A DNA stretch of 64,000 nt. Source: an uncultured Actinomycetes bacterium (GTDB lineage: Bacteria > Actinomycetota > UBA4738 > JBBDHU01). This document shows, piece after piece, positions 1-64,000 of the stretch. Made by a program: the position numbers and the translations under genes. Under the pieces are notes generated by a model that was not told the DNA's origin, made no database searches, and worked only from the letters and a program-made list of their open reading frames with translations. How positions within the stretch are numbered: position 1 is the stretch's first letter; every line of letters begins with the position of its first letter. The stretch is from NCBI GenBank assembly GCA_964640385.1, contig CAZXFL010000003.1:100725-164724 (forward strand). Reading direction: 5' to 3'.

Positions 1-67
1 GGCCCGTTAGTCATACTGTCGCGGTGGCGGCGGATGCCTCCGCCGCATTCGGACGGACCAAGGAGGC

Positions 68-430
68 TTGGACATGAGCGACGCGCAGGTAAAGAGCCAC
101 GATTCTCCCGACGAGACGCGCAAGTTCACCGACAAGGGGCAGGTGGAGATCGTGAAGCTCGCGAGCGGAACGGTCGGGCGCGGAACCTTCGAGCCGGGCT
201 GGCGCTGGTCCGACCACGTCAAGCCCATCGCGAAGACCGATTCTTGCCAGTCCCTCCACATCGGCTACGTCGTTTCCGGACGTATGAACGCTGTGATGGA
301 CGACGGCAGCGAGTTCGAGATGGGCCCAGGTGACGCCGTCTACATCCCGCCGGGACACGATGCCTGGACGGTGGGCGATGAGTCCTGCGTCATGTTCGAC
401 TTCTCGGGTATGGAGGACTACGCGAAGTAG
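68..430 (+). CDS. cupin domain protein (120 aa)
   Basis: Intact ORF with an AGGAGG RBS. Small cupin-like beta-barrel sequence (GDAVYIPPGHDAWTVGDESCVMFDF). A truncated duplicate of its 5' part lies at 6674-6832. Confidence 0.55.
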   Translation: MDMSDAQVKSHDSPDETRKFTDKGQVEIVKLASGTVGRGTFEPGWRWSDHVKPIAKTDSCQSLHIGYVVSGRMNAVMDDGSEFEMGPGDAVYIPPGHDAWTVGDESCVMFDFSGMEDYAK

Positions 431-1315
431 GGACAGAACCCCAGTTCAGCGGACGCGGTCCCGTCGGCTATCACCCAACCCGACGATGAAGAGCCCGACG
501 GCGATGAGGAGCACCGACACTTCGAACGCGACGCGAACGCCATCGCTTAGCTGGGGCGCGCGACGAGGGATCACCCTCCGATCCGATCCTTCGTCACGGC
601 GTGAGCGTAGCAGTACGACGTTCCGGAACTTCAGAGCGGTCGAACCGGCGCCGCGATGGGTGCCGAACTAGCCTCGCCAAGCCTTCGCTCGGAACCGCGT
701 AGGTACTCACCACTATGGGCAGGTGCCGCCTAGAAGAGGGAGTTGCTTGATCACAGGGTTGTCATCCTGGGGTCTTGCCGTGAAGGTTGCGCACACCGGA
801 AGTCCCGCCGAGACCAGCCCCCGTTGAACTGGGTGAACTTTCGAGGCGCTTGTGGGTATGGCGAGGTCCCGGGGCGACATGGTCTGAACCTGACTGATGC
901 GTTCCCCTCCTCCACCGTGTCGGCGCCATTGAACGTGGCGGGGTTGTAGGCAAGAGCGACGCCATCGGTTGGGGCGACACTGACCTTGACCGGCGGGCCT
1001 CGACGGACGACAACGAGGACCTTGAAGCGGGTCCACGATCCCGCCGGTGGTCCGCTCGTCTCGAGATAGAGGAACCAGACCCTTCCGAGCTTCAAGGCGT
1101 CCTCTCGCCAATCGTGAGCGAGTTCGCCGTACACGCTGGTCCTGCACTTGCGTACGAACGTCGTTGGATCGGAGTCGCGGGGGACCGGCCGCGCCGAAGA
1201 CGTGGTCGGCAAGATCAGAAGTAGTCCGAGGGCAAGCGCGACCGCTCTGACCATAGCTACGAAGGTAGGCCGCTGCCGGCGGGGAACGCAAGCTAGCTGG
1301 TAAATCAAGCGCGCC

Positions 1316-2546
1316 TCACCGATCGAAGACAGCCAACACATCGCGACCGCCGGCTAGGTGGACGGATCCGATCAGCGTCCCGGTCGAAGGGTTCCGCGCC
1401 TCGATCGCATCACCGGTAGCCAGGTACAGCATCTTGCCGTCGCTCGCGAGATGGACGTCGTAGAGCTGCTGATCGGCTACCCACATCGGCCCAGGAGCCG
1501 ACGTGCCGGCGTCGAACGCTGCGACCTGGGACCCTCCGCTCACGTAGAGAACCCCGTTCGGGGCGATCGATGCCGACGCGGATCCCGGGGACTCCGGCGA
1601 GGGCAGGTTCGCTGCCACCGTCGTCTCGACCGAGAACCTGCGCGTGTTGATCGTGGCGATCTTGCCGGTCGTTGCGTCGGTGATGACCAGGTGCTCCCCG
1701 TCCGCGGAACCGGCCATCGCCTTCGCACCCGGAGGGCTGGCCCCGAACGGCGCGGGGAGGTCGATGCAGTGAGCCCAGCGCTCCTTAAGGTTCAGCGCGT
1801 GGACGAATGTGAGCGGTTCCCTGCCCGCGACCTGGTTCGTGTACAGGGTGTAGAGCACCGTTCGGTCGGGTGCCCAAACCTGTTGCAGCCGCACTCCTTG
1901 CATCGCCGCCGGAGGGACCTTGGCCGAAGGGACCCTGTCGGGACTAGCGATGGGAAGCACCCGTCCTGAGGCAAGGCCCAGCTGCATCACGCGGTAGCGG
2001 GTCGGCGCCTCGGCCGGCAGGTACTGGATGAGGAACAGGAACTCGCCATCGGTCGAGAACGCCTCGGGTTCGAAGTTACCCTCGAGGTCGAGGTGCAAAG
2101 GGGGGTCATCCCCGGTCGTGTCGACGACGTCGATCGGCGTGGCGGTTCGCCCCGTCGGTACGTCAGGATAGGTTGCGACCCCTTCGGGGATGAGCGCGAC
2201 GAGTCCGCCTTCCGCTGCGGCGATCGGAATCGTCCCGGTCGGGGCTGGAGCGGAAGCGCGAACCTTCCCCGTGCGGGCATCGATCGCCCGGAGAGAGCCG
2301 CCGGCATCAGTCGCGTACACGATCGACCGGTCTGGTGATGCAACCGCGTCCGGGGCGTCGAACAGTACCTCCCCGGTGGCAGCATCGAGTCCCGTCAGCC
2401 CCCTCCCGGTGCCCACGAGCAGGATCCCCCCACCTGGGATGCCAGGATCGTCCGGCCCCTCACCGGAGGCCTGTGCCGCGATCCCGGAGCAGGCAGGGGC
2501 CAGGAGGAGCACCAGTGCGGCTGTGATCGTTCGATGGGTATTCATC
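1316..2546 (-). CDS. secreted beta-propeller-like repeat protein
   Basis: N-terminal signal/lipobox-like peptide MNTHRTITAALVLLLAPACSG. Repeated xxDGxxLYxxxG beta-strand blades. The 811-aa ORF in the track is an artifact that extends through the opposite-strand sigma gene; the real start is the ATG at 2546. Confidence 0.5.
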
Positions 2547-2637
2547 AGTAGGGAGACACCCCCCGGCGCCGATCGGTTCCATATGCGGAACCCCGGAGGC
2601 CCGGCCGGTGTAGAAACGGCAGGTGGAGGGCTGACCA

Positions 2638-3180
2638 CTGGACGACGAGGAACTGATCCTGAAGGCGAAGGGTGGCGACGTGGCCGCGTACGGGCAGCTG
2701 GTCCTGCGGCACCAGGCTGTCGCGTTGCGCGCCGCCGCGCTCGTTGCCGGCGCCGACGCTCCCGATGCCGTCCAGGAAGCTTTCGTGAAGGCCTATGCGG
2801 CGTTGGGCCGGTTCCGGATGGACGCTCCGTTCCGGCCGTGGCTGCTCCGGATCGTGGCGAACGAGTCACGCAACGCGCGCAGGGCGGAGGGACGCCGAGC
2901 GACGCTGCCGACGCGGCTCGCGAGCGAGCGCGGCCCGGGCGATGCAGCCCCATCGCCCGAGGCCACGTTCCTCGATCGCCAGCAGCGCGATGCCCTGTAC
3001 GCAGGGCTTCACCGCCTCGGCGAGCGGGACCGGCTCGTGCTCGGTTATCGCTTCCTGCTCGGGCTTTCGGAGGCCGAGACCGCGGATGCCCTGGAGATCC
3101 GGCGAGGCACGGTGAAGTCCCGCACCAGCCGAGCCCTCGCGCGTCTGCGTGCCCTCCTGGAAGAGGAGGCTCATGTATGA
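2638..3180 (+). CDS. ECF (sigma-70 family) RNA polymerase sigma factor
   Basis: Region 2 (GDVAAYGQLVLRHQ...AFVKAY) and region 4 (LSEAETADALEIRRGTVKSRTSRALARLR) motifs. After the in-frame stop at 2632, the only start candidate upstream of the conserved N-terminus is CTG 2638; GTG 2680 would truncate region 2. Confidence 0.75.
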   Translation: MDDEELILKAKGGDVAAYGQLVLRHQAVALRAAALVAGADAPDAVQEAFVKAYAALGRFRMDAPFRPWLLRIVANESRNARRAEGRRATLPTRLASERGPGDAAPSPEATFLDRQQRDALYAGLHRLGERDRLVLGYRFLLGLSEAETADALEIRRGTVKSRTSRALARLRALLEEEAHV

Positions 3181-3950
3181 GCTGGCGAGCGATGAGCGAT
3201 GAGGAACTGATGGGGGCACTGTCCTCGCTGGAGCCGGATGTGGCGGGGTCGGAGGTCGCCACCGCCGTTGCCCGCCGGATCGCCGGGGGACCCGGACGCG
3301 TGAGCCGGCGTGACGCCTTCGCCCTGTGGCCTCGCGGCCGTCGCCGGTTCGCGGTCGCCCTCGCCGTGTTCGTGCTCGCGACGACCGTGGCCGCGGGTTC
3401 GAAGGTCGTGATCGGAGCGATCCAGATCCAGCGCGCGCCCGAGGCGGCATATGCGCCGTCCACGGTACCGGAAACGGGGCCGAACCTCGGGCGTGCCGTT
3501 ACGCTCGTGGAGGCGGAGGCGCGCGTGAAGTTCCAGATCATGGTTCCCATGGCGCTTGGCGACCCGGACGCCGTGTTCCTCGACCATGCCGCTTCGCGGG
3601 TGTCGATGACGTGGCTGCCTCGTTCAGACCTCCCAAGGATCGCCGGGACCCCGTGGGGCGCGATCCTGATCGAGTTCGGCGGCGACGACATCCTCGCCGT
3701 TAAGCAGGTTCCCACCGAAGGTTCACCGGAGGCTATCGACATCGCGGGCACGCGCGGCTATTGGCTCGAGGGACCGCACACGCTGCAACTTGCCGACGGA
3801 ACCGCGCTGCGAGTCAGCGGAAACGTCGTGATCCTGGAGCGCGATGGCACGACCCTGCGACTAGAAACCGTCCTCGACCGAGCCGGTGCTATCCGTACAG
3901 CCGCATCCATGGAGCCGATCCCCTCGGAGAGCGGCGACGGGTATCCATAA
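3177..3950 (+). CDS. anti-sigma factor, single-pass membrane protein
   Basis: Its ATG overlaps the sigma gene's TGA stop (ATGA). A short cytoplasmic N-terminus, one TM helix (FAVALAVFVLATTVAAG), then an extracytoplasmic domain. This is the typical partner position for an ECF sigma factor. Confidence 0.6.
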   Translation: MSWRAMSDEELMGALSSLEPDVAGSEVATAVARRIAGGPGRVSRRDAFALWPRGRRRFAVALAVFVLATTVAAGSKVVIGAIQIQRAPEAAYAPSTVPETGPNLGRAVTLVEAEARVKFQIMVPMALGDPDAVFLDHAASRVSMTWLPRSDLPRIAGTPWGAILIEFGGDDILAVKQVPTEGSPEAIDIAGTRGYWLEGPHTLQLADGTALRVSGNVVILERDGTTLRLETVLDRAGAIRTAASMEPIPSESGDGYP

Positions 3951-4021
3951 GCCGGCATCTTCGGCGACCGGCCCGACAAGGGACGGAATGGGTGATCGCG
4001 GTGATATCGGATCGTGAGGGT

Positions 4022-5557
4022 CTACGGCGGCAGTTGGAACTGAGGGTCGGGGGGAGGCGGGCTGCAGAGTTGCGTCACGCGCGCTCGCATCGCGGTCAAC
4101 GTACTCGCATGATCCGGGTCCGACGCAAGGTTGTGCAATTCGTAGGGATCGTCCGAAAGATCGTAGAGTTCCTCGCCGCTCCTCCCGTACCACATGTACG
4201 CGAAGTCCTCGGATCGGATCCCGCACATCGTCGGGACGTGGTGGCGCCCCCGGCCGTCGTCCAGATGCTCCAGGAGGAAGTCGGTTCGCCAGCTGGATGG
4301 GCCTTGGCCATCGAGCAGCGGCAGGAGACTGCTCCCGTCCCAGGGACCCGGCGGGACGAGCCCCGCGGCATCCATGATCGTCGGCGCGACATCGATGTTG
4401 ACCACCAGGTCGTGTCGGTCCCCCGGCGTCTCGATCATCCGGTCGTACCTGATGTACATCGGCACATGGATGGCTTCCTCGTACGGAACGCCCTTCCAGA
4501 CCCAGCGGTGCTCCCCGAAGAGGAAGCCGTTGTCGGACATGTAGACGATCATCGTGTTGGCCAATGCCTTCTCGCGCCGGAGTGCGTCAAGGAGCTTGCC
4601 AACCGCCGTATCGAGGCCGATCAGCGCCCTCTTCTGCTCGCGGAAGCGCCGATCCATCCGTTCTCGGGCGTTCGCGCTCAAGCGCGGGATGTCGGCGGCG
4701 TGGGGCGGCTTGTCGGACATGTCCAGCTCGTTGAAATTCGGCGAGCGCTCGATCCGGATCGATCTCGATCGCCGCTTGTCACCGGGGGCGGGCACCACGG
4801 GTCCGTGGGGTGCGTTCGGCGCGAAGTAGAGGAAGAAGGGATCCCCACCGTGATCGACCTCGATGAACTTGACTGCCTGCCGGGTCAGCACGTTCGTCGA
4901 ATAGTCGCCGGGCTCATGCCCGAAGGACTCGATGGCCGGGGTCCCGGCGCCATCGGAGATGAGTTGGTCGAAGCCGTAGTACTTGGACGCGTCTTCGGCA
5001 AGCCCGTACCAGCGATCCCAGCCCGGCGGGACATACATCGTGGTGTGAGCGGGTTCCATGTAGCCGTTCAGGTATTTCCCGAACAGTGCCGTGTCATAGG
5101 TCGGTGTGAGCCAGGTCGCCAATGTCGAGGAGTCATCGAAGGAAGCGAACCCGCCGAAGGGACCAAGATTCTGATAGGTACCGTTGCCATGCGAATACAG
5201 GCCGGTCAGGATGCTCGCCCGGCTGGGGCAGCAAAGCGAGTTCGAGATGAACGCGTTCTCAAACCTGACCCCCTTGTCGCCGATGAGGTGGCGAACGTTC
5301 GGCATGACGTTCATAGTGTCGAAGCGTTGATCATCCGAGAGGATGAGCACGATGTTGGGCGATCCGCTCGGCAGGTGACGTCTCTGGGCCGCCGAGGGCG
5401 CCTCCGCCTGAGCCTGAACGAGGCCAGCGGTAAGGACGAGTAGGGCGGATGTAACCGCCGTGGAGACCCTAGCCGCGCTCAGGTCCGGGTCCGGGTCGGT
5501 GCCGCATGCACCGCGCAAGACTACAAGGGCGGTCAGGCGCGGCTCGGCTCGCACCAT
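4022..5557 (-). CDS. type I sulfatase (formylglycine-dependent arylsulfatase family)
   Basis: Canonical C-x-P-S-R sulfatase signature (SLCCPSRASILTGLY) and an N-terminal signal region. The exact start within the first ~40 codons is uncertain. Confidence 0.85.
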   Translation of the reverse strand: MVRAEPRLTALVVLRGACGTDPDPDLSAARVSTAVTSALLVLTAGLVQAQAEAPSAAQRRHLPSGSPNIVLILSDDQRFDTMNVMPNVRHLIGDKGVRFENAFISNSLCCPSRASILTGLYSHGNGTYQNLGPFGGFASFDDSSTLATWLTPTYDTALFGKYLNGYMEPAHTTMYVPPGWDRWYGLAEDASKYYGFDQLISDGAGTPAIESFGHEPGDYSTNVLTRQAVKFIEVDHGGDPFFLYFAPNAPHGPVVPAPGDKRRSRSIRIERSPNFNELDMSDKPPHAADIPRLSANARERMDRRFREQKRALIGLDTAVGKLLDALRREKALANTMIVYMSDNGFLFGEHRWVWKGVPYEEAIHVPMYIRYDRMIETPGDRHDLVVNIDVAPTIMDAAGLVPPGPWDGSSLLPLLDGQGPSSWRTDFLLEHLDDGRGRHHVPTMCGIRSEDFAYMWYGRSGEELYDLSDDPYELHNLASDPDHASTLTAMRARVTQLCSPPPPDPQFQLPP

Positions 5558-5747
5558 ATGGGGGAGTGGAGTCGAACGACGTCAGCTCCACGCAGATGCC
5601 CCGTAGGAGACGGCGGAGCATGAGTGCCCGCCCGACTGTGGCGTGGCCGGCGGACCACGCCTGGCGAAGCTCCTACTTCGGATCCCGCTGACCCCATCCG
5701 GACCTTTTTTCGTGAGGTAACGACCCCTTCGATCCGGACCTATTGAC

Positions 5748-6524
5748 ATGAGGCAACAGGCCTCGAGCGGGCCGGAGAGTGACAGAACCGCAGCTCAGAC
5801 GGTATGGCGATCGTCGGCATCATTGTGGTGGCGAGGCTGGCCCGCTATGGTCTGCGGCGTGAAGCGGACCCCCGCGACGGTGCTGGCAGCCTTGCTGATC
5901 CTCGCGATGGCGTCAGTTCGTGCGGTGTCGGCAGTTCCGACGGGAGCGTCCGATCCCGGACCCACCCTCGTCGGCGCGATCCAGGAGGACTCGAGGTTCA
6001 CGTCACCGTTCACGGGGTATGGCAGCGATGGTCAGGACTGCTACGCCGACCAGAAGGTCTGCCACGGGGGAGCCGGCAGGGTCCTGCAGATCGAGGGTCG
6101 CAGTGTGTGGCGTATCCCGCGAGCTGGCTTCGTCTCGCGGCACGGCTGGAGAGGCCCGTACCTCACCGTGTCCACACCGCCGGCTCCCGGGTCGCCGGCG
6201 AGCGAGCAGATGGCCTGCTGGGTGATGGCCGATCGCACCGACCCCGGGAAAGCTCGAGTCCACCTCGCCGTTCTGGCTCGTTCCGCAGTGGACGCGCCAC
6301 TGTCGACCCTTGCCCAGACCGTCATCCGCGTGGGCAGGAGCGAGCTCGCGCCCTCGTGCGTCCGCTTCCAGCTCACCGACCCATGGGTCGAGTTGAGTTT
6401 CGACGTGTTCGTGCGCAACAACGGTCCGGTGCTGGTCGACGAGGTGATGATCTATCAGGGCGGTCCGGAGCCCTCGCCGATCGACGAATTCGCCGCCCAC
6501 CCGTTCGATACCGGGACGTCCTAG
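5748..6524 (+). CDS. secreted hypothetical protein
   Basis: Long ORF with an internal signal-like segment (TPATVLAALLILAMASVRAVSA). No recognisable domain. The start may be further downstream. Confidence 0.4.
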   Translation: MRQQASSGPESDRTAAQTVWRSSASLWWRGWPAMVCGVKRTPATVLAALLILAMASVRAVSAVPTGASDPGPTLVGAIQEDSRFTSPFTGYGSDGQDCYADQKVCHGGAGRVLQIEGRSVWRIPRAGFVSRHGWRGPYLTVSTPPAPGSPASEQMACWVMADRTDPGKARVHLAVLARSAVDAPLSTLAQTVIRVGRSELAPSCVRFQLTDPWVELSFDVFVRNNGPVLVDEVMIYQGGPEPSPIDEFAAHPFDTGTS

Positions 6525-6673
6525 AGCGCCTGGCCGAAGCCTCGCTCGCATCGACCTCAGACGGCCGATGACCCCGGATCTGGAACGCGATTTGCAAGGT
6601 TAGCCCGCTGGGCATACGGTCGCGGCCGCGGTGGAGACCGCCGCCGCATGTGCGGGGAGAAGGAGGTTCGGAT

Positions 6674-6832
6674 ATGAGTGACGCCCAGGTGAAGAGCCAC
6701 GATTCGCCGGACGAGACGCGGACGTTCGACAACGGCCAAGTGGAGGTCGTGAAGCTTGCGAGCGGAACGGTCGGGCGCGCGACTTTCGAGCCGGGCTGGC
6801 GCTGGTCCGAGCACGTCAAGCCTGCAGCGGCA
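6674..6832 (+). pseudogene. truncated 5' duplicate of the cupin gene at 68-430
   Basis: About 155 bp of nucleotide homology to 74-230, plus about 70 bp of the upstream leader with the same RBS. The reading frame then diverges into unrelated sequence after ...HVKP. Confidence 0.5.
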
Positions 6833-7041
6833 GAGCAAGAGGGCAGGGAAGCAGGCAAAGGTGGCAACGACGCGCTACAAGATGGGGCAGATCTCCTACG
6901 CGGCTTACGGCAAGGTGTACGACAGGTCCGCGGAGGCCTACGACCGGTATTCGGAGGCCTACGATCTGGTCGTCAGGCTCGAGTTCCGCATGTCACAGGC
7001 CGAGGACCGTCTGCGGGGGGCCCTGTTCGGCGGCCGCAGCC

Positions 7042-7581
7042 CTAGGTCGGTGGGACGGCCGTGGGCACCTGGCCCGCTTTGTTAAAGGGCAGGTAGATCA
7101 CGTCGAGGGTGGTCGCTCCAAAGGTTGTCGACGCGAAATCAATGCCCAGCGCCCGGAGCTCGACTTTGTGCATGCCCTTCGCGACCGGCCAGGCGGCATT
7201 CGTGGAGCAGTCCTCCTGCGCATTTGTCGCCGCCGTCAGCTCGATTTGCCGGAGGGAGCTGGATAGGCTCACGTCGTTCAGGAAGATCATGCAGGAGACG
7301 CCCTCGTCGGCGACGAAGTTGCTTACGTCCGACGAGGCGACCATGAAGAGATAGCCGCGCTTCGGTGCGGCGATCGTCGTCGCGGCTGCGACACCGCTCG
7401 TTCCGCTGAGTGCAGTGCCGTCCGTGTGGTCTTCGGCGAGACGGACGAGTTGGTTCGCGTGGTAGCCGTCCACCTTGTGGGCGTTGGCGATGATCGCAAT
7501 CGCCGGTCCCCCGGAGGCGATTAGACCGGCGGCGAAGCCCGCGATGATGGAGCCGGAATGCTTCCTGAGCAGCCGCGTCAT
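7042..7581 (-). CDS. secreted hypothetical protein
   Basis: ORF of 179 aa with an N-terminal hydrophobic signal-like region (SGSIIAGFAAGLIASGGPAIAIIANA). Confidence 0.45.
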   Translation of the reverse strand: MTRLLRKHSGSIIAGFAAGLIASGGPAIAIIANAHKVDGYHANQLVRLAEDHTDGTALSGTSGVAAATTIAAPKRGYLFMVASSDVSNFVADEGVSCMIFLNDVSLSSSLRQIELTAATNAQEDCSTNAAWPVAKGMHKVELRALGIDFASTTFGATTLDVIYLPFNKAGQVPTAVPPT

Positions 7582-7756
7582 CTTAATCTCCTTTCAACGG
7601 TGGCTGTGCGAGTGTGTCACGCCCTGCTGGGAAAGCTCAACGTCGCGACCGGACCCCCATGAACCACTCAAGAGGGAGCGGTGGGCGGACGGCGCCCGTT
7701 TGGGGATTGAGAACCAGCTATGGCGCGTCACACAAGTGGTCTCCGAGACCGCTTCG

Positions 7757-7835
7757 GTGCCCCGGGAGGAATCGAGCCCCCGCCACCCGGTTAGGAAACC
7801 GTTGCTTCTATCGACTGAGCTGCGGGGCCCGGGCC
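7757..7835 (-). other. tRNA-like remnant (pseudo-tRNA)
   Basis: Minus-strand sequence has a GCTCAGTCGATAG D-arm-like segment, a GGGGGCTCGATTCCTCC T-arm-like segment and a 3' ...CGGGGCACC end. The anticodon region forms only a tetraloop hairpin (CGGTT-TCCT-AACCG), so no valid cloverleaf can be drawn. Confidence 0.3.
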
Positions 7836-8003
7836 GGGGGCCAGAGCAACTGGCGCTCTAACGGGGCTCGAGCTCAAGGGCCCTGTCGGCCCTCTACCCT
7901 ATCCTGTCGGCCCTCTGCCCTTTTAAGGAGCGCTTGGCGGGCCCAACCCCACCGGGGCTGCGCAGGGCCCGGAATGAAAAGATTCGCAGGTCAGAGCATA
8001 TTC

Positions 8004-8190
8004 GCGGAGGCGGACGGGATTCGAACCCGCCGGGGAGTTTTCGCCCCCACACCGGTTTTGAAGACTGGTGGGATCCGTCCATGGGGTCTGCGCTAGTCCA
8101 CGCGGGTCCACCCTCAGGCGCAAGTTGTCTACTCGGGTCCACCCTCGTCCGGGCGGGTCCGTGAACGGATGTCTGTAGGGCGTCAGTACG
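8004..8190 (-). repeat. partial copy A of the tRNA(UCA) 3' half, fused to a conserved ~120-bp arm repeat
   Basis: 8004-8064 matches the anticodon-loop-to-3'-end segment of the tRNA at 12005-12096 (TCTTCAAAACCGGTG...GGCGGGTTCGAATCCCGTCCGCCTCCGC). 8065-8190 matches 9651-9780 (GGATCCGTCCATGGGGTCT.CGC.AGTCCACGCGGGTCCAC...GTCAGTACGG). Confidence 0.6.
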
Positions 8191-8427
8191 GGGAGCAGGT
8201 CCAACCCGGGTGGCAAGTCATGATTCGGCGAGCGGACCGACTATTGGGGCCCTGTCGACCGAACCCACCGCTAGGATGCCGAGCATGGCCCGACGCCTCC
8301 TCGTGGCACCCGTCTGGATCGCTGCGTGCGTACTGGCGCTCACGGCTTGCACGGCACGAAGCAAGACCTTCGAACGTGACGGAGCCTCGTTCCAGTACCC
8401 GACTCCTGGAACGCGCAGGCCACGGTC

Positions 8428-8859
8428 GTGGGTGAGAACCCAACCGAGAGCTGTGGGAACGGTTTCTGGTCGGTCAGTTTCGAGACCGGGTCCGCTGCAC
8501 AGGCAGATGTCGTCCTATGTCCAGTCAGCGTCAATCCCGCCGATGAAGAACAGATCGAGAGTCTGATCACCGATGACTTCGATCGGCAGCACCCCAGCGG
8601 GATGGAGTGGACGCTCCGCGACCTCACGGATCGCGAGATGGGCGGGTTGAGAGGGATGTATGGGGAGGCGGAGGTGCTAGCAGGGCGGGGAGCCGAACTC
8701 GGCATCGAGGAAGGGACCCATCATGAGTACAGTGCGATCGCGACGAATAGCGGGAGTGTGGATTGGTACCGGATCGTTTGCACGTTCCCGAATCCCGATC
8801 CTGCCGATGTCGGCCAGGCGTGTCAGGACATGGCCGAGTCGTTCACGGCGGAGGCGTAG
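8428..8859 (+). CDS. hypothetical protein, possibly the frameshifted mature part of a lipoprotein
   Basis: ORF of 143 aa. A lipoprotein signal (MARRLLVAPVWIAACVLALTAC) is encoded in another frame at about 8279-8400 and runs into this ORF. This suggests a frameshift or a sequencing error. Confidence 0.35.
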   Translation: MGENPTESCGNGFWSVSFETGSAAQADVVLCPVSVNPADEEQIESLITDDFDRQHPSGMEWTLRDLTDREMGGLRGMYGEAEVLAGRGAELGIEEGTHHEYSAIATNSGSVDWYRIVCTFPNPDPADVGQACQDMAESFTAEA

Positions 8860-8867
8860 CCAGCTCG

Positions 8868-8935
8868 CTTGAAGTTGTCTACGCCAGTCCACCCTCGTCT
8901 ACGCGGGTCCATGAATGGATGTACTGAGGATCTAG
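8868..8935 (-). repeat. solo copy of the distal part of the arm repeat
   Basis: GTTGTCTACGCCAGTCCACCCTCGTCTACGCGGGTCCATGAATGGATGT matches 8128-8185 and 9708-9775. Confidence 0.5.
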
Positions 8936-8945
8936 CCGAGGTCCA

Positions 8946-9455
8946 TCATTTCGCCGTGACCGCCCAGGTGCCGTGCACGTTGAAGGAGAACGAGCTGCTG
9001 GTGATGTAAGGCGACGTACCCAAGACGAAGCCCCAAGGCGTGACGCCCGCCGACGCCTGGGTCCGAGGGTCAACGAAGACGACGCTTCCCTGAGACCACC
9101 CGCCACCGTAGTAGATGCAAAGGTGGCCGGGCTTGGCGGACGGCTTGCTGACCGTGCCCTGGCATGCCGCTGTCGTCTCACTGGGGCCGAGTACGTGGCC
9201 GACCGGAGTGAAGTTGAGTCGTTGAGGGAACGTCACGGCCTCCAACTGCATGTTCTGGGTCGCACCCGTTGCCTGCATCCCGCTCACGTTGAAGACGCCG
9301 CGCTCGGTCTTCCCGGACGGCAAGGCACCGGCGGCTCGCGGTGCCGGGCCTTCGGTGTCGCTCAGCGAGGTTCCCGCATAGGCGCCGCCGCCGAGGGCGA
9401 GCACAAGGGCCATGGTGGAGACGACGTTCGCGTAGGTGAGCCGGAAACGACGCAT
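8946..9455 (-). CDS. secreted hypothetical protein
   Basis: Signal peptide MRRFRLTYANVVSTMALVLALGGGAYA. Island cargo. Confidence 0.5.
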   Translation of the reverse strand: MRRFRLTYANVVSTMALVLALGGGAYAGTSLSDTEGPAPRAAGALPSGKTERGVFNVSGMQATGATQNMQLEAVTFPQRLNFTPVGHVLGPSETTAACQGTVSKPSAKPGHLCIYYGGGWSQGSVVFVDPRTQASAGVTPWGFVLGTSPYITSSSFSFNVHGTWAVTAK

Positions 9456-9574
9456 CGGAACCTCCCGGGTCGGATCGAGGCAATGCTATCACCGGCGGTC
9501 GGGGTGAACACCAGGCGTGGAGGCCCCCACTCCCGTGAACAGGTCGGCAAGGGTTACGCAGGTCTCCGCATGTG

Positions 9575-9780
9575 AGCGGAGGCGGACGGAGCGGAGGCGG
9601 ACGGGAATCGAACCCGCCGGGGAACTTGCGTCCCCCCACCGGTTTTGAAGCCGGGTGGGATCCGTCCATGGGGGTCTACGCCAGTCCACGCGGGTCCACT
9701 CTCAAGCGTGATGTTGTCTGCGCCAGTCCACCCTCGTCCACGCGGGTCCATGCACGGATGTCGGTACAGCGTCAGTACGG
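9575..9780 (-). repeat. partial copy B of the tRNA(UCA) 3' half, with a 15-bp tandem duplication, fused to the same arm repeat
   Basis: 9590-9650 matches the 3' half of the tRNA. AGCGGAGGCGGACGG is present twice in tandem (9575-9589 and 9590-9604). 9651-9780 matches 8065-8190. Confidence 0.6.
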
Positions 9781-9870
9781 AGACCTGAACGCCCTGACGG
9801 GATGGGCGTAGGTGACGCCCAGCCCGTTCGAATGAACCCAGTCGTCGGTGAGGATCGAGGCGGAGCTCGC

Positions 9871-12000
9871 CTAGCAGGCTCCCGCTGCGGCGCAGACCCC
9901 GATGTCTCCCAGCGTGCCGTTCGCCCCGCCGTCGCCGTCGAGCCCGTCGTCCTCGCCCGTCCCTTGGACGGCTGGGGCACTTGCGCCACCGGTCCCCCCG
10001 GTTCCGCCGCTCCCGCCGCTGATGGTGTTACCGGAGATCACGGGTGCGCTCGCCGCTCCGGACCGGTAGATCCCCCAACTGGAGCCGCCGGCGCCCCCGC
10101 CACCGCCCCCGCCATGACCACCGTGGGCTCCGGCGCCACCGGCGCCCGGGCTGGACGATCCGGGGTGCAGACCCGGAAGCCCGCCAGAGCCACCCGGCTG
10201 GCCGCGGCCGCCGCTTCCGCCGTTCCCACCGTTGCCACCATTCCCTCGCTGGATGTCGTTGCCGGAGATCGTCGGAGAGGAGTCGATGACATAGATGGCG
10301 AATGATCCGCCTCCAGCGCCGCCTCCGCCGCCGCCCCCGCGAGCGGCAAGTCCTCCAGCGCCGCCTCCACCGCCGCCGCCGCCCCAGGCGTCCGTCCCGC
10401 TATCGCACCCGCCGCCGCCTCCTCCTCCTCCTCCTCCGCTCCCGTTCTGACCTGTGCCGCCGCCGCTGGCTGCCGATCCGAACCACAATTCCCCAGACAA
10501 GAAGCCTCCTGAGCCGCCCCCGGCCCCGGCTGATCCATTGACGACCATGCCGGGAGAACCAGTGCCTCCGGCCGTGCCGCCGCCGGCGTCGCAACCGGCT
10601 GAGTTCGCCGGGCCGCCGGTCCCCTGAGCGCCCGCGCCGCCCGACGTGAAGTCGGCGGACGACCCGACGTCGCCGGAGGTGGCGGTCAGATCGAAGGGGC
10701 AGCTGTTGTCCATCTCCCCGCCGGCGCCGCCGGCGCCGCCGTCCATGTCGCGCGAACTCGGTGAGGTGCCCGAATTCGTCCCGCGTGATCCCCCGGCACC
10801 GTGGCTCGTGTCATCGCAGGCCAGCTGCTCGGCACCGGATCCCCCTTGATCACCGGAGGGCGCCGCAGTGAGCGTCGTCGCATCCCAACCGTTCCCACCG
10901 TCTGCTCCGTCCGCGCCGTCGCCCGCGATGATGGTGTTCCCCGAGATCGTGAGGACACCCGCCGGCACGTCCTCGACGAGGATCGTGTACGACGCCTTCA
11001 TCGATCCGCCGACACCCGTGGTGGAATTCGCCCCCTGCAGTGTGAGATCGGCCAGGATCGTCGGCTGGGTCAGCCCCTCGGCTGCGACGGTGACGGTCAT
11101 GGTCCGGTCCGGAGTCGCTGTCGTTACGACGGCGCCGTCGATGCCCTGCACGGTGGCCTCGTGACCGGGCGACTGAGGCGACGCGCGTAGGTACGATTGG
11201 TCGTAGCCGCCATAGACGCTCACGCCGTTGGCCATCTGGAAGAACCCGCTCGGGTAACTACCGGCCGCGACGTAGACGTCCCGATGCCCATTTGCAGCCG
11301 CGGTATCGATGCCCTGCTGGACGGTGGCACACGGGGAAGCCATCGTGCAGGCAAATCCCGAACCGGTTGTGGCAACGAAAGCCGCCTCGGCGACCTCGCC
11401 GTCGATCCCGTCGCAGTTGACGTCAACGAAGATCGTGTCCGGAAGGTCCGCGAGGCCTGGATGCACGCTGGGGTCGGCCGGTGCGCAGTCGCCGGTGGCC
11501 GGAGAGTATCCATCGCCGTCCGCATCCAGGGTCTTGGTCGGCACCGTCTTGCTCCGGGCCTGATTCCCGGAGCGATCGGTGACGGGCTTGGAGCGCGTGC
11601 GCTTGTAGGTGAGCCCGGGTGCGGCGGCCAAATCGGGCGAGCCACTCTCGGTCAATACGATCGTGATCGTCTTCCCCTGCGCGGCGCCGGCGCTCGCAAC
11701 CGAGTATCCCGCGACCTTGAAGGGGTACTTCCCGTCGGCATCGGCTTGGTGTCGAACCTTCTCGTTGTACGTGATGAGGATGCGGTCGACCTGGCCATCC
11801 GCGTCCAGATCCAGCATGGCAGCGCTGACGATCTTCGGCGGCTTCCGATCCGCGGCTCGTGCGTGCGGTGGGGGCAGGATAGCGGCAAGGACGAGTACTG
11901 GAACGATGATGGCTCGTGGGGTTCGGCGCACCGCGGAGATCCTCCCTCTCCGGAAGTATGAGCCGACCCTGTGTGGCTGTCGAGTCGCGTCTACGACTCC
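9871..12000 (-). CDS. large secreted glycine-rich parallel beta-helix repeat protein with MopE-like metal-binding motifs
   Basis: Signal region (RTPRAIIVPVLVLAAILPPPHARA). DADGDGYSPATGDCAPADP...DVNCDGIDGE is a putative MopE-type metal-binding motif. Repeated ISGNTI/ISGNDI beta-helix caps and long Gly-rich tracts. The ORF track extends it artificially through the tRNA. Confidence 0.6.
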   Translation of the reverse strand, partial: GVVDATRQPHRVGSYFRRGRISAVRRTPRAIIVPVLVLAAILPPPHARAADRKPPKIVSAAMLDLDADGQVDRILITYNEKVRHQADADGKYPFKVAGYSVASAGAAQGKTITIVLTESGSPDLAAAPGLTYKRTRSKPVTDRSGNQARSKTVPTKTLDADGDGYSPATGDCAPADPSVHPGLADLPDTIFVDVNCDGIDGEVAEAAFVATTGSGFACTMASPCATVQQGIDTAAANGHRDVYVAAGSYPSGFFQMANGVSVYGGYDQSYLRASPQSPGHEATVQGIDGAVVTTATPDRTMTVTVAAEGLTQPTILADLTLQGANSTTGVGGSMKASYTILVEDVPAGVLTISGNTIIAGDGADGADGGNGWDATTLTAAPSGDQGGSGAEQLACDDTSHGAGGSRGTNSGTSPSSRDMDGGAGGAGGEMDNSCPFDLTATSGDVGSSADFTSGGAGAQGTGGPANSAGCDAGGGTAGGTGSPGMVVNGSAGAGGGSGGFLSGELWFGSAASGGGTGQNGSGGGGGGGGGGCDSGTDAWGGGGGGGGAGGLAARGGGGGGGAGGGSFAIYVIDSSPTISGNDIQRGNGGNGGNGGSGGRGQPGGSGGLPGLHPGSSSPGAGGAGAHGGHGGGGGGGAGGSSWGIYRSGAASAPVISGNTISGGSGGTGGTGGASAPAVQGTGEDDGLDGDGGANGTLGDIGVCAAAGAC

Positions 12001-12004
12001 TTCG

Positions 12005-12096
12005 AGCATATGAGCGGAGGCGGACGGGAATCGAACCCGCCGGAGAACTTGCGTCCCCCCACCGGTTTTGAAGACCGGGGGGCCCACCAGGAACCC
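12005..12096 (-). tRNA. selC: class-II tRNA with anticodon UCA (tRNA-Sec/selC candidate, or a Ser-type opal suppressor)
   Basis: Minus-strand fold: acceptor GGAGGCG/CGCCTCC with discriminator G; 3-bp D-stem with a GG-containing 11-nt D-loop; anticodon stem CCGGT/ACCGG with loop CUUCAAA (the same loop as E. coli selC); a ~20-nt variable arm forming a 6-bp hairpin with a GCAA loop; T-arm GGCGGG-TTCGATT-CCCGTC. The acceptor plus T-stem total 13 bp, as in tRNA-Sec. Confidence 0.5.
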
Positions 12097-12244
12097 TGAC
12101 GCCTCCGTGGGGCAGCCTATCCGTCCGGCGCCGTCGGCACGGTCGGGTCGCGACCGATCTCGCAGGCCGGGTTAGGCTACGTCGATGGAACCGGGTCCCG
12201 TGCGGGCCTCGATCTCGACTTCCTGATCTGAAGGAGCTGGCGAA

Positions 12245-12757
12245 ATGAGCAGCACGACCGCGCGACTACGAACCCGGCTGGCGCTCGTCGCCCTCTCGAC
12301 GGCGTTCGTCATCTTGACCACCGCGCTCCCCGCTTCGGCGTGCTGCTCGGGTCCGGATCCGGATGACACGTCTGGCAGGCTCGACATGTCCGCGGCGAGC
12401 GGCTTCAAGGATGCCCCAGGTGCACCACTCGACCTCAGCATCGAAACGTTCGGGCGATGGGGTGACCGCGTACTGGCGCGCAGTGGTCCTGGTCGGGTGT
12501 TCGTGTACTTCGACACGACGGGCGACTTGGTCTCCGACTATGTCGGCAAGGTCAAGCTTGCGCACGGTCGGCTCGTGATGGTCATCACCGGTCCCGGTTT
12601 CAGGAGCCAGCCGCTCGAGGTGCGGCGTCCGAACCGCAGCAAAGCCAAGGTGACGGTCGCCTTCTATTTCCGGACCGAATTCACGGCGGTCGGTGCCTGT
12701 TCGGGTGGCTGCGCAGACGAAACCCCGGATGTCCCCGGCTGGTTCGGGCCGATCTAG
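12245..12757 (+). CDS. secreted hypothetical protein
   Basis: Signal peptide (LALVALSTAFVILTTALPASA). No known domain. Confidence 0.5.
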   Translation: MSSTTARLRTRLALVALSTAFVILTTALPASACCSGPDPDDTSGRLDMSAASGFKDAPGAPLDLSIETFGRWGDRVLARSGPGRVFVYFDTTGDLVSDYVGKVKLAHGRLVMVITGPGFRSQPLEVRRPNRSKAKVTVAFYFRTEFTAVGACSGGCADETPDVPGWFGPI

Positions 12758-12903
12758 CCCCGGGGTCTGACTAGTCCGTCCGGGCCATCTCTGGTGGTTC
12801 GGCCCCAGAGGGCTAAACCTTTCCGGCGTTCCTGCCGAGGGAAAAACTGGGGACAGCTAACGCAACGCGCCGACCTACGCATGCCCTTTCTTCATCGGCT
12901 TCA

Positions 12904-13302
12904 TTGATAAGGAAAGGAGAGGGCATGGGTGCCGCGCCGTTCGTACAGTCGTTCGCGCGGAACTTGGAGCAGGGTGAAGGGGTGCAGGCGTTCGTGGACG
13001 CCATCGTTCGGTACGGCGATGGGCTGCGGACGGGGAAAGTCGTCCTGACGGATCGGCGGTTGCTGCTGATTCTGCCGGACGACGAAGGTGGAGAACCGGA
13101 CATCCGTGCGTTCAAGCGCACGGAGTGCACGGTCGTCAGTACCCAGGAGCGTGATGACGGCGGTGTCCTCGTCGTTCTGAAGCTGCGGGATCGCGTACTG
13201 GGATTGTGCTTCATGGATTGGTGGCGTCAGGAAGGCGAGCAGCTGATCGCCTCCCTAAGCCCCGAACAGGAAGGAGGGCGATCGCACCGCCGGGTGAGCT
13301 GA
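12904..13302 (+). CDS. hypothetical protein (possible bacterial PH-like domain)
   Basis: ORF of 132 aa. The KVVLTDRRLLLI...ECTVV pattern is reminiscent of bPH domains. Confidence 0.35.
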   Translation: MIRKGEGMGAAPFVQSFARNLEQGEGVQAFVDAIVRYGDGLRTGKVVLTDRRLLLILPDDEGGEPDIRAFKRTECTVVSTQERDDGGVLVVLKLRDRVLGLCFMDWWRQEGEQLIASLSPEQEGGRSHRRVS

Positions 13303-13320
13303 GCGTTCTACGATGAACGC

Positions 13321-14133
13321 ATGCAGGCGGCCTTCTTCGACCTCGACAAGACCGTCATCTCCCGGTCGAGCTCGTTCAGCCTCGCGCGGCCGATGTACCG
13401 CGCGGGCATGGTTTCGCGCCGGACCGTCCTTCAGAGTGCGTACGCGCAACTGGTTTTCGTGCTGCTCGGAGCCGACGAACGCCGGCTGGACCGCGCCAAG
13501 GGGGCGATGCTCAAGCTGACCAAGGGCTGGGAGCGCGCCCGACTCGAGGCGCTGGTCCGCGAGGTGATGGAAGAGGTCATCGACCCGTTCGTCTACCAGG
13601 AGGCGCTCGAGCTGATGGAGGAGCATCGCGCCGCCGGCCGGGAGGTCTGGATCGTCTCGACCTCCCCTGAGGAGATCGTCCGCCCATTGGCCGAGCACTT
13701 CGGCGCGACCGGCGTCATCGCTACGCGCGCCGCCGTCACTTCCGAAGGCCGTTACACCGGCGAGCTGGAGTTCTACTGTTTCCGCGAGGCCAAAGCCGAG
13801 GCGATGCGCGAGCTGGCCGAACGCCGGGGCATCGACCTCGCGTCGTCGTTCGCCTACTCGGACTCGATGACCGACCTGCCGATGCTCGAGTCGGTGGGCG
13901 AGCCCCACGCGGTCAATCCCGACCGCGAACTGCGCCGCGAGGCCGAGCAGCGCGAGTGGCCCGTGCTCTCGTTCCGACGTCCGGTGCGATTGATGAGGCG
14001 TCGCGTGCCGGCGTCCGATGGCGGCAGCGGTTTCGTCGTGGTGTGGGCTGTTGCCGCCGCCGCGGTCGCCGTCGGATTGCTGGTGTGGATCTGGATGCGG
14101 GGCCGCAGATCGCAACGCCGGTCCCGAAGGTGA
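13321..14133 (+). CDS. HAD-superfamily hydrolase, subfamily IB
   Basis: HAD motif I (FFDLDKTVI) and motif IV (YSDSMTDLPML). A C-terminal membrane anchor follows (GFVVVWAVAAAAVAVGLLVWIW). Confidence 0.8.
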   Translation: MQAAFFDLDKTVISRSSSFSLARPMYRAGMVSRRTVLQSAYAQLVFVLLGADERRLDRAKGAMLKLTKGWERARLEALVREVMEEVIDPFVYQEALELMEEHRAAGREVWIVSTSPEEIVRPLAEHFGATGVIATRAAVTSEGRYTGELEFYCFREAKAEAMRELAERRGIDLASSFAYSDSMTDLPMLESVGEPHAVNPDRELRREAEQREWPVLSFRRPVRLMRRRVPASDGGSGFVVVWAVAAAAVAVGLLVWIWMRGRRSQRRSRR

Positions 14134-14349
14134 GGGGCCGAACGGCCGATTTCCCTCCCGGGGGGTCCGGGTGTAGGGTCGGGAAGTAGGGAGCAGTACC
14201 CACGCGCGGACTGCCGCGGGAGGCATGCTCGGGTGCGGCTGACATAGTCGGCCGGCAGCCGAGCAAGTGCAAGAGCGCTTGTTAGCTGCTCCCTTTCTCT
14301 TTGCCCGGCTCGGGCGGATCGCGTCGCGAACTCAGACAGGACCGCGTTG

Positions 14350-14637
14350 TTAGCTGCTGCGTGCCGATGCGTGGGCCAGGCGCGCAGCCAGGCGTTCGGC
14401 CCGCTCCGCCGCCTCGTCGATGCTGCCTTCCGACACGGTCCGGCGGATCGTTCCGAGTTCGGTCTCGACTACCGTGCCGAGGCGTCCCTTGCGCGTGTGC
14501 GGGTCGCGGATGAATTCCTCGAGCTCGGCGACCGCGTGGTCGAGCCGGGCCATCGAGTCGTTCGCCCGGAACTGGGTGGCCGCGGCGGCCCTGCGCCGTG
14601 CCTCCCGCCGCTCTGCCAGGTCGATCACGTTGCTCAT
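14350..14637 (-). CDS. small hypothetical protein (95 aa)
   Basis: ORF starting MSNVIDLAERREARRR. Charged helical protein. Divergent from the ferritin-like gene. Confidence 0.35.
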   Translation of the reverse strand: MSNVIDLAERREARRRAAAATQFRANDSMARLDHAVAELEEFIRDPHTRKGRLGTVVETELGTIRRTVSEGSIDEAAERAERLAARLAHASARSS

Positions 14638-14716
14638 GGTTCGATGGTAGGACTCGCCTCTGACATTTCCGGTATCTGCGCCGGGAATCACCCGGGCACC
14701 CGCCTAGAATCCCCTC

Positions 14717-15373
14717 ATGGGGGACACGCAAGCCGTCGCGCTCCTATTGGCCGCACTCACCTGTGGGGAGCGGTTCGCCGCCCGCCGGGCGCGCGAGAAC
14801 GTCACCCTCGCGCCCGACGAGCGCACGAGCAAGGAACAGGTGCATATCGCCGAACACGAGGAGCGCAGCTACGAGCTGGTCTCGGCACGCCTCGCCGAGG
14901 TTGGCGATCCGGGACTGACGGAGCGCTTCCAGCCCTACTTCCAGTCGTTCCACGACCGCTGCGCTCCCTCGGACTGGGTGGAGGCGCAGGCGTTCCACTA
15001 CATCGGGGACGCACTGGTTTCCGAGTTCGGCGATGCGCTGGCCGGCAGGCTCGATCCGGTCTCGGCCGAAGTCGTAACCAAGTCCCTCGGCGGCCGGGAG
15101 GCGCAGGAATCGTTCTCGCTGGACGAGTTGCAGCGGGCGATCGACCAGGACCCCGAGACCCGCTCGAGGATCGCCGACTACGCCCGCCGCATCTCGGGCG
15201 AGGCGCTGACCCAGACGTCCCGGGCGCTGGAGGCCGCGGCCGCGCTGCGCGATCTGCTGGGCGGCGTGCAGGGCGAGAAGGCCATCCTGCTGGACCTGCT
15301 TGAGGCCCACCGGGTGCGACTGGACCGGCTGGGCATCGACATGGTCGAGATGGACGACGACGACGGCATCTGA
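14717..15373 (+). CDS. ferritin-like domain protein
   Basis: Four-helix-bundle-type composition with E..H..E-type segments (HIAEHEERSYE; EAQAFHYIGDALVSEF). The assignment is tentative. Confidence 0.45.
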   Translation: MGDTQAVALLLAALTCGERFAARRARENVTLAPDERTSKEQVHIAEHEERSYELVSARLAEVGDPGLTERFQPYFQSFHDRCAPSDWVEAQAFHYIGDALVSEFGDALAGRLDPVSAEVVTKSLGGREAQESFSLDELQRAIDQDPETRSRIADYARRISGEALTQTSRALEAAAALRDLLGGVQGEKAILLDLLEAHRVRLDRLGIDMVEMDDDDGI

Positions 15374-15445
15374 CCTCCGGTCTCGGCCAACGGTCCTACC
15401 TGACTTGCAGTAGACGGCCTCGGCGGGGCACGATACCCCTCCAGT

Positions 15446-16573
15446 GTGCCCGCGTCAGGGGACCCCGTTGGGGGGTCGAATGTGAGTCAGACGTCTCAGG
15501 AGACCGTGGAAGATCTCGAGCGCTTCAAGCACGCCTTCGCCAGCGCCCCTATCGGCATGGCGTTGGTGGGCAGCGACTTCCGGTTCCTGGAGGTCAACGA
15601 CGCTCTCTGCGCCATGGTCGGCTACCCGCGTGAGGAGCTGACGGGCCTCACCTTCGTCGACATCACGCACCCGGATGACGCCGAGATCGGCGCGCACCTG
15701 GCCAAGCAGCTGTTCGAGGGGGAGCTACCGCACTACCGGATCGAGAAGCGCTACCTGGCCAAGTCGGGCGACGTGATCTGGGTCGACCTCAGCGCCACCC
15801 TGATCCCCGCCGGGGACGGCACGCCCTATGGCCTCGGGATCATCGAGAACATCACCGACCGCAAGACGGGCGAGATCCAGCTGCGGGAGCTGGAGGCCGA
15901 GCAGCGCAAGCTGCTCGACGCCACCATGGGCGCGGTCGAGGACGAGCGCAGCCACCTCGCCGGGGAACTCAGCGACGGGACGATCCCGCGCCTGACTGCG
16001 TTCGCGCAGAAGGTCGAGACCGTGCGGGCGACCCTGGCATCGTTGGCCGGTTCCATGGAGTCCGAGGCGTCCCTGCACGAGGTCCAGCAGGGCTTGACCG
16101 AAGAGGCGAGTTACCTGTACACGCTGGCCGGACGCCTGCGGCCGGTGATGCTGGCCCGTCAGGGGTTGGAGCCGGCGATCCAGGGACTGGCCGAGTGGCT
16201 CAAGTGGGCTCTGTCGATGCCGTGCACGATCAGCGTGGTCCTCGACGGCCGGCTCCCGCCCGAGGTCGAGATCAACGTCTACCGGATCGCGCAGGAAGCC
16301 GTGACCAACATCATCCGGCATTCGCGTGCCACGCTGACGTCGATCTCGGTCTGGAAGCAAGGCGATCAGATCCTGATGCACATCCGCGACAACGGCGTCG
16401 GGTTCGATGCGACCTCGCCGACCCGGGCCGAGAGCATGGGCATCGGCCTGATGCGCCGGCGCGCGCAAGCGCTCGGCGGGACGTTCAGCGTCGAGTCGGT
16501 GGTCGGCGGCGGCACGTCGGTCCGCGCGTCGATCCCCGCACCCGCACCCCCGCCGGCAGCCGAGGGCGAGTAG
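15446..16573 (+). CDS. PAS-domain sensor histidine kinase (HisKA_3/NarL-family type), cytoplasmic
   Basis: PAS (FKHAFASAPIGMALVGSDFRFLEVNDALCAMVGYPREEL). HATPase_c (IAQEAVTNIIRHS...IRDNGVGFD...GIGLMRRRAQALGGTFSV). No adjacent cognate response regulator; it sits directly upstream of the tad locus. Confidence 0.8.
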   Translation: MPASGDPVGGSNVSQTSQETVEDLERFKHAFASAPIGMALVGSDFRFLEVNDALCAMVGYPREELTGLTFVDITHPDDAEIGAHLAKQLFEGELPHYRIEKRYLAKSGDVIWVDLSATLIPAGDGTPYGLGIIENITDRKTGEIQLRELEAEQRKLLDATMGAVEDERSHLAGELSDGTIPRLTAFAQKVETVRATLASLAGSMESEASLHEVQQGLTEEASYLYTLAGRLRPVMLARQGLEPAIQGLAEWLKWALSMPCTISVVLDGRLPPEVEINVYRIAQEAVTNIIRHSRATLTSISVWKQGDQILMHIRDNGVGFDATSPTRAESMGIGLMRRRAQALGGTFSVESVVGGGTSVRASIPAPAPPPAAEGE

Positions 16574-16770
16574 CCCGGGGGAGCACGGCATCCCCCGGAT
16601 GGGGTGCCGACGTGCCCGATGCATCCCGCGCGCGAATCGGTCGCTTTGGCGATTCACGGGTGCATCCCATCCGCGTAGGCTTGTCCATGTTCCGCAGGAC
16701 GGCCGACGCCCTCGGATGAGCCCCCTCTCCTCCCTATCGCAGTGCAAGTAGTTCCGGGCTTCCCGTCTGG

Positions 16771-17856
16771 ATGGAGACTATGGTTGGGGTCGCGAGGGTA
16801 TTGCTCGCGTGCGACGAACCGATGTTGGCCGAGGAAGTGATGAGCTTCCTCGATCGCACGGGTCGCGCGAAGGTGGTCGCCGCGGCGGCCGATCGGCAGC
16901 AACTCGCCGAAGCGGTGCGACAGGTGAGTCCGGACGTCATCGTCGCGACGCCGAGCCTCGCCGGTCATGTGGATGCCTCCGTCGCGCCGATCCTCGTCAT
17001 GGATCGGTCGGAAACGGTCGGCGGGCTCCGGACCGCGCTGCGGACCGGTGCGGTGGGGTTCACGGTGTGGCCGGATGACCGTGACGGTCTGGCCGGGCTG
17101 GTCGCATCGTCGGCGTCCGAGGCACCGGTCGCATCTGCTGCGGGACCGACGAAGGTGATCACCGTCGTCGGGGCGCGCGGCGGTGCGGGTGCGACGTTCC
17201 TCGCGACGCATCTGGCCGACGCCTGTGCGCGCCTGGGGTCGCGGACCATCCTGATCGATGTTGATCCGGTCTTCGGCGAGGTGGGGTTCGCGCTCGGCGC
17301 ACACCGGGATCCAGAGGCGAGAACGGCTCGCGAGCTGGTCCCGATGATGGACGAGCTGACCTCGGCGCATCTCGAGGAGGTCCTGTGGCCGCACCCACGC
17401 GGGTTCCGTGTGCTGCTCGGGGGCGAAGGCCTCCTGCCGTCACACCATCCCGGATTGCTGGCGGCGGCGGGCGGCGTGGCTGATGCCCTGATCGTTCATG
17501 TGCCCCGCTCCGACCTACTGGGTTCCGTCGGACTCCTGGCCGCGAGCGACCGCCTGCTCTGCGTGTTGCTGCTCGACGTCATGAGCTTCCAGTGTGCGAA
17601 ACGCCTCCTCGACGGGCTCGAGGCCCAGCCGGCACCGCAGGCGGATCTGGTCCTGAATCGCGCGTCGCGGGCCGAGCTGGTCCCGGGCGACGTCGTGCGC
17701 GTGTTCGGCCGTGCCCCCCTGGCGATCGTTCCCGAGGATCGCGCAGTGGCATCCGCGCAGGACCGGGGCCGGCTCCTCTCGCCACGGAGCCGTCCTTGCC
17801 GTGCGGTCACCCGGCTCGCCGGAACCATCCTCGAAGACGGGGAGCGGGCAGCGTGA
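16771..17856 (+). CDS. cpaE: Flp pilus assembly protein CpaE/TadZ (receiver-like N-domain plus ParA/MinD-type ATPase)
   Basis: Walker A-like VVGARGGAGATFLATHLA preceded by a REC-like N-terminal domain. Gene order with cpaF. Confidence 0.8.
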   Translation: METMVGVARVLLACDEPMLAEEVMSFLDRTGRAKVVAAAADRQQLAEAVRQVSPDVIVATPSLAGHVDASVAPILVMDRSETVGGLRTALRTGAVGFTVWPDDRDGLAGLVASSASEAPVASAAGPTKVITVVGARGGAGATFLATHLADACARLGSRTILIDVDPVFGEVGFALGAHRDPEARTARELVPMMDELTSAHLEEVLWPHPRGFRVLLGGEGLLPSHHPGLLAAAGGVADALIVHVPRSDLLGSVGLLAASDRLLCVLLLDVMSFQCAKRLLDGLEAQPAPQADLVLNRASRAELVPGDVVRVFGRAPLAIVPEDRAVASAQDRGRLLSPRSRPCRAVTRLAGTILEDGERAA

Positions 17857-19226
17857 GCGGCGACGGGGTCGCGTCTACGTCCCTGCGCCAACGGCTGCAC
17901 CGGCGCTTGGTCGAACGCGTCGACGCGGAGGTGTTCGGGTCGGTGTCGCGGGCCCAGCGCCGTCTCCGGGTACGTGAGGAGGCGCTGGCCATCCTTCGCG
18001 AGGAGGGGGAACTGTTGCCGCACGCGTCGCTGACGCGAGTCGTGAACGAGATCGCCGATCGTGTCGTCGGGCTCGGACCCATCGAGTCACTCCTGCGGGA
18101 CCCGGAGGTGACCGAGGTCATGGTCAACGGGCCCGGCGACGTCTACGTGGAGCGGAGGGGGCGGCTCGAGAGGGTGCCCGATGTCCTATTCGAGGGGGAG
18201 GAGGATGTCGTGCATGTGATCGAGAGGATCGTGGCACCGCTCGGTCTGCGGGTCGATGGATCGTCACCATATGTGGACGCCAGACTCGCGGACGGCAGCC
18301 GTGTGCATGCGATCCTTCCGCCCCTTTCGCTCTGCGGCCCCGTCCTAACGGTGCGCAAGTTCTCGCTGGCCCCACTCTCGCCCGAGGACCTGGTCGGCAG
18401 TGGAACGCTGGGTCCTCGGATGCTTCTGTTCCTCGCTGCGTGCGTCCGCGGGAAGGCGAACATCGTCATCTCCGGCGGTACCAGTTCCGGCAAGACCACC
18501 TTCCTCAACGTGATCTCCTCGTTCATCCCCGAGCGCGAGCGGCTCATCACGATCGAAGATGCGGCCGAGCTCCGGCTCGGGAAGTCGCACGTGGTCGGTC
18601 TCGAGGCCCGGCCGCCCAACGTCGAGGGCAGCGGCGAGGTGACGGTACGGGACCTCGTCCGGAACGCGCTGCGGATGCGCCCCGACCGGATCATCGTGGG
18701 CGAGGTGCGTGGCGGCGAGGCCCTCGACATGTTGCAGGCCATGAACACCGGCCACGACGGCTCGCTCTCGACCGCACACGCGAACTCCTCCCGCCACTTG
18801 CTCTGGCGGCTCGAGACGATGGCGCTGATGTCGGACATCGATCTTCCCGTCGAGCACGTGCGCGGGCAGGTCGCCTCGGCCGTCGACGTGATCGTCCACA
18901 TGGCCCGCCTGGCCGACGGCAGTCGGAAGGTCACCGATATCTGCACGGTCGAAGGGTTCCACGACGGACGTCCGGTCCTCGAGCACGTCTTCCGCCTCGA
19001 CCGATCGTCGGGATCGACGGGCGTCTTCGTCGGGTCCGGGCAGGAGCCGGCGCTGGCAGGGATCCTCGTCGAGCGGGGGGAACGGTTGCCCGACGGACTC
19101 TTCGGTAGTCATGCGGATGTCGCCGGTCCGCCCGGAAGGGGGTCCCGGGACCCGGGAACCCCCGCGGGGGCCGCGCCGTCGCCGTCCGATGACGAGATCG
19201 TGCTCGAGCCGGCGGTGTCCCGATGA
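17853..19226 (+). CDS. cpaF: Flp pilus assembly ATPase CpaF/TadA
   Basis: VirB11-family motifs: SGGTSSGKTT (Walker A), RPDRIIVGEVRGGEA, GHDGSLST. GTG start overlaps the cpaE stop (GTGA). Confidence 0.9.
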   Translation: MSGDGVASTSLRQRLHRRLVERVDAEVFGSVSRAQRRLRVREEALAILREEGELLPHASLTRVVNEIADRVVGLGPIESLLRDPEVTEVMVNGPGDVYVERRGRLERVPDVLFEGEEDVVHVIERIVAPLGLRVDGSSPYVDARLADGSRVHAILPPLSLCGPVLTVRKFSLAPLSPEDLVGSGTLGPRMLLFLAACVRGKANIVISGGTSSGKTTFLNVISSFIPERERLITIEDAAELRLGKSHVVGLEARPPNVEGSGEVTVRDLVRNALRMRPDRIIVGEVRGGEALDMLQAMNTGHDGSLSTAHANSSRHLLWRLETMALMSDIDLPVEHVRGQVASAVDVIVHMARLADGSRKVTDICTVEGFHDGRPVLEHVFRLDRSSGSTGVFVGSGQEPALAGILVERGERLPDGLFGSHADVAGPPGRGSRDPGTPAGAAPSPSDDEIVLEPAVSR

Positions 19227-19948
19227 TCCTCTGGATGTTGGCATGTGGCGCCACCGGGGCGGCGCTGCTCGGCACCTCATGCGTGGTTGCCGCCCGCGAC
19301 CATCAGCAGGTCACACCGCGCATCGGCCTCCCCGGCGCCCGTGCGCGGCGGCGTCCACTGTGGGCCGGCCGAGTCGGATGGCTGGGAGCCTTCCGTCGTC
19401 GGAGGCAGGCCGTCCTGCTTGCGTCGCAACTCGCAGAGATGGTGCGGTCCGTAGCCGGTGGCCTGCGTTCGGGAGCGTCGTTGTCCGGCTCGCTGGCGCT
19501 CACCGCGAAGGAGTCTCCACAGCCGGTCTCGGATGTGTTGTCGGGGGTCGTAGCCGGGGAGGCTGCCGGTGCGGGGCTCGATGACGGCCTCGCGCGCTGG
19601 GCGAGCGAGGCCGGGGACGACGACGTCGGGTTGGTGGTCGCCGCCGTCCGTATGCACCGGCGAGCCGGTGGCGATCTCCCATCGGTGTTGGACCGGCTCG
19701 CGGGAACGCTGGACGAGCGGACGGCGTGCCGCCGTGAAGTGCGGTCGCTGACGGCACAGGCCCGGCTCTCGGGGCTCGTCGTGGGTCTGCTTCCGGTCGG
19801 GTTCTTCGCGTTCCTGTCACTGACCTCTCCCAGGGATATGGCTGCGGCGTATGCCTCGCCCATCGGCGGGTTCGCCATCGTGGCCGGCCTGATGCTGGAG
19901 GGCGGTGCGTTCCTGTGGATCCGGCACCTCCTGCGGGTGGATCCATGA
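19223..19948 (+). CDS. tadB: Flp pilus assembly protein TadB (T2SS-F domain)
   Basis: Membrane protein with a GspF-like domain. Its ATG overlaps the cpaF stop. Confidence 0.8.
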   Translation: MILWMLACGATGAALLGTSCVVAARDHQQVTPRIGLPGARARRRPLWAGRVGWLGAFRRRRQAVLLASQLAEMVRSVAGGLRSGASLSGSLALTAKESPQPVSDVLSGVVAGEAAGAGLDDGLARWASEAGDDDVGLVVAAVRMHRRAGGDLPSVLDRLAGTLDERTACRREVRSLTAQARLSGLVVGLLPVGFFAFLSLTSPRDMAAAYASPIGGFAIVAGLMLEGGAFLWIRHLLRVDP

Positions 19949-20781
19949 TGGCCCTGCTTGCACCTCTTCTCGGGGCCCTGGCGGTGGCCTGCGTCGTGTT
20001 GGCTTCATGGCCCGATGGCCGGCGGGGCTTGCTGGTGATGGCCGGACCGGTCCTACCGAGAGACGGTGCACCCATGCGGCTCCGCCGGCAGCACCTCGGT
20101 CGCGTCGGGGCGTCTCGCATCGGGTCGCTGATCCGGGGATCGAAGCCATCGCCGCTCAGCGGCGCAGCCGGCTGGTCGGGAGAGGAACTCGCCGGGGCAC
20201 AGATCCTCGTCGGGACGGGAGTCGCGCTCGGCTCGCTACTCGTCGGCGTCCCCCTCGCTGCCGGTGCGATCCTGGCCGTCCTTGCCGGCGCCCTACCGCG
20301 GCTGTTCGCCGGTCGTGCGGCGCGAGCGCGGGCGGCTCGGATCGATCGCGAGGTCCCTCAGCTCCTGGACCTGCTCGCCGCCGCGGCGTCCGCGGGACTC
20401 GCGGCTCCGCTGGCGCTTCGCCGCGCCACCGAGGGGCTGCGCGGTCCGCTCGCGACCGAGCTCGGGGACGCGTTCGGGAACGTGTCCCTCGGCGGCCGAT
20501 GGCGACACGAACTCGCTGGGCTGGCCGAGCGGCTGGCCAACGCAGACCTCCGTCGCATGGTTGCCGTCGTCGCGCGGACCGAGCGTCTCGGGATCCCCCT
20601 TGCGGACGCCGTGACCGGACTCGCGTCCGAGGTCCGGCGAGCACGCCGCGATGCCGCGATGGAGCGCGCGCGCAAGGCCCCGGTCAAGATGCTCCTTCCC
20701 CTCGTGTTCATGATCCTGCCTGCGTTCCTCCTCCTCACGGTGGTTCCGGTGCTGGTGTCGACCGTCCGGTCGATCCGATGA
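19945..20781 (+). CDS. tadC: Flp pilus assembly protein TadC (T2SS-F domain)
   Basis: Second GspF-like membrane protein. ATGA overlap with the tadB stop. Confidence 0.75.
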   Translation: MMALLAPLLGALAVACVVLASWPDGRRGLLVMAGPVLPRDGAPMRLRRQHLGRVGASRIGSLIRGSKPSPLSGAAGWSGEELAGAQILVGTGVALGSLLVGVPLAAGAILAVLAGALPRLFAGRAARARAARIDREVPQLLDLLAAAASAGLAAPLALRRATEGLRGPLATELGDAFGNVSLGGRWRHELAGLAERLANADLRRMVAVVARTERLGIPLADAVTGLASEVRRARRDAAMERARKAPVKMLLPLVFMILPAFLLLTVVPVLVSTVRSIR

Positions 20782-20795
20782 GAAGGAGGTATCCG

Positions 20796-20984
20796 ATGTT
20801 GCAGAGGTTGTACGTCCGGCTACTGCTGGCTCGCGAGGAGGGCCAGACGACGGCCGAATACGCGCTGGTGATCCTGGCCGCGGCCGCGGTCGCCGTGGTC
20901 CTGATCGCGTGGGCGAAGTCCTCGGGCAAGCTGCCCTCGTTCTTCGACAACATCATCGATCAGGTCACCGGGAGTGCCTCGTAG
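20796..20984 (+). CDS. flp: Flp family type IVb pilin
   Basis: 62-aa prepilin with the Flp motif EGQTTAEYALVILAAAAVAVVLI, preceded by a GAAGGAGG RBS. Confidence 0.7.
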   Translation: MLQRLYVRLLLAREEGQTTAEYALVILAAAAVAVVLIAWAKSSGKLPSFFDNIIDQVTGSAS

Positions 20985-21354
20985 CCAGCGGGCCTCGTCG
21001 ACCGTCGAGTTCGCCCTGGTCTTGCCGCTGCTGCTCATCGTCCTGCTGGGCGTGGTGCAGGTCGGTCTCGTGATGCGCGACCAGTTGCGCGTCTCGCAGG
21101 CGGCCCGCGAGGCGGCCCGCGAGGCGACGGTCACGCTGGACGAGGCGGCGATCAGGGGGGCGGCCGAGCGCTCCGGCCTGGACGGGGCGAGGCTCGAGAT
21201 CGGCATCACTCGCGAGGGTGGTGCTCCCGGCGATGCGGTTGCAGTCGCCGTCACCTATCACGAACCTGTGGTGGTCCCCTTCGTCGGTTGGCTCTTCTCC
21301 GACGGGTTCGTCCTGACGGCGGCAACGACGATGCGTCAGGAGGTATCGGCGTGA
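20974..21354 (+). CDS. tadE: TadE-like pilus assembly protein
   Basis: N-terminal TadE signature STVEFALVLPLLLIVLLGVVQVGL. Confidence 0.65.
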   Translation: MPRSQRASSTVEFALVLPLLLIVLLGVVQVGLVMRDQLRVSQAAREAAREATVTLDEAAIRGAAERSGLDGARLEIGITREGGAPGDAVAVAVTYHEPVVVPFVGWLFSDGFVLTAATTMRQEVSA

Positions 21355-21719
21355 GGGACGAGCGCGGGTCGGTCACCGTCCTGGCCGCGGTGCTGGTGCT
21401 GATCGCGGCGGTCCTCGCGCTGGGATCGGCGGATGTCGCCCGGGTGTTGGCGGCGGCGCAGGCCGCCCAAGACGCCGCCGACGCCGCCGCCCTCGCCGCG
21501 GTGCAGGAACTGGCTCTGCCGACCGACGCCACCGCGGCAACCCTCGCGTCCGAGTACGCGGAACGCAACGGTGCAACGTTGATCGGATGTGAGTGTGCGG
21601 AGGGAGGGCTCGCGGTCCGCGTGGAGGTGCAGCGGAGCGTCGGATCTCTCTTGCTGGTGCCAGGCGAACGCGTCGTGACCGCGGGGGCGAGAGCGGTGGC
21701 GGAGCCGGCGGCTCAGTAG
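21351..21719 (+). CDS. TadE/TadG-like pseudopilin-type protein
   Basis: GTG overlaps the tadE stop. A hydrophobic N-terminus (SVTVLAAVLVLIAAVLALG) and an Ala-rich mature part, as in the Rv3655c-type proteins of actinobacterial tad loci. Confidence 0.5.
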   Translation: MRDERGSVTVLAAVLVLIAAVLALGSADVARVLAAAQAAQDAADAAALAAVQELALPTDATAATLASEYAERNGATLIGCECAEGGLAVRVEVQRSVGSLLLVPGERVVTAGARAVAEPAAQ

Positions 21720-22744
21720 AGCTGGCGGAGGCCCTTGACGTCGCCGCGGCCCCACGTCCGGTAGGTCTTGGAGCACTCCGGCAGCCCGAAGATGCTCATC
21801 GTGAGGTTCCCGTGCGCGGCACCTACGTGGGCGATCCCGAACGTGTGCCCGCGTTCGTGGGTCGCGATCCCCTGAAGGTCGTACGCGTTGTTGCAGCCGT
21901 TGCCGATGTCGATCGTCCAGTTGCTGTTGTCGTCGATCCGGATGTCGGCCTCGACCAGATCATCGATCCCGCTCGCGGTCATCGACCACGAGCAGTTGAT
22001 GGCCGCGGCCGGAGCCTGGAGCGAGCCGAAGTCCATGACGCTGGTGCCGTCGTTGTTCAGGCAGTTCAGGTTCTGGCTGATGTTCGCCCCCTCGGTCGTG
22101 TCTCCGAGGTAGTTCGTCGAGAGGCTGACGCGGTCGGGCATCCCGCAGCTGTTCTTCTGGTTCGCCACGTTGGCGGTGGCCGAGACGACCGCGGCTTCGG
22201 CCTGGACGGCCGTCAGGTTCCCCGGCGTCGTGCCCATGTTGAAATACCAATCGAAGGTTTCCGACGGTGGGAGCGCGTACCCTTCGAGCGAGTACGTCTT
22301 GTCGTTGCAGGCCTTCGGGCACGACTTGCAGGGCGTGCCCCCCGAACCCGTCGCGGCCGTCGCGACGATACCCGCCTGCGCATCGTCGCCGACGTCATCG
22401 AGCGTGATGCTTCCGTCGGCGTTGGACGTGATCGTTAGGGTCTGGATGCCGCCGGGAAGTTCCGCCGAAGCCGTCACGCCCATGCTCGCCGCCGGCACCG
22501 TCGCGCCGACGCCGTGATCGGTCAGGGTGCGGCCGCGCAGGTCGCAGGCCGTTCGGGCCACCTTCCCGGGGAGGACGCCGGCGTCCAGGGGGCCCGCCAC
22601 GCGGCAGGCGGCCAGCTCGGCCGCCCCGCCCGAAGCCCCGAGGGCCGGGAGCCCCGGGGCCAGCACCACGAGCGTGGTGACCAGCGAGAACAGCAGGACC
22701 GGCACCAGGAGCCGGGCGCGTTCGATGGATGTCTGTGTGGTCAT
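21713..22744 (-). CDS. secreted zinc metalloprotease (metzincin, HExxHxxGxxH)
   Basis: Signal peptide (LLVPVLLFSLVTTLVVLAPGLPALGA). Zinc-binding motif HERGHTFGIAHVG. Many Cys residues. Convergent with the tad locus. Confidence 0.75.
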   Translation of the reverse strand: MTTQTSIERARLLVPVLLFSLVTTLVVLAPGLPALGASGGAAELAACRVAGPLDAGVLPGKVARTACDLRGRTLTDHGVGATVPAASMGVTASAELPGGIQTLTITSNADGSITLDDVGDDAQAGIVATAATGSGGTPCKSCPKACNDKTYSLEGYALPPSETFDWYFNMGTTPGNLTAVQAEAAVVSATANVANQKNSCGMPDRVSLSTNYLGDTTEGANISQNLNCLNNDGTSVMDFGSLQAPAAAINCSWSMTASGIDDLVEADIRIDDNSNWTIDIGNGCNNAYDLQGIATHERGHTFGIAHVGAAHGNLTMSIFGLPECSKTYRTWGRGDVKGLRQLY

Positions 22745-22892
22745 GTCGTCGGTTGCCTCTCCCCTTGGATATCGGTCCCGGACCGGACGCCTTGAGCCTG
22801 AGGGCGCCCGCTCGCCGGATGGGGATATCCCGAACCCCCATCCGTCGCGAGGCCTCACCGGATCGCGCGCCCGGGTGTACGATGCCTCCACC

Positions 22893-23282
22893 ATGGCGGG
22901 GCTCGTCGCGAGGAAGAAGAAGCAACCGCTCGGCGTGATCGACTACACGCTCGCGAAACGGGCGCTCCTTCGGCGCGCGCGCGTCGGGATGCTCTCGACC
23001 TTCGAGATCTGCGATGCGCATCCCGAGCTGATGCGCGCGGCCAAACATGTCGGCGAACCCGCCTCTCGAGACTGCCCGGTCTGTCGCCGTCACGAGCTGC
23101 GGTTGCTGGCCTACGTCTACGCCGACGGGCTCAAGCAGAACAGCGGCCGGGTGTGGGCGCTTGACACGGCATTGCTCATGACCGCGAAGTACCACGGCGC
23201 CTCGTGCTACGTGGTCGAGGTCTGCACGTCCTGCCAGTGGAACCACCTGTCCGAGGCGTTCGTGGCCCGCACGGCCGGCTGA
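22893..23282 (+). CDS. DUF5318-like conserved actinobacterial protein
   Basis: CxxC...CxxC protein (RDCPVCRRHE...VCTSCQWNH) located immediately upstream of a class A PBP, as is typical for this family. Confidence 0.55.
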   Translation: MAGLVARKKKQPLGVIDYTLAKRALLRRARVGMLSTFEICDAHPELMRAAKHVGEPASRDCPVCRRHELRLLAYVYADGLKQNSGRVWALDTALLMTAKYHGASCYVVEVCTSCQWNHLSEAFVARTAG

Positions 23283-23393
23283 CGCGCCCTGCCCGCCTCC
23301 GCCGCCCCCCAGTCGCGCCTCCACAGGATCGCAACGAGGATCTGAGCCCGCCTGCCTGGTGCCCTCGGGGGTCGTCGGTATCATGAGGACGTC

Positions 23394-25631
<2,238 letters not shown>

Positions 25632-25634
25632 CCG

Positions 25635-27743
25635 CTAGTTCGTCGCCAGCTCCCGGGGGGTCGGGACCATGTCCAGCGGCAGCGTCGCCACGATCGTGGT
25701 GCCCGATCCGGGGCTGGAGCGGACGACGAACGTGCCGCTGGCCAGTTCGATCCGCTCGCGCATCGAGGCCAGCCCGACCTTGCCGGCCCGCAGGAAATCG
25801 CGCGCCTGGTTCGGGTCGAAGCCGATGCCATCGTCACCGATCTCGAGCTTGAGCTGACCGGCGACGGCGTCGACCGTGACCGTTACCTCCGAGGCGTGCG
25901 AGTGTTTGCGGGCGTTGGTGAGCGCCTCCTGCACCAACCGGTAGGCGAGCGTCTCGAGGTCGGACGGCACCTCGACCAGCGACCGGCTGCGGAACTGTGT
26001 CTGCACCTCGTCGTCGCGCCCGAACCGAGCCAGCGTCTCCTGCAGCGCCGGGACCAGGCCGCGCTCCTCGAGCAGCGGCGGCCGCAGGTTCCCCATCAGG
26101 CGCCGCAGGTTGTCGGCTTCCTCGGAGAGCTGCCCCCGGATCTTCATCAGCGTCTCGATCGCGCGCTCCGTGTCCCCGGATTTGAGCATCAGCAGGACGG
26201 CCTCGAGTGAGAGCGTGGCGGCGGAGACGCCCTGGACCGGCCCGTCGTGAAGGTCCCGCGCCACTCGGTTGCGTTCCGCCTCGATCGCGGCGTTCGTCCG
26301 CTTGAGCAGCCGGGTCCGGTCCTCGTCGCGATCCTGGAGGAACTGGAAGAGGGAACGGATCGTCTGGTCCGCCACCTTGGCGGCCGTCGCATCGCGGACC
26401 AACAGCAAGGTGCCGGGCGGGTTGCCGGGGATCTTGGAGGTGCGCGCTTCGAGGAACACCTCGTGTCCCTGGCGATCGAGCGCCGCCTGCCCGGTCACCA
26501 GCAGGGACGCGATCGAGGCTCCTCCCGGAGCGGACGCGGCGACCCGGTCCCACGGCTTGCCTACGACGAACGCCCGCTCCAGCCCGACCATCTCGCAGAA
26601 CGCTCCGTTCGCCTGGCGCACCACGTCGTCGGGGTCGAGCTCGACGATCCCGTCGACCGCGGCGTCGAAGAGGAGCCGCAGCCGTTCCTCGGACTCGGCC
26701 AGCGTGCCCATCGCGCGCTGCAGCTGCTCCATCGCGTGGTCGGTCTCGTGGAGGGCTGCTTCGCGTTCCGCGAGCGCCTCGTGTGCGGCCTCGGTGGCCG
26801 CGGTGCTGCGCACCTGGTTCACCAGGATGCGGGCGGCGATGGCTCCTCCGAGGAGAGCGATCAGGATGGCGCCCTCCCGCAGACTCGCGCTGCCCCGAAC
26901 CTGCAGCGCGGCAACGATCCCGAGGCTCCCGGCCGCGGATGCGACCGCGATCGTCGTCAGGACCGGGCGCCCCCAGCCCGCGCTCGTCACCTGTCGGGCA
27001 TGCTCCTCGGGCCGGACGACCATGAGCCCGGCGAGGACGAGCGCGGCGAGTCCGAGGGGGATGTCCAGGGCGGGAAGGCCCCACGCATCGATCCCACGCA
27101 CCCACAGGCTCCCGACGGTCAGGGTGGCACCGGCGAAGACCCCGACAACCGAGAGCTGGCCGAAGTGCGACGGGGAGGGGACCCAGAGCGTGAGCGCGAT
27201 GAACGAGGTGATGGCGACCGCCGCGGTCGCCGCGAACAGGGCGCTCCACAGGAGCGCTGCGAGCTCCTGGTTCGCACCCTCCGGTCGGATCAGCAGGTAG
27301 ACGACGCTGATCATCGCCGTCGCGATCAAGGCGACGTCGGCGGAGATCTCACGCCGGTCCTCCCGGACGAAATGGTCCCGGAACTGCACCCGGGCCGGGA
27401 AGATCAAGATCGCGCCGATGACCAGGAAGAGCAGGTCCGAGGTGCCGCCCGCGCGTCCCGTGCCTTTGCCGAGGTCGTTCCAGAGCTCGATCGCCTTGGC
27501 CAGGGCCATGACTCCCATCGCCACCCCGAACGGGAGGGTCCCCTCCCACGCCTTCGGCATCCGCGCGCGCCTGAGGATGACGGCGGTCGAGAGCGCCGCA
27601 ACGCCGAACAGGGCCACATCCGAGACCAGCTTTCGAACGCCCGGGTCATCGGGCGCAAGGACGTACGTCAGGACGAACACGCTCCCTGCAAGTGCGAGCG
27701 GGATGATCTCACGTCGGGCGTTCTTCGTGCCTGGATGCGCCAT
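25635..27743 (-). CDS. multi-pass membrane sensor histidine kinase (polytopic sensor domain + PAS + HisKA_3 + HATPase_c)
   Basis: About 300-aa N-terminal region with multiple TM helices. PAS (FDAAVDGIVELDPDDVVRQANGAFCEMVGL). H-box RNRVARDLHDGPVQ. HATPase N-box LVQEALTNARKHSHA and G-box DDGIGFD. Confidence 0.85.
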   Translation of the reverse strand: MAHPGTKNARREIIPLALAGSVFVLTYVLAPDDPGVRKLVSDVALFGVAALSTAVILRRARMPKAWEGTLPFGVAMGVMALAKAIELWNDLGKGTGRAGGTSDLLFLVIGAILIFPARVQFRDHFVREDRREISADVALIATAMISVVYLLIRPEGANQELAALLWSALFAATAAVAITSFIALTLWVPSPSHFGQLSVVGVFAGATLTVGSLWVRGIDAWGLPALDIPLGLAALVLAGLMVVRPEEHARQVTSAGWGRPVLTTIAVASAAGSLGIVAALQVRGSASLREGAILIALLGGAIAARILVNQVRSTAATEAAHEALAEREAALHETDHAMEQLQRAMGTLAESEERLRLLFDAAVDGIVELDPDDVVRQANGAFCEMVGLERAFVVGKPWDRVAASAPGGASIASLLVTGQAALDRQGHEVFLEARTSKIPGNPPGTLLLVRDATAAKVADQTIRSLFQFLQDRDEDRTRLLKRTNAAIEAERNRVARDLHDGPVQGVSAATLSLEAVLLMLKSGDTERAIETLMKIRGQLSEEADNLRRLMGNLRPPLLEERGLVPALQETLARFGRDDEVQTQFRSRSLVEVPSDLETLAYRLVQEALTNARKHSHASEVTVTVDAVAGQLKLEIGDDGIGFDPNQARDFLRAGKVGLASMRERIELASGTFVVRSSPGSGTTIVATLPLDMVPTPRELATN

Positions 27744-27892
27744 CTAGCCCACTACTATGCAGGGAGAACGTCCGTTGTCCAATCGGCCGGATGGGGAAGG
27801 CCCGCAGGGGTGTCCGGGGGATATCCACTAGTCATTTCAGACTAGGGCTTCAGGCCCAAGGTCGAGTACATCCGGGCATGGGCGCGGTCGAC

Positions 27893-28573
27893 TCACTCGA
27901 TGAGCCGGCGGCGCAGGGCCTCTGCGACGGCCGCGGTCCGGTCCGAGGCGCCGAGCTTCTCGAAGATGTGCTCGAGGTGGGTCTTGACCGTGTCCGGAGA
28001 GATGAAGAGCTTCTCGGCGATGTCCTTGTTCGTGTGACCGAACGCGAGGAGCTGCAGCACTTCGATCTCCCGCGCCGTCATTGTGTCCGCCTTGCGGTCG
28101 CGTTCCTTCGCATCGGAGAGCTCCTCGGCCAGGGCGACCACCAGCTGCGGATCGATGACCATGTTGCCGCTGGCGACCAGACGAACCGTCTGGATCAGGT
28201 GCTCGGCGTCCCGCGCCTTCAGCACGTAGCCGCGCGCGCCCGCACGGACGGCTTCGACGACGAACTGCCGGTCGTCGTAGGCGGAGAGCATGATGACGTT
28301 GACCTCCGGGTGGTTGGCCCGGATCTCGCGAGCGGCCTCCAGGCCGTCCATCTCCGGCATCCGGATGTCCACGAGCGCGATCTGCGGCTTGGTCTGGTCC
28401 AGGACCTCGAGCAGCTCCCGGCCGTTGGCCGCTTCGCCGACCACCTCGATGCCGTCGGCGGTCTCCAAGTAGCGCCGCAGCCCTTGGCGGACCAGGGAGT
28501 GGTCATCGGCGATGGCCACCCGTACCGTCTTGTCGCTCTCGTCCGCCACGGTCTTGTCGCTATCGTCCGCCAC
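27893..28573 (-). CDS. two-component response regulator, NarL/LuxR family
   Basis: REC domain (VRVAIADDHSLVRQG...ALVDIRMPEMDG) and a LuxR-type HTH (LTAREIEVLQLLAFGHTNKDIAEKLFISPDTVKTHLEHIFEKLG). Confidence 0.9.
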   Translation of the reverse strand: MADDSDKTVADESDKTVRVAIADDHSLVRQGLRRYLETADGIEVVGEAANGRELLEVLDQTKPQIALVDIRMPEMDGLEAAREIRANHPEVNVIMLSAYDDRQFVVEAVRAGARGYVLKARDAEHLIQTVRLVASGNMVIDPQLVVALAEELSDAKERDRKADTMTAREIEVLQLLAFGHTNKDIAEKLFISPDTVKTHLEHIFEKLGASDRTAAVAEALRRRLIE

Positions 28574-28580
28574 GGTGCTC
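28531..28580. repeat. 24-bp tandem duplication inside the response-regulator 5' end
   Basis: gtcttgtcgctctcgtccgccacg / gtcttgtcgctatcgtccgccacg encodes DDSDKTVA-DESDKTVR. Confidence 0.7.
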
Positions 28581-28620
28581 CCCTCCGGATCAGGTCCCCC
28601 GATTCTAGTCGGGTCGCCCC

Positions 28621-29781
28621 TCAGAAGATGAAATGGGCGTTCACGAACAGCACGGTGAGCACGCCCAGGCCTGCGGCCGAGACGCCCACGATCAGCGTAT
28701 GCCGGAGCCGGCGGCGGTCGGCGAGTTCGGCCAGCGCCCAGAAGATCGGGAACAGCGGCAGGATGAAGCGGGGCATCGACATCAGGGGCCGGTCCGGCCA
28801 GATGAGGCTCAGTGGCGCCAGGATCCCCAGCCAGGTGAAGACGCTGAACGCGGGCCGGAACCGGATCACCCCGTAGGCGGCGGCGGCCAAGGCCGGGACT
28901 ACGATGAGCCAGTCGAGCAGGAGGTAGCCGCCGTCGCGGAACGCGCCGGTCGTGGCGGCCACCAGTGTGGCCGGTGGGAAGGCGGCCTCCCGGTCCCAGT
29001 TCGACTGGAACCGCAGCGGTGCCAGGGTGTCACCGGTCTTGGCCTGCCAGTACCAGAGGTAGGCGCCGAGACCGAGCGGCACGACTCCCGCCCACAGCAC
29101 CATCCACATGGATCCGCGCTTCTCACGCCACTGTTGGATCGCCTCGACCGCCAGAGCGGGCGCGAGGATCACCCCGACGCTCCGGGCCGCCGCCGCGAGC
29201 GCTCCCGAGGCCGCGGCCGCAGGCCATCGGGCTCGCCGCGCCGCCCAGAACGCCGTGACGGCGAGCAGCAGGAACAGCGATTCGCCGTACGGGGCGAGGA
29301 AGAAGAACGACGTCGGGAAGATGCTGATGTACAGGACGGCCTTGCGTGCCTTGGACTCCGAGAGTTCGGAGCGCGTCAGCAGGTAGAGCATGCACAGCGC
29401 TCCGAGGAAGGCGAGGTTCGAAACCAGGAACCCGGCGGCGAGGGGACGGCCGCCCAGCACCCACGATGTTCCCCGCACCGCAAGCGGGAACAGCGGGAAG
29501 AACGCGGCGCTGCCGTCGTCGGTCCGGTAGCCGCCGTCGGCGATGCGCAGGTACCACAGCGCGTCCTGCTCCTCGAACGACGTGACCACGTTGTGGAGCC
29601 CCGGGGTGTTCGTGTCGTCGGGCCAGCCCGGCGCCGAGACCGCGGCGCGATCGGGCAGCAGCCCCGTTGCGACGTAGCCGAGGATGAGCAGCCCGATGCG
29701 CACCGCGAGGAACACCCTGATGCAATACAGGAGTCCGGCGCGGGTCTCGGGGTCGATCCGTCGGCGCCTCGCGTCCGTCAT
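28621..29781 (-). CDS. polytopic membrane protein, GT-C-fold glycosyltransferase-like (PIG-V/mannosyltransferase-like)
   Basis: About 10 predicted TM segments. Its ATG overlaps the upstream GT87 stop (ATGA). The family assignment is tentative. Confidence 0.55.
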   Translation of the reverse strand: MTDARRRRIDPETRAGLLYCIRVFLAVRIGLLILGYVATGLLPDRAAVSAPGWPDDTNTPGLHNVVTSFEEQDALWYLRIADGGYRTDDGSAAFFPLFPLAVRGTSWVLGGRPLAAGFLVSNLAFLGALCMLYLLTRSELSESKARKAVLYISIFPTSFFFLAPYGESLFLLLAVTAFWAARRARWPAAAASGALAAAARSVGVILAPALAVEAIQQWREKRGSMWMVLWAGVVPLGLGAYLWYWQAKTGDTLAPLRFQSNWDREAAFPPATLVAATTGAFRDGGYLLLDWLIVVPALAAAAYGVIRFRPAFSVFTWLGILAPLSLIWPDRPLMSMPRFILPLFPIFWALAELADRRRLRHTLIVGVSAAGLGVLTVLFVNAHFIF

Positions 29782-31043
29782 GGTGCCACCTCCTGGAGCG
29801 GCGGGAAGGGCTCCGCTGCGTCGTTATCGTTGAGGAGCGGCTCGTCCTGCCGGACCCACGCGATGACGCAGGCGACCAGGATCGCCGCCCGGACGACGAC
29901 AGCGATCTCGAACGCGCCGAAGCCCACGTGTTCGGCGAAGCCGCCGGTGTCCGTGAAGTTGCCGAACCACCAGAACCGCGTCGCGAAGACGGCGATGTCC
30001 GCTGCCTCGAACAGCGCGAACAGCCGCCAGTTGGGTAATGCCAGCGCGAACCACGGCAGCAGCCAGAGTCCGTACTGCGGCGAGTACACCTTGTTGGTCA
30101 GCAGGAACAGCACGATCAACGGGAAGCCCAGCGTCCATTGGGGGAAGTCGGGGAAGCGGCGCGCGCGCAGGTGCCAGACGAGCGCGGACAGGCCGACGAA
30201 CAGGAGCGCCGACCCGAGGTTCACCAACGGCGTCATCCTCTCAGGACACGAGAGGTCCCCGGTGATCCGATGGCACCCGATGAACCACAGGCTGTCCCAG
30301 TCGGGCTGGCGCCCGGAGTTGAAGCTGAAGAAGCGGAGCCATCCGGACGTCGCCAGCAGCGCGAACGGGACGTTGAGCAGGAGCCAAGCGCCCGCCGCTC
30401 CCCACGCGAGGTGGATCCCGCCGTCGGGGTCCTTGCGGCGGAAGCGTCCTGCCACGAAGGGGACGACGAGCAGCAGCGGGTATAGCTTCGCGGCGCCGCC
30501 GAGACCGAGCATCACGCCCGACCAGGCATCGCGGCGCCGCAGGTACAGCAGGGTGCCGACCGCGGCGAACGCGACCGCGATCAGGTCCCAGTTCGTGAAC
30601 GCGTAGATCGCGAGCGTCGGTGCCAGCGCGAAGAACAGGGCGCGCCGGCCGACGGCCATGTACAGGGCGACGGCGGTCACGACGGCTGCCGCAGCCAGCA
30701 GGAACGCGTTGAACGCGAAGAAGGAGAGGGCGTCGTCCGCCGGCCAGGCGGCCACGCGCATCACCCACATCGTCAGGACCGGGTACTCGTCGCACTGGCC
30801 TTCGCCCGCCGGACATGGCTCCAGGAAGGGGAGGCGTCCGCCCTCGAGGTGCTCGGTGCCGTAGAGGGGGACGAGGTCCGTGTAGCACAGGAGCCGGTAC
30901 TGTCGGCCGTCGCTCCAGTTCCCCGATGCGCACGGCGCCTTCATGACCAGGCCGACGGCCAGCGTTCCGAACAGGGCAAGCAGGATGAGCGTCAGCGAGG
31001 TCGTGCGGGCGGCGGGAGCGCCTCGGTCGGGCGCTCCGGTCAT
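29778..31043 (-). CDS. GT87/DUF2029-family polyprenol-phosphate-sugar-dependent glycosyltransferase (MptA/MptB/PimE-like)
   Basis: Polytopic membrane protein with the DUF2029 signature GGAAKLYPLLLVVPF. Its start overlaps the upstream response-regulator stop (ATGA). The 633-aa ORF in the track is an over-extension. Confidence 0.65.
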   Translation of the reverse strand: MTGAPDRGAPAARTTSLTLILLALFGTLAVGLVMKAPCASGNWSDGRQYRLLCYTDLVPLYGTEHLEGGRLPFLEPCPAGEGQCDEYPVLTMWVMRVAAWPADDALSFFAFNAFLLAAAAVVTAVALYMAVGRRALFFALAPTLAIYAFTNWDLIAVAFAAVGTLLYLRRRDAWSGVMLGLGGAAKLYPLLLVVPFVAGRFRRKDPDGGIHLAWGAAGAWLLLNVPFALLATSGWLRFFSFNSGRQPDWDSLWFIGCHRITGDLSCPERMTPLVNLGSALLFVGLSALVWHLRARRFPDFPQWTLGFPLIVLFLLTNKVYSPQYGLWLLPWFALALPNWRLFALFEAADIAVFATRFWWFGNFTDTGGFAEHVGFGAFEIAVVVRAAILVACVIAWVRQDEPLLNDNDAAEPFPPLQEVAP

Positions 31044-31720
31044 ACGGTGATCGCGCCGTTCTTGACGGCGAGCGCGACGGCTTCCAGCTTCGAGTGCACG
31101 TCGAGCTTGGCCAGGATGTTGCGGATGTGGGTCTGGACCGTCTGCGGGCTGATCTTGAGCCGCCGGGCGATGGCGTCGTTGCGGGCGCCGGCGGCAAGGC
31201 GTTGGAGGATCTCGAATTCGCGGTCGGTGAGGGTGCTCAGGCGCTGGGTCGCGTCTCGCCGGGCCTGGCGCTGGCCGGCCACCTGATGCAGCAGGCGGGT
31301 CAGCGTCGACGGGTCGATCAGGACCTCGCCGTCGGCCGCGGCTTTGATCGCGGAGAGCACGTCGGCGGCGGCCTCGGTCTTGGTCATGAATCCTGAGGCG
31401 CCGGCTTCGACCGCCTCGAGCATGAGGCCCTCGTCCTCGTGGGCGGTCATGATGATGACCTTGGTCTCGGGTGACGCGGTCTTGATCCGGCGCGTCGCCT
31501 CGATCCCGTTCATCGCTCCGCGGAACTTCACGTCCATCAGCACCACGTCCGGGTGGTGCTCGCCCGAAAGGCGGACGGCCTCGTCGGGGGTGTGGACCGG
31601 ACGTGCCGGCATCTCCAGGGCCGGGTCTCGGTCGATGACCATGGCGAGCGCGTCCGTAAGGATCTTGTGGTCGTCGCACACGAGCAGGATGATCGGCCGC
31701 GCGGGCGCTTGCGGTACCAC
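31040..31720 (-). CDS. two-component response regulator, NarL/LuxR family
   Basis: REC (IILLVCDDHKIL...VVLMDVKFRGAMNG) and LuxR HTH (LTDREFEILQRLAAGARNDAIARRLKISPQTVQTHIRNILAKL). GTG start overlaps the kinase's TAG stop by 1 nt. Confidence 0.85.
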   Translation of the reverse strand: MVPQAPARPIILLVCDDHKILTDALAMVIDRDPALEMPARPVHTPDEAVRLSGEHHPDVVLMDVKFRGAMNGIEATRRIKTASPETKVIIMTAHEDEGLMLEAVEAGASGFMTKTEAAADVLSAIKAAADGEVLIDPSTLTRLLHQVAGQRQARRDATQRLSTLTDREFEILQRLAAGARNDAIARRLKISPQTVQTHIRNILAKLDVHSKLEAVALAVKNGAITV

Positions 31721-32414
31721 TATCGGTCTCCCTCCAGGGGCAGCGTGAACGCGAGCATCGTACCGCTCTCCGGATGCGCCTCCATGCGCAACGTGCCCCC
31801 CTGGGCGGTGACGTGCGCGCGCGCGAGGTAGAGCCCGAGCCCGGCCCCGCGGACCTCTTCGTAGCCCCTCGGCCGCACGGTGGTGAACGGCTCGAACGCT
31901 CGCTCCATGTCTTCCGGCCACAGACCCGGACCCTCGCTCGTGACCTCGACGCCGACCCGTCCGTCGCCGTCGACGCCGGCGCGCAGCTCGATCGTCGAGT
32001 CGGCAGGCGAGTACCGTTCCGCGTTGTCGATCAGTTCCCCGATCACCGCTTTCGTCCACATCGGGTCGCACAGCGCGGTGAGGCCGGCTGCCACCTCAGC
32101 CTTCACGCGGTCATGCCCGGCCGCCGCCTCGTCGACGATCGTGTCGAGCTCGCTCGCGATGATCACGTAGTTGAGGTTTCCCGCCTCCAGCTCCATGAGC
32201 AGGTAGGTCCGCTCGACGAGCCGGTCGAGCCGGTCCGATTCTTGGTCGATCAGCTGGAACAGTTCGCGGCGCTCGTCGTCGGAGAGTGAGTCGTACAGGC
32301 GGTTGCCCGTCGTTGCGAGGCCCTTGATCCCCATGAGCGGGTTCTTCAGTTCATGGGCGATCTGTGAGGCGAGGGTCGGTCCCGGCTCGGGCCGGGCGTG
32401 GTCTTCACTCACGA
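31720..32414 (-). CDS. histidine kinase (HisKA + HATPase_c), no membrane sensor domain
   Basis: H-box IAHELKNPLMGIKG. HATPase motifs (ELIDNAERYSP; GPGLWPEDMERAFEPF; GAGLGLYLARAHV). The ORF track's 5' extension would overlap panB, so a GTG start at 32414 is proposed. Confidence 0.65.
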
Positions 32415-32443
32415 TGGCTGTGAGTGTATGCCTCGGGGCTCCG

Positions 32444-33238
32444 CTACCGATAGGAGTGGTCGGCGTCCGGGAAGGTCCCCTGCTCGACGTCCCGCGCGAA
32501 GGCCGTGACCGCTCGGGTGATCTCTCCCGCGAGGTCGGCGTAGGGCCGGACGAACTTCGGCGGTGCCTGCTCGTCGTCCAGACCGAGCAGGTCGGTGAGG
32601 GCCAGCACCTGGCCGTCGGTGTGGGGACCGGCGCCGATGCCGATGGTCGGGATCGACACGGACTGCGTGATCTGCTTGCCCACGTCGATCGGAACGCCTT
32701 CGAGGACCAGCGCGAAGATCCCCGTCTTCTCCAGGGACAGCGCATCGTCCAGCAGGCGGGACGCGCCTTCCTCGCTGCGGCCCTGAACCCGGTAGCCACC
32801 CATGGCATGGATGGATTGTGGGGTCAGCCCGAGGTGGCCCATCACGGGGATGCCGCGTTCGGTCAGGGCCGAGGCGAGTTCTTGCATCGGGCCTTCGAAC
32901 TTGACCGCATGGGCCCCACCCTCCTTGATGAACCGGCCAGCGTTGTGGATCGCCTCATCCGTCGAGGCCTGATAGGACATGAACGGCATGTCCCCGACGA
33001 CAAGCGCGTTCCGGGCACCGCGCGTTACCGCACGCGTGTGGTGGAGCATCTCCTCCATAGTGACGGGCAGGGTGGTCTCATAACCCAGCACGGTGTTGGC
33101 GAGCGAATCCCCGATCAGCAGGACCGGGATCCCGGCCCGGTCGAGGAGCCTTCCGGTCGGGTAGTCGTAGGCGGTGAGCATGGGGAACCGCCTCCCGGCG
33201 GCCTTCCATGCGCGCAGATCGTGAACGGTGACGGTCAT
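32444..33238 (-). CDS. panB: 3-methyl-2-oxobutanoate hydroxymethyltransferase
   Basis: Full-length match to the PanB family (LTAYDYPTGRLLDRAGIPVLLIGDSLANTVLGYETTLPVTMEEM...GGAHAVKFEG). Confidence 0.9.
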   Translation of the reverse strand: MTVTVHDLRAWKAAGRRFPMLTAYDYPTGRLLDRAGIPVLLIGDSLANTVLGYETTLPVTMEEMLHHTRAVTRGARNALVVGDMPFMSYQASTDEAIHNAGRFIKEGGAHAVKFEGPMQELASALTERGIPVMGHLGLTPQSIHAMGGYRVQGRSEEGASRLLDDALSLEKTGIFALVLEGVPIDVGKQITQSVSIPTIGIGAGPHTDGQVLALTDLLGLDDEQAPPKFVRPYADLAGEITRAVTAFARDVEQGTFPDADHSYR

Positions 33239-33311
33239 GTCGGCTCGCGCCTCCTTATGGTCGAGTGCACGGCTCCCGTCAGTCTAGCGCGGGCCCGGGG
33301 AAGGGGATAGC

Positions 33312-33692
33312 ATGCTTCCGATGAAGCGGATCTCCACGATCGTCGGCCTCGCGCTCGTCGCGGTCTTGGCGCTCTCCGCGTGCGCCTCGAAGGTCGAGCA
33401 GGATCTGAACGCGTTGGATGAGGCGCAGGCGACCGGTGGCAACATCCTCCTCCAGCAGGCGGCGGTCACCGCGTCCAACTGGTACGCCTCGAACGGCAGC
33501 TACTCCGGCTTCAACGCCGCGACCGCCAAGAGCCTGGAGCCCGCGCTGAAGTGGGTGGACGGCGGGAGTCCCGAGGTCGGGGTCGTCACGATTGAGAGCC
33601 CGTCCGCCTCGAGCGTTCAGCTCCTGACCTCGGACGATTCCGGCGGATCCGTTTGTGTCCAGCTCAACGAAGGGGGCGACACGCCCTGCTGA
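33312..33692 (+). CDS. lipoprotein, function unknown
   Basis: Lipobox (LALVAVLALSACAS). Confidence 0.5.
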   Translation: MLPMKRISTIVGLALVAVLALSACASKVEQDLNALDEAQATGGNILLQQAAVTASNWYASNGSYSGFNAATAKSLEPALKWVDGGSPEVGVVTIESPSASSVQLLTSDDSGGSVCVQLNEGGDTPC

Positions 33693-33814
33693 GCCTCCTC
33701 CGTCGCACGGCGGTGGCGTTCGTGTCAGACCCCCCTGCTAGTCTCGCGCTTGTTACACTCTCTCGGTCCACTCCTGCTCCTTCGGGGGCCGCGTGAGACC
33801 AGAGGAGGTCGGAT

Positions 33815-34126
33815 TTGAGGGCATACGAGATCATGTTGATCCTGCCCGGTGACGCCGATGAGGCGGCCGCCGGCCAGGTCATCGACCGCATCACCCAGGT
33901 GCTCGGCGACCAGGGGTCCGTCGGCAAAGTCGACCAGTGGGGTCGCCGCCGGCTCGCCTACGAGATCGCCGGCAACACCGAGGGCTACTACGTGGTCGCC
34001 CGGTTCGAAGCCGATCCGACCGTGCTCAAGGAGCTGGACCGTACGCTCTCCCTCGCGGACCAGGTCATCAGGTTCAAAGTCATGGCGAAGGTCGCCGCGA
34101 AGGTAGCTTCCCCCTCCCCGTCATAG
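33815..34126 (+). CDS. rpsF: 30S ribosomal protein S6
   Basis: MRAYEIMLILPGD...RRLAYEI..GYYV. Confidence 0.9.
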   Translation: MRAYEIMLILPGDADEAAAGQVIDRITQVLGDQGSVGKVDQWGRRRLAYEIAGNTEGYYVVARFEADPTVLKELDRTLSLADQVIRFKVMAKVAAKVASPSPS

Positions 34127-34174
34127 GCCATCAGGAACGGGGAGCGGAGCAGCACAGAGAAGGTGGTGGTGGAG

Positions 34175-34654
34175 ATGGCCAGCGACAACCAGATCACGAT
34201 CGTGGGGAACCTGACCGACGATCCCGAACTCAAGTACACGCCCAACGGGGCGGCGGTTGCCAACTTCAGCGTGGCCGTCAGTCGCCGGGTCAAGGACGAG
34301 GTGAGCGGTCAGTGGACCGACGCCGATACGTCCTTCTTCCGGGTGAACTGCTGGCGGGCCCTGGCCGAGAACGCCGCCGAGTCGCTCACGCGGGGCACGC
34401 GGGTCGTCGTTTCCGGGCGGCTCAAGCAGCGCTCGTGGGAGACCCAGGAGGGCGATAAGCGCTCGGTCGTCGAGATCGAGGCCGATGAACTCGGACCCAG
34501 CCTCAAGTGGGCCACGGCCCGGGTGGAGAAGACGTCCCGCAGCGGCAGCAACAGTGCAGCCGGTGGCGGCGGTGGCGGCGGTGGCGGCGGTGACTGGTCG
34601 GCCGGTACGCCGATCGGTGCCGGAGTCGGAACAGAAGAGGAGCCTCCCGTCTGA
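34175..34654 (+). CDS. ssb: single-stranded DNA-binding protein
   Basis: OB-fold start [34 protein letters not shown]. Gly-rich linker and an acidic tail. Confidence 0.9.
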
Positions 34655-34929
34655 TGGCAGGAAAAACCAAGAAGCGGCCCGCTGGCAAGGGCAAGAAGGA
34701 ACGCGAAGAGAAGGCATGGAAGAAACAGAAGCGCAAGGTCTGCATCTTCTGCGTCGAGCGCATCGAGCTGGACTGGAAGGACATCAACCTGCTGCGCAAG
34801 TTCGCGTCCGACCGGGGCAAGATGCGCGCGCGCCGGGTCACCGGGAACTGCCGGCAGCACCAGATCGACGTGGCCATGGCGATCAAGAACGCTCGCGAGA
34901 TGGCCCTGATGCCTTACAGCTCCCGATGA
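34654..34929 (+). CDS. rpsR: 30S ribosomal protein S18
   Basis: [43 protein letters not shown]. Confidence 0.9.
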
Positions 34930-35381
34930 AGATCGTCCTGCAGAAGCCCGTCGAGAAGCTCGGCGTGCCCGGGGACGTCGTCGAGGTTAAGGATGGCTAT
35001 GCCCGCAACTTCCTGTTCCCCCGCGGGCTGGCCGTCCAGGCCTCCAAGGGCACTGTCCGCCACGCCGAGAGCCTCCGGGCGGCGCAGGACCGCCGGTCGA
35101 CCAAGTCCAAGGCCGCGGCCGAGGATCTGGCCGGCACCCTCAAGTCGCTGCCGATCCTGATCCGGATGAAGGCGGGCGAGGACGGGAAGCTGTTCGGCTC
35201 GGTCACCACGGCCGACATCGCCGCCGAGATCGAGGCTGCCGCTGCCGATGGGACCCCCATCGACAAACACTGGGTCCAGATCGACGAGCCCATCAGGTCA
35301 ACGGGTGCTCACCCCGTGACACTCAAGCTGCATCCCGAGGTCGAGGTCGAAGTGACCATCGAGGTGCAGGCCGAGGCCTAG
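34926..35381 (+). CDS. rplI: 50S ribosomal protein L9
   Basis: [40 protein letters not shown] overlap with the rpsR stop. Confidence 0.9.
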
Positions 35382-35901
35382 GCCCTAGCGGGGACGGGGT
35401 CCTCGTGCGCGCTGCTCGGATCCCTTCGCTCCCGCTCGGGACCTCGTCGACGCTCGCACGAGTCCCCGCCCCCTGCCGTCACCAGCCTGCGGGCGCACCC
35501 GTTCCGCACCGTGGCCTTGGGAGCCAGAACCTGTCCGTTCCTCCGGGAATCGATCCATGGCTGTAAGGCGCGGTCGGTCGCCTGCTTTCTGGCCGTGACG
35601 GGGTCGGTGAATGCCGCATCCCTGTCCGAGGACGTACACCTCGCCCGAACGGCAGGGTGCAGTTCCCATGGCCGGGCCTTCGTCCCGAAAATGTCAGTGG
35701 TGGGAATTACAATCGTGCCATTCGGTGTTATGCACCGTTTTCCACCGGTTGTCCCAACGCCAAAACCGCAGGTGGGTAAGGGAATGACAGGAAAGTTCGA
35801 GATGCGACCTGGGGAAAGAGTTCTCCACACCCGAATCCCCTCGCTTTCCCATTCCCAGGCGGGGGGCGCGGGGCCTACCCTGCGGGTTCCGTCGACGGGG
35901 G

Positions 35902-38580
35902 GTGTGGTGGTTGGCGCTGGTCGCTGAGGATCCCCGGCGGATCCGTCCAGATCGGATACCGCCACACAACCTGGACGCTGAGGAATCGGTCCTCGGCTCC
36001 ATGATGCTGTCCGGCGAAGCCATCGCTGACGTCGTGTCCCAGCTCAAGGCCGACGACTTCTACCGTTCGGCTAACGGCACCATCTTCAAGGCCATCCTGT
36101 CGATCTACGCCCACGGCTCGCCCGTCGACGCCATCACCGTCGTCGAGGAGCTGAAGCGCGGCGGAAACCTCGAGCAGATCGGGGGTCACCTCTACGTCCA
36201 CGAGCTGGTGCAGAACGTCGCGACCCCGGCCAGCGCGGCTCACTACGCGCGGATCGTCGGGGAACTGGCGCTCCTGCGGCGGATGATCGCGGCGGCCGGC
36301 AGGATCATGGAGCTCGGCTACTCCAACCCCCGCGACCCCGAACGCACAGCAGATGATGCCGAGGACCTCATCTACAAAGTCGCCCGCCACAGCGAGCAGG
36401 ACGAGGTCGTGTCGATGGCGGCGCTCGTCGATGGCGCCATCACCGAACTCGAGAAGTCCCAGCAGCACGATTCGCCGTTCGTCGGGGTCCCCACCGGCTT
36501 CACCGACCTGGACTCGCTGACCGCGGGCCTGCACCCGGGGAACCTGATCGTGATCGCCGCGCGTCCGGGCGTCGGGAAATCCTCCCTCGTGACCAATCTG
36601 GCGCGCAACGTGGCGGTCGCGGCCGGCACCTCCGTCGCCATGTTCTCGCTCGAGATGTCGCGCTGGGAGATCGGCATGCGTCTGCTCTGCGGCGAGGCGA
36701 GGGTCCCCTGGGACAACATCCGCGGCAAGCGGACGAGCCCCGACGACTGGGCCCGCATCGTGGAGGCCGCCGAAGTCCTGAACGAGGCTCCGCTGTTCGT
36801 GGTCGACTCGGGCAACATCAACATCGTGGACATCAGGGCGAAGGCCCGGCGGCTCCGGTCCAAGCCGGGCCTGGGCATGATCATCGTCGACTACCTCCAG
36901 CTCATGTCCTCGCCGGGCCGCGTCGAGTCGCGCCAGCAGGAGATCGCCGAGATCAGCCGGAACCTTAAGCTGCTGGCCAAGGAGATGGAGATCCCGGTCA
37001 TCGCGGTCTCCCAGCTCAACCGCGACCCGGAGCGCCGGCAGGACAAGCGGCCTCAACTCTCGGACCTGCGCGAATGCGTGACCGGCGACACGTTGGTATG
37101 CCTCGCCGACGGGAGCCGGGTTCCGATCCGCGGGTTGGTCGGCTCAACGCCCGAGGTCCTCGCCGTCTCGGCCGAAGGCCGTCTGGTCGTCGCCGGCAGC
37201 GACCGGGTGTGGTCGAAGGGGAACAAACCGGTTTTCGCGGTCCAGACCGCGACCGGACGGATGATGCGGGTGACCGCGCGTCACCGTGTGCTCACCGAAC
37301 GAGGGTGGACGCGGGTACACGACCTGGAGGTGGGTGACCGGCTGGCCCTCGCCCGCAAGATGCCCGAGCCCGCCAACCCGCTCCAGTGGCCGGACGACCA
37401 TGTGATGCTCCTCGCACACCTGATCGCCGCGGCGGATCTGTCGGGCCACCCCGTGGCCTACGGCACCCGCTTCGAGGAGAACGCCCGCGCGGTGACCGCA
37501 GCGGCGCGCCAGAGCTTCGACATCACACCGGAGTGGATCGAGGGCGAGCGGCACGCCGTGTCCTTCGACGGCACGGACCACCCGAACGCGTTCGACGACT
37601 GGTTGAACGGGCTCTCGCTCGCGGGGCGCCGGCGGCCGGAGCTGAGGGTTCCCGGTGACGTCTTCCGTCTGGCGGACGCGCAGATCGCGAGGTTCTTGCG
37701 GCACCTGTGGGCCGACGCGGGCGCCATCGCTCCCGGGGTGGTCGGCGGCGGGATGGCCGACATGTGGTTCTCCGCGACCGGGCGGGGGCTCGCCGAGGAC
37801 GTTGCTGCGCTGCTCTTGCGAGTGGGGGTCGTCGCCCAGCTTCACGACGCCTCGACCGGCGCGGCGGACCGATATGAGGTCGCGGTGGTCGGCGTCGACG
37901 AGCAGGCCCGGTTCCTCGAACGTGTCGGAGCGTTCGGGCCGCTGGTTCCGTCGGCCGAGCAGCTCGCGCTGGTGCTGACCAGCATGGCCGACGTCACGAT
38001 CAGCTCCCTGCCGCGTGAGGTCTTCGACGGCAACGGGAACGGTGCCCACGGCATCTCGTCCCGGATGACGGCGGCCCTGCGAGGGACGACGTCGGGCGGC
38101 GGGGACGCGGGTTCGACGGGCGAGGCGCGTCCGTGGCACCCGAGCCGGACGGGCAAGGCGGGGACCGGAGGCGGTGCCACCGGCGTCGATCCGGACGCAG
38201 CAGCGGACGAGTCGCCCGTTCCGACAGCCGGCGGGCGGGACCTGCTCTGGGACCCGGTCGTATCGGTGGTGATCGACGGCGAGGAGGAGGTCTTCGATCT
38301 CACCGTGCCGGGACCGGCTTCCTGGCTCGCGGACGGTGTCGTGAGCCACAACTCCGGTGCCATCGAGCAGGACGCCGACATCGTCATGTTCATCCACCGC
38401 GAGGATTCCGAGGATCCGCAGGTCAAGGGCACCGCCGACCTGATTATCGCCAAGCACCGCAACGGACCGACCGGCGTCGTGAAACTGACGTTCCTGCCGC
38501 AGCTGACGCAGTTCAAGAACTACGCGCCCCCACAGGCCGTCGGCAACTACCCGCCGCAGTCGCAGCCGACCGGTCCGTGA
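35902..38580 (+). CDS. dnaB: replicative DNA helicase DnaB containing a 426-aa intein
   Basis: N- and C-exteins align with DnaB (Walker A GVGKSS; ...QLSDLRE | SGAIEQDADIVMFIHRED...). The insert begins with Cys and ends with ...VVSHN followed by Ser. Confidence 0.9.
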   Translation: MWWLALVAEDPRRIRPDRIPPHNLDAEESVLGSMMLSGEAIADVVSQLKADDFYRSANGTIFKAILSIYAHGSPVDAITVVEELKRGGNLEQIGGHLYVHELVQNVATPASAAHYARIVGELALLRRMIAAAGRIMELGYSNPRDPERTADDAEDLIYKVARHSEQDEVVSMAALVDGAITELEKSQQHDSPFVGVPTGFTDLDSLTAGLHPGNLIVIAARPGVGKSSLVTNLARNVAVAAGTSVAMFSLEMSRWEIGMRLLCGEARVPWDNIRGKRTSPDDWARIVEAAEVLNEAPLFVVDSGNINIVDIRAKARRLRSKPGLGMIIVDYLQLMSSPGRVESRQQEIAEISRNLKLLAKEMEIPVIAVSQLNRDPERRQDKRPQLSDLRECVTGDTLVCLADGSRVPIRGLVGSTPEVLAVSAEGRLVVAGSDRVWSKGNKPVFAVQTATGRMMRVTARHRVLTERGWTRVHDLEVGDRLALARKMPEPANPLQWPDDHVMLLAHLIAAADLSGHPVAYGTRFEENARAVTAAARQSFDITPEWIEGERHAVSFDGTDHPNAFDDWLNGLSLAGRRRPELRVPGDVFRLADAQIARFLRHLWADAGAIAPGVVGGGMADMWFSATGRGLAEDVAALLLRVGVVAQLHDASTGAADRYEVAVVGVDEQARFLERVGAFGPLVPSAEQLALVLTSMADVTISSLPREVFDGNGNGAHGISSRMTAALRGTTSGGGDAGSTGEARPWHPSRTGKAGTGGGATGVDPDAAADESPVPTAGGRDLLWDPVVSVVIDGEEEVFDLTVPGPASWLADGVVSHNSGAIEQDADIVMFIHREDSEDPQVKGTADLIIAKHRNGPTGVVKLTFLPQLTQFKNYAPPQAVGNYPPQSQPTGP
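37075..38352 (+). other. DnaB intein (splicing domain plus LAGLIDADG-type homing-endonuclease remnant)
   Basis: Intein block A CVTGDTLV. C-terminal HN followed by the +1 Ser. Internal LAGLIDADG-like blocks (LLAHLIAAADLSG; FLRHLWADAGAI). Inserted in the conserved DnaB ATPase H4 site, as in known DnaB-b inteins. Confidence 0.85.
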
Positions 38581-39257
38581 CCGCCGGCGCTGGGGACATC
38601 CCTAACGCCACCGCTCGCCGTGCTCGCGCCATCCTGCGTCGCCTGCGCAAACGGTTCGGCGACCTGGCGCCGCCCCGCAAAGCCGACCCGCTCGACGAAC
38701 TGATCCTGACGGTCCTCTCCCAGCACACCAGCGATCTCAACGCCCAGCGTGCGTTCGGCGAGCTCCGGGCCGCCTACCCAGGGTGGTCCGACGTACTGGC
38801 GGCGCGACCGGAGGCGGTGGCCGGCGTGATCCGAAGCGGCGGGTTGGCCCAGACCAAGGCGCCGCGGATCCAGGCGGTCCTGCGCGAAGTCGAGGACCGC
38901 GAAGGGGGGTTCGAGCTGGGGCGGCTCGGGGGGCTGGACGATGCCGAAGCGCGCGCCTATCTCACCTCGCTCCCGGGTGTGGGCCCGAAGACGGCGGCCG
39001 TCGTCCTGTCCTTCGCGCTGGGCCGGGACGCGCTCCCGGTCGACACCCACGTCCACCGGGTGACGCAACGCCTGGGGATGGTGCCACGAGGGGTCTCGGC
39101 GGAGAAGGCCGATAGGATACTGCACGATCTCGTCCCCGACGGGTTGCGGACGCCGTTGCACGTTGGGCTGATCCGTCTCGGCCGTGAGGTCTGTACGGCG
39201 CGGCGTCCGGCGTGTCCCCGGTGCCCCCTGAACGACCTGTGTCCCAAGTTCCTCTGA
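38577..39257 (+). CDS. nth: endonuclease III-family DNA glycosylase (HhH-GPD with [4Fe-4S] cluster)
   Basis: HhH-GPD motif (LTSLPGVGPKTAAVVLSFALGRDALPVDTHVHRV). C-terminal Cys cluster CTARRPACPRCPLNDLC. GTG overlaps the dnaB stop. Confidence 0.8.
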   Translation: MTAGAGDIPNATARRARAILRRLRKRFGDLAPPRKADPLDELILTVLSQHTSDLNAQRAFGELRAAYPGWSDVLAARPEAVAGVIRSGGLAQTKAPRIQAVLREVEDREGGFELGRLGGLDDAEARAYLTSLPGVGPKTAAVVLSFALGRDALPVDTHVHRVTQRLGMVPRGVSAEKADRILHDLVPDGLRTPLHVGLIRLGREVCTARRPACPRCPLNDLCPKFL

Positions 39258-39258
39258 G

Positions 39259-39729
39259 TCAGGCGACCGACGGCGGCGGCGACGGTTCCTCGGGGAGATC
39301 GAAGGCGTATCCAGCGGTGACCCACCCTTTGTCCTGCTCGTAGGCGAGGTTCACATCGAAGCCGACCTCCTGGCCGTTCGGGAGCACGACGTGGAAGGTC
39401 ACGCAGGCCCCGTCGTGGGCGCCCGCGGTATCTCTCCATATACAGGACGGTGACGTGTCAACGGCCGTGAGGGTCGCGCCGGCCAGGTCGTCATGGATGG
39501 CCCCCAGGACCTCTAGGCAGGACCCGCGCTTCTGAGGGACCGTCTGCGACCGGCAGGTCGAATCGTCGATGGCAGCCTCCCAGTCGTCCGAGGTCACCGT
39601 CGAGAAGAAGCGCTCGGCGACCGCCCGGGGCCCCGGTCCCGGCGGCGGCTCCTCCGAGTTGAAGATCTGTGACAGGAACAGGGCCACGGTGAGCGCGAAG
39701 ATCACGAACGCCAGCGAGAGCAGCTTCAT
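39259..39729 (-). CDS. secreted hypothetical protein
   Basis: Signal peptide MKLLSLAFVIFALTVALFLSQI. Confidence 0.5.
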   Translation of the reverse strand: MKLLSLAFVIFALTVALFLSQIFNSEEPPPGPGPRAVAERFFSTVTSDDWEAAIDDSTCRSQTVPQKRGSCLEVLGAIHDDLAGATLTAVDTSPSCIWRDTAGAHDGACVTFHVVLPNGQEVGFDVNLAYEQDKGWVTAGYAFDLPEEPSPPPSVA

Positions 39730-39800
39730 CGATGCGAGCCTAGCGCCGGTGTCATCTTTGCGCGACCCGGGCGCTGCGTGAGGGGACGCGAGAGGAGGGG

Positions 39801-39871
39801 AGCGGGTGAGGAGAATCGAACTCCCATCTCAAGCTTGGGAAGCTTGCATTCTGCCATTGAACTACACCCGC
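39801..39871 (-). tRNA. tRNA-Gly (anticodon CCC)
   Basis: Minus strand: GCGGGTG acceptor; anticodon stem CAAGC/GCTTG with loop TTCCCAA; T-arm GGGAG-TTCGATT-CTCCT; 3' CACCCGC plus discriminator T. No encoded CCA. Confidence 0.75.
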
Positions 39872-39989
39872 GGTTCGGCACCGATCGTAGCAAGCCGGGC
39901 ACCGGGCGCGGGGCTGGTCCCCCGGCGTGCGCGGCGGTGCCCGCCTGGGGTAGATTCGAGGTTCGACCGCCGGAGTTCCGAGGGAAGAC

Positions 39990-41036
39990 ATGAACCAGGC
40001 CGCGCCCGAGATCGATCCGACCTATTGGCCGGGGATCCTGTCCCGGCTCACCGCCAACGAACCGCTGTCCCCCGACGAGGCCGCGGACGCGATGCGCGCG
40101 ATCATGCGCGAACAGGCGACGCCGGTGCAGGTCGCCGGTTTCCTCATGGCGCTGAGGGCCAGGGGTGAGACCACGGACGAGGTCGACGGGTTCGCGACCG
40201 CCATCCTGGAGTTCGCGGAGCCGGTCGAAACACCCGGACCCGTCGTCGATACCTGCGGAACCGGCGGCGACCGGTCCGGCACGTTCAACATCTCGACCGT
40301 CACCGCGATCGTGGTCGCCGGGTCGGGCCTCATGGTGGCCAAGCACGGGAACCGCGCCGCGACCTCGCAGTGCGGGTCCGCCGACGTACTCGAGGCGCTC
40401 GGGGTCAAGATCGACCTGGATGCCAAGGGAGTGCAGCGGTGCCTCGAGGACGCGGGGATCGCGTTCCTGCTGGCGCCCGTGTTCCACCCGGCCGCTGCCT
40501 ACGCAGCCGGCATCCGCCGGGAGCTCAAGACGCCGACCGTCTTCAACTTCCTCGGACCGTTGACGAACCCTGCCCGCCCGGCCGCGCAGGCGATCGGCGT
40601 CTCGGACGCGCGGATGCTCCCCCTGATGGCGAACGTCCTGGCCCGGCGCGGGTCGACCGCCAAGCTCTTCCAAGGACTCGACGGGCTGGACGAACTGTCG
40701 ACCACGATGCCGTCGGTCGTCTACGACGTGAAGGACCACGAGGTCCGCAAGCGCATGTTCGACCCGGACGACCTGGACATCGCACACGCCAAGGCCGCGG
40801 CGCTCCGCGGAGGTGATGCCGCGACGAACATGGCGATCCTTCGCGCGGTGCTCGGCGGCGAGCAGGGGCCGAGAAGGGACATCGTCCTGCTGAACGCGGC
40901 GGCCGCCTTTCAGGTGGCCGGCGAGGTCGACGAGCTCGCCGACGGGATGGCCCGGGCCGCCGACTCGATCGACTCGGGCAAGGCGGCGGCGCTCGTGGAC
41001 CGCTGGATCGTGGTCTCCAACGCGGCCGCGTCGTAG
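39990..41036 (+). CDS. trpD: anthranilate phosphoribosyltransferase
   Basis: GTGGD and KHGNRA motifs. Full-length TrpD-like. Confidence 0.9.
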   Translation: MNQAAPEIDPTYWPGILSRLTANEPLSPDEAADAMRAIMREQATPVQVAGFLMALRARGETTDEVDGFATAILEFAEPVETPGPVVDTCGTGGDRSGTFNISTVTAIVVAGSGLMVAKHGNRAATSQCGSADVLEALGVKIDLDAKGVQRCLEDAGIAFLLAPVFHPAAAYAAGIRRELKTPTVFNFLGPLTNPARPAAQAIGVSDARMLPLMANVLARRGSTAKLFQGLDGLDELSTTMPSVVYDVKDHEVRKRMFDPDDLDIAHAKAAALRGGDAATNMAILRAVLGGEQGPRRDIVLLNAAAAFQVAGEVDELADGMARAADSIDSGKAAALVDRWIVVSNAAAS

Positions 41037-41090
41037 GCGGCTCCCGAGGCCCGGTCGGCGCGTTCGCGCGGCGTGTAGCATCTGCCACCG

Positions 41091-41651
41091 ATGATCCTCT
41101 CCGACCGAACCATCCGCGAAGAGATCGCAGCCGGCCACATCGAGATCGATCCCTTCGATGAAAGCTGCGTCCAACCATCGTCCGTCGATCTGCACGTCGA
41201 CAGCGACTTCCGCGTCTTCCACAACGCGCGGCATCCGTACATCGACGTCAAGCAGGACATGCCCGACCTGACCGAGGTCGCCTCTATCAAGGAGGGCGAC
41301 GCGTTCATGCTGCATCCGGGCGAGTTCGTGCTCGGGTCAACCCTCGAACGCGTTCGCCTGCCGAACAACCTGGTCGCGCGGCTCGAAGGCAAGTCGTCGC
41401 TCGGGCGGCTGGGGCTACTGATCCACTCCACCGCGGGCTACGTGGACCCGGGGTGGGATGGCTACCTCACGCTTGAGCTGTCGAACGTCGCGAACCTGCC
41501 TATCACGATCTACCCGGGGATGAAGATCGGGCAGATCTCGTTCTTCCGGCTCACGACCGAGGCCGAGGTGCCCTACGGTTCGGCCGGCAACAAGTACCAG
41601 GGCCAGCGCGGCCCCACGGCGAGCAAGTTCTTCGAAGAGTTCACGAAATAG
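41091..41651 (+). CDS. dcd: dCTP deaminase
   Basis: [12 protein letters not shown]...PSSVDLHV...[12 protein letters not shown], Dcd family. Confidence 0.9.
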
Positions 41652-41664
41652 GACGGCGGGCGAA

Positions 41665-41690
41665 GGGGAGCGCCGGCGGGCCGGCGCCAG
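41665..41690. terminator. candidate bidirectional hairpin terminator between convergent dcd and ugd
   Basis: GCGCCGGCGGGCCGGCGC: an 8-nt perfect inverted repeat in the 51-bp gap between convergent genes. Confidence 0.45.
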
Positions 41691-41702
41691 CAACGACGAC
41701 GG

Positions 41703-43031
41703 CTACTCGGGGGTCCAGCCGGAGACCGTCGGGCGCCCCATGCTCACGTACAGGTACCCGGCCTTGGCCATCTCCTGCGGGTCGAAGACGTTGCGTCCAT
41801 CGACCACGACGGGGCGGGCCATCACTTCGCGGAGCCGCGCGAGGTCGGCGGTCGCGAACACGCTCCACTCGGTGCACACCGCAAGCACGTCGGCATCGGT
41901 TGCCGCCTCGTACGGGTCCTCCGCGTACTCCGCCTCCGGCAGCAGGGCCCGGGCCTCGGGCATCGCCGCAGGATCGTAGGCCATGACGCTCGCGCCGTGT
42001 GAGAGCAGCCGGCGGATCACATCCAGCGGCGGGGATTGGCGCAGGTCGTCCGTCTCCGGCTTGAACGCGAGACCCCAGACGGCCACCCGCTTGCCTTCCA
42101 GGTCACCGACGGTCGAGCGGATCCGCTCGACGAAACTCGCCCGCCGCTCCTGGTTGATCCGGTCGACGGCGGCCAGCAGCGAGAACTCGACGCCGAGCTG
42201 CTCCGCCCGGTACCGGAAGGCCTGCACGTCCTTGGGCAGGCACTCGCCGCCGTAGCCGATCCCGGCCTTGAGGAACCCTGGTCCGATCCGCGGGTCCATC
42301 CCCATCGCGGCGGCGACGGTCTCCACGTCGGCGCCGGTGCGCTCGCAGATCTCGGCCACCTGGTTGATGAACGAGATCTTCGTCGCCAGGAACGCGTTCG
42401 AGGAGTGTTTCACTAGCTCGGCGGTCGCGACGTCAGTGACGATGAACGGGCAACCAGTCGTGTCGAGGATCGGGCGGAAGACATCGCGCAGGATGCCGGC
42501 TGCATGTTCGCTCGGCGCCCCGACCACGATCCGCGTCGGTTCCAACGTGTCCTGGACCGCGCGCCCCTCTTGGAGGAACTCGGGGTTCGATGCGATCTCG
42601 AAACCAGCATCCTCGCCCTCGGCGTGCGCTTCGATCGTTTGGCGGATCCACTCCGCCGTCCCGACAGGGACCGTGGACTTCTCGGTGATGAGGGTGTGTC
42701 CGACCAGGCTCGAGGCGAGCGTCGTTGCCACCCGCTCGATCTGGCTGAGGTCCGCCTCGCCGGAGGCCTTGGTCGGTGTCCCGACGCAGACGAACACGAC
42801 GTCGCTGGCGCCGGCATCGCGGGAGTCGGGTGACATCCGGAGCCTGCCGTTCCCGACGCCCTCGCGCACCAGGTCGGCCAACCCCGGTTCGACGAACGGG
42901 ACCTCGCCCGCTTCGATGGAGCGGACCTTCTCGTCGTCCTCATCGACACCGAGAACGTCGTGCCCGATGTGCGCGAGGCACGCGGCGGTGGTCAGTCCGA
43001 CATGGCCCGTTCCAACGACGGCAACCCTCAT
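41703..43031 (-). CDS. ugd: UDP-glucose 6-dehydrogenase family protein
   Basis: N-terminal Rossmann GTGHVGL. Catalytic GGECLPKD. UDPG/MGDP dehydrogenase family. Confidence 0.85.
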   Translation of the reverse strand: MRVAVVGTGHVGLTTAACLAHIGHDVLGVDEDDEKVRSIEAGEVPFVEPGLADLVREGVGNGRLRMSPDSRDAGASDVVFVCVGTPTKASGEADLSQIERVATTLASSLVGHTLITEKSTVPVGTAEWIRQTIEAHAEGEDAGFEIASNPEFLQEGRAVQDTLEPTRIVVGAPSEHAAGILRDVFRPILDTTGCPFIVTDVATAELVKHSSNAFLATKISFINQVAEICERTGADVETVAAAMGMDPRIGPGFLKAGIGYGGECLPKDVQAFRYRAEQLGVEFSLLAAVDRINQERRASFVERIRSTVGDLEGKRVAVWGLAFKPETDDLRQSPPLDVIRRLLSHGASVMAYDPAAMPEARALLPEAEYAEDPYEAATDADVLAVCTEWSVFATADLARLREVMARPVVVDGRNVFDPQEMAKAGYLYVSMGRPTVSGWTPE

Positions 43032-43083
43032 GAGGGACCCACCATATACGCGGCGACCTAGCTGCGGCTCAGCGGCAGCCGGG

Positions 43084-43776
43084 CTAGGAGTTCGATGCCG
43101 GCTTGACCTCACGCGAGCCGCTGCGGCCGATCCCCATCGCGACGCCGGTCATCGCGGCCTGGGTTCGGTTCGAGACGCCCATCTTGCGGAAGATCGCGGC
43201 CAGGTGCGCCTTCACGGTCTTCTCGGACAGGAACAGCGCCTCGGCAACATCCTTGTTGCTCTTGCCCTCGATGACCAGCTCGAGGATGTCGGTCTCCCGC
43301 GGCGTCAGGTTCACCTGGGACGACGCCGCAGGTGCCCCGGGCACTGCGTCCTTCTCGTCGTTCTCGAAGAGGTTCTGGATGATCCTCGAGGACAGGACGT
43401 TACCGCCTCCCGAAAGCGCAACCCGGATCGCCTGCGCCAGGTCCGCGGGGGCCGAGTCCTTGAGCATGTACCCGGCGGCCCCCTCGGCCAGAGCGCGACG
43501 CGCGTAGCGGGCGTGGTCGTAGGTGGTCAGCATGATGACCGGCGTGTCGGGCCAGGTGGCCTTGATCTCGCGGAGCAGGTCCAGGCCCTCGGCTTGCTCA
43601 TCGTCGTTCAGGCGGACGTCCAGCAGCGCGACGTCGACGGGGCTCTCACGGAGAGCGGCGAGCGCGTCCTCGCCTCCTCCGGCCTCCACTACGTCGGCAT
43701 CGTCGAAGCACTCCCGGACCACGTGCGCGAGACCCCGACGGACCAGCGCGTGATCGTCGACCAGCAGCAGCCTCAC
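43084..43776 (-). CDS. two-component response regulator, NarL/LuxR family
   Basis: REC (LLLVDDHALVRRG...LLDVRLNDDE) and LuxR HTH (LTPRETDILELVIEGKSNKDVAEALFLSEKTVKAHLAAIFRKMG). GTG overlaps the kinase stop (GTGA). Confidence 0.85.
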   Translation of the reverse strand: MRLLLVDDHALVRRGLAHVVRECFDDADVVEAGGGEDALAALRESPVDVALLDVRLNDDEQAEGLDLLREIKATWPDTPVIMLTTYDHARYARRALAEGAAGYMLKDSAPADLAQAIRVALSGGGNVLSSRIIQNLFENDEKDAVPGAPAASSQVNLTPRETDILELVIEGKSNKDVAEALFLSEKTVKAHLAAIFRKMGVSNRTQAAMTGVAMGIGRSGSREVKPASNS

Positions 43777-44486
43777 GGCGCGCTCCCGAGGGGAAGCGCA
43801 ACCCTGATCCGCGTTCCCTCGCCCTCGGCCGACCGGACGTCGAGCGTGCCGCCGACCTCGGCGATGCGGCGCTGCATCATCCGCATCCCGAAGCGGTGGC
43901 GGTCGCGGCCTGCGGGAGGAAGGCCGCGGCCGTGGTCCTCGATCTCCACGGTCAGTACGTCGGAAGCGGCGTGCGCGCGGACGTCGGCGTGCGAGGCGGC
44001 CGAATGCTTGGCGGCGTTCGTCAGGGCTTCGTGGATCACCAGGCAAGCGATCTGCGTCACCTGCGCGTCAACGGTGCGCAGGTCGCCGGAGACCGACACA
44101 TCGACATCGAGACCCCAGCGTTCACGGATCTCGTCGATGACCGCGTTCAGGTCGACATCGTCGCCGCCGTCGGTGAGTTCGAACAGGACCTCGCGGATGT
44201 CGGCGAGCGCCTCCCGCATCTCTGCGGTGATCTCGCCGAGGGCACCCGCAGCCACGTCCGGGTCGCGCTCGATCAGCGTACGCATCGATTCCAGCTCGAG
44301 GATCGCGGCGGTCACCGTCTGGGTCAACCCGTCGTGGATCTCGTAGGCCCAGCGCAGCTTCTCGTCCTGCAGCAGGCGCTCGACCAGCTCCCGGGTCACG
44401 TCGGTGACCTCCGCCAGCGCCGGCTCGCGGCGCGCACGAGGAAGCTCTTGCCCTGCCTGCATGTGTTTGACCGTCTTCATGGACAT
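43773..44486 (-). CDS. cytoplasmic histidine kinase (HisKA_3 + HATPase_c)
   Basis: H-box WAYEIHDGLTQTV. HATPase (IHEALTNAAKHS; EIEDHGRGL; GMRMMQRRIAEVGGTLDV). No TM segment. Confidence 0.75.
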   Translation of the reverse strand: MSMKTVKHMQAGQELPRARREPALAEVTDVTRELVERLLQDEKLRWAYEIHDGLTQTVTAAILELESMRTLIERDPDVAAGALGEITAEMREALADIREVLFELTDGGDDVDLNAVIDEIRERWGLDVDVSVSGDLRTVDAQVTQIACLVIHEALTNAAKHSAASHADVRAHAASDVLTVEIEDHGRGLPPAGRDRHRFGMRMMQRRIAEVGGTLDVRSAEGEGTRIRVALPLGSAP

Positions 44487-44613
44487 CCTTATCGGTCTTT
44501 AGGTCTAGTACGAGGTATCGGCAGGCATGGGCCATCCCTTGAACAGGGGTTCGAGCCTTGCCTGACGGGGGAGTTCGGGGTACTCCGAAAGGCCTATCCG
44601 CGGATCGGCGAGA

Positions 44614-46620
44614 TCAGGCGGTCGGTGTCCGGTCCCCGCCGAGTGAGCGGCTGACGACCTGGGCGACGTCCAGGATCTCGAGGTCCTCGCCCCGGGCCTT
44701 GGCACCGTCGTCGAGCATGATCAGGCAGTACGGGCACGCCACGCCGACCATCCCGCAGCCGGTCGAGCAGGCCTCGTCCACGCGCTCCTCGTTGATGCGC
44801 TTGCCCTGGTGCTCCTCGAGCCACATCCGCGCGCCGCCGGCGCCGCAGCAGAACGCCCGCTCCTTGTGCCGCGGCATCTCGACCGTCTCCAAGCCCGGGA
44901 CCGCGCCGAGCACCGTGCGCGGGCTCTCGTAGATCTCGTTGTGACGCCCGAGGTAGCAGGGGTCGTGGTAGGAGAGCAGCCCCTCGACGTCGTCCCGGAG
45001 CGTCAGGCGCCCCTCGTCGATCAGCTTCGCCAGCAGCTGCGTGTGGTGGATCACGTCGAACTGCTCCTCGGCCAGGTCCGGGTACTCGTTGAAGATCGTG
45101 TTGAAGCAGTGCGGGCAGTTCGTGATGACCGTGCGTACCTTCACATCGCGCAGCGTCGCGATGTTCTCCTTGGCGATCTCTTGGAAGAGGTATTCGTTGC
45201 CGATGCGCCGGGCCGGGTCGCCGGTGCACCCTTCCCGCGAGCCGAGGATCGCGAACGGAACGCCCGCCGTCTGGAGCAAGCCGACCACCGCCTTGGAGAT
45301 GCTCTTGGCGCGGTCGTCGAACGAACCGGCGCAGCCGACCCAATAGAGGTACTCGGGTGCGGTGTCGCCCTCGGCCAGCACGCGGACGCCGAGCCCGTCG
45401 GCCCACGCGGCGCGATCGGCCTGCGCCATCCCCCACGGGTTGCCGGCGGTCTCGAGGTTGCGGAGCAGCGTGCCCGCCTCGGTCGGGAACCGTGACTCGA
45501 CCATCACCAGGTTCCGCCGCATGTCCACGATCGAGTCGATGTGCTCGATGTTGACCGGGCATTCCTGCATGCAGGCGCCGCACGTGGTGCAGTCCCACAG
45601 GACCTGGTCCTCGACGATGCCGGGGTTGAGTTGCACGCCCTCGTAGCCGTCGCCGTTCGCCGACAGGACTTTCGAGCCCTCCGCCAGCATGTTGTCGCGA
45701 AGTCCCATGATCAGCAGCTTCGGGGAGAGTTCCTTGCCCGTGTTCCATGCGGGACAGACGTCCTGGCAGCGGCCGCACTCGGTGCAGGTCACCGTGTCGA
45801 GCAACTGTTTCCAGGTCAGGTCCTGGAACGTCGCGGCACCCAGCGAGGACTCCTCGAGGTTTTCCATGTCGATGTCGAGCGTCCTCAGCTTGCCGCGCGG
45901 TTTGGTGGACGAGAAGAAGACGTTGATCGCGCTGGTCACGATGTGCAGGTGCTTGGAGAAGGGCAGGTAGACCAGGAACGCCAGGATGATCAGCAGGTGC
46001 AGCCATAGGAAGAAGTAGAAGAGTGCGTTCAGCGTGCTCTGCGACGGGTCGAACCACAGCAGCACCTTCGCGATCAGGTTCGAGATGGGGGTCCACGCGG
46101 GCGCGCTGTCCCAGTGGCCGCCGGCGATGGCCGTCGCGTTCAGCATCAGGAACGTCAGGACGATGCCCAAGATCATCAACAGGATGAAGTCGGCCTCCTC
46201 CATGTGGCTGCCGATGAACCGGTCGCTGCGCTGCACCTTGCGGAAGAAGACAGCCATGTAGACGCCGACCGCCACGGCGATGGCGAACAGGTCCTGCGCC
46301 AGGCCCAGGCCGTGCATCTCGCCGATGATCGGGATCGAGAAGTCGCGCGTGAAGACGAGGCCGAAGGCTTCGATGATCGTGGTGAACAGGACCAGGAAGC
46401 CCCAGAAGATCAGGGCGTGCATCAGGCCGGGCCCGAACCGCTGGAGTAGCTTCTTCTGGCCGAGGGCGATGACGACCTCATTCGCGAGGCGCTTGGGAAC
46501 GTCGTGGTAACGGTCGACGGGCTTGCCGAGCCGAACGATGGAGAAGAGGTGCCAGGCGCGGCGCGCGAACAGGCCGGCGGCGAGGAGGAGCAGGAACAGG
46601 AAGATGGTAGGTCCAACCAC
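44614..46620 (-). CDS. membrane-bound Fe-S oxidoreductase (NarI-like membrane domain + 2x[4Fe-4S] + CCG domains; HdrD/GlpC-like)
   Basis: N-terminal ~250-aa polytopic domain. Ferredoxin motifs CTECGRCQDVCP and CTTCGACMQECP. Cys-rich CCG repeats (WVGCAGSFDD...; YHDPCYLGRHN). Confidence 0.75.
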   Translation of the reverse strand: MVGPTIFLFLLLLAAGLFARRAWHLFSIVRLGKPVDRYHDVPKRLANEVVIALGQKKLLQRFGPGLMHALIFWGFLVLFTTIIEAFGLVFTRDFSIPIIGEMHGLGLAQDLFAIAVAVGVYMAVFFRKVQRSDRFIGSHMEEADFILLMILGIVLTFLMLNATAIAGGHWDSAPAWTPISNLIAKVLLWFDPSQSTLNALFYFFLWLHLLIILAFLVYLPFSKHLHIVTSAINVFFSSTKPRGKLRTLDIDMENLEESSLGAATFQDLTWKQLLDTVTCTECGRCQDVCPAWNTGKELSPKLLIMGLRDNMLAEGSKVLSANGDGYEGVQLNPGIVEDQVLWDCTTCGACMQECPVNIEHIDSIVDMRRNLVMVESRFPTEAGTLLRNLETAGNPWGMAQADRAAWADGLGVRVLAEGDTAPEYLYWVGCAGSFDDRAKSISKAVVGLLQTAGVPFAILGSREGCTGDPARRIGNEYLFQEIAKENIATLRDVKVRTVITNCPHCFNTIFNEYPDLAEEQFDVIHHTQLLAKLIDEGRLTLRDDVEGLLSYHDPCYLGRHNEIYESPRTVLGAVPGLETVEMPRHKERAFCCGAGGARMWLEEHQGKRINEERVDEACSTGCGMVGVACPYCLIMLDDGAKARGEDLEILDVAQVVSRSLGGDRTPTA

Positions 46621-46666
46621 GGCGACCGGAGTCTAGAGGCAGGCAGGCACGGCGGCAAAGCCCCGG

Positions 46667-47501
46667 TCAGGCCGGGCCGGGGACCTCTGTGAGCAGGGTG
46701 TCCATGACGACCCCGTAATGGGTCAGCGGGAGCAGGTGGTCGGCCCCTTCGAGCAGGTGCAGGGTCGCGCTCGGGATCCGGCGCTCCAGTTCCCGGATCC
46801 AGGAGAGCGGAAGCAGTTCGTCCTCGTTACCGCGCCAGATGTGCACCGGGCCGGGTACGTCCTCGGGCAGGAAGCCCCACGGCTTGACGAACGCGAGGTA
46901 CTCCTCGACGATGCCGGCCGTGTTGTGGAGCGACTCGGCGGCTAGGCCCGCGAATCCCGGGGGCGGCAGCGCCTGGAGGGCTTTGCGGCCGCTCGGCGCC
47001 AGATCGTGCATCGCCATCTCATTGAAGATGGCCGGTGTGAGTTCGGCGAGGTGCTTCGGGTCGTCCAGCGGTGGGGCGCCGGTCAATGATGCCGGTCGCG
47101 ATGACGCGGTCGGGGAGTTTCGTCGCCAGGCCCAGGACGTACTGGCCTCCGAGCGACCAACCATTGGTCAGGAACCGTTCGATGCCGAGGTGATCCGCGA
47201 GCTGCTCGACGTCTTCGGGCCAGTCGCCGGTGACGTGTCCGGGCTTCGGGTCCGAGCGCGCGATGCCGGGCCGGTCCGGGGAGATCAGGCGGATGTTGCG
47301 CTCCCGGGCCACATCAGAGGCCCACTGCGCGTCGAGGCGGCACGCGAGTCCTCCGTGTCCGTGGATGAGCGGAAGTCCGTCGGGGTCCCCGCATTCCTCA
47401 TAGGCCATGATCCGGCCGTCGGCGAGGGTGATGGTCTTGGGGTCGGCGGCGTGGTGGGTCACGGTCTGCGCAGATTCGCACGGGGTGGGTGGCACGAGCA
47501 A
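46667..47501 (-). pseudogene. alpha/beta-fold hydrolase, interrupted by a single-base frameshift
   Basis: The N-part (47019-47501) carries the nucleophile elbow GWSLGG. The C-part (46667-47100) is in the -1 frame. Removing one C in gaccggcgcc (about 47090) restores ...IIDGAPPLDDPKHLAE. Confidence 0.5.
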
Positions 47502-47628
47502 CCGTCCGTTCCGGGCTCCGGTCGATGCGAGTACACTCCTGAGTCGTGACTCAGGATTCCACTGTGGCGGCCGCTAGTTCCGCCGCTACCTCGGTGCCGA
47601 AACCCGAAATACCTGAGGGTAGGCATGG

Positions 47629-50148
<2,520 letters not shown>

Positions 50149-50152
<4 letters not shown>

Positions 50153-51267
50153 ACACCGACGACATCAGGCGCGAGTGGTTCGAACGGGACTACTACAAAG
50201 ATCTCGGGGTTCCGAAGAACGCCGGCCAGGCCGACATCAAGAAGGCATACCGCAAGCTGGCGCAGCAGCATCACCCCGACGCGAACGCCGGGAACAAGGA
50301 AGCTGAGGAGCGCTTCAAGGAGATCTCCTCGGCCTACGACGTGCTGGGCGACGCCGCGAAGCGCAAGTCCTACGACCAGGTCCGTGAAGCGGCAGCGTCG
50401 GGGTTCGGTCCCGGTGGCTTCGGCGGTGGCGGAGCAGGAGCGGGATGGCCGGGCGGCGGGCGGTACCAGCAGGTCGACGTCGGGGACCTCGGCGATATCT
50501 TCGGCGATCTGCTCGGCGGCGGATTCAGTGGTAGGTCGCGGCGACGTCAGCCCGCACGCGGCGCGGACCTCGAGACCCACGTCCAGGTGTCCTTCGAAGA
50601 CGCGATGTCGGGAACGCAGGTCCCGGTCACGATCCGCGGCGCGGCGAGTTGTTCGCGATGCCACGGGAGCGGCGCCGAGCCCGGGACGTCGCCGATCACC
50701 TGCCCGCAGTGCGGTGGGTCCGGACAGGTCGCCGTCAATCAGGGCCCGTTCTCGATGGCACAGCCGTGTCCGCGATGCGGCGGTCAGGGACGCGTGGTCG
50801 AGCACGCGTGTACGACCTGCCGCGGCTCCGGCCACGTGAACAAGAAGCGCACGCTCAAGGTCAAGATCCCCGCGGGCGTCAAGGACGGCGCACACATCAA
50901 GCTCGCCGGTCGGGGTGAACCTGGCCCGGTCGGCTCGAAGCCCGGGGATCTGTACGTGGTCGTCGGCGTGGCTGCGCACCCGCTGTTCGGACGCAAGGGC
51001 AACAACCTCACGGTCGAGGTGCCGATCGGCTACGCGGACGCGGCGCTCGGGGCGCAGGTCTCCGTGCCGACCCTGAACGGGCCGGTGACCCTAAAAGTTC
51101 CGGACGGCACGCCCAGTGGCAAGACGTTCCGCATCAAGGGCAAGGGCGTGCCCACCAAGAGCGGCGCAGGTGACCTGCTGGCGACGGTCAAAGTCGACGT
51201 GCCGACGAAGGTGTCGAAGCAAGAGAAGGAGCTGCTCAAGCAGCTCCAGGAGTTGAAGTCGAAGTGA
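50149..51267 (+). CDS. dnaJ: molecular chaperone DnaJ
   Basis: J-domain DYYKDLGV...HHPD. Four CxxCxGxG zinc-finger repeats. No ATG/GTG/TTG in frame between the upstream stop (50062) and the J-domain; CTG 50149 overlaps the grpE stop. Confidence 0.85.
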
Positions 51268-51674
51268 GCGAACGACGGGAGCACGAGGAACGCAAGGAGC
51301 GGAGCGATGACGCGGCCGTTTACATCATCAGCGTGGCCGCTGAGCTCGCGGGTGTGCACCCACAGACGCTGCGTTTCTACGAGAAGAAGGGGTTGCTTAA
51401 CCCGGCGCGCAGTCGCGGCACCCAGCGGCGGTACTCGGACCGCGACATCGCCAGGATGCGCGCGATCCAGCACCTGACGCAAGGTGAGGGGATCAACCTG
51501 GCCGGGGCCAAGATGATCATGGAGATGCAAGCGCAGATCGAACAGATGCGGGCGCAGGTGCAGCGGATGCAGGAACAGATGCGGCGTTCGCGCGCGGCGG
51601 CGCGCGAACAGACCGGCCTGGTTCCGCTGCGCGATATCCCCCTCATGCCCTGGCAGGAGGGCCTGATGCGCTGA
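51264..51674 (+). CDS. hspR: heat-shock repressor HspR (MerR family)
   Basis: MerR-type HTH ([26 protein letters not shown]) in the dnaK-grpE-dnaJ-hspR arrangement. Confidence 0.85.
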
Positions 51675-54262
51675 TGGATCTGTCGAAGCTCACGCTGAAG
51701 TCGCAGACGGCGCTCGAGGGCGCCATCGACGAGGGCAAGCGCCAGAACCAGCAGGCGGTCGAACCCGAGCACGTGCTGTTCGCGCTGCTCTCGGACCCCG
51801 AAGGGGTCGTCTACCCGCTGCTGCATCACCTCGGGGTCTCCCCGCGGACGCTCCGCGATCGGGTTGCCGACGCGGTTGACAAGCTGCCGAAGGTGTACGC
51901 GCAGGGCGCGGCGGCGCAGGACGTGAGCCTGTCGCCACAGACGTCGCAGATGCTCGAGCGCGCGTTCGTGATCGCTCAGGAGATGACCGACGAGTACGTC
52001 TCGACCGAACACCTGCTACTAGCGATGCTCGACGGGACCGGTCCGGCGGCGGAGTTGCTCACCGAGGCGGGGCTGACGCGCGACAGCGCCTTGGCTGCTC
52101 TGGCTGAGGTCCGCGGGCGCCAGCGCGTGACCGACCAGAACCCTGAGGACAAGTACCAGGCTCTCGAGAAGTACGGGCGCGACCTGACCGACCTTGCGCG
52201 CGAGGGCAAGCTCGACCCCGTCATCGGCCGCGACGACGAGGTCCGCCGGATCATCCAGGTCCTGTCCCGGCGCACGAAGAACAACCCGGTGCTGATCGGC
52301 GAGCCCGGCGTCGGCAAGACGGCCATCGTCGAGGGCCTCGCGCAACGCATCGTGGACGGCGACGTTCCCGAGGGGCTGAAGGGCAAGCGCGTCGTCGGGC
52401 TGGATCTGGGCGCGATGGTCGCCGGCGCGAAGTACCGCGGCGAGTTCGAGGACCGGTTCAAGGCGGTTCTGAAGGAGATCACCGAGTCCGGCGGCCAGAT
52501 CATCACGTTCATCGATGAGCTGCACACCATCGTCGGCGCCGGTGCGGCCGAAGGTGCGATGGATGCGGGCAACATGATCAAGCCGATGCTGGCGCGCGGT
52601 GAACTGCGCGCGATCGGTGCGACCACCTTGGACGAGTACCGCACCAGCATCGAGAAGGACGCGGCCCTCGAACGCCGGTTCCAGCCTGTCTACGTCGAGC
52701 AGCCGTCGGTCGAGGACACGATCGCGATCCTGCGCGGCCTCAAGGAGCGCTACGAGGTTCACCATGGCGTCCGCATCCAAGACTCCGCGCTGGTCGCGGC
52801 CGCGATCCTGTCCGACCGCTACCTGTCCGGCCGGTTCCTGCCGGACAAGGCGATCGACCTGATGGACGAATCGGCCTCACGCCTGCGCATCGAGATCGAC
52901 TCGATGCCGGTCGAGATCGACGAGGTCGACCGTCGGGTCAAGCAACTCGAGATCGAACGCGCCGCGCTCAAGAAGGAGAAGGACGCCGCCTCCAAGGAAC
53001 GCCGGGAGAAGCTCGAGAAGGAACTGGCCGACCTCGGCGAGCGCAGCGAGGGCATGAAGGCGCACTGGGTCCGCGAGAAGGACCACATCGGCCGGATCCG
53101 AGGGCTGAACTCCGAGATCGAGGACGTCAAGGCCGACGCCGAACGCGCGGAGCGCGAGGGCAACCTCGAGCGTGCCGCCGAACTGCGCTACTCGCGGCTG
53201 GTCGAGCTTCAGAAGGAGATGGAGACCGAGAACGCCAAGCTCGCCGAACTCCAGTCGGATCTGAAGATGCTCAAGGAAGAGGTCGATGACGAGGATGTCG
53301 CCGAGGTTGTCTCGAAGTGGACCGGCGTCCCGGTCTCCAAGCTGATGGAGGGCGAGATCGGCAAGCTCGTCCGGATGGAGGACGAGCTGCACGAGCGCGT
53401 CGTCGGCCAGGACGAGGCGGTGGATGCGGTCTCGGACGCGATCCGGCGTTCGCGCGCGGGTCTGGCGGATCCACACCGCCCCATCGGCTCGTTCATGTTC
53501 TTGGGACCGACCGGTGTCGGCAAGACCGAGCTGGCGCGGGCGCTGGCTGAGTACCTGTTCGATGACGAACGCGCGATGGTGCGGATCGACATGAGCGAGT
53601 ACCAGGAGCGTCACGCGGTCTCGCGACTGGTCGGCGCGCCGCCGGGCTACGTCGGCTACGAGGAGGGTGGCCAGCTCACCGAATCGATCCGCCGCAGGCC
53701 GTACTCGGTCGTGCTGCTCGACGAGATGGAGAAGGCGCACCAGGACGTGTTCAACATCCTGCTGCAGGTCCTGGACGACGGGCGCCTGACCGACGGGCAA
53801 GGCCGCACGGTCGACTTCCGAAACGCGATCCTGATCATGACGTCGAACCTGGGGGGCGCGGTGTTCGCCGAGCCCGGGACCGACGAGGAGCACGAGGAAG
53901 CGGTGCTGGAAGCCGTCCGCGCAACGTTCCGCCCGGAGTTCATCAACCGGGTGGACGAGCTGCTGGTCTTCTCGCCCCTCAAGCGCGACGACATGGTCAA
54001 GATCGTCGACATCCAGATCGAGTTGCTGCGCAAGCGCCTCGAGGAGCGCCACGTGAAGCTGGACCTCTCCGACGGCGCCCTGCAGTACCTGGCGAACAAG
54101 GGCTACGACCTCGCGTACGGTGCCCGGCCGCTGAAGCGCCTGATCCAGAAGGAGCTGGTCGACGCCCTCGCCATCAAGCTGCTGAACGGCGAGATCGCCG
54201 ACGGAGCCACCGTTCGGGTGGACAGCGGCAATGGCGGCCTGACCTTGTCGCCGGGGGCCTGA
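51674..54262 (+). CDS. clpB: ATP-dependent chaperone ClpB
   Basis: Two AAA+ modules (GEPGVGKT; GPTGVGKT) with a coiled-coil middle domain. Full length, 862 aa. Confidence 0.95.
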
Positions 54263-54263
54263 C

Positions 54264-55118
54264 ATGGCACGGAGCCAAGCGCGCGGCGAGGATCCGGACC
54301 CGCAAACGAAGGTGGGCGCCCAGCATCTGTCGAGCATCATGGGCCCGTGGACCGACCGGTCGATCCGCCAACGGGCGATCGTGTTCGGCGCGCTCTGCGA
54401 AGCGATGGCGCTGTTCATGTTGATCCTGCTGGTCGCCGGTACGCCGATCCCGGCCAAGTTCGTGCTGTACGCGATGTTCGCCGGGCCGCTCCTCGCTCTG
54501 GCGTACTATGCCAGCCAGCACGCCCGCAAGACGCTGATCGACGAGGTCCACCGACTTGGCCTCCGCTTCTCGGCCAAGGACCCATTCAACCTACGAGCGC
54601 TCTCGCTTCCGGCTTTCCGAGCATCCGGGGAGCATCGAATCGAATGGGTTGGCTCCGGGGAGTGGCAGGGAGTCGAGGTGCTCCTGTTCGGCTACTACTA
54701 CTGCCCCGTCCTCGAGAAGAACGGCAAGAACCGAACGTGCGTGATCATCAAGCAGCCCTTCCATGCCCCGGCGCTCGACATCGGACGGGAGGACGCAGGC
54801 TCACGGCTTGCGGGAGCGCTCGGGCTGGACGATGTGCAGTTCGAGTCCGACGGGTTCAACGACACGTTCCGTGTCACCTCGGACGACAAACGATTCGCGT
54901 ATGCCTTGGTTGACCAGCGCATGATGGACTGGTTGGCAGCGGCACCGGTCTACGGGTTCCAGGTCGCTGGCAACGCCGTGATGGTGGTGGCGCCGCACGT
55001 GGTGCCGAAGGAGCTCGAGTCGTTCCTCGGTCTTGCGAAGGACTTCGTCGACCAGATCCCACGGGCCGTCCGAAGCCTCTATCGTGCCGAGCCGACCGTG
55101 ACCCGATGGGAAGCGTGA
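54264..55118 (+). CDS. DUF3137-like membrane protein, paralog 1
   Basis: N-terminal TM pair. Shares motifs with the next gene (YYY...FSC...TIGRE...GMxDxxFExxxFNxxFxV...DKRFAxxxVDxRMMxWL). Confidence 0.5.
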   Translation: MARSQARGEDPDPQTKVGAQHLSSIMGPWTDRSIRQRAIVFGALCEAMALFMLILLVAGTPIPAKFVLYAMFAGPLLALAYYASQHARKTLIDEVHRLGLRFSAKDPFNLRALSLPAFRASGEHRIEWVGSGEWQGVEVLLFGYYYCPVLEKNGKNRTCVIIKQPFHAPALDIGREDAGSRLAGALGLDDVQFESDGFNDTFRVTSDDKRFAYALVDQRMMDWLAAAPVYGFQVAGNAVMVVAPHVVPKELESFLGLAKDFVDQIPRAVRSLYRAEPTVTRWEA

Positions 55119-55201
55119 GACCACGTGCGTCTGCCGACCTGGGTTGAGCCGTCCGTGCCGGAGGTTGACCTTCGGTAGGCGCCTGACCGAGACTTCCCGT
55201 C

Positions 55202-55891
55202 GTGGAATGGTTGATCTTCGTCGGGATCGCGGTGTTGGTGGGCTGCATCGCCTACCTCTCCTACTACCTCAAGAAGAAGCGGCTCGCCGAGCTCAAGATG
55301 ATGGCTGCACAGCTCGGTCTGGAGTTCTGGGGCGAGGACATCGAGGGGCTGCTGCTGCACCCGTTCAGTCTGTTCCAGCGCGGGGACGGCAGGGGGGTCG
55401 AGAACGTGATGCGGGGCGAGTGGCAGGGTATCCCGCTCCGCCAGTTCGACTACTGGTACTACGAGGAATCGACCGATTCCGACGGCAACCGGTCGCGCTC
55501 CTACTCCCGCTTCTCGTGCGCGCTTGGCTGGATCGACGCGGCGTGCTCTCCGGTCACGATCGGGCGCGAGAACCTGTTCACGCGGCTCGCCGACCACATG
55601 GGCATGCCCGATATCGAGTTCGAGCTGGAGGAGTTCAACCACGCGTTCAACGTGAAAGGAAAGGACCGCAAGTTCGCGTTCGACTTCGTGGACGCGCGGA
55701 TGATGCGTTGGCTCCTGGACGTCGGGGGTGAGTTCGAGTTCGAGGTCGTGGCGAACGAGCTGCTCGCCTACTCGAAACGCCGACGACCCACCGAGCTGAT
55801 CCCCCTCCTGGGCACGCTCAAGGGGTTCCGGGAGCAGGTCCCGCGGGTGGTGTACGAGCTGTACGGGAGGGGCGGCTCGACGGTAGGGTGA
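55202..55891 (+). CDS. DUF3137-like membrane protein, paralog 2
   Basis: One N-terminal TM helix. Paralog of 54264-55118. Confidence 0.5.
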   Translation: MEWLIFVGIAVLVGCIAYLSYYLKKKRLAELKMMAAQLGLEFWGEDIEGLLLHPFSLFQRGDGRGVENVMRGEWQGIPLRQFDYWYYEESTDSDGNRSRSYSRFSCALGWIDAACSPVTIGRENLFTRLADHMGMPDIEFELEEFNHAFNVKGKDRKFAFDFVDARMMRWLLDVGGEFEFEVVANELLAYSKRRRPTELIPLLGTLKGFREQVPRVVYELYGRGGSTVG

Positions 55892-55925
55892 ACGCACGAA
55901 CGACGAAACAGGAGCGTGAGCAGAC

Positions 55926-56555
55926 ATGACACCCATCTACATCCTCATCGGCATCGTGGCGCTGATCGTGATCGTCGCGATCGTGTCCTACAACCGGTTC
56001 GTCTCGCAGCGGAACCTGATCCGGGATTCGTGGGCGAACATCGACACCGAGCTCCGGCGCCGGTACGACCTGATCCCGAACCTGATCGAGACGGTCAAAG
56101 GCTACGCCGCGCACGAGAAAGAGACCCTTGAGAACGTGACCAAGGCGCGGGCGATGGCCGTCGCTGCACAGGACCCCGAGGCCGCCGCGCAGGCTGACAA
56201 TATCCTGACCGCCGCCCTGCGTCAGCTGTTCGCGGTGTCGGAGAACTACCCGAACCTGAAGGCCAACGAGAACTTCCTGCAGTTGCAGAACGAGCTGGCG
56301 AACACCGAGGACAGGATCCAGACCTCACGCCGCTTCTACAACGCGAACGTGCGCGACTACAACCGTCGCGTGCAGTCCTTCCCGTCGATGATCATCGCGA
56401 AGTTCGGCAAGTTCACCGCGGAGAAGTTCTTCGAGATTGACGAGGCGATGCGCGAAGCGGGCCCACCGAAGGTGGACTTCGGCGGCGCCGGGGCCCCGGC
56501 TGCGGGTGCACCGCGTCCTGCGCCACCCGCCGCCTCAACTCCGCCTGCCGAGTAG
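55926..56555 (+). CDS. lemA: LemA family protein
   Basis: N-terminal TM followed by the LemA domain (YNRFVSQRNLIRDSWANIDTELRRRYDLIPNLIETVKGYAAHEKETLENV...FYNANVRDYNRRVQSFP). Confidence 0.85.
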   Translation: MTPIYILIGIVALIVIVAIVSYNRFVSQRNLIRDSWANIDTELRRRYDLIPNLIETVKGYAAHEKETLENVTKARAMAVAAQDPEAAAQADNILTAALRQLFAVSENYPNLKANENFLQLQNELANTEDRIQTSRRFYNANVRDYNRRVQSFPSMIIAKFGKFTAEKFFEIDEAMREAGPPKVDFGGAGAPAAGAPRPAPPAASTPPAE

Positions 56556-56581
56556 CAACCGGCTCGGGCGTTGCCCGGCGA

Positions 56582-57796
56582 TCAGGTCAACGTTCGCCGG
56601 ACGCGCCGCGTGAAGACCCACCAGCCGGTCGCGAACGCCAGCGATACGCCGGCCAGTGCGAGGACGGCGATCCTGGGACCCCACAGCGCCGCGGCGCCGG
56701 CGGCCAGGATCGCCGAGATCGAGAGCGTGAACGTGATCAGCGCGACGTCCATCGCGAAGATCCTTCCGCGTACGTAGTCCGGCACGATCTTCTGGAGCCC
56801 ATAGCTGGAGAGGGCCCACTGCGCGCCTCCGCCGAGGTGCGCCCCCGCCGCGCAGAGGGCGGCGACGAGCAGAGACGGTGCCAGCGGGAGGAACAGGTAG
56901 ACGACGCCGAAGGTGAACAGGGCGATGCCGATCGCGCGGAACAGGCCTCGCTCGGTGTCCCCGGCGATCGCGCGCCCGAGGAACGGGCCGGTCAGTGCAC
57001 CGACACCTCGGGCCGCCATCAGGATCCCGATCCCGATCGCGCCGCCGGCGAACACCTCATCGGACAGGATCGGCAGGAGCACGAGCCCGATGCCCCCGGC
57101 CAGCCCGAACCCGGCCTTCACGGTGATCAGCGCCGGGACGCGAGGGTCGGTGCGGGCGTACCGGAGGCTTTCGGCGACGTCTCGGAAGATCCTCGGCCGT
57201 CCTTTGGTCGCGGCGCGACGCTCGCTGAAACTGCGGGTGATCGTCGCCAGTAGCGCAGCGGAGACGGCGAACGAGATCGCATCGCCCAGGAACGCGGCTT
57301 CGCGTCCGAACACCGCCGCGACGAGTCCCCCGATCGCCGCACCGACCGCCAGCATGGTTCCCCACGTCGATCCGAGGATCGCGTTCGCCAGCAGCAGATC
57401 CTCGGGCTCGACGATGTTGGGGACCGCTGCGTTCGCGGCGGGATCGAAGAAGCCGGCGAGGGCGGACTCGATCGCTTGCAGCACGATCGCGAGCACGACG
57501 ACGTTGGCGGCGTCGAAGAACAGGAACACCACGATGACCGAGGCCCGGATCAGGTCCGTGGCGATCATCAGCTTGCGCCTGTCCAGCCGGTCGGCCAGGA
57601 CTCCTCCGAGCGGCGACACGAGGAAGAATGGCATCATCTGGACCACAACGACGAAACCCGCCAGGAGCTCTGTATCGGCCGTGCCTTCCAGCACCAGGTC
57701 GAACAGCGCGACGGTGAGGAACCAGTCCCCGGCGTAGGAGATGATTTGGGCGAAGAAGAGCTTGCGGAGGTCGCGGTTGCGCCGCAGCAGGTCCAT
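56582..57796 (-). CDS. MFS transporter
   Basis: 12-TM-like profile with MFS signatures ([13 protein letters not shown]; [11 protein letters not shown]). The start is uncertain (ATG 57796 or GTG 57851). The 683-aa ORF in the track is over-extended. Confidence 0.75.
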
Positions 57797-57922
57797 CGAG
57801 GCCCGGAACCCGGACGGCTGCGGTGCGGCGGAGGTCTCGTCGGTGGTGGCCACGGCCCCCACGCTAGCAAGGGCGATAGGATGAGCCCCCGCGAGCAGGA
57901 TGGCGCCAGGAGGGCGCAAGGT

Positions 57923-58414
57923 ATGGCAGAATCGTTGGTCGGCGTGATCATGGGGTCGAAGTCGGACTGGGAGACGATGCGCCACGCCGTCGACACCCTC
58001 GAGAAGCTCGGTGTCCCCGCCGAAGCTGAGGTCATCTCGGCCCACCGGACACCGGACCGGCTGGTCGAGTACTGCGAGACGGCGCCGGAGCGTGGGCTCA
58101 AGGTCATCATCGCCGGGGCCGGGATGGCCGCGGCCCTGCCGGGTGCGACCGCCGCCAAGACCCAGCTCCCCGTGCTCGGGGTTCCGACGGAGTCCAAGCT
58201 GATGGGGCTCGACTCGCTGCTGGCGATGTCGCAGATGCCGGCGGGTATCCCGGTCGGCACCCTGGCCGTCGGGCGTGCCGGTGCCGTCAACGCGGCCCTG
58301 CTCTCCGTCGCGATCCTGGCGCTCTCGGATGACGCCCTTGCACAGCGGCTCCGGGAGTTCCGCGAGCAACAGACGGCCGACGGCCTGGCGAACGCGGATC
58401 CCACGGCGGACTGA
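57923..58414 (+). CDS. purE: N5-carboxyaminoimidazole ribonucleotide mutase
   Basis: [14 protein letters not shown]...[14 protein letters not shown]. Confidence 0.9.
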
Positions 58415-58442
58415 GCGTGGGAAACCCAACCGAGGGGGAGTC

Positions 58443-59099
58443 ATGCTCGAAGGGTTCACCTGGTACAAGCAGGCGGCGTTCAAGTGGGAGACCGGCCACG
58501 GCCCGACCGTGTATCTCGATCCCTGGGGGATCCCCGACGACGCGCCCCCGGCCGACGCGATCTTCATCACCCACGCGCACTTCGACCACCTGTCGCCGCA
58601 GGACATCCACCGCATCCATGCCGAGGGAACCAAGCTCTTCGCGCCGGCCGACGTCGCGGCTGAACTCGCCGGCGACGTGACGCCGGTCGCGCCGGGCGAC
58701 GCGTTCGAGGTGCTGGGGATCGGCGTTCAGGCCGTCCCCGCGTACAACGTCCTCGAGGAGCGCCTCGATTTCCATCCGAAGGCGAACCGTTGGGTCGGGT
58801 ACGTGTTCACGACTCCCGGCGGCACGTACTACCACGCCGGGGATACCGATCACGTGGAGGAACTGAATGAGGTCCGGGCCGACGTCGCGTTCGTGCCGAT
58901 CGGCGGGACCTTCACCATGTCGCCACCCGAGGCGGCCGGCCTGGTGAAGGTCATCGGGCCGAAGGTGGCCGTGCCGATGCACTATGGATTCGTCGTCGGG
59001 GACCGTCGGGATGCCGACGTGTTCGCACAGGAAGCCGCACCCGTGCGGGTGGAAACGCTCGAACCCCAGCGCCCCTGGGGTGAGGGTGCCAGCGATTGA
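58443..59099 (+). CDS. MBL-fold metallo-hydrolase
   Basis: HxHxDH (ITHAHFDHL) with downstream His/Asp ligands (YHAGDTDH...PMHYG). Confidence 0.75.
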   Translation: MLEGFTWYKQAAFKWETGHGPTVYLDPWGIPDDAPPADAIFITHAHFDHLSPQDIHRIHAEGTKLFAPADVAAELAGDVTPVAPGDAFEVLGIGVQAVPAYNVLEERLDFHPKANRWVGYVFTTPGGTYYHAGDTDHVEELNEVRADVAFVPIGGTFTMSPPEAAGLVKVIGPKVAVPMHYGFVVGDRRDADVFAQEAAPVRVETLEPQRPWGEGASD

Positions 59100-59110
59100 A
59101 GGGGGAACGG

Positions 59111-59317
59111 ATGATGGGTGTCATCAAGACGATCGACCTGGTGGGGGTGTCGGCCGACTCGTGGCGCGACGCCGCGAATCAGGCGCTTGCCGAAGCTGCT
59201 AAGACCCTGCGCGGCATCGAGACGATGGACGTGCTCGAGACGAGCGCGATGGTCAAGGACAACGCGATCGCCGAGTACCACACGCACGTGCGCATCAACT
59301 TCCGTATCGAGCACTAG
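59111..59317 (+). CDS. dodecin-family flavin-binding protein
   Basis: About 68 aa: MMGVIKTIDLVGVSADSWRDAANQAL...HTHVRINFRIE, like actinobacterial dodecins. Confidence 0.7.
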   Translation: MMGVIKTIDLVGVSADSWRDAANQALAEAAKTLRGIETMDVLETSAMVKDNAIAEYHTHVRINFRIEH

Positions 59318-59341
59318 CCGGGAGCGACCCGGCCCGGGGGA

Positions 59342-59737
59342 TCAGCTCCAGCAGAAGACGACCAGGTCGAATCCGTGGTCGGCTTCGCCGCCGCCCGGTG
59401 CGAAGGTCGAGACCAGGACTTCCTTCGTGTTCGTGTACCGGGGCTGGACCGTGATGGAGCCGGGGTCGTCCGGCGTCACGATGCTCTTCTTCGCGCTGAG
59501 CGTGGCCTGATAGATGCATCCGGCGACGTTGTGGTTGTTGAACCGGACCCAATAGTCGCCGGTGTTGAGCTTGTCGGAACTCGCCCCGGTCGTCCCCTTC
59601 ACCATGGTGCCGTCGGCGCTCACCCGGGCCCGGAGCATCGTCGGCGGCGGCGGAGGATCGACGGCGCTCGCGATGCCGATGCCGGCGATCGCGAGGAGCA
59701 GGGCGCTCGCCAGCAGGGCGAGGATGTTCTTGGACAT
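59342..59737 (-). CDS. secreted hypothetical protein
   Basis: Signal peptide MSKNILALLASALLLAIAGIGIASA followed by a PPPPP linker. Confidence 0.5.
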   Translation of the reverse strand: MSKNILALLASALLLAIAGIGIASAVDPPPPPTMLRARVSADGTMVKGTTGASSDKLNTGDYWVRFNNHNVAGCIYQATLSAKKSIVTPDDPGSITVQPRYTNTKEVLVSTFAPGGGEADHGFDLVVFCWS

Positions 59738-59820
59738 GGTGGGCCCCCTTCGGGTTCGTTCACGCTGTGTAGGGACCGCACCATCCATCCTCCGCGATGA
59801 AGGGGGGCCGGGCAAGGACG

Positions 59821-60321
59821 TCAGGCGTCGAGTTCGCAGTCCAGGTAGCGGTTGACCCTGACTAGGGCCTGGGTCGCCGGATCGAGCGCCTCGAACGTCT
59901 CGACACCGTCCCCCAGGAGCCGGCTGCTCTCCAGGAGGGCTTCGGACCAGGCTCGAACCGACGCAGCCGCCTGCCCATGGCCCTCGTCCTTGAGGATGGC
60001 GGCCTGCCGTGCGGCGATCCTGACCCCCGCGCGCATCTGCCGTTCGGCGGCCTGCGGCTGGACCTTCTTCGTGATCAGTCTCGCTTCGATGCCGAGCACC
60101 AGTTCCTCGTCGATGCAGAAGCTGACCAGGACCGGGTCGTAGCCACCCTCCCCGAGTTCGGACGGGGGCGGCACGAACGGGATCGATGGGCTCGGCGACG
60201 GGGGCGGCGTGACCGGCGGGGGGCTGCTCTTCGGCGAAGGGGTGCACGCGACCAGGACCCATCCCAGGACCCACGCGAGGGCCAGGGCGGACACTGGCCG
60301 GAAGGCAGAGCGAACACGCAT
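59821..60321 (-). CDS. lipoprotein, function unknown
   Basis: Lipobox ALALAWVLGWVLVAC followed by a Pro/Ser-rich linker. Confidence 0.5.
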   Translation of the reverse strand: MRVRSAFRPVSALALAWVLGWVLVACTPSPKSSPPPVTPPPSPSPSIPFVPPPSELGEGGYDPVLVSFCIDEELVLGIEARLITKKVQPQAAERQMRAGVRIAARQAAILKDEGHGQAAASVRAWSEALLESSRLLGDGVETFEALDPATQALVRVNRYLDCELDA

Positions 60322-60388
60322 CGGTACCTATCGTACGGGCCGGCGTACGGGCCGGGCCCGTGACCCTGCCCGATACACTGAGGGAGTC

Positions 60389-61663
60389 ATGCCAGCCACC
60401 ATCGTTGTCGGGACACAGTGGGGGGATGAGGGCAAGGGCAAGGCCACCGATCTCCTGGCCGACCGGATGCACTACGTTGTCCGCTACCAGGGCGGGAACA
60501 ACGCGGGTCACACCATCCTCGCCGGTGGCCGCTTGCTCAAGCTCCAGTTGATCCCCTCGGGCATCCTGTATCCGCACATCACCTCGGTGATCGCCGATGG
60601 AGTGGTCGTGGATCCGCGGGTCTTGTTCGCTGAGATCGACACGCTCAAGGATCAAGGTATCGACACCTCCAAGCTCCGCATCTCAGGCAACGCGCACCTG
60701 ATCATGCCGTACCACCTGGAACTCGAGAAGGTCACGCAGCGGCACCTCGGACGCAATGCGCTTGGGACCACGAAGCGCGGGATCGGCCCGACCTACGCCG
60801 ACAAGGCTGCCCGCATCGGCATCCGCGTGCAGGATCTCCTCGATCCGAAGATCTTCCGGCAGAAGCTGGACGTCGTGCTCAAGGAGAAGAACGCGATCCT
60901 GACCAAGGTCTACGGCCGACTCCCGCTCGAGGCAGACTCGATCATCGAGGAGTACAAGGACTTCGGAGCCCGCCTCGAGCCGATGGTCGTGGAGTGCTCC
61001 AAGTTGCTCAACGACGCCCTGGACGCGGGGGAGAACGTGCTGCTCGAGGGTGCACAGGCCACGATGCTCGATCTGGATCACGGGACCTATCCGTTCGTTA
61101 CATCGTCGAATCCCGTCGCCGGCTACGCGCTGGCTTCGACCGGGATCGGTCCGAAGCACGTCGACCGGGTGATCGGGATCGTGAAGGCCTATGTCTCGAA
61201 GGTGGGAGCGGGCCCCTTCCCTACGAAGGATGCCGGAGAGGACGGCGCTCGGATGGTCGATGTCGGCAAGGAGTTCGGCACCAACACCGGGCGCAGACGC
61301 GACTGCGGGTGGTTCGACACGGTGGTCCTTCGTTACGCGGCGCGCGTGAACGGCCTGACGGAGTTGTTCCTGACGAAGCTCGATGTCCTGTCGGGGTTCT
61401 CGTCGCTGAAGGTGTGCACCGCCTATCGGAGCGGCGGGGAGATCTATGAGGACATGCCGGCTCACCAGTCCACGCTGCACCGCGCCGAACCCGTGTACGA
61501 GGAAGTCAAGGGCTGGGAGGAAGACCTGACCGAGGTCAACGCGTTCGAGGACCTGCCGGAAGCGGCCCAGGACTACATCCGCAGGATCGAGGAGTTGGTG
61601 GGCGTTCCCATCAAGGTTGCCTCGGTCGGGCCGGCACGCGAGCAGAGCCTCGAGGTGCCATGA
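60389..61663 (+). CDS. purA: adenylosuccinate synthetase
   Basis: QWGDEGKGK; GGNNAGHT; full-length PurA. Confidence 0.95.
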   Translation: MPATIVVGTQWGDEGKGKATDLLADRMHYVVRYQGGNNAGHTILAGGRLLKLQLIPSGILYPHITSVIADGVVVDPRVLFAEIDTLKDQGIDTSKLRISGNAHLIMPYHLELEKVTQRHLGRNALGTTKRGIGPTYADKAARIGIRVQDLLDPKIFRQKLDVVLKEKNAILTKVYGRLPLEADSIIEEYKDFGARLEPMVVECSKLLNDALDAGENVLLEGAQATMLDLDHGTYPFVTSSNPVAGYALASTGIGPKHVDRVIGIVKAYVSKVGAGPFPTKDAGEDGARMVDVGKEFGTNTGRRRDCGWFDTVVLRYAARVNGLTELFLTKLDVLSGFSSLKVCTAYRSGGEIYEDMPAHQSTLHRAEPVYEEVKGWEEDLTEVNAFEDLPEAAQDYIRRIEELVGVPIKVASVGPAREQSLEVP

Positions 61664-62928
61664 GGATCCTGGTCGTAGGCGGTGGCGGCCGCGAGCACGC
61701 CCTCGCCTGGCGCCTCGCCCAGAATCCGACCGTCGACCGCATCTACGCAGCCCCCGGCAACGCCGGCATCGCCGAGGAGGCCACGTGCGTCCCCGTATCC
61801 GCGGGTGACGTAACCGGGCTGGTCGAGTTCGTCGAGCGCAACGGCATCGACCTGACCGTGGTCGGCCCGGAGGCGCCGCTGGTCGCCGGGCTCGCCGACG
61901 AGCTCGACGCGCGCGCGTTCCCGGTGTTCGGGCCGTCCGCGGCTGCCGCACAGATCGAGGGGTCGAAGTCATGGGCCAAGGACATCTGCGAGCGGCACGG
62001 CATCGCGACCGCGCGCTCCGGCACCTTCAGCGACGTGGACGAGGCGCTCGCGTACCTGGACACGATGGAGGCGCCGTACGTGGTCAAGGCGGACGGGCTG
62101 GCGGCCGGCAAGGGCGTCGCGGTGACGGAGGACCGCGCCGAGGCCGACGCGTTCGTGCGGGCGATCCTGCTCGACCGGGTGTTCGGCGAAGCCGGCGCGA
62201 AGGTCCTGATCGAGGAGTACCTCGACGGGCGGGAGATCTCCGCGCTCTGTCTGACCGACGGCAAGGAGGTGCTGCAGCTCGCGCTCGCCCAGGACCACAA
62301 GCGGGTCGGCGACGGCGACACGGGGCCCAACACCGGCGGGATGGGCGCGTACTCGCCGCTGCCGTTCGTGAGCGACGACCTGGAGCGCTCGATCACCTGG
62401 GACACGCTGACGCAGGCGGTCCGCGCCCTCGAGGCCGAGGGCATCACCTACCGCGGCGTGCTCTACGCGGGGATGATGCTCACCGCCGACGGTCCGAGGC
62501 TGCTCGAGTTCAACTGTCGCTTCGGCGATCCGGAGACGCAGGTCATCGTTCCGCGGATGGCTTCGGACCTGGGCGAGCTCCTGCTGGCGTGCGTCGAGGG
62601 CAACCTCGGCAACTACAAGATGCTTTGGAAGCCCGAGTCCTGCGTCACCGTGACCCTGGCGTCGGCGGGCTACCCCGGACAGATCGAGACGGGGGTGCCG
62701 ATCGACGGCCTGCGCCAGGCCGAGGAGGTCGACGGCGTCGTCGTGTTCCACTCGGGGACCGCGATACGGGACGGTAGAGTGGTCACCTCCGGGGGGAGGG
62801 TGCTGTCGGTGAGCGCGATGGGGTCGGATCTCGCAGAGGCTCGGGAACGGGTCTACGCGGCGTGCGAGCGGATCTCGTTCGAGGGCATGCACTACCGGAG
62901 CGACATCGGCGAGAAGGCGTTCGCATGA
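61660..62928 (+). CDS. purD: phosphoribosylamine--glycine ligase
   Basis: MRILVVGGGGREHALAWRL...ATP-grasp fold. ATGA overlap with purA. Confidence 0.95.
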   Translation: MRILVVGGGGREHALAWRLAQNPTVDRIYAAPGNAGIAEEATCVPVSAGDVTGLVEFVERNGIDLTVVGPEAPLVAGLADELDARAFPVFGPSAAAAQIEGSKSWAKDICERHGIATARSGTFSDVDEALAYLDTMEAPYVVKADGLAAGKGVAVTEDRAEADAFVRAILLDRVFGEAGAKVLIEEYLDGREISALCLTDGKEVLQLALAQDHKRVGDGDTGPNTGGMGAYSPLPFVSDDLERSITWDTLTQAVRALEAEGITYRGVLYAGMMLTADGPRLLEFNCRFGDPETQVIVPRMASDLGELLLACVEGNLGNYKMLWKPESCVTVTLASAGYPGQIETGVPIDGLRQAEEVDGVVVFHSGTAIRDGRVVTSGGRVLSVSAMGSDLAEARERVYAACERISFEGMHYRSDIGEKAFA

Positions 62929-62938
62929 GGGGGCCGCG

Positions 62939-64000
62939 ATGATCCCCCGTTACACGTTGCCGGAGATGGCGGCGGTGTGGTCCGACGAAGCCCGGATGGC
63001 CCACTGGCTCGAGATCGAGATCCTCGCGGTTGAGGGCTGGATGCGGCTCGGCAAGGTTCCCGAGGACGACGCGCGGGCGATCCGCGAGAACGCGACGTTC
63101 GATATCGCCAGGGTCGACGAGCTGGAACAGGTCACGCGCCACGACGTGGCGGCCTTCGTTCAGAACGTCCAGGAATCGGTGGGGGAACCCGGACGATGGC
63201 TGCACTTCGGACTAACCTCCTCGGATGTGCTCGACACCGGCCTGGCCTTGCAGCTCCGTGACGCCGCCGACCTGATGCTGGCGCGGATGGACACGCTGCT
63301 GGCGGTGACCAAGAACCTCGCGTTCGAGTACCGGCGGACGGTGATGGTCGGGCGGTCCCACGGCATCATCGCCGAGCCGACCACGTTCGGACACAAGCTC
63401 GCGCTGTGGGCGTTCGAACTCGACCGTGGACGCGACCGGTTGCGACGCGCGCACGAGGCCGTGTCGGTGGGCAAGATCAGCGGCCCCGTCGGGACGTACT
63501 CGAACGTGGATCCGCAGATCGAGGAGTATGTGTGCGGGCAGCTGGGCCTGCGGGCTGCGGAGGTCTCGAACCAGATCATCCAGCGTGACCGGCACGCCGA
63601 GTTCATGGCGGCGCTCGCGCTCGTGGCGAGCTCGCTGGACAAGTTCGCCACGGAGGTCCGGCATCTGGCGCGCACCGAGGTCCGTGAGGTGCAGGAGCCG
63701 TTCGCGGAGGGACAGAAGGGCTCGAGCGCGATGCCGCACAAGCGGAACCCGGTCGTCTGCGAGCGGATCAGCGGTCTGGCGCGCGTGATCCGCGGAAATC
63801 TGCAGGCCGCACTGGAGAACGTGGCACTGTGGCACGAGCGCGACATCTCGCACTCGTCCGCCGAACGCGTGATCCTGCCCGACTCGACGATCGCGCTCGA
63901 CTTCATGCTCGCCGACTTCACGTGGGTGCTCGAGGGGCTCCGCGTGAACACGGAGCGGATGCGCGAGAACATGATGGCGGGCGGCGGCCTGGTCTTCAGC
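62939..64000 (+). CDS. purB: adenylosuccinate lyase (partial, runs off the window end)
   Basis: N-terminus MIPRYTLPEMAAVWSDEARMAHWLEIEILAVEGW. Fumarase/lyase signature GSSAMPHKRNP. No stop before position 64000, hence absent from the ORF track. Confidence 0.9.
   Translation, partial: MIPRYTLPEMAAVWSDEARMAHWLEIEILAVEGWMRLGKVPEDDARAIRENATFDIARVDELEQVTRHDVAAFVQNVQESVGEPGRWLHFGLTSSDVLDTGLALQLRDAADLMLARMDTLLAVTKNLAFEYRRTVMVGRSHGIIAEPTTFGHKLALWAFELDRGRDRLRRAHEAVSVGKISGPVGTYSNVDPQIEEYVCGQLGLRAAEVSNQIIQRDRHAEFMAALALVASSLDKFATEVRHLARTEVREVQEPFAEGQKGSSAMPHKRNPVVCERISGLARVIRGNLQAALENVALWHERDISHSSAERVILPDSTIALDFMLADFTWVLEGLRVNTERMRENMMAGGGLVFS

What the first reader, a model, noticed from the sequence alone, without database searches (positions are those of the whole stretch)
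8004..12096. selC-like tRNA(UCA) followed by two tandem partial 3'-half copies: serial island integration at a tRNA-Sec-type gene
The minus-strand sequence at about 12005-12096 folds as a class-II tRNA.
- Acceptor GGAGGCG/CGCCTCC with discriminator G73, the Ser/Sec identity element.
- A 3-bp D-stem with a GG-containing long D-loop.
- Anticodon stem CCGGT/ACCGG with loop CUUCAAA, giving anticodon UCA. This is the same loop as E. coli selC.
- A ~20-nt variable arm that forms a 6-bp hairpin with a GCAA tetraloop.
- T-arm GGCGGG-TTCGATT-CCCGTC. Acceptor plus T-stem total 13 bp, as in tRNA-Sec.

The segment running from the anticodon stem to the 3' end (about 60 nt) recurs twice in direct orientation on the same strand, at 9590-9650 and 8004-8064. 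Each copy is fused to foreign 5' sequence. This is the attL/attR pattern left by tyrosine-integrase elements that cross over in the anticodon loop. selC is a classical island hot-spot in enterobacteria.

The roughly 4 kb between the copies carries only secreted or hypothetical cargo and has no integrase. This suggests two decayed elements integrated in tandem.

A UCA tRNA would also mean that the organism uses selenocysteine or an opal-suppressor system.
Basis: partly seen in the sequence, partly recalled or inferred. Interest (0 to 1): 0.8.

Follow-up and report, generated by a model that had tools for sequence, protein, structure and literature searches.

The report
Decayed island array at tRNA-Sec gene
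A genuine selenocysteine tRNA gene in an uncultivated actinobacterium is followed by two leftover copies of its 3' half, the scars of repeated insertions by related mobile elements that have since lost their integrase; this is a well-known kind of genome scar, documented here unusually cleanly.

Summary
ARAGORN and Rfam both call a tRNA-Sec (UCA) at 12014-12106 (-). Two 60-nt copies of its 3' half, running from the anticodon loop to the 3' end, lie at 9591-9652 and 8004-8065.

The serial-integration interpretation is supported.
- Both partial copies are preceded by homologous ~125-nt arms. Each arm carries eight RGAC sites in 10-bp phase, the pattern expected of integrase arm-type sites.
- The working tRNA is a chimera. 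Its 5' half is identical to that of the closest relatives, and its 3' half carries a foreign variable arm. The distal copy keeps the relatives' native 3' half.
- Relatives have selC beside the same HAD gene but different DNA downstream of it.

No recombinase, intact or decayed, is detectable in the array or among about 50 scanned ORFs elsewhere in the window. A lone truncated arm at 8867-8944 suggests at least three integration events plus a deletion. The cargo is secreted or lipoprotein-like proteins of unknown function.

The closest known category is tandem integrase-less att-flanked elements (CIMEs, accretion). This is a new member of a known kind, of low to moderate interest. Selenocysteine use could not be tested: no selA, selB or selD lies in the window.

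The parts
12014..12106 (-). tRNA-Sec (anticodon UCA), intact and functional-looking. It serves as attL of the array.
   Evidence: ARAGORN. Rfam RF01852 78.8 bits, full-length. Cloverleaf with 7+6 bp acceptor/T stems, 6-bp D-stem and long variable arm.
12074..12106 (-). Native 5' half of the tRNA (positions 1-33).
   Evidence: 33/33 identical to the tRNA-Sec of relatives L125 and L124.
12014..12073 (-). Element-borne 3' half of the tRNA (anticodon loop to 3' end), brought in by the most recent integration.
   Evidence: 54/60 to the relatives' 3' half, with all differences in the variable arm. 59/60 to copy 2. Nearest neighbours are a different Acidimicrobiia-type variable arm.
9871..11931 (-). 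Cargo of module A: a 686-aa secreted, Gly-rich protein with a signal peptide, GTG start and GGAGAGGGAGG ribosome-binding site.
   Evidence: ORF and translation. Only a sub-threshold MopE motif in Pfam. No homologue in the relatives' loci.
9653..9783 (-). P arm of module A: eight RGAC (mostly TGGAC) sites spaced 10-10-10-22-10-10-10 bp.
   Evidence: (D3/D4). 0/20000 shuffles reach either the site count or the number of 10-11-bp spacings. Not more structured than shuffles as a single strand.
9591..9652 (-). Partial tRNA-Sec copy 2: the 3' half carried by the earlier element and displaced by integration of module A.
9576..9605 (-). 15-nt tandem duplication (CCGTCCGCCTCCGCT x2) at the 3' end of copy 2.
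   Evidence: Read directly. Origin not explained.
8946..9455 (-). Cargo of module B1: a 169-aa secreted protein of unknown function.
   Evidence: Homologues at 56-71% identity sit in unrelated chromosomal contexts without arm or tRNA fragment.
8867..8944 (-). Lone distal arm unit (three to four RGAC sites) with no proximal unit and no tRNA fragment. It is the remnant of a further att site truncated by deletion.
   Evidence: (D3).
8285..8859 (+). Cargo of module B2: lipoprotein-like ORF(s). A lipobox signal peptide sits in one frame (8285-8566) and a 143-aa ORF in another (8428-8859), so this may be a frameshifted gene.
   Evidence: The GC3 signal is too weak to decide. The 99.86%-identical JGI contig L122 has no difference in this stretch and gives the same 143-aa gene call.
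8066..8194 (-). P arm of module B: the same eight-site RGAC array (10-10-10-21-10-10-9).
   Evidence: RGAC cores show 0/31 substitutions against arm 2, versus 20/72 elsewhere (Fisher p=6e-4).
8004..8065 (-). Partial tRNA-Sec copy 3: the displaced original (native) 3' half. It is the distal attR and the end of the array.
   Evidence: 57/60 to the relatives' tRNA 3' half, which is the closest of the three copies. Nearest neighbours are L125-127 and L129. No further copies in the window.

Best explanation
The locus is the scar of repeated site-specific integration of related integrative elements into the selC (tRNA-Sec) gene of an uncultivated actinobacterium.

Mechanism:
- Each element carried an attP made of an arm with eight phased RGAC binding sites, followed by a copy of the tRNA-Sec 3' half.
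- A tyrosine-type integrase exchanged strands at or just after the anticodon loop.
- Each insertion therefore rebuilt a working tRNA from the native 5' half plus the element's 3' half. It pushed the previous 3' half downstream, where it now sits behind the element's arm.

Reading outward from the tRNA:
- Module A (12013-9591) is the youngest.
- Module B (9590-8004) is older and is itself a fusion of two remnants, because it holds a lone truncated arm at 8867-8944.
- Copy 3 is the original chromosomal 3' half.

All integrase, excisionase and transfer functions have been lost. What remains is cargo (secreted or lipoprotein-like proteins) bracketed by att sites, which is a CIME-like tandem.

Shown here: the tRNA, the repeats, the arm architecture, the chimeric tRNA, the absence of any recombinase, and the non-conservation of the downstream region in relatives.

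Inferred: the type of recombinase (by analogy), the order of events, and the idea that an integrase gene was once present in cis.
For: - tRNA-Sec confirmed.
- Three copies of the 3' core against 0 expected by chance. Identity begins at the anticodon loop.
- Chimera test: 5' half 33/33 identical to relatives. Present 3' half 54/60, copy 2 55/60 and copy 3 57/60 to the relatives' 3' half. Nearest-neighbour sets separate cleanly. Both variable-arm versions fold as hairpins.
- Arms are homologous at 85.5% over 193 nt including the core. Each has eight RGAC sites in 10-bp phase, 0/20000 shuffles. Site cores show 0/31 changes against 20/72 elsewhere, p=6e-4. The same arm fused to a partial tRNA-Sec occurs in an unrelated JGI contig, L129.
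- TGGAC clusters occur nowhere else in the 64 kb.
- Precedent at the same site: orphan copies starting at tRNA position 31-34 in L030, L072 and L078, each with its own reiterated arm motif. An intact PF00589 integrase abuts selC in L113. It is frameshifted in L061, truncated in L118, and reduced to 32-43-aa stubs in L055 and L030.
- Relatives at 86-89% HAD identity are syntenic on the tRNA's upstream side but carry different genes downstream. One has a lone distal arm unit 2.9 kb from selC. Cargo proteins are absent from those loci.
- The arrangement is reproduced in an independent assembly.
Against: - No integrase or remnant of one is detectable in the array in any frame at E<=1, nor by tblastn with the selC-associated integrase. 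That an integrase was ever encoded in cis is therefore inference.
- No relative with a clean empty site was found, and the sequence beyond copy 3 is also not syntenic with relatives. The outer boundary of foreign DNA is therefore not proven.
- GC content of the array is not anomalous.
- The 'native' assignment of copy 3 rests on two close relatives plus L129. A more distant relative, L132, is uninformative.
- The two lone distal arm units (window and L125) end at the same column, which simple random deletion does not predict.
Confidence: 0.85

Rival explanations
1. The modules are not dead scars but non-autonomous cargo modules still moved in trans. An integrase encoded elsewhere in the genome, or on a visiting element, recognises the conserved RGAC arms and shuffles, excises or adds modules at selC. 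This would be a satellite- or cassette-like system.
For: Arm sites look constrained: 0/31 substitutions in RGAC cores against 20/72 in the rest, p=6e-4. There is a nearly invariant 27-nt block across five copies from three genomes. Other selC-flanked modules in other genomes also lack intact integrases. Integrase-less att-flanked elements mobilised by neighbours are documented (PMC5704250, PMC3146451).
Against: No integrase was found among about 50 scanned ORFs in the 64 kb. The array is identical in arrangement in two assemblies, with no variant junctions seen. Homologues of the p169 and p179 proteins never travel with an arm or tRNA fragment. One arm is truncated and one cargo gene may be frameshifted, which looks like decay. 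Arm conservation may simply reflect recent common ancestry.
Confidence: 0.2
2. The partial tRNA copies arose by local segmental duplication, slippage or unequal crossing-over of the tRNA region, without any mobile element.
For: A small 15-nt tandem duplication does exist at the end of copy 2, so local duplication processes act here.
Against: The DNA between the copies is unrelated from module to module. The 5' flanks of the copies are homologous to each other but not to the tRNA's 5' half. The variable-arm pattern is chimeric with respect to relatives. The same arm plus partial tRNA occurs in another lineage.
Confidence: 0.03
3. The repeat array is an assembly or binning artefact of a metagenome-assembled genome.
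For: Short-read Logan contigs break exactly at the repeats. L001 starts at 12014 and L121 ends inside copy 2.
Against: A JGI contig from a different dataset spans the whole array (window 3065-17580) at 99.86% identity with the same order. Logan contig L123 spans copy 3.
Confidence: 0.02
4. The UCA tRNA is an orphan or suppressor and not part of a working selenocysteine system. The trait is lost and the gene is kept only as an integration target.
For: No selA, selB or selD lies in the 64 kb. In 32-50 of about 118 other Actinomycetota loci these genes sit within the same 8-kb block as selC.
Against: The tRNA scores far above the Rfam threshold. Its 5' half is 100% conserved among relatives, and each integration restored a correctly folding variable arm. 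Unlinked sel genes are common. The rest of the genome was not available.
Confidence: 0.1

Closest known systems
CIMEs (cis-mobilizable elements) and tandem accretion at tRNA or other att sites. Examples: ICESt1-related elements of Streptococcus thermophilus and tandem IME/CIME arrays (PMC5704250).
   Same: The elements have lost integration and transfer genes but keep attL and attR. They sit in tandem, separated by copies of the 3' end of the target gene. They arise by integration, decay, then a further integration at the same site.
   Different: No functional partner element (ICE or IME) is present in the window. Descent from a conjugative element is not shown, since no rep, tra or int remnants remain. 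The modules are very small (1.6 and 2.4 kb). The host is an uncultivated actinobacterium and the target is selC.
Dehalococcoides ssrA genomic islands (PMC3146451).
   Same: Multiple tandem islands lie downstream of a single-copy small-RNA gene, each bounded by a direct repeat of its 3' end. A conserved motif lies just upstream of each repeat. Fifteen of those islands lack the integration module and were interpreted as possible CIMEs. The region is hypervariable between strains.
   Different: There the integrase is a CcrB-like serine recombinase and the repeat is 20 bp at the T-loop of tmRNA. Here the repeat is 60 nt starting at the anticodon loop, and the arms carry reiterated sites typical of tyrosine integrases with an arm-binding domain.
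tRNA-flanked islands of Prochlorococcus built by tycheposons (bioRxiv 10.1101/2020.12.28.424599).
   Same: Successive integrations at one tRNA push older elements further into the island. Partial tRNAs and degenerate elements accumulate.
   Different: No tycheposon-type integrase or replication module is present here. The phylum is different, and the array is much smaller.
selC-associated islands of Enterobacteria (LEE, SHI-2 and others) with P4-like integrases (for example PMC6174562 and PMC7545054, listed).
   Same: The same target gene (tRNA-Sec), and a direct repeat of its 3' end at the far island boundary.
   Different: The enterobacterial islands are tens of kb, usually retain an integrase next to selC, and have much shorter repeats (my own knowledge). 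There is no sequence relationship to them here.
The selC-targeting tyrosine integrase family found here (L113, L061, L118, L030, L055).
   Same: The same target and the same crossover region. Arm-type direct repeats lie on both sides. Decay runs from an intact integrase to a stub.
   Different: That family uses a different arm motif (GGTGTCCGTCAG). The window has no tblastn trace of this integrase.

Membership tests
Bacterial tRNA-Sec (Rfam RF01852) | Score above the curated gathering threshold, with the full-length model matched. | tested here: met
   78.8 bits against a threshold of 47, model positions 1-91. ARAGORN also calls tRNA-SeC.
Bacterial tRNA-Sec (Rfam RF01852) | Anticodon UCA in a 7-nt loop, and G73 discriminator. 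| tested here: met
   Loop CUUCAAA. A G follows CGCCUCC.
Bacterial tRNA-Sec (Rfam RF01852) | 13 bp in acceptor plus T stems, a 6-bp D-stem with a 4-nt loop, and a long variable arm. | tested here: met
   RNAfold gives a 7-bp acceptor plus 6-bp T stem (or 8/5 with a U.C mismatch), a D-stem of 3+3 bp around one U.C mismatch with loop UGGU, and a 7-bp variable hairpin with a GCAA loop.
Bacterial tRNA-Sec (Rfam RF01852) | Cognate machinery (selA, selB, selD) and selenoprotein genes in the genome. | not testable with these tools
   None in the 64-kb window by tblastn at E<=0.01 or by Pfam. The rest of the genome is not available.
tRNA-targeting tyrosine-integrase integrative element / genomic island | Direct repeats of the tRNA 3' portion bounding the inserted DNA. 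| tested here: met
tRNA-targeting tyrosine-integrase integrative element / genomic island | Reconstituted tRNA made of a host 5' part and an element-derived 3' part. | tested here: met
tRNA-targeting tyrosine-integrase integrative element / genomic island | Arm-type reiterated binding sites next to the core. | tested here: met
   Eight phased RGAC sites per arm, conserved in three arms. Protein binding itself was not tested.
tRNA-targeting tyrosine-integrase integrative element / genomic island | An integrase gene inside the element. | tested here: not met
   No PF00589 or any other recombinase in any frame of 7582-12013 at E<=1. No tblastn hit to the selC-linked integrase. The modules are therefore remnants, not autonomous elements.
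tRNA-targeting tyrosine-integrase integrative element / genomic island | Inserted DNA absent from the same site in relatives. | tested here: inconclusive
   Cargo is absent from relative L125, which has other genes after selC. No clean empty site was found, and the far flank is also non-syntenic.
CIME (cis-mobilizable element) | Retains attL and attR but lacks integration and transfer genes. | tested here: met
CIME (cis-mobilizable element) | Derived from an ICE or IME, and mobilisable by accretion with a functional element. | not testable with these tools
   No functional partner in the window and no remnants of conjugation or replication genes. This would need the whole genome and excision assays.
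Integron cassette array | An IntI-type integrase with attI next to the array, and attC sites that fold as single-stranded hairpins. | tested here: not met
   No integrase. The arms fold no better than shuffles, z from -0.87 to +1.95.

The most novel reading that the evidence does not exclude
The RGAC arms are maintained by selection. On this reading, selC in this actinobacterial lineage anchors a small array of integrase-less single-gene cargo modules that a trans-acting, still unidentified recombinase adds, removes and shuffles. The roughly 75-nt distal arm unit would act as a discrete secondary recombination site, which would explain why lone units in two genomes end at the same position. 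This would be a tRNA-anchored gene-cassette system analogous in logic to integrons, but built on double-stranded arm-type sites.
Probability: 0.1. Interest if true: 0.6.

Novelty: new member of a known kind. Interest (0 to 1): 0.3.

Why it matters
The locus is a clean, internally controlled example of how serial integration at a tRNA gene works. The functional tRNA is demonstrably a hybrid of host and element halves, and the host's original 3' half survives as the outermost repeat.

It also shows that selC is a recurrent integration hot-spot across Actinomycetota. At least three arm-motif lineages of 60-nt att remnants were seen here, plus a shorter 30-nt class, and integrases next to selC appear at every stage of decay.

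The downstream side of selC marks a synteny break between close relatives in this uncultivated clade. For annotation, it is a warning that partial tRNA-Sec hits and contig breaks at selC in MAGs reflect real repeats. It does not reveal a new mechanism.

Tried and rejected
- Searching for intact relatives of the element with the arm-core junction pattern returned 0 hits in viral contigs and 0 in metagenome contigs. A degenerate distal-arm pattern returned one JGI contig, L129, and no viral contig.
- Phage and plasmid collections: there was no match to the arm. The plasmid hits were complete selC genes inside fdh-selD-selC-selA-selB clusters, not attP sites.
- Empty-site search through homologues of the first gene beyond the array (p179): the homologues sit in unrelated contexts, such as next to glnA or between map and infA. 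One is near HAD and selC, but on the other side of them.
- Cassette-mobility test through homologues of the cargo protein p169: the homologues are in ordinary chromosomal contexts with no arm or tRNA fragment.
- attC-like folding of the arms: rejected.
- Compositional anomaly: none that is convincing. GC3 could not settle whether the lipoprotein gene is frameshifted.
- A DnaA-box or iteron reading of the GTCCAC repeats was considered and dropped. The sites occur only fused to tRNA-Sec fragments, and sister elements have different reiterated motifs in the same position.
- My first tblastn with the large cargo protein used an out-of-frame query. It was repeated correctly, still with no hits in relatives.
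- A first nearest-neighbour run excluded variable arms of the window's own length because of a regex bound. It was corrected.

Full report

Yes. ARAGORN finds two tRNAs in the window. One is tRNA-SeC (anticodon tca) at 12014-12106 on the minus strand. Rfam's tRNA-Sec model matches 12016-12106 end to end at 78.8 bits, against a gathering score of 47 (E=1.5e-14).

The fold has these features:
- a 7-bp acceptor stem and a 6-bp T stem, 13 bp in total;
- a 6-bp D-stem with one U.C mismatch and a 4-nt loop;
- the CUUCAAA anticodon loop;
- a 7-bp variable hairpin capped by GCAA;
- G73 as discriminator.

The rest of its anatomy was right.

A 28-nt probe from the T-arm and acceptor hits exactly three sites, at 12014, 9591 and 8004, all on the minus strand. 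No hits were expected in 100 shuffles.

Alignment shows that identity starts at the first base of the anticodon loop and runs 60 nt to the tRNA's 3' end. It then continues patchily for another 8-25 nt. Sensitive blastn finds no further copies in the window.

An independently assembled JGI contig (L122) reproduces window 3065-17580 at 99.86% identity with the same order. Short-read Logan contigs break at the repeats, as expected. The feature is therefore real and not an assembly artefact.

**2. What lies next to the copies?**

In tRNA orientation, copies 2 and 3 are each preceded by about 125 nt of homologous sequence, which I call the arms. Arm plus core is 85.5% identical over 193 nt. The true tRNA lacks this sequence.

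Each arm holds exactly eight RGAC sites, mostly TGGAC, spaced 10-10-10-~22-10-10-10 bp. None of 20,000 shuffles reaches either the site count or the number of 10-11-bp spacings. Clusters of TGGAC occur nowhere else in the 64 kb.

Between the two arms, the RGAC cores show 0 substitutions in 31 positions, against 20 in 72 positions elsewhere (Fisher p=6e-4). As single strands the arms fold no better than shuffled sequence (z from -0.87 to +1.95). They therefore look like double-stranded arrays of protein-binding sites on one face of the helix, which is what integrase or excisionase arm-type sites look like. They do not look like integron attC hairpins.

A third copy, holding only the distal half of the arm, lies at 8867-8944 with no tRNA fragment.

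**3. What lies between the copies?**

- **Module A** (12013-9591) holds one gene, 9871-11931 (-). It encodes a 686-aa secreted Gly-rich protein whose only Pfam signal is a sub-threshold MopE motif.
- **Module B** (9590-8004) holds a 169-aa secreted protein gene (8946-9455, -), the lone distal arm unit, and an oppositely oriented lipoprotein-like ORF pair (8285-8859, +). That pair may be a frameshifted gene, but GC3 could not decide.

No recombinase of any Pfam family is detectable in any of the six frames of 7582-12013, even at E<=1.

About 50 ORFs across the whole window contain no integrase. The window is core chromosome: rpsF-ssb-rpsR, dnaB with an intein, dnaK-grpE-dnaJ-clpB, purA, purD and a Tad pilus cluster. 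GC content in the array is unremarkable.

**4. Evidence from other genomes**

*The core is widespread.* The 28-nt core is shared by tRNA-Sec genes across Actinomycetota. Of the matches in 119 fetched loci, 111 fall inside complete tRNA-SeC genes.

*Orphan partial copies occur elsewhere.* Copies beginning at tRNA positions 31-34 occur in L030, L072 and L078. Each is preceded by its own reiterated arm motif: ACAAGTCTT in L072 and L078, GGTGTCCGTCAG in L030. The DNA bracketed there encodes an ABC transporter, histidine kinases and a binding protein, with no intact integrase.

*An integrase family uses this site.* In L113 an intact tyrosine integrase (PF00589 plus PF14659) ends 50 nt from the selC 3' end. 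The same gene is frameshifted in L061, reduced to residues 229-381 in L118, and reduced to 32-43-residue stubs in L055 and L030. Its arm-type repeats overlap the integrase 3' end and recur at the distal repeat of L030.

So selC is a recurrent target of tyrosine integrases in this phylum, and integrase decay down to nothing is directly observable. The window shows no trace of this particular integrase, and its arm motif is different. It therefore belongs to a sister lineage whose integrase I could not find.

*The same arm occurs in another lineage.* The eight-site RGAC arm fused to a partial tRNA-Sec appears in an unrelated JGI contig, L129.

**5. The decisive test: is the tRNA a chimera?**

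Homologues of the neighbouring HAD hydrolase identified two close relatives. L124 has 89% protein identity and L125-L127 have 86%.

Both relatives are syntenic with the window on the tRNA's upstream side, at 81-89% nucleotide identity from 12037 to about 23500. L125 has tRNA-Sec in the same place and orientation. L124's contig begins inside the tRNA, which suggests a repeat-induced assembly break there too.

The comparison of tRNA halves:

| Segment | Match to relatives |
|---|---|
| Window tRNA 5' half (33 nt) | 33/33, identical to both relatives |
| Window tRNA present 3' half | 54/60 |
| Copy 2 | 55/60 |
| Copy 3 (distal) | 57/60, sharing the relatives' GUGUGGGGGCGAAA variable arm |

- All differences in the present 3' half lie in the variable arm.
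- Nearest-neighbour searches put copy 3 with the clade's own tRNAs (L125-127, L129).
- The present 3' half and copy 2 group with another Acidimicrobiia-type arm.
- Both versions fold into stable variable hairpins.

This is what integrase-mediated insertion at the anticodon loop predicts: native 5' half, element-borne 3' half, and the displaced native 3' half at the far end of the array. A more distant relative, L132, also keeps selC beside the HAD gene. It has a third variable-arm type and is uninformative.

**6. Is the intervening DNA an insertion?**

Partly shown. L125 carries different genes after selC (DsrE, a TusA-like protein, HD-GerE). A lone distal arm unit follows, 2.9 kb from the tRNA. 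None of the window's cargo proteins has a homologue in the relatives' loci.

However, the sequence beyond copy 3 is not syntenic either, and I found no clean empty site. The downstream side of selC is best described as a hypervariable region in this clade.

**7. Mechanism**

This combines what is shown with what is inferred. Related elements integrated at least twice, and probably three times given the truncated arm. Each carried attP in the form 'RGAC arm - tRNA-Sec 3' half - P' arm'. Strand exchange took place between tRNA position 34 and about position 47.

Later deletions removed the integrase and any excision or transfer genes, and fused two remnants into module B. The result is a tandem of att-flanked, integrase-less cargo modules.

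This matches the published concept of CIMEs and accretion (PMC5704250). It also matches the tandem ssrA islands of Dehalococcoides, 15 of which lack an integration module (PMC3146451), and the partial-tRNA-littered islands of Prochlorococcus.

Whether the modules can still be moved in trans is open. The conserved site cores argue for it. The truncated arm, the fixed arrangement in two assemblies, the lack of any integrase in 64 kb, and the fact that cargo homologues never travel with arms argue against it.

**8. Selenocysteine use**

No selA, selB or selD lies in the window (tblastn with genuine plasmid-borne proteins at E<=0.01). In 32-50 of the other Actinomycetota loci these genes share the 8-kb block with selC.

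In the window's clade selC is unlinked from them, so the trait cannot be confirmed from the available sequence. The tRNA's high score and its repeated faithful reconstitution suggest that it is in use.

**9. Unexplained points**

- The two lone distal arm units, in the window and in L125, end at the same alignment column, each abutting the 3' end of a convergent gene.
- Copy 2 carries a 15-nt tandem duplication of the acceptor 3' strand.
- Similarity among the three copies extends a few bases beyond the tRNA in a mosaic pattern.

**10. Verdict**

This is a new member of a known kind: a decayed, CIME-like tandem at selC in an uncultivated actinobacterium. It is a neat textbook-quality example but not a new mechanism. 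Interest 0.3.

Noticed in passing
window 35902-38580 (+): The replicative helicase DnaB carries an intein with a LAGLIDADG homing-endonuclease domain (Pfam DnaB, DnaB_C, Intein_splicing, LAGLIDADG_3).
   Followed up: no
window 8867-8944 and L125:6023-6096: Stand-alone copies of the ~75-nt distal arm unit in two genomes diverge from full arms at the same column. Each abuts the stop codon of a convergent gene. This may mean the unit is a discrete module and not a random deletion product.
   Followed up: partly
window 7882-7917 (-): A direct repeat, AGAGGGCCGACAGG x2 spaced 21 nt, lies in the intergenic region between copy 3 and the 179-aa gene. It occurs nowhere else in the window. It may be a regulatory site.
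   Followed up: no
window 9576-9605 (-): A 15-nt tandem duplication (CCGTCCGCCTCCGCT x2) of the acceptor 3' strand at the end of partial copy 2.
   Followed up: no
L113:2234-3400, L061, L118, L030, L055: A tyrosine integrase family abuts selC in other Actinomycetota and shows a complete decay series: intact, frameshifted, C-terminal fragment, 32-43-aa stub. Its GGTGTCCGTCAG arm repeats overlap the 3' end of the integrase gene.
   Followed up: partly
L052:7547-7576 and L087:4272-4300: A different class of selC scar: 30-nt copies of only the T-arm-to-3'-end segment, lying about 90-120 nt downstream of the full tRNA-Sec. This suggests elements that cross over in the T-loop.
   Followed up: no
window 12757-12767, compared with L124:757-1152 and L125:9063-9425: Both close relatives have a TfoX_N-domain gene between selC (or the 170-aa gene) and the 125-aa gene. 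The window lacks it. The 170-aa secreted protein gene is present in the window and L124 but not in L125.
   Followed up: no
L136 (Arthrobacter plasmid pYA7-1a) and L137 (Streptomyces anthocyanicus plasmid): Complete selenocysteine trait clusters are carried on actinobacterial plasmids. L136 has fdh-selD-selC-selA-selB beside a Tn3 transposase. L137 has selB-selA-selD-selC. The trait itself is therefore mobile in this phylum.
   Followed up: no
L135:2163-2681, compared with window 39799-41651: In another lineage the homologue of the 169-aa cargo protein sits near tRNA-Gly(ccc), trpD and dcd. That cluster is at about 39.8-41.7 kb in the window, without the gene. The cargo gene therefore occupies different loci in different lineages.
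   Followed up: no
JGI 3300041967 contig (no DNA held): A homologue of the 179-aa secreted protein is inserted between map and infA in the otherwise conserved adk-map-infA-rpmJ-rpsM ribosomal cluster.
   Followed up: no
window 16771-21700 (+): A Tad/Flp-type pilus cluster (CpaE-like ATPase, TadA, two TadB/C-like T2SSF proteins, DUF4244) is conserved with relatives L124 and L125.
   Followed up: no

Follow-up and report, generated by a model that had tools for sequence, protein, structure and literature searches.

Several described systems resemble the locus analyzed here. The site arrays bound by excisionases (RDFs) include the X1-X1.5-X2 sites of lambda Xis, the Cox boxes of P2, the Apl boxes of 186 and the gp36 sites of mycobacteriophage L5. 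In general, RDF sites consist of direct repeats in tandem, with a spacing of one turn of the helix (PMC7498355), and filament-forming wHTH RDFs assemble on DNA as head-to-tail filaments (PMC11963761). In the tyrosine-integrase phages and ICEs that use such arrays, including ICEMlSymR7A with its RdfS, the helical-turn repeats are adjacent to the core, as they are at the present locus. The array described here differs in comprising eight sites, arranged 4+4, with a GC-rich GTCCACGCGG motif, and in being known from sequence alone, with no similarity found to deposited phages or plasmids.

A second point of comparison is the accretion of elements at a single tRNA or tmRNA gene, for which the selC-linked islands of Enterobacteria are a comparable case. 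In the tycheposon islands of Prochlorococcus and the ssrA islands of Dehalococcoides, partial 3' copies separate unrelated cargo, with older material located outward, which is also the arrangement seen here. When elements integrate one after another at the same tRNA, partial tRNAs and degenerate remnants stay behind (bioRxiv 10.1101/2020.12.28.424599), and integrase-less degenerate remnants are described as common in tRNA/tmRNA accretion islands (bioRxiv 10.1101/2020.12.28.424599; PMC3146451). Relative to those islands, the present one has an uncultured high-GC actinobacterial host, a tRNA-Sec target and unusually small blocks (0.7-2.2 kb), and it yielded no active element.

CIMEs and pseudo-SCC elements likewise consist of att-bounded DNA without a recombinase of its own, stacked in tandem at the target site of their family. 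The likeness of our locus to them lies in site structure and gene content, whereas its mobilization is putative. Lastly, pSAM2/SLP1-type elements and L5-like mycobacteriophages, whose hosts are high-GC Gram-positive bacteria, have an identity segment that extends between the anticodon loop and the tRNA 3' end. The identity segment at the present locus is similar, but int, xis, rep and tra are absent and the arm motif is different. To our knowledge, tRNA-Sec has not been reported as a target of either group.

The window, i.e., the whole 64-kb stretch of DNA that we analyzed, contains an intact tRNA-Sec gene and, downstream of it and in the same orientation, two partial copies, A and B (Table 1). 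In both copies the similarity to tRNA-Sec extends from the anticodon stem to the final base and includes the whole anticodon stem-loop, so that the tRNA-derived part, which the earlier note had recognized but put at 60 nt, is about 69 nt long. Each copy is thus a direct repeat of the 3' part of the gene that begins in a stem-loop and ends at or just past the tRNA 3' end, as expected for an attR site. The Rfam tRNA-Sec scores of the fragments, 42.8 and 40.8 bits, are below the gathering score of 47 and below the score of the intact gene, and the tRNA T-arm/acceptor pattern occurs in the window only at 8009, 9596 and 12019. Core B is identical to the resident tRNA-Sec gene at 59/60 positions. 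Core A matches the resident gene at 53/60 positions and the tRNA-Sec of a sister species (L035) at 57/60; because it is closer to the latter, copy A probably represents the 3' half that tRNA-Sec had originally and that was later displaced, as judged from these sequence identities. The likeness between A and B continues for ~20-30 nt past the tRNA 3' end (7985-8017 versus 9557-9589, 82% in the repeat search).

The DNA to the right of tRNA-Sec is syntenic with that of two related genomes, L034 and L035, at 82-89% identity. In contrast, the left (downstream) side has no counterpart in L035, which carries wholly different DNA there. The tRNA-Sec gene is the integration target and divides conserved chromosome on the right from a variable island on the left. 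Around more distant orthologues of the HAD protein, the synteny with tRNA-Sec is gone. Distant protein homologues of the host lineage are labelled Solirubrobacterales or Actinomycetota. A sulfatase look-up aimed at the DNA beyond the left edge of the window found nothing.

Table 1 Features of the tRNA-Sec locus, with positions in the window.
Feature	Position	Strand	Description
Partial tRNA-Sec copy A, outermost	8004-8072	minus	~69 nt, anticodon stem-loop to 3' end
Arm A (putative P arm)	8073-8195	plus	Cluster 1 8077-8115, cluster 2 8127-8166, tail 8167-8195
Islet 1	8196-8865		Lipoprotein-like ORF from 8276 (plus), split over frames 8210-8566 and 8428-8859
Solo half-arm C, coreless	8866-8925	plus	Spacer end and cluster 2; without tRNA part and cluster 1
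Islet 2	8926-9575		Secreted hypothetical protein, 169 aa, 8946-9455, minus
Extra tandem 15-nt copy of tRNA 3' tip (GCGGAGGCGGACGGA)	9576-9590	minus	Direct sequence reading
Partial tRNA-Sec copy B	9591-9659	minus	~69 nt, anticodon stem-loop to 3' end
Arm B (putative P arm)	9660-9783	plus	Cluster 1 9664-9703, cluster 2 9716-9755, tail 9756-9783
Islet 3	9784-12013		Single Gly-rich secreted-protein ORF, 9871 to ~11935, minus
Intact tRNA-Sec gene, anticodon TCA	12016-12106	minus	ARAGORN; Rfam RF01852, 78.8 bits

On the side that faces the intact tRNA-Sec gene, both fragments are joined to a conserved arm. The repeat search recovered the two full copies (8004-8086 versus 9591-9673, 90%; 8083-8120 versus 9671-9708, 89%) and a block common to A, C and B (8124-8194, 8874-8944 and 9713-9783; 83% and 66%), and the pattern GTCCACCCTCGTCNNNGCGGGTCC occurs three times in the window versus 0.01 times expected, so that the two full copies and the third, solo copy of the earlier note lie essentially where it had placed them. 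Each full arm consists of eight GTCY units (consensus GTCCACGCGG) with 10-bp phasing, in two clusters of four that are separated by two helical turns, followed by a conserved tail, which in arm B reads GGATGT..GCGTCAGTACGG. The units start at 8077, 8086, 8096, 8106, 8127, 8137, 8147 and 8157 in arm A, where the first unit is 9 nt long; at 9664, 9674, 9684, 9694, 9716, 9726, 9736 and 9746 in arm B; and at 8877, 8887, 8897 and 8907 in half-arm C. Successive spacings are 10, 10, 10, 21-22, 10, 10 and 10. The internal sub-repeats seen earlier are really these eight phased units.

The trinucleotide GTC is invariant in 27/27 units, whereas unit positions 9-10 are variable. Runs of four phased GTCY units occur four times in the window, compared with 0.01 in 300 Markov-1 simulations and none in 312 kb of unrelated high-GC loci. 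The arms thus provide the core-adjacent direct repeats at one-helical-turn spacing that are typical of RDF or arm-type arrays. Their settings differ: arm A is upstream of a gene, C lies between convergent genes and B is downstream of a gene. Two other identities for the arm were rejected. A structured non-coding RNA does not agree with z-scores of +0.2 to +1.7 or with Rfam matches that are confined to the tRNA parts, and a coding repeat does not agree with the 10-nt period, the 1-nt indel between A and B, or the lack of any ORF with coding-like GC3 over the arms.

The same unit recurs outside this genome. An unrelated metagenome contig, L004, which was the one true relative found in an exact-pattern scan of JGI metagenomes, carries tRNA part and arm in the same register as in the window, with 80% identity to unit B over 186 nt. 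In both unit B and L004, the units begin 13, 23, 33, 43, 65, 75, 85 and 95 nt past the first 60 tRNA-derived bases. An element-specific interior arm with repeated putative protein-binding motifs, as expected beside an attR core, has therefore kept its register across genomes. The L004 unit has the same bounds as the window copies, the exact tRNA 3' end on one side and a point ~125 nt beyond the anticodon loop on the other, and both of its flanks differ from those in the window; its outer flank matches the native tRNA-Sec trailer of L035 (CCCAGGTA). The SnoaL-like gene on L004 is a widespread chromosomal gene, with relatives that lack the unit. In L035, a solo half-arm is located 2.85 kb downstream of the syntenic tRNA-Sec. 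The association with a tRNA proposed in the earlier note thus holds in other genomes, either with a tRNA-Sec fragment (L004) or at a short distance from the gene itself (L035). The only other strain available, L005 (99.86% identical), has an identical arrangement, and neither an empty site nor an excised form was seen. The units also appear in independent JGI and Logan contigs and are therefore unlikely to be assembly artefacts.

Known copies total only about five, in at least three genomes. Exact-pattern scans of viral contigs with three arm patterns gave no matches, and a scan of GTDB representative genomes gave a single chance match within a Planctomycete coding sequence. BLASTN searches with unit B found no match in GenBank phages and, in PLSDB plasmids, matched other tRNA genes through the tRNA part only. 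In the phage, plasmid, viral and GTDB-representative collections, we found no genuine copy of the unit and no intact element with the arm. A provirus with a Pfam-confirmed tyrosine integrase is located directly 3' of tRNA-Sec in another high-GC genome (L021), which indicates that this target is in use in high-GC genomes. The provirus and its relatives were considered as the source of the integrase and rejected: GTCC arrays are absent from all of them, and the target of the relatives is tRNA-Leu.

The blocks between the sites are 0.7-2.2 kb of hypothetical genes in mutually unrelated DNA. The sole Pfam match of the islet 3 ORF is a weak MopE motif, and it has no match in PHROGs. Homologues of the 169-aa protein of islet 2 occupy ordinary chromosomal settings elsewhere, without tRNA-Sec or arrays. 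No integrase, excisionase or phage-like protein is encoded beside or between the units or across the 64-kb window, and neither the bounded segments nor the rest of the window contains PF00589 or another recombinase; the one integrase encountered belongs to the unrelated provirus L021. As in CIMEs, the segments are bounded by att-type sites of one family and carry no recombination or transfer genes. The proposal of two integrated elements from one family therefore survives in part: the arms form one recombination-site family, but what lies between them is integrase-less blocks rather than elements.

We favor, as more likely than not, the interpretation that the two ~185-190-bp units are attR-type junctions that remain after related elements with tyrosine integrases inserted, one after another, within the 3' half of tRNA-Sec. 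Among the reasons is the position of the arm, which in each unit extends from the tRNA fragment toward the intact gene, where a P arm is expected. An in-situ tandem duplication of the units was rejected because the DNA between them is unrelated and their cores show lineage-specific differences. The attP of an incoming element would consist of a P arm and a duplicate of the tRNA segment that begins with the anticodon stem-loop and includes the 3' end. Recombination within the common segment would rebuild the tRNA gene with the copy from the element, and the 3' half that had been there before would become fused to the P arm of the element and shifted further downstream. In the order of events that we infer, three such rounds would give tRNA-Sec, islet 3, arm B with core B, islet 2, half-arm C, islet 1, and arm A with core A. 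The elements would since have lost their integration modules, or may never have had any, leaving the small blocks of hypothetical genes.

Most probably, the phased array is an excisionase (RDF) site or a site for the arm-binding domain of an integrase. Its eight sites of the GTCC(A/G)C type, which recur with every helical turn and have both clusters on the same face of the helix, could nucleate a head-to-tail RDF filament or bind the integrase domain, and the P arm would thereby be bent onto the core. The P-arm position, the orientation and the helical phasing agree with the earlier suggestion of integrase or excisionase arm sites; the 64 kb hold no Int or Xis gene, and binding is a prediction from the site layout. 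Several observations count against the attR interpretation: (i) The first ORF begins so close to the tRNA 3' end (12014) that hardly any space is left for a P' arm. (ii) The likeness of A and B past the tRNA 3' end is not predicted by a simple model for the outermost copy. (iii) The solo half-arms C and L035 both lack the core-proximal half, for which random decay is not an obvious cause. (iv) Integrase and excisionase are absent from the window, and the collections searched yielded no intact arm-bearing element. (v) Strain L005 shows neither an empty nor an excised form of the site.

In a second reading, each block and its site form a complete non-autonomous gene cassette that is inserted and excised at tRNA-Sec by an integrase and RDF acting in trans and supplied by a related element elsewhere. 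The array would then be comparable to a stack of integron cassettes, to CIMEs or to pseudo-SCC elements, and would not consist of decay products. Every block consists of one or two genes precisely bounded by sites, with no integrase fragments and scant spare non-coding DNA between the sites; the site is conserved among copies and genomes while the cargo is entirely different, and the DNA adjacent to the arms in L004 and L035 also looks like ordinary cargo. However, no trans-acting integrase was identified, the one other strain shows no polymorphism, no circular junction was seen, only about five copies are known, and the truncated copies C and L035, together with the frameshifted lipoprotein ORF, resemble decay. 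We therefore regard this reading as unlikely. Its fullest form, in which the unit is the complete recombination site of tiny integrase-less cassettes that a tyrosine integrase and an RDF, both acting in trans, capture and stack at tRNA-Sec, is doubtful to a slightly greater degree; if true, it would amount to a cassette system in an uncultured actinobacterial lineage that uses lambda-type arm/RDF sites instead of integron attC sites.

Type II plasmid centromeres and iterons, too, are built of helically phased tandem direct repeats, and the two clusters observed here have that form. The array could accordingly be a ParR/RHH-type or Rep-binding array of an integrated plasmid-like actinobacterial element that is adjacent to the core by chance and has no role in recombination. 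This is very unlikely, since the surroundings lack par and rep genes and the distance from the core to the first unit is the same to the base in B and L004, which argues for a functional tie to the core.

The sharp bounds of the unit and its presence in at least three genomes would also suit a SINE- or MITE-like interspersed repeat that derives from a tRNA and does not need site-specific integration to spread; the earlier note had raised a small non-autonomous mobile repeat of this kind. Such a repeat should occur in many dispersed copies, in both orientations and with target-site duplications. Instead, all copies in the window lie within 4 kb downstream of tRNA-Sec and on its strand, with none in the other 52 kb, and target-site duplications are lacking. 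A and B have a terminal inverted repeat that is missing from L004, where the outer flank of the fragment continues like a native tRNA-Sec trailer. In addition, the GTDB-representative and viral scans yielded one chance match and no genuine copy, and assembly breaks at the tRNA repeats indicate a low copy number. We consider the mobile repeat highly improbable. Finally, a co-opted or coincidental cluster of DnaA-box-like or other host-regulator sites is scarcely credible: the GTCCAC core of the array resembles the DnaA box of actinobacteria (TTGTCCACA), L004 has TTGTCCACG as its unit 5, and GTT precedes unit 5 of A, B and C, but all units have a single orientation and a strict 10-bp spacing, the terminal CA of the box is missing, the region is not AT-rich (GC 0.65), no dnaA or dnaN is nearby, and the placement relative to neighboring genes is inconsistent among A, B and C.

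The successive-integration reading leaves a scar that is of the ordinary genomic-island kind, with a site array that is unusually tidy, and alone the finding leaves knowledge of site-specific recombination unchanged. It does provide a clean architecture for a recombination site that can be tested, with a core and, next to it, eight sites of the GTCCACGCGG type in helical phase, which can be used as a probe for the cognate integrase/excisionase family and for delimiting islands in MAGs, whose assemblies break at such repeats. For the organism, a member of an uncultured actinobacterial lineage with high GC content, it identifies tRNA-Sec as an integration hotspot and as the boundary of an island.

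The window (68% GC) contains one intact tRNA-Sec gene and two partial copies of its 3' part, A and B. A T-arm/acceptor pattern allowing up to three mismatches found only these three sites in 64 kb, and Rfam recognizes copies A and B as tRNA-Sec at sub-threshold scores of 42.8 and 40.8 bits, compared with a gathering score of 47. On the right of each fragment (plus strand; the side facing the intact gene), identity between A and B stays at 83-90% for ~125 nt more, the similarity reaching 8195 in A and 9783 in B, and the distal half of this arm recurs alone as half-arm C. Repeat alignments and pattern counts thus confirm, with slightly shifted coordinates, the arm repeat and third solo copy that the earlier note had interpreted as possible arm-type sites or a mobile repeat; GTCCACCCTCGTCNNNGCGGGTCC, the core pattern, has three occurrences in the window, against 0.01 expected.

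Past the tRNA-derived part, each full arm carries eight GTCY units phased at 10 bp and grouped into two clusters of four, the starts of units 4 and 5 being 21-22 bp, or two helical turns, apart. The internal sub-repeats noted earlier are present, not as a loose set but in strict phase. Across 27 units, GTC at positions 1-3 never varies, position 4 is a pyrimidine (C or T) and position 5 a purine (A or G), and positions 9-10 are free (consensus GTCCACGCGG); units of the ...ACGCGG and ...ACCCTC types alternate, giving a 20-bp super-period. Four-unit phased GTCY runs occur four times in the window, every one inside an arm and on the plus strand, compared with a mean of 0.01 in 300 first-order Markov simulations and no such run in 312 kb of unrelated loci, mostly of high GC. 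The unit ends in a conserved tail, GGATGT...GCGTCAGTACGG, and copies A and B also have an imperfect 12-bp inverted repeat (ATCCGTNCAYGG) bracketing the GTCC array. No RNA structure signal was detected in the arms (z-scores +0.2 to +1.7), and the 10-nt period, together with a 1-nt indel that distinguishes A from B, rules out a coding repeat.

Other sequences near the copies are listed in the table. The tRNA-Sec 3' tip stands in tandem at the outer edge of copy B (GCGGAGGCGGACGGA then GCGGAGGCGGACGGG), and a 9-nt match to the tip, GCGGAGGCG, lies ~12 nt left of the start of half-arm C; these may have arisen by slippage or be the last traces of additional att sites. A tRNA-like sequence some 175 bp downstream of copy A is probably a pseudo-tRNA, because its anticodon stem-loop is malformed. 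Between it and copy A, the perfect direct repeat CCTGTCGGCCCTCTRCCC occurs twice; at least two matches arose in 6 of 100 shuffles.

Features of the tRNA-Sec region and of a distal intein-bearing gene (window positions)
Feature	Position	Strand	Remarks
Intact tRNA-Sec gene	12016-12106	-	ARAGORN; Rfam RF01852, 78.8 bits
Partial tRNA-Sec copy A (3' part)	8004-8072	-	sequence repeat of intact gene
Partial tRNA-Sec copy B (3' part)	9591-9659	-	sequence repeat of intact gene
Half-arm C (distal half of arm alone)	8866-8925
Inverted repeat, proximal side	8073-8084 (A), 9660-9671 (B)		ATCCGTCCATGG
Inverted repeat, distal side, A	8159-8170		CCGTGAACGGAT
Inverted repeat, distal side, B	9748-9759		CCATGCACGGAT
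Tandem tRNA-Sec 3' tip	9576-9605
9-nt tip match	8845-8853
tRNA-like sequence	7757-7829	-	CCU (Arg) anticodon-like triplet; Rfam tRNA 23.1 bits, below gathering score 29; no ARAGORN call
18-nt direct repeat	7882-7899, 7903-7920	+	21-bp period
Gly-rich secreted protein (tRNA to arm B)	9871 to about 11935	-	large; long Gly-rich (GGxGG) tracts; weak MopE-type metal-binding motif; no family assignment
169-aa secreted protein (core B to half-arm C)	8946-9455	-	collagen-like repeats (PF01391) often present in distant homologues
Lipoprotein-like ORF (half-arm C to arm A)	8276-8859	+	two frames, 8210-8566 and 8428-8859; signal peptide with Cys lipobox-like motif; apparent frameshifted pseudogene within the innermost islet
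DnaB replicative helicase	35788-38577	+	intein with LAGLIDADG homing-endonuclease domain (Pfam Intein_splicing, LAGLIDADG_3)

Exact-pattern scans for the arm found no genuine copy in IMG/VR and, in GTDB representative genomes, only a chance match inside a coding sequence; in BLASTN searches of GenBank phages and PLSDB plasmids, the tRNA portion alone gave matches. A scan of JGI metagenomes yielded one true relative, L004 (Ga0209642_10095874, 1.7 kb), in which a tRNA-Sec 3' fragment is followed by a 4+4 array as in the window. Its identity to B and A is 80-82% across 163-186 nt. [quoted passage not shown] Unit offsets (13, 23, 33, 43 / 65, 75, 85, 95) are the same in B and L004; the 12-bp inverted repeat is not found in the L004 arm. 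Orthologous loci were located via the neighbouring HAD hydrolase. In a sister species (GCA_040960315.1, loci L035/L036), the HAD protein is 86% identical and tRNA-Sec is at the syntenic position, and the DNA downstream of the tRNA is entirely unlike the window. There, 2.85 kb downstream of tRNA-Sec and past an HD-GerE regulator, a SnoaL/TusA protein and a DsrE gene, lies a solo distal half-arm (L035, 6023-6096) 85% identical to B; like C, it retains the distal side of the inverted repeat. Protein names of distant homologues refer to Solirubrobacterales or Actinomycetota.

When an element integrates into a tRNA gene at its 3' half, the gene is made whole again by the copy that the element brings, and the displaced original half comes to lie at the far end, fused to the element's P arm, at the junction called attR. 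Judged from sequence, this is the geometry of units A and B. A second integration at tRNA-Sec would repeat the process and shift the first junction outward. The core identities fit such displacement: core B matches the resident gene at 59/60 positions, the outermost core A matches it at 53/60 and the sister species' gene at 57/60, and the L004 fragment matches the sister gene at 59/60, followed by a matching 8-nt trailer. The units occupy the non-syntenic, variable side of tRNA-Sec. Only short blocks of hypothetical genes separate the sites, with a sulfatase, a BamB-like protein and a cupin left of copy A; to the right of the tRNA there is only core chromosome (Tad pilus locus, PBP1, rpsF-ssb-rpsR, intein-bearing DnaB, trpD, dcd, dnaK-grpE-dnaJ-clpB, purA, purD).

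Arm-type integrase sites, e.g., lambda P'1-P'3, are phased direct repeats one helical turn apart. Binding sites of recombination directionality factors (RDFs, or excisionases) generally have this format too (PMC7498355), and wHTH RDFs build head-to-tail filaments (PMC11963761). Because the array shares this format, we read it as a putative RDF/Int platform, on which an excisionase filament or integrase N-terminal domains would assemble and bend the P arm onto the core. B and L004 keep the core-to-array distance to the exact base, which supports a predicted functional coupling to the core.

Several features do not fit the attR model neatly: (i) No surviving integration module was found; the window ORFs scanned against Pfam yielded no recombinase, and the inter-site ORFs match neither Pfam integrase/excisionase families nor any PHROG. 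(ii) Beside tRNA-Sec, hardly any space is left for a P' arm. (iii) In a repeat search, the similarity of A and B runs on ~20-30 nt past the tRNA end. (iv) Both known solo copies, C and that in the sister species, lack the core-proximal half. These features keep alive a rather improbable alternative, that the small blocks are cassettes lacking an integrase and mobilized in trans, akin to cis-mobilizable elements (CIMEs). A plasmid-type iteron or centromere, a DnaA-box-like cluster and a tRNA-derived interspersed repeat all fit poorly.

Integrase-bearing elements do use tRNA-Sec as a target in high-GC genomes, as seen in a provirus (L021/L022). At L021 (IMGVR_UViG_3300033168_000020, 10770-10951), the start of a PF00589 tyrosine integrase lies 88 bp away from the tRNA 3' end, and selD lies on the other side of tRNA-Sec. 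In the short arm between integrase and tRNA, the direct repeat TGTTCCCT is present in two copies spaced 10 bp apart. The provirus shares its target with the window units, but its arm repeats differ and it does not belong to the same family.

The window is recovered at 99.86-100% identity in same-organism contigs from JGI (L005) and Logan (L001, L002, L006), which excludes an assembly artefact confined to one data set. L001 and L002 end at tRNA-Sec repeats, and a contig from another relative (L034, 1-46) starts inside the tRNA-Sec gene; islands here will therefore often be missing or split in MAGs.

Tandem accretion at tRNA and tmRNA genes is already well documented, as are helically phased RDF/arm sites. 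Tycheposons accrete in tandem at a tRNA gene, leaving partial copies and degenerate remnants (bioRxiv 10.1101/2020.12.28.424599), and such accretion is also documented for Dehalococcoides ssrA islands (PMC3146451) and for CIMEs (PMC5704250, PMC7563491). What is new here is the site family, the lineage and the target. As delineated by its motif, the putative new family combines GTCCACGCGG-type units with the 4+4 arrangement, for which phage and plasmid databases gave no match. In practice it can serve to probe for the missing integrase/RDF pair and to mark where islands begin and end in MAGs.

What the first reader, a model, noticed from the sequence alone, without database searches (positions are those of the whole stretch)
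9871..12000. Island cargo: a >700-aa secreted Gly-rich beta-helix protein with MopE-like metal-binding motifs, starting 3-4 nt from the tRNA 3' end
The protein has four parts.
- A signal region.
- Two DxDGDG...DC...DxNCDGxDG motifs of the putative copper/metal-binding MopE type.
- A right-handed beta-helix region with repeated ISGNTI caps.
- Very long Gly-rich tracts ([21 protein letters not shown]), reminiscent of PGRS-type or surface adhesin-like proteins.

Its start codon lies 3-4 nt from the tRNA 3' end at 12005, inside the presumed integrated element. Low-complexity Gly repeats inside a recently acquired gene are candidates for length variation.
Basis: partly seen in the sequence, partly recalled or inferred. 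Interest (0 to 1): 0.6.

Follow-up and report, generated by a model that had tools for sequence, protein, structure and literature searches.

The report
Secreted glycine-rich beta-helix protein on tRNA islet
The gene is real and encodes a 686-residue secreted protein from a very large family nobody has studied, whose glycine tracts are rigid and conserved rather than floppy, and it sits in a small integrase-less remnant of a mobile element beside the selenocysteine tRNA.

Summary
The ORF, the glycine tracts and three ISGN(T/D)I motifs are there. Three details are wrong.

- **Start.** tRNA-Sec ends at 12014, not 12005. The likely start is GTG 11931, not ATG 12009. That gives 686 aa, not >700.
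- **MopE motif.** There is one sub-threshold motif, not two. It matches a part of MopE* away from its copper ligands.
- **Gly runs.** Their lengths are fixed in 54-62 of 62 homologues. A second population variant shows no indel.

The family has about 12,000 cluster representatives, no Pfam or NCBIfam model, and no conserved neighbours.

"Island cargo" holds in modified form. The gene lies in a 2.4-kb integrase-less islet bracketed by tRNA-Sec and a copy of its 3' half. A sibling genome carries different genes there.

Function is unproven. An extracellular binding or structural protein is my best guess.

The parts
12014..12106 (-). tRNA-Sec (anticodon TCA). Its 3' portion is the repeated att-like core.
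   Evidence: ARAGORN. Rfam RF01852, 78.8 bits at 12016-12106.
11955..11983 (-). Promoter-like site: -35 TCGACA, 17-nt spacer, -10 CATACT. It lies between the tRNA and the GTG start.
   Evidence: 1 site found against 0.1 expected from shuffles. This is a consensus match only.
11941..11946 (-). Shine-Dalgarno-like GGGAGG, 9 nt upstream of GTG 11931.
   Evidence: Read directly from the sequence.
9871..11931 (-). Coding sequence as I call it: 686 aa plus the stop codon at 9871-9873.
   Evidence: ORF list. N-terminal alignment with homologues. 463 homologues in the word-indexed search. 12,267 cluster representatives in the full HMMER scan.
11854..11931 (-). Sec-type signal peptide, residues 1-26 (MRRTPRAIIVPVLVLAAILPPPHARA, then ADRK).
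   Evidence: Kyte-Doolittle maximum of 3.25 over residues 8-18, and three Arg in the n-region. pLDDT is below 50 here. Aligned signal peptides occur in homologues. No SignalP was available.
11527..11853 (-). N-terminal Ig-like beta-sandwich, residues 27-135, containing a DLDADG loop. Other family members carry CARDB, Big or FlgD-Ig domains in this position.
   Evidence: Seven strands in the AF2 model. Weak Foldseek hits to Ig domains. Domain swapping among homologues.
11392..11526 (-). Asp/Cys-rich loop, residues 136-180 (DADGDG...DC...DxPDxxFxDxNCDGIDG). This is the MopE-type 'putative metal-binding motif', with Cys149 and Cys173.
   Evidence: Pfam PF11617 at 16.8 bits, below the cut-off of 27. 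Profile against MopE* 2vov, E 1.1e-3. D162, P164, D165, D170, N172, C173, D174 and D177 are conserved in 89-95% of members.
10927..11391 (-). Right-handed parallel beta-helix, first part, residues 181-335. It has an N-terminal cap helix at 204-214 and the Cys195/Cys201 pair.
9874..10926 (-). C-terminal half, residues 336-686. Beta-helix rungs at 476-485, 543-561, 618-638 and 674-680 alternate with glycine-rich segments of fixed length at 336-475, 486-542, 562-617 and 639-673. The terminal Cys680 and Cys686 lie here.
10418..10437 (+). Perfect trinucleotide repeat (CCT)6.7 on the + strand, which encodes part of the Gly10 run.
   Evidence: TRF. No length difference in the second population variant.
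9591..9783 (-). Distal end of the islet holding the gene: arm-like repeats D2 (9713-9783) and D6 (9671-9708), then a copy of the tRNA-Sec 3' part (9591-9673).
   Evidence: The copy carries the same variable-arm sequence as the present tRNA.
8004..8194 (-). Second, outer copy of the same structure (D2, D6 and the tRNA 3' part). This copy resembles the tRNA of the sibling genomes, so it is probably the displaced native 3' half.
8874..8944 (-). Third, isolated copy of the D2 repeat, directly after the stop of a 169-aa secreted-protein gene (8946-9455).

Best explanation
The gene encodes a Sec-exported extracellular protein of 686 aa (about 660 aa mature). It belongs to a very large uncharacterised family.

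Architecture, from confident AF2 models and family conservation:
- a cleavable signal peptide;
- an exchangeable Ig-like domain;
- an Asp/Cys-rich loop;
- a right-handed parallel beta-helix.

In the C-terminal half, the beta-helix rungs are separated by four glycine-rich segments whose lengths and glycine positions are conserved.

Inferred:
- The glycine-rich segments fold as packed polyglycine-II-type helices. (X-G-G)n stretches would form sheets, and all-Gly runs would form a honeycomb-like core. This would give a flat, rigid lamina attached to the solenoid.
- Five cysteine pairs brace the structure, and the Asp-rich loop probably holds Ca2+.
- The protein works alone as an extracellular binding or structural (adhesin-like) module, not as an enzyme.

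The gene is cargo of a 2.4-kb integrase-less remnant of an element that integrated into the 3' end of tRNA-Sec. It has its own promoter-like site, ribosome-binding site and GTG start 83 nt beyond the tRNA.
For: Gene and start.

Fold:
- Full-length AF2 model has pLDDT 90.8 and pTM 0.80.

Structural role of the glycines:
- 78 columns are at least 90% Gly, and period-3 power reaches z 9.3 in residues 562-617.
- Gly-run lengths are identical in 54-62 of 62 homologues.
- DSSP assigns no helix or strand to these segments, yet pLDDT is above 90.
- In synthetic peptides, (X-Gly-Gly)n forms double-layered PPII sheets and poly-Gly forms a honeycomb, as also seen in ALK (10.1101/2023.11.25.568672).

Non-enzymatic, stand-alone:
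- In the beta-helix proper (residues 181-335), Y226 and R249 are the only clearly polar residues conserved in at least 75% of members.
- Five homologue loci share no neighbouring genes.
- N-terminal domains are of surface-protein types: CARDB, Big, FlgD-Ig and PKD.

Family size: 12,267 representatives at E<=1e-3 and 3,559 at E<=1e-30.

Islet:
- Three copies of the tRNA 3' part.
- The outer copy matches the sibling-type tRNA.
- Sibling L007 has DsrE, TusA and HD-GerE genes directly after tRNA-Sec, with one D2 repeat 2.9 kb away.
- GC3 is 0.78 for the gene against 0.87-0.91 for backbone genes.
- The nearest homologue is only 51% identical.
Against: - I could not inspect model coordinates. The polyglycine-II assignment rests on sequence periodicity, invariant glycines and the absence of DSSP assignment.
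- No ligand, localisation or expression data exist.
- Conserved D408, D510, D514, Q578 and H606 could form a site that I cannot see.
- No cell-wall or membrane anchor is present, so 'surface' is not shown.
- The signal peptide was judged from hydropathy and alignment only.
- The promoter is only a consensus match.
- No integrase lies within 12 kb. The att-arm and D2 patterns found nothing in the viral (arm only) or metagenome collections, so the parent element is unidentified.
Confidence: 0.5

Rival explanations
1. It is a secreted polysaccharide lyase, hydrolase or epimerase of the pectin-lyase fold. The glycine-rich segments would be decoration.
Against: No Pfam, NCBIfam or PDB sequence match to any such enzyme family. 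In the beta-helix part, Y226 and R249 are the only clearly polar residues conserved in at least 75% of members, and there is no Asp/Glu/Lys cluster. Non-enzymatic adhesins such as PfbA score equally well. No carbohydrate-utilisation genes recur next to the homologues.
Confidence: 0.15
2. It is a prophage tailspike or tail-fibre gene left behind by a decayed prophage at tRNA-Sec.
Against: No PHROG family matches this protein or its neighbours. It has a Sec signal peptide. Homologues sit as single genes in chromosomal, non-phage contexts on megabase contigs. The att-arm pattern is absent from the viral contig collection.
Confidence: 0.05
3. It is a MopE/CorA-like extracellular copper-binding protein.
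For: A Pfam 'Cu-binding_MopE' motif at E 0.008 in this protein and down to 2.7e-12 in relatives. The family profile matches MopE* 2vov at E 1.1e-3.
Against: The match covers MopE* chain residues 5-51 only. The Cu(I) ligands are Kyn130, His132 and His203, and the crystal model begins at Gly47 (PMC3423442). The conserved residues of the motif here are Asp, Asn, Pro and Cys, which suits a Ca2+/disulfide loop such as the structural Ca2+ site reported for MopE*/CorA (PMC3912023). The score is below Pfam's cut-off.
Confidence: 0.05
4. It is a PGRS-like variable surface protein whose Gly repeats expand and contract by slippage.
For: A perfect (AGG)6.7 repeat encodes part of the Gly10 run. Overall Gly content is 25%, rising to 38% in the C-terminal half.
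Against: Gly-run lengths are identical in 54-62 of 62 homologues at 35-51% identity. Two population variants 99.87% identical in DNA differ in this gene by two synonymous changes and one S114F change, with no indel. The model is confident, not disordered. No Pfam PE-domain hit appeared.
Confidence: 0.05

Closest known systems
Right-handed parallel beta-helix (pectin-lyase fold) proteins, e.g. BT_1002 (5mqp), Pel9A (1ru4), the pneumococcal adhesin PfbA (3zpp/4mr0), and autotransporter passengers such as pertactin and Vag8
   Different: No sequence-level membership in any Pfam or NCBIfam beta-helix family. Successive rungs in the C-terminal half are separated by conserved glycine-rich segments of 34-140 residues that these structures lack. 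Only about 65 of 351 residues superpose.
Glycine-rich polyglycine-II / PPII helical bundle domains: PE_PGRS 'PGII sandwich' (predicted), ALK/LTK glycine-rich domain, phage S16 gp38, snow-flea antifreeze protein
   Same: Period-3 (X-G-G)n stretches and runs of 7-10 invariant glycines. High model confidence without helix or strand assignment. These are the sequence hallmarks described for such bundles (PMC9436101; 10.1101/2023.11.25.568672).
MopE*/CorA and the Pfam PF11617 'putative metal-binding motif'
   Same: A DC...D.NCDG.DG loop matches the motif. It is sub-threshold in this protein and significant in 23 of 62 relatives. The family profile matches the MopE* N-terminus at E 1.1e-3.
   Different: The matched part of MopE* does not contain the copper ligands. 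The rest of MopE* is not matched. Only one copy is present.
tRNA-targeted integrative elements and their decayed remnants (genomic islets)
   Same: The intact tRNA is followed by cargo and then a direct repeat of the tRNA 3' part. Tandem accretion has left two displaced copies, and the outermost is of host type. Arm-like repeats rich in TGGAC adjoin each copy.
   Different: No integrase or excisionase within 12 kb. The islets are only 2.4 and 1.6 kb. The parent element was not found in any collection searched.

Membership tests
Pfam PF11617 Cu-binding_MopE motif | Score at or above the Pfam gathering cut-off (27 bits). | tested here: not met
   16.7-16.8 bits, E 0.008, residues 148-177. 23 of 62 family members do match at E<=0.01, best 2.7e-12, so the motif is a diverged family feature.
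MopE*/CorA copper proteins | A Cu(I) site made of two His and an oxidised Trp (Kyn130, His132, His203 in MopE*). | tested here: not met
   The profile match covers only 2vov chain residues 5-51. The ligand positions come from PMC3423442.
Right-handed parallel beta-helix (pectin-lyase-like) fold | A stack of three-stranded rungs that superposes on solved beta-helices. | tested here: met
Pfam beta-helix sequence families (Beta_helix, NosD, Pectate_lyase_3, DUF1565) | A significant HMM match. | tested here: not met
   No such hit at E<=1 for this protein, nor at E<=0.01 in any of the 62 members.
Polysaccharide lyase/hydrolase of the beta-helix fold | A conserved catalytic acidic/basic cluster on the beta-helix face. 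| tested here: not met
   In residues 181-335, Y226 and R249 are the only clearly polar residues conserved in at least 75% of members. Coordinates were not inspected, so a site built from distant residues cannot be excluded.
PE_PGRS proteins | An N-terminal PE domain and linker followed by a polymorphic PGRS domain. | tested here: not met
   No Pfam PE-domain hit. The N-terminus is a Sec signal peptide followed by an Ig-like domain. Gly-run lengths do not vary.
Glycine-rich PGII/PPII helical bundle | Three-residue periodicity of inward-facing glycines, or all-Gly runs. | tested here: met
   Period-3 power has z 9.3 in residues 562-617 (0 of 1000 shuffles reach it) and z 3.7 in 639-673. All-Gly runs in 486-542 are conserved.
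Glycine-rich PGII/PPII helical bundle | Backbone in PPII geometry, packed into sheets or a lattice. | not testable with these tools
RTX-type Ca2+ beta-roll | Tandem GGxGxDxUx nonapeptides. | tested here: not met
   There are only two isolated GG.G.D matches (residues 345 and 505) and no tandem array.
Sec signal peptide | A basic n-region, a hydrophobic h-region and a small-x-small cleavage site. | tested here: met
   MRRTPR, then AIIVPVLVLAAIL (Kyte-Doolittle maximum 3.25), then PPPHARA/A. It aligns with homologue signal peptides. No dedicated predictor was available.
tRNA-integrated genomic island | A direct repeat of the tRNA 3' part bounding the insert. | tested here: met
   Copies at 12014-12096, 9591-9673 and 8004-8086. 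The outermost has the sibling-type (native) sequence.
tRNA-integrated genomic island | An integrase gene within the element. | tested here: not met
   No recombinase domain in the ten ORFs tested left of and adjoining the tRNA. No PHROG hits.
tRNA-integrated genomic island | Insert absent from the same site in related genomes. | tested here: inconclusive
   Sibling L007 (HAD orthologue 86% identical) has other genes (DsrE, TusA-SnoaL, HD-GerE) directly after tRNA-Sec, plus one D2 repeat. The contig of the closer sibling L006 begins inside the tRNA. No orthologue above 51% identity was found in the protein search.

The most novel reading that the evidence does not exclude
The family may represent an undescribed hybrid fold. 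In it, a right-handed beta-helix is interleaved with a conserved polyglycine-II helix lattice, with (X-G-G)n sheets around an all-glycine honeycomb core. That would make it a very widespread bacterial counterpart of the rare PGII bundles known from ALK/LTK, phage gp38 and snow-flea antifreeze proteins, used as a rigid, flat extracellular recognition surface.
Probability: 0.4. Interest if true: 0.7.

Novelty: new variant of a known kind. Interest (0 to 1): 0.45.

Why it matters
Natural glycine-rich PGII bundles are known from only a handful of solved proteins, and they interest protein designers. If this family contains one, it would be among the largest sets of such domains. It has at least 3,559 cluster representatives at E<=1e-30 across several bacterial phyla, and it has no Pfam or NCBIfam model and no characterised member that I could find.

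It would also give a tractable, Sec-secreted, single-gene model for how such lattices fold on a beta-helix scaffold.

For genome annotation, two practical points follow:
- Gly-rich tracts here are structural, not low-complexity noise.
- The 'Cu-binding_MopE' label should not be read as copper binding.

The tRNA-Sec flank is a small integration hotspot in this Actinomycetota lineage.

Tried and rejected
- **AlphaFold database fold search.** The afdb50 library was not available.
- **Foldseek against the PDB.** Nothing at E<=1e-3.
- **Sequence searches of the PDB.** The family profile and the C-terminal half gave no informative match apart from the weak MopE* N-terminus hit.
- **The search for related loci in genome contigs.** The Gly-rich patterns saturated the scan, and only one distant Nannocystaceae locus came back.
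- **Parent element.** The att-arm junction pattern found nothing in the viral or metagenome contigs, and the D2 core found nothing in the metagenome contigs. The parent element remains unidentified.
- **PHROGs.** No hit for the protein or its neighbours.
- **Exact-sequence look-ups.** DnaK homologues place it among uncultured Actinomycetota.
- **Local BLAST of sibling loci.** It failed because loci L002, L006, L007 and L009 were never exported to the sandbox. I used DNA alignment and direct reading instead.
- **Literature.** Searches found no description of this family.
- **Alternative starts.** I rejected ATG 12009 and ATG 11661 (codon 91, the start implied by the 648-aa JGI gene call, which would remove the signal peptide).
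Full report
**1. What is in the sequence**

The mechanical ORF on the minus strand runs 9871..12087, 738 aa. Its first 25 or so codons are the tRNA-Sec gene read as protein.
- ARAGORN places the tRNA at 12014-12106.
- Rfam RF01852 places it at 12016-12106 with 78.8 bits.

So the tRNA 3' end is at 12014-12016, not 12005.

Three in-frame starts are possible.
- ATG 12009 gives 712 aa.
- GTG 11931 gives 686 aa.
- ATG 11661 (codon 91) gives 648 aa. This is the start implied by JGI's gene call, P0001.

I favour GTG 11931 for these reasons.
- GGGAGG lies 9 nt upstream.
- The only sigma-70-like site in 9500-12400 is -35 TCGACA/-10 CATACT at 11983-11955. It sits between the tRNA and this GTG, with 0.1 sites expected by chance.
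- The product begins MRRTPRAIIVPVLVLAAILPPPHARA/ADRK, a classical n-h-c signal peptide with a Kyte-Doolittle maximum of 3.25.
- This N-terminus aligns with the signal peptides of homologues P0004, P0005 and P0089.
- The 26 residues added by ATG 12009 are hydrophilic and have no counterpart in those homologues.
- The ATATGCTC containing that ATG recurs beside the tRNA-half copy at 8004, so it appears to belong to the repeated att core.

The glycine tracts and three ISGN(T/D)I motifs (residues 329, 555 and 632) are as described.

**2. Domain evidence**

Pfam gives only the MopE motif. It scores 16.7-16.8 bits against a cut-off of 27, E 0.008, at residues 148-177. NCBIfam and PHROGs give nothing meaningful.

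There is one Pfam-type motif (DC...NCDGIDG), preceded by a DADGDG loop. There are not two.

Across 62 family members the motif matches in 23, with a best E of 2.7e-12. No Pfam beta-helix model matches any member.

The family profile matches MopE* (2vov) at E 1.1e-3, but only over chain residues 5-51. The Cu(I) ligands of MopE* are Kyn130, His132 and His203, and the crystal model starts at Gly47 (PMC3423442). MopE* and CorA also carry a structural Ca2+ site with acidic ligands (PMC3912023).

The conserved residues of the loop here are D162, P164, D165, D170, N172, C173, D174 and D177. I therefore read it as a Ca2+/disulfide-stabilised loop. This is an inference. Nothing here supports copper binding.

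**3. Structure**

With a 62-sequence alignment, AlphaFold2 gives pLDDT 90.8 and pTM 0.80. The model shows:
- a disordered signal peptide;
- a seven-strand Ig-like domain, residues 34-134;
- the Asp/Cys loop;
- a cap helix, residues 204-214;
- beta-helix rungs to residue 335.

**4. The glycines are structural**

In residues 336-686, 78 alignment columns are at least 90% Gly and 107 are at least 60% Gly.

The six Gly-rich stretches I tested have the same length in 61, 62, 54, 62, 62 and 60 of 62 homologues, at 35-51% identity.

Glycine conservation has strong three-residue periodicity.
- In residues 562-617, z is 9.3 and 0 of 1000 shuffles reach the observed value.
- In residues 639-673, z is 3.7.

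Residues 486-542 hold invariant all-Gly runs.

In synthetic peptides, (X-Gly-Gly)n forms double-layered polyproline-II sheets and all-Gly chains form a honeycomb, as also seen in ALK (10.1101/2023.11.25.568672). PGRS domains are predicted to be PGII sandwiches (PMC9436101).

Ten cysteines are present, at 149, 173, 195, 201, 372, 411, 447, 509, 680 and 686. They are conserved in 77-98% of members, which fits an oxidised extracellular protein.

**5. Family and function**

A full HMMER scan of 1.84 billion cluster representatives finds 12,267 proteins at E<=1e-3 and 3,559 at E<=1e-30. The module from the Asp/Cys loop to the C-terminus often ends much larger proteins, up to 2,433 aa.

Named hits are all 'hypothetical' or 'putative metal-binding motif-containing'. 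They come from Kofleriaceae, Polyangia, Gemmatimonadales, Methyloprofundus and Nocardioides humilatus.

N-terminal domains vary among CARDB, Big_13, Big_1, FlgD_ig and PKD. Five homologue loci share no neighbouring genes.

In the beta-helix proper, Y226 and R249 are the only clearly polar residues conserved in at least 75% of members.

From this I infer a stand-alone, Sec-exported binding or structural protein rather than an enzyme. This is the weakest step of the argument.

**6. Length variation**

A perfect (AGG)6.7 repeat at 10418-10437 encodes part of the Gly10 run. The same locus in a JGI metagenome (L004) is 99.87% identical over 16.7 kb. In this gene it differs by two synonymous changes (A652, G517) and one S114F change, with no indel. 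Together with the fixed run lengths across the family, this argues against slippage-driven variation.

**7. The island**

The 3' part of tRNA-Sec occurs three times, at 12014-12096, 9591-9673 and 8004-8086. The two displaced copies are each preceded by about 110 nt of shared TGGAC-rich sequence, the repeats I call D6 and D2. D2 also occurs alone at 8874-8944. The D2 core occurs only at this locus in the window.

The host is an uncultured Actinomycetota. Its DnaK is 97% identical to that of a 'MAG: Actinomycetota bacterium'. Core genes such as DnaB, DnaK, ClpB and PurA fill the rest of the window.

The sibling genomes carry the variable-arm sequence GTGTGGGGGCGAAAGCTCC in tRNA-Sec. The outermost copy (8004) is of this type. 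The present tRNA and the middle copy (9591) share GTGGGGGGACGCAAGTTC. This is the pattern expected if two related elements integrated one after the other, each supplying a new 3' half.

The 170-aa gene on the 5' side of the tRNA is conserved in sibling L006 at 82% identity, so the tRNA marks the boundary of the variable region.

In sibling L007, tRNA-Sec is followed directly by DsrE, TusA-SnoaL and HD-GerE genes, with one D2 repeat 2.9 kb away. That is a different cargo at the same hotspot.

The gene has GC3 of 0.78, against 0.87-0.91 for backbone genes. Its nearest homologue is only 51% identical.

No integrase lies within 12 kb, and the parent element was not found.

'Island cargo' is therefore supported, but the island is a decayed 2.4-kb islet.

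**8. Verdict**

This is a real gene whose annotation details needed correcting. It is an interesting but functionally uncharacterised member of a very large unnamed family. The most novel element is a possible hybrid of beta-helix and polyglycine-II lattice, which is plausible but not demonstrated here.

Noticed in passing
window 8004-8194, 8874-8944, 9591-9783; L007 6030-6100: A TGGAC-rich repeat of about 70 nt (which I call D2) occurs three times in the window, only in the tRNA-Sec flank. It occurs once in a sibling genome, 2.9 kb from its tRNA-Sec. Two copies adjoin tRNA-half copies and two stand alone directly after gene ends. It is probably a set of integrase or excisionase arm sites, but a cassette-boundary role is not excluded.
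   Followed up: partly
window 8946-9455 (-) and 8428-8859 (+): The second islet, between the two displaced tRNA halves, holds a 169-aa protein with a signal-peptide-like N-terminus and a 143-aa ORF. Neither has a Pfam or PHROG match.
   Followed up: partly
window 35788-38580 (+): The DnaB replicative helicase is interrupted by an intein with a LAGLIDADG homing-endonuclease domain (Pfam Intein_splicing and LAGLIDADG_3).
   Followed up: no
window 60-430 and 6660-7045 (+): Two copies of a cupin-domain gene start, 85-91% identical in DNA and 6.6 kb apart (repeats D3 and D4; Cupin_2). They bracket a sulfatase gene and a PQQ-like repeat protein gene.
   Followed up: no
L005 position 1; L006 position 1: Two independent assemblies of this lineage break exactly at or inside tRNA-Sec. 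The Logan contig starts at the tRNA 3' end, and the GCA_040880465.1 contig starts inside the tRNA. This suggests that repeated tRNA-half copies, and hence inserted elements, are common at this site.
   Followed up: partly
window 12757-12904 compared with L006 771-1133 and L007 9063-9425: Both sibling genomes have a TfoX_N-domain gene between tRNA-Sec and the HAD hydrolase gene. The window lacks it.
   Followed up: no
window 16720-21300 (+): A Tad/Flp pilus assembly cluster: a CpaE-like ATPase, a CpaF-type T2SSE ATPase and two TadB/C-like proteins. It is conserved in sibling L006, where TadE and Tad genes follow.
   Followed up: no
L002 7816-8004: In Nocardioides humilatus, the homologue P0089 is preceded by a 62-aa ORF that overlaps its start by 4 nt. 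No equivalent is seen in the window or in the other homologue loci.
   Followed up: no

What the first reader, a model, noticed from the sequence alone, without database searches (positions are those of the whole stretch)
25635..32414. Co-directional, start/stop-coupled block: HK - RR - GT87 glycosyltransferase - second GT-C membrane protein - RR - multi-TM PAS histidine kinase
All six genes are on the minus strand in transcription order.
- Kinase (32414→31720): TAG/GTG overlap of 1 nt with the next gene.
- NarL-type RR (31720→31040): ATGA overlap.
- DUF2029/GT87 glycosyltransferase (31043→29778): ATGA overlap.
- GT-C-like polytopic protein (29781→28621): 48-bp gap.
- NarL-type RR (28573→27893): 150-bp gap.
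- Kinase with about 8 TM + PAS + HisKA_3 (27743→25635).

GT87 enzymes (MptA/MptB/PimE-like) build mannan and arabinomannan of the actinobacterial envelope. Translational coupling of such enzymes to a response regulator, sandwiched between two complete two-component systems, suggests a dedicated signal-controlled cell-envelope glycosylation module. I do not recognise this arrangement as a described system.
Basis: partly seen in the sequence, partly recalled or inferred. Interest (0 to 1): 0.65.

Follow-up and report, generated by a model that had tools for sequence, protein, structure and literature searches.

The report
Glycosyltransferase pair flanked by two-component systems
The six genes are real, but they form three separate units in a core cell-wall region of an uncultured actinobacterial lineage, and only the two membrane glycosyltransferases, the second regulator-kinase pair and a neighbouring penicillin-binding protein stay together across relatives.

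Summary
Six co-directional minus-strand genes lie at 25635-32412, with the stated domains and junctions; the coordinates need only small corrections.

- **Location.** The block sits in the conserved actinobacterial DUF5318-ponA1 ... rpsF-ssb-rpsR-rplI-dnaB region. Its GT87 gene is probably the positional counterpart of the ponA1-linked GT87 of Streptomyces (shown here) and of mycobacterial Rv0051 (from the literature).
- **Conserved core.** Among 51 related MAG loci, what persists is GT87 and the PIG-V-like gene (4-nt overlap in 33 of 43), then RR2, then HK2, then a convergent PBP1A.
- **Variable part.** HK1-RR1 is absent, or 3.5-9.5 kb away, in most relatives.
- **RR1/GT87 overlap.** No locus in the genome scan has it. 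Relatives carry a GC hairpin and a -10-like hexamer there. Only an 84%-identical relative shares the overlap.
- **Separate promoters.** RR2 and HK2 each have a conserved promoter-like element of their own.
- **RR2 conservation.** RR2 has a median identity of 86%, higher than the neighbouring ribosomal proteins. That fits a core regulator better than a dedicated one.

Both membrane proteins model as GT-C folds. Regulation of glycosylation by either two-component system remains untested. Interest is moderate to low.

The parts
33281..33286 (-). -10-like hexamer TAGACT upstream of panB, followed by AAGGAGG 8 nt before the ATG. Probable promoter of the panB-HK1-RR1-GT87-PIGV transcript.
   Evidence: Read directly from the sequence. 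Function is inferred.
32444..33238 (-). panB (ketopantoate hydroxymethyltransferase), 31 nt upstream of HK1
   Evidence: Pfam Pantoate_transf 1.6e-109
31720..32412 (-). HK1: 230-aa soluble histidine kinase core (HisKA + HATPase_c) with no input domain and a GTG start
   Evidence: Short forms are also seen in panB-adjacent relatives; 480-490-aa forms occur elsewhere.
31040..31720 (-). RR1: NarL/FixJ-type response regulator, sharing 1 nt with the HK1 stop
   Evidence: Pfam Response_reg + GerE; junction read
29778..31043 (-). GT87-family GT-C glycosyltransferase, 421 aa; ATGA overlap with RR1
   Evidence: Pfam GT87. AF2 pLDDT 81.7. Foldseek hits to PIG-U, GPI-MT-I, ALG3, ArnT and PimE. Invariant D56, D153 and K186.
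28621..29781 (-). PIG-V/Gpi18-like (GT76-like) GT-C glycosyltransferase, 386 aa; ATGA overlap with GT87
28602..28607 (-). -10-like hexamer TAGAAT, 16 nt after the PIG-V-like stop, followed by GGAGGGGAG before the RR2 GTG
   Evidence: TA[GC][GAT]AT is present in 35 of 35 PIGV-RR2 spacers. Sequence read.
27893..28573 (-). RR2: NarL-type response regulator, median 86% identity across the lineage
27828..27845 (-). Inverted repeat CTAGTC-N6-GACTAG in the RR2-HK2 spacer
   Evidence: A CTAGTC-like word occurs in 25 of 35 spacers against a background of 0.11 per kb. Function unknown.
27754..27781 (-). Sigma-70-like promoter TGGACA-16-CATAGT, ending 10 nt before the HK2 ATG
   Evidence: The only promoter-like hit in 25300-33800
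25635..27743 (-). HK2: about 9-10 TM segments + PAS + HisKA_3 + HATPase_c histidine kinase
23394..25631 (+). Class A PBP (transglycosylase + transpeptidase), convergent with HK2 at a 3-nt gap
   Evidence: Pfam. Convergent PBP1A follows HK2 in 30 of 31 loci. Sequence read.
22527..23282 (+). ORF containing DUF5318, upstream of the PBP gene (the true start is probably later)
   Evidence: Pfam DUF5318 1.9e-34. Same position in L081.
33815..38580 (+). rpsF-ssb-rpsR-rplI and intein-containing dnaB: the conserved flank that identifies the locus
   Evidence: Pfam. Same set next to GT87 in the MAG and Streptomyces loci.

Best explanation
The interval is a mosaic of three units inside the conserved actinobacterial ponA1 / rpsF-ssb-rpsR-rplI-dnaB core region. 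It is not a single dedicated operon.

Unit A: panB-HK1-RR1. HK1 is a sensor-less HisKA kinase core and RR1 is its NarL/FixJ-type regulator.

Unit B: the GT87 and PIG-V-like genes.
- Both model as GT-C folds. By analogy with that class they would use polyprenyl-phosphate-sugar donors.
- Their 4-nt overlap is conserved across the lineage.
- I infer that they act together on the outer face of the membrane, most likely transferring mannose to an envelope protein or lipoglycan. They may form a heteromer like the mycobacterial Pmt-Rv0051 pair.

Unit C: RR2 and HK2.
- Each has its own promoter-like element.
- They are conserved next to unit B and convergent with the class A PBP.

In this genome and one 84%-identical relative, the spacer between units A and B has been lost. 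In relatives that spacer carries a terminator-like GC hairpin and a -10-like hexamer placed as for a leaderless mRNA. Without it, the RR1 stop overlaps the GT87 start, and the glycosyltransferase pair is probably expressed from the panB promoter by read-through and translational coupling.

RR2-HK2 is probably a lineage-wide envelope or membrane-sensing system with a broad regulon that may include its neighbours.

Shown: gene content, folds, junctions, conservation statistics and promoter-like motifs. Inferred: transcription units, donor and acceptor, complex formation, and any regulatory link.
For: Gene calls and domains:
-.

Locus identity:
- DUF5318, PBP1A, panB, rpsF, ssb, rpsR, rplI and intein-containing dnaB are all in the window.
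- Streptomyces has PBP1A>GT87>...rpsF>ssb>rpsR>rplI>dnaB in 23 or more loci.
- ponA1-rv0051 is drawn as an operon in PMC2912383.
- Rv0051 is described as GT87-like and co-purified with Pmt in bioRxiv 10.64898/2026.07.15.738315.

Conservation in 51 MAG loci:
- PIG-V-like gene adjacent to GT87: 43 of 48.
- RR2 within 4 kb: 38 of 41.
- HK2 next after RR2: 31 of 34.
- Convergent PBP1A: 30 of 31.
- RR1 directly upstream of GT87: only 5 of 42.

Junctions:
- GT87/PIGV 4-nt overlap: 33 of 43.
- RR1/GT87 overlap: 0 of 15.
- RR2/HK2: never overlapping, gaps mostly 72-162 nt (two outliers, 256 and 433 nt).

Upstream of GT87 in relatives:
- A GATAAT/TACGAT hexamer lies 6-9 nt before the start codon, preceded by GCGGGGCCGCC-N8-GGCGGCCCCGC or by a divergent MerR gene.
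- None of this is present in the window.
- The overlap is shared with GCA_040960375.1.

Other evidence:
- Menaquinone genes lie between HK1-RR1 and GT87 in other loci.
- Promoter-like elements before RR2 and HK2.
- No terminator-like sites in the region.
- GT-C folds.
- Invariant acidic and basic residues sit at nearly the same residue numbers as PimE D58, D160 and K195.
- RR2 median identity is 86%, against 55-67% for RpsF, RpsR, RplI and SSB.
Against: - No expression data exist. All promoters, the hairpin-as-terminator reading and the leaderless reading come from sequence motifs alone.
- Regulation by either two-component system has not been tested. No shared operator was found between the GT87, RR2 and HK2 upstream regions, and GGGTGATGGAG occurs only before HK2.
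- The persistence of GT87-PIGV-RR2-HK2-PBP1A could partly reflect generally low rearrangement in this core region.
- Orthology to Rv0051 rests on position and family, not on a direct sequence comparison. The preprint describes the mycobacterial protein as lacking the conserved catalytic residues, whereas the homologue here keeps candidate catalytic residues.
- The 80 loci are the best-scoring of 591 confirmed matches, so the counts describe close relatives only.
Confidence: 0.6

Rival explanations
1. One reading: a single dedicated module in which the two two-component systems sense a signal and directly control the two glycosyltransferases through operon structure and translational coupling.
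For: - Co-directional array with overlaps from HK1 to the PIG-V-like gene, and no terminator-like sites.
- RR2-HK2 are conserved next to the GT pair.
- A NarL-type regulator also ends 9 nt before a distant GT87 homologue in L050, and another lies near GT87 in L052.
Against: - RR1/GT87 coupling: 0 of 15 relatives. HK1-RR1 adjacent to GT87: 5 of 42, and beside men genes elsewhere.
- Relatives carry a hairpin and a separate -10-like hexamer before GT87.
- RR2 and HK2 have their own promoter-like elements.
- RR2's 86% identity is unusual for a regulator of two accessory genes.
Confidence: 0.2
2. Neighbourhood by descent only. The two-component systems regulate unrelated processes and sit beside the glycosyltransferases and PBP1A only because this origin-proximal core region rarely rearranges.
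For: - The whole region consists of housekeeping genes with conserved order.
- No shared operator motif was found.
- Streptomyces has the PBP1A-GT87 pair without any two-component system.
Against: - The left border of the block is rearranged repeatedly: HK1-RR1, men genes, MerR and GT87 duplications come and go. GT87-PIGV-RR2-HK2-PBP1A nevertheless stays intact in about 30 species-level genomes, at 40-60% protein identity for the GTs, HK2 and PBP1A (86% for RR2).
- Insertions inside the block are rare.
Confidence: 0.25
3. The GT87 protein is a non-catalytic scaffold, as proposed for mycobacterial Rv0051, and the PIG-V-like protein is the only active enzyme of a heterodimer.
For: - The preprint reports that Rv0051 homologues lack catalytic residues, co-purify with Pmt and are modelled as pairing with it.
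- The best Foldseek matches of the GT87 model are PIG-U chains (8imx_U, 7w72_U), annotated only as chains of the GPI transamidase complex; that PIG-U is non-catalytic is background knowledge.
- The 4-nt overlap is conserved.
Against: - D56 (in CY[ST]D), D153 (in NWD) and K186 (in AAK[LF]YP) are conserved across the MAG-lineage and Streptomyces homologues aligned. They sit at almost the same residue numbers as the essential PimE residues D58, D160 and K195.
- Tandem GT87 duplications in 6 loci suggest enzymatic diversification.
Confidence: 0.2

Closest known systems
ponA1-Rv0051 locus of mycobacteria (MSMEG_6899, Cg3312) and the Pmt protein O-mannosylation complex
   Same: - A GT87-family polytopic protein is linked to the class A PBP gene, in the region that also holds rpsF-ssb-rpsR-rplI-dnaB and DUF5318.
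- In mycobacteria the GT87-like protein pairs with a second GT-C protein, Pmt. Here it is translationally coupled to a second GT-C protein.
   Different: - The partner here is PIG-V/GT76-like, not GT39.
- The gene is inverted relative to the PBP gene.
- The protein is shorter (421 aa) and keeps candidate catalytic residues.
- Two-component genes lie in between.
- No Pmt or Ppm1 gene is in the window.
- No direct sequence comparison with Rv0051 was possible.
PimE (GT87), polyprenyl-phosphate-mannose-dependent alpha-1,2-mannosyltransferase
   Same: - Same Pfam family and GT-C fold.
- Conserved Asp in the first outer loop, and a conserved Lys and Asp at similar residue numbers.
   Different: - No sequence-level match to PimE in the PDB, and only 14-17% identity in the structural alignment.
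- Different genomic context.
- The acceptor is unknown.
PIG-V / Gpi18 (GT76), GPI mannosyltransferase II
   Same: - Pfam Mannosyl_trans2 above the cut-off.
- Invariant E70, D73, W76, R79, A81, G84 and Y85 in the first outer loop.
- GT-C fold.
   Different: - Only HMM positions 59-215 of 443 are matched.
- The protein is bacterial, and no GPI pathway is evident.
- The best structural matches are ALG12, AglB, Pmt4 and ArnT.
PmrAB/PhoPQ control of ArnT (two-component control of a GT-C envelope-modifying enzyme in Gram-negative bacteria; from established knowledge)
   Different: - No regulatory link is demonstrated here.
- Different regulator family (NarL-type rather than OmpR-type), different enzymes and a different phylum.
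NarX/NarL-type (HisKA_3) and FixL/FixJ-type (HisKA with a GerE-type regulator) two-component systems
   Same: - HK2-RR2 has the HisKA_3 + GerE pairing. HK1-RR1 has the HisKA + GerE pairing.
- The phospho-acceptor His and Asp motifs are intact on inspection.
   Different: - No NCBIfam equivalog reaches its cut-off.
- HK1 lacks any sensor domain.
- RR2 and HK2 are separated by a conserved 70-160-nt spacer rather than being coupled.

Membership tests
GT87 (Pfam PF09594; PimE / Rv2181 / Rv0051 type) | Match to the family HMM above the curated cut-off | tested here: met
   44.1 bits against a cut-off of 25; residues 87-306. Relatives carry precomputed PF09594.
GT87 (Pfam PF09594; PimE / Rv2181 / Rv0051 type) | GT-C fold | tested here: met
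   AF2 model with pTM 0.86. Foldseek probability 1.0 to GPI-MT-I, ALG3, ArnT and PimE 9dm5.
GT87 (Pfam PF09594; PimE / Rv2181 / Rv0051 type) | Catalytic Asp at the tip of the first outer-loop helix, plus a phosphate-binding Lys (PimE D58, K195) | tested here: inconclusive
   D56 and K186 are invariant and D153 is conserved, including in Streptomyces homologues. Equivalence to the PimE residues is judged from residue numbers only, not from a residue-level superposition.
GT87 (Pfam PF09594; PimE / Rv2181 / Rv0051 type) | Polyprenyl-phosphate-mannose-dependent transferase activity | not testable with these tools
   Needs biochemistry.
Rv0051-type ponA1-linked GT87 (Pmt complex subunit) | Position next to the class A PBP gene in the rpsF-ssb-rpsR-rplI-dnaB region | tested here: met
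   Window. Streptomyces loci. Mycobacterial arrangement from PMC2912383.
Rv0051-type ponA1-linked GT87 (Pmt complex subunit) | Direct sequence orthology to Rv0051 / MSMEG_6899 | not tested
   No mycobacterial sequence was reachable, and the afdb50 library was unavailable.
Rv0051-type ponA1-linked GT87 (Pmt complex subunit) | Association with a GT39 Pmt | not testable with these tools
   No GT39 gene among the window genes scanned. The rest of the genome was not available.
GT76 / PIG-V (Pfam PF04188) | Match to the family HMM above the curated cut-off | tested here: met
   37.4 bits against a cut-off of 22.4, but only HMM positions 59-215 of 443 are matched. Nearly all of the 120 listed relatives (119 of 120) carry PF04188.
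GT76 / PIG-V (Pfam PF04188) | GT-C fold with a conserved acidic residue in the first outer loop | tested here: met
Two-component systems (both pairs) | Kinase DHp + CA domains; regulator receiver + output domains; phospho-acceptor motifs | tested here: met
   Pfam. H-box HELKNPL in HK1 and LHDGPVQ in HK2. Receiver DD...D...T/S...K seen in both regulators on inspection.
Two-component systems (both pairs) | Membership of a named, characterised system (NCBIfam equivalog) | tested here: not met
   Best scores are far below the cut-offs, for example MadR 181 against 300 and MctS 119 against 700.
   RR1/GT87 overlap 0 of 15. A -10-like hexamer before RR2 in 35 of 35 spacers. A conserved promoter-like element before HK2.

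The most novel reading that the evidence does not exclude
The GT87 and PIG-V-like proteins form an obligate heteromeric GT-C glycosyltransferase, a counterpart of the Pmt-Rv0051 pair built with a GT76-like catalytic partner. RR2-HK2 is an essential, lineage-wide system that senses the membrane or lipid-linked intermediates, and it coordinates this glycosylation with PBP1A-dependent peptidoglycan synthesis. GGGTGATGGAG would then be its autoregulatory operator.
Probability: 0.12. Interest if true: 0.6.

Novelty: new variant of a known kind. Interest (0 to 1): 0.33.

Why it matters
If the inferences hold, three points follow.

- The ponA1-linked GT87 gene, uncharacterised for two decades and only recently tied to protein O-mannosylation in mycobacteria, would have an older and more widespread form. 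In that form it is coupled to a second GT-C enzyme. This would support the idea that GT-C enzymes commonly work as heteromers.
- It would provide a well-defined cluster of envelope genes, conserved across the related MAGs sampled here, for an actinobacterial lineage that has no cultured member among the loci recovered here.
- It is a cautionary example. Start/stop overlap in one genome can come from a recent spacer deletion rather than from a conserved regulatory design.

Tried and rejected
- **PDB sequence searches.** Profiles of both membrane proteins found no meaningful hit.
- **Rfam.** A scan of the window and two loci found nothing in the block.
- **afdb50 fold search.** This was meant to test the Rv0051 link, but the library was unavailable.
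- **GGGTGATGGAG as a regulator operator shared by several promoters.** Rejected: it occurs exactly once per locus, only before HK2, and not in the window.
- **The same element as an N-terminal extension of HK2 or an upstream ORF.** Rejected: its frame relative to the HK2 start is not conserved.
- **The same element as an RNA hairpin.** Judged less likely than a promoter, because the spacing is fixed, the filler is variable, and A2, A5 and T6 of the downstream hexamer are invariant.
- **An apparent regulator-GT87 fusion in L050.** This was an artefact of my ORF extraction. The genes are separate, with a 9-nt gap.
- **Glycan-related genes between HK1-RR1 and GT87 in relatives.** The intervening genes are menaquinone genes and a MerR regulator.
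- **Pmt or Ppm1 in the window.** Neither was found.

Full report
**1. Observation**

The window is about 68% G+C. Six minus-strand ORFs occupy 25635-32412. An independent gene call on a public contig carrying the identical GT87 protein gives the same boundaries for the first five: HK1 230 aa, RR1 226, GT87 421, the PIG-V-like gene 386, and the start of RR2.

- HK1: HisKA + HATPase_c.
- RR1 and RR2: Response_reg + GerE.
- Third gene: GT87, 44 bits against a cut-off of 25.
- Fourth gene: Mannosyl_trans2/PIG-V, 37 bits against a cut-off of 22.
- HK2: PAS + HisKA_3 + HATPase_c, behind about 9-10 hydrophobic segments.

The junctions are as described:
- TAG/GTG sharing one base at 31720.
- ATGA at 31043-31040.
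- ATGA at 29781-29778.
- Gaps of 47 nt and 149 nt.

Corrections:
- The in-frame HK1 start is GTG at 32412, not 32414.
- HK1 has no input domain.
- HK1 starts 31 nt after the panB stop.
- HK2 ends 3 nt from the convergent stop of a class A PBP gene.

**2. Where the block sits**

The flanks are DUF5318 and a class A PBP on one side. On the other side are panB, a small membrane protein, rpsF-ssb-rpsR-rplI and an intein-containing dnaB. The rest of the window holds housekeeping genes: tad pilus genes, trpD, dcd, a UDP-glucose dehydrogenase, dnaK-grpE-dnaJ-clpB, purA and purD.

The exact proteins occur only in metagenome assemblies and MAGs labelled Actinomycetota bacterium.

A genome-collection scan with a GT87 profile returned 79 loci. 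About 50 are uncultured Actinomycetota MAGs at 45-64% identity. About 25 are Streptomyces and relatives at 35-40% identity.

In Streptomyces the order is PBP1A>GT87>(about 3 kb)>rpsF>ssb>rpsR>rplI>dnaB, with no two-component genes and no PIG-V-like gene. This is the arrangement described for mycobacterial ponA1-rv0051 (PMC2912383).

Rv0051 was long listed as an uncharacterised GT-C protein (PMC3229680). A 2026 preprint describes it as a GT87-like protein lacking the conserved catalytic residues; it was among the proteins most abundantly recovered with the GT39 protein O-mannosyltransferase Pmt in a pulldown and is modelled as pairing with Pmt.

The window's GT87 gene is therefore most likely the positional counterpart of that conserved ponA1-linked gene. 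This rests on position and family. I could not compare the sequences directly.

**3. What is conserved**

I anchored tblastn hits of the window proteins in 51 MAG-lineage loci:

| Feature | Count |
|---|---|
| PIG-V-like gene directly downstream of GT87 | 43 of 48 |
| RR2 within 4 kb | 38 of 41 |
| RR2 adjacent | 32 of 41 |
| HK2 next after RR2 | 31 of 34 |
| Convergent PBP1A after HK2 | 30 of 31 |
| RR1 directly upstream of GT87 | 5 of 42 |
| RR1 within 10 kb upstream | 11 of 31 |

Where HK1-RR1 lies about 7.5 kb away, the intervening genes are menE, menB, menD, menF, ubiE and a MerR regulator. HK1 in those loci is 480-490 aa rather than a 230-aa core.

Junction statistics:
- GT87/PIGV overlap by 4 nt in 33 of 43 loci.
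- HK1/RR1 overlap in 7 of 11 loci, and most of the rest abut within 7 nt.
- RR1/GT87 overlap in 0 of 15 loci. The gaps are 20-290 nt or 3.5-9.5 kb.
- RR2/HK2 never overlap. The gaps are mostly 72-162 nt (two outliers, 256 and 433 nt).

**4. The RR1/GT87 coupling is derived**

In relatives, the region upstream of GT87 carries a GATAAT- or TACGAT-type hexamer 6-9 nt before the start codon. That geometry fits a promoter for a leaderless mRNA.

In the panB- or RR1-adjacent loci this hexamer is preceded by a conserved GC hairpin, GCGGGGCCGCC-N8-GGCGGCCCCGC. The hairpin is an exact match in 8 loci. In other loci the hexamer is preceded by a divergent MerR gene with a CACTC-TAC-GAGTG palindrome.

The window has none of these elements. 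The only relative found to share the ATGA junction is the 84%-identical GCA_040960375.1.

The simplest reading is a recent deletion of the hairpin-plus-promoter spacer. That deletion would place GT87-PIGV under read-through from panB-HK1-RR1. Upstream of panB there is a TAGACT hexamer and a good ribosome-binding site.

**5. RR2 and HK2 have their own signals**

- Every PIGV-RR2 spacer (35 of 35) contains TA[GC][GAT]AT shortly after the PIG-V-like stop. In the window this is TAGAAT at 28607-28602, followed by GGAGGGGAG before the GTG.
- The only sigma-70-like promoter hit in 25300-33800 is TGGACA-16-CATAGT, ending 10 nt before the HK2 ATG. No intrinsic terminators are predicted.
- In 32 relatives the RR2-HK2 spacer is a composite element with fixed spacing: CTAGTC-like word, about 26 nt, GGGTGATGGAG, 18 variable nt, CAnnAT, 8-9 nt, start codon. 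The window keeps only the CTAGTC word, as an inverted repeat.

These are motif-level inferences. Taken together they argue against a single operon.

**6. Conservation of RR2**

RR2 has a median identity of 86% across the lineage. The comparison values are 55-67% for RpsF, RplI, RpsR and SSB, 68% for DnaB, 51% for HK2, 55% for GT87 and 50% for the PIG-V-like protein.

That level of constraint fits a core, pleiotropic regulator better than a regulator of two genes. No NCBIfam equivalog reaches its cut-off for any of the four signalling proteins.

**7. The two membrane proteins**

GT87:
- The AF2 model has pLDDT 81.7 and pTM 0.86.
- Foldseek matches it to PIG-U, GPI mannosyltransferase I, ALG3, ArnT and PimE.

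PIG-V-like protein:
- The AF2 model has pLDDT 85.6 and pTM 0.88.

Both are GT-C folds. Each has a positively charged N-terminus, then TM1, then a long first loop carrying invariant acidic residues:
- GT87: D56, E64, D85 and E86, plus four invariant cysteines.
- PIG-V-like: E70 and D73, in an E-x-x-D-A-L-W-x-L-R-I-A-x-x-G-Y motif.

In GT87, D56, D153 and K186 are conserved out to Streptomyces. They sit at nearly the same residue numbers as the essential PimE residues D58, D160 and K195. The protein is therefore probably active, unlike what is proposed for the mycobacterial protein. This equivalence is positional only.

Six loci carry tandem GT87 duplications.

**8. Mechanism, with status**

Shown:
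- Gene content, folds and junctions.
- The conserved five-gene core.
- The variable HK1-RR1 pair and the derived coupling.
- The promoter-like motifs.

Inferred:
- (a) GT87 and the PIG-V-like protein act together on the outer face of the membrane. They would use a polyprenyl-phosphate sugar, probably mannose, to modify an envelope protein or lipoglycan, possibly as a heteromer like Pmt-Rv0051.
- (b) In this genome the pair is expressed from the panB promoter together with HK1-RR1.
- (c) RR2-HK2 is an envelope or membrane-sensing system with a broad regulon that may include its neighbours and PBP1A.

Weak extra support for a link between a NarL-type regulator and GT87: a regulator of that type ends 9 nt before a distant GT87 homologue in L050, and another lies near GT87 in a Solirubrobacterales MAG.

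**9. Verdict**

The [quoted passage not shown] picture is specific to this genome and one near relative.

The arrangement is a new variant built from known parts. Its main value is the conserved GT87/GT76-like pair in the ponA1 locus and the unusually conserved RR2.

Caveats:
- There are no expression or biochemical data.
- The loci are the 80 best-scoring of 591 confirmed matches.
- Start codons in relatives were assigned by a crude rule.

Noticed in passing
L003-L059, RR2-HK2 spacers (for example L023 3735-3834); window 27828-27845: In 32 relatives the RR2-HK2 spacer holds an 11-nt word, GGGTGATGGAG, which occurs exactly once per locus. A CTAGTC-like word lies about 32 nt upstream of it in 25 of 35 spacers, and a CAnnAT hexamer lies a fixed 18 nt downstream, 8-9 nt before the HK2 start. 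The window and L007 lack the 11-mer. The factor that binds it is unknown.
   Followed up: partly
L005 9907-9936, L010, L011, L022, L027, L033, L046, L051: A sequence-conserved GC hairpin, GCGGGGCCGCC-N8-GGCGGCCCCGC, flanked by GGTGAC...TTCAC, lies about 100 nt upstream of GT87 in relatives. It is more conserved than expected for a plain terminator. It has no Rfam match and is absent from the window.
   Followed up: partly
L014, L017-L020, L023-L029, L032-L038, L045, L049, L059, upstream of GT87: In many relatives GT87 is preceded by a divergently transcribed MerR-family gene. A perfect CACTC-TAC-GAGTG palindrome lies between them, so a MerR-type regulator may control GT87-PIGV in those genomes.
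   Followed up: no
window 35902-38580 (+): dnaB carries an intein with a LAGLIDADG homing-endonuclease domain. L081 has the same insertion.
   Followed up: no
window 12016-12106 (-): A tRNA-Sec gene (Rfam RF01852, 78.8 bits) overlaps the 5' end of a 738-aa ORF (9871-12087) that has no Pfam match.
   Followed up: no
L007 11176-13218: In L007 a 680-aa protein with a spermine/spermidine-synthase-like domain is inserted between GT87 and the PIG-V-like gene, and its start overlaps the GT87 stop.
   Followed up: no
L003, L008, L010, L022, L033, L040: Tandem duplication of GT87 (GT87-GT87-PIGV). The two copies are each 47-61% identical to the window protein.
   Followed up: no
window 43773-44486 (-) and 15446-16573 (+): Two further soluble histidine kinases lie in the window: a 237-aa HisKA_3 + HATPase core, and a 375-aa PAS + HATPase protein. 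Sensor-less or cytoplasmic kinases seem common in this genome.
   Followed up: no
window 16771-21000 (+): A tad/Flp pilus gene set (CpaE/TadZ-like ATPase, TadA-type T2SSE ATPase, a T2SSF protein and a DUF4244 protein) lies upstream of an M10 metallopeptidase and the DUF5318-PBP1A pair.
   Followed up: no
L050 385-2373: In a distant relative (GT87 43% identical), a NarL-type regulator with a weak receiver domain (28 bits, below the cut-off) ends 9 nt before the GT87 start. This is an independent regulator-GT87 adjacency.
   Followed up: partly
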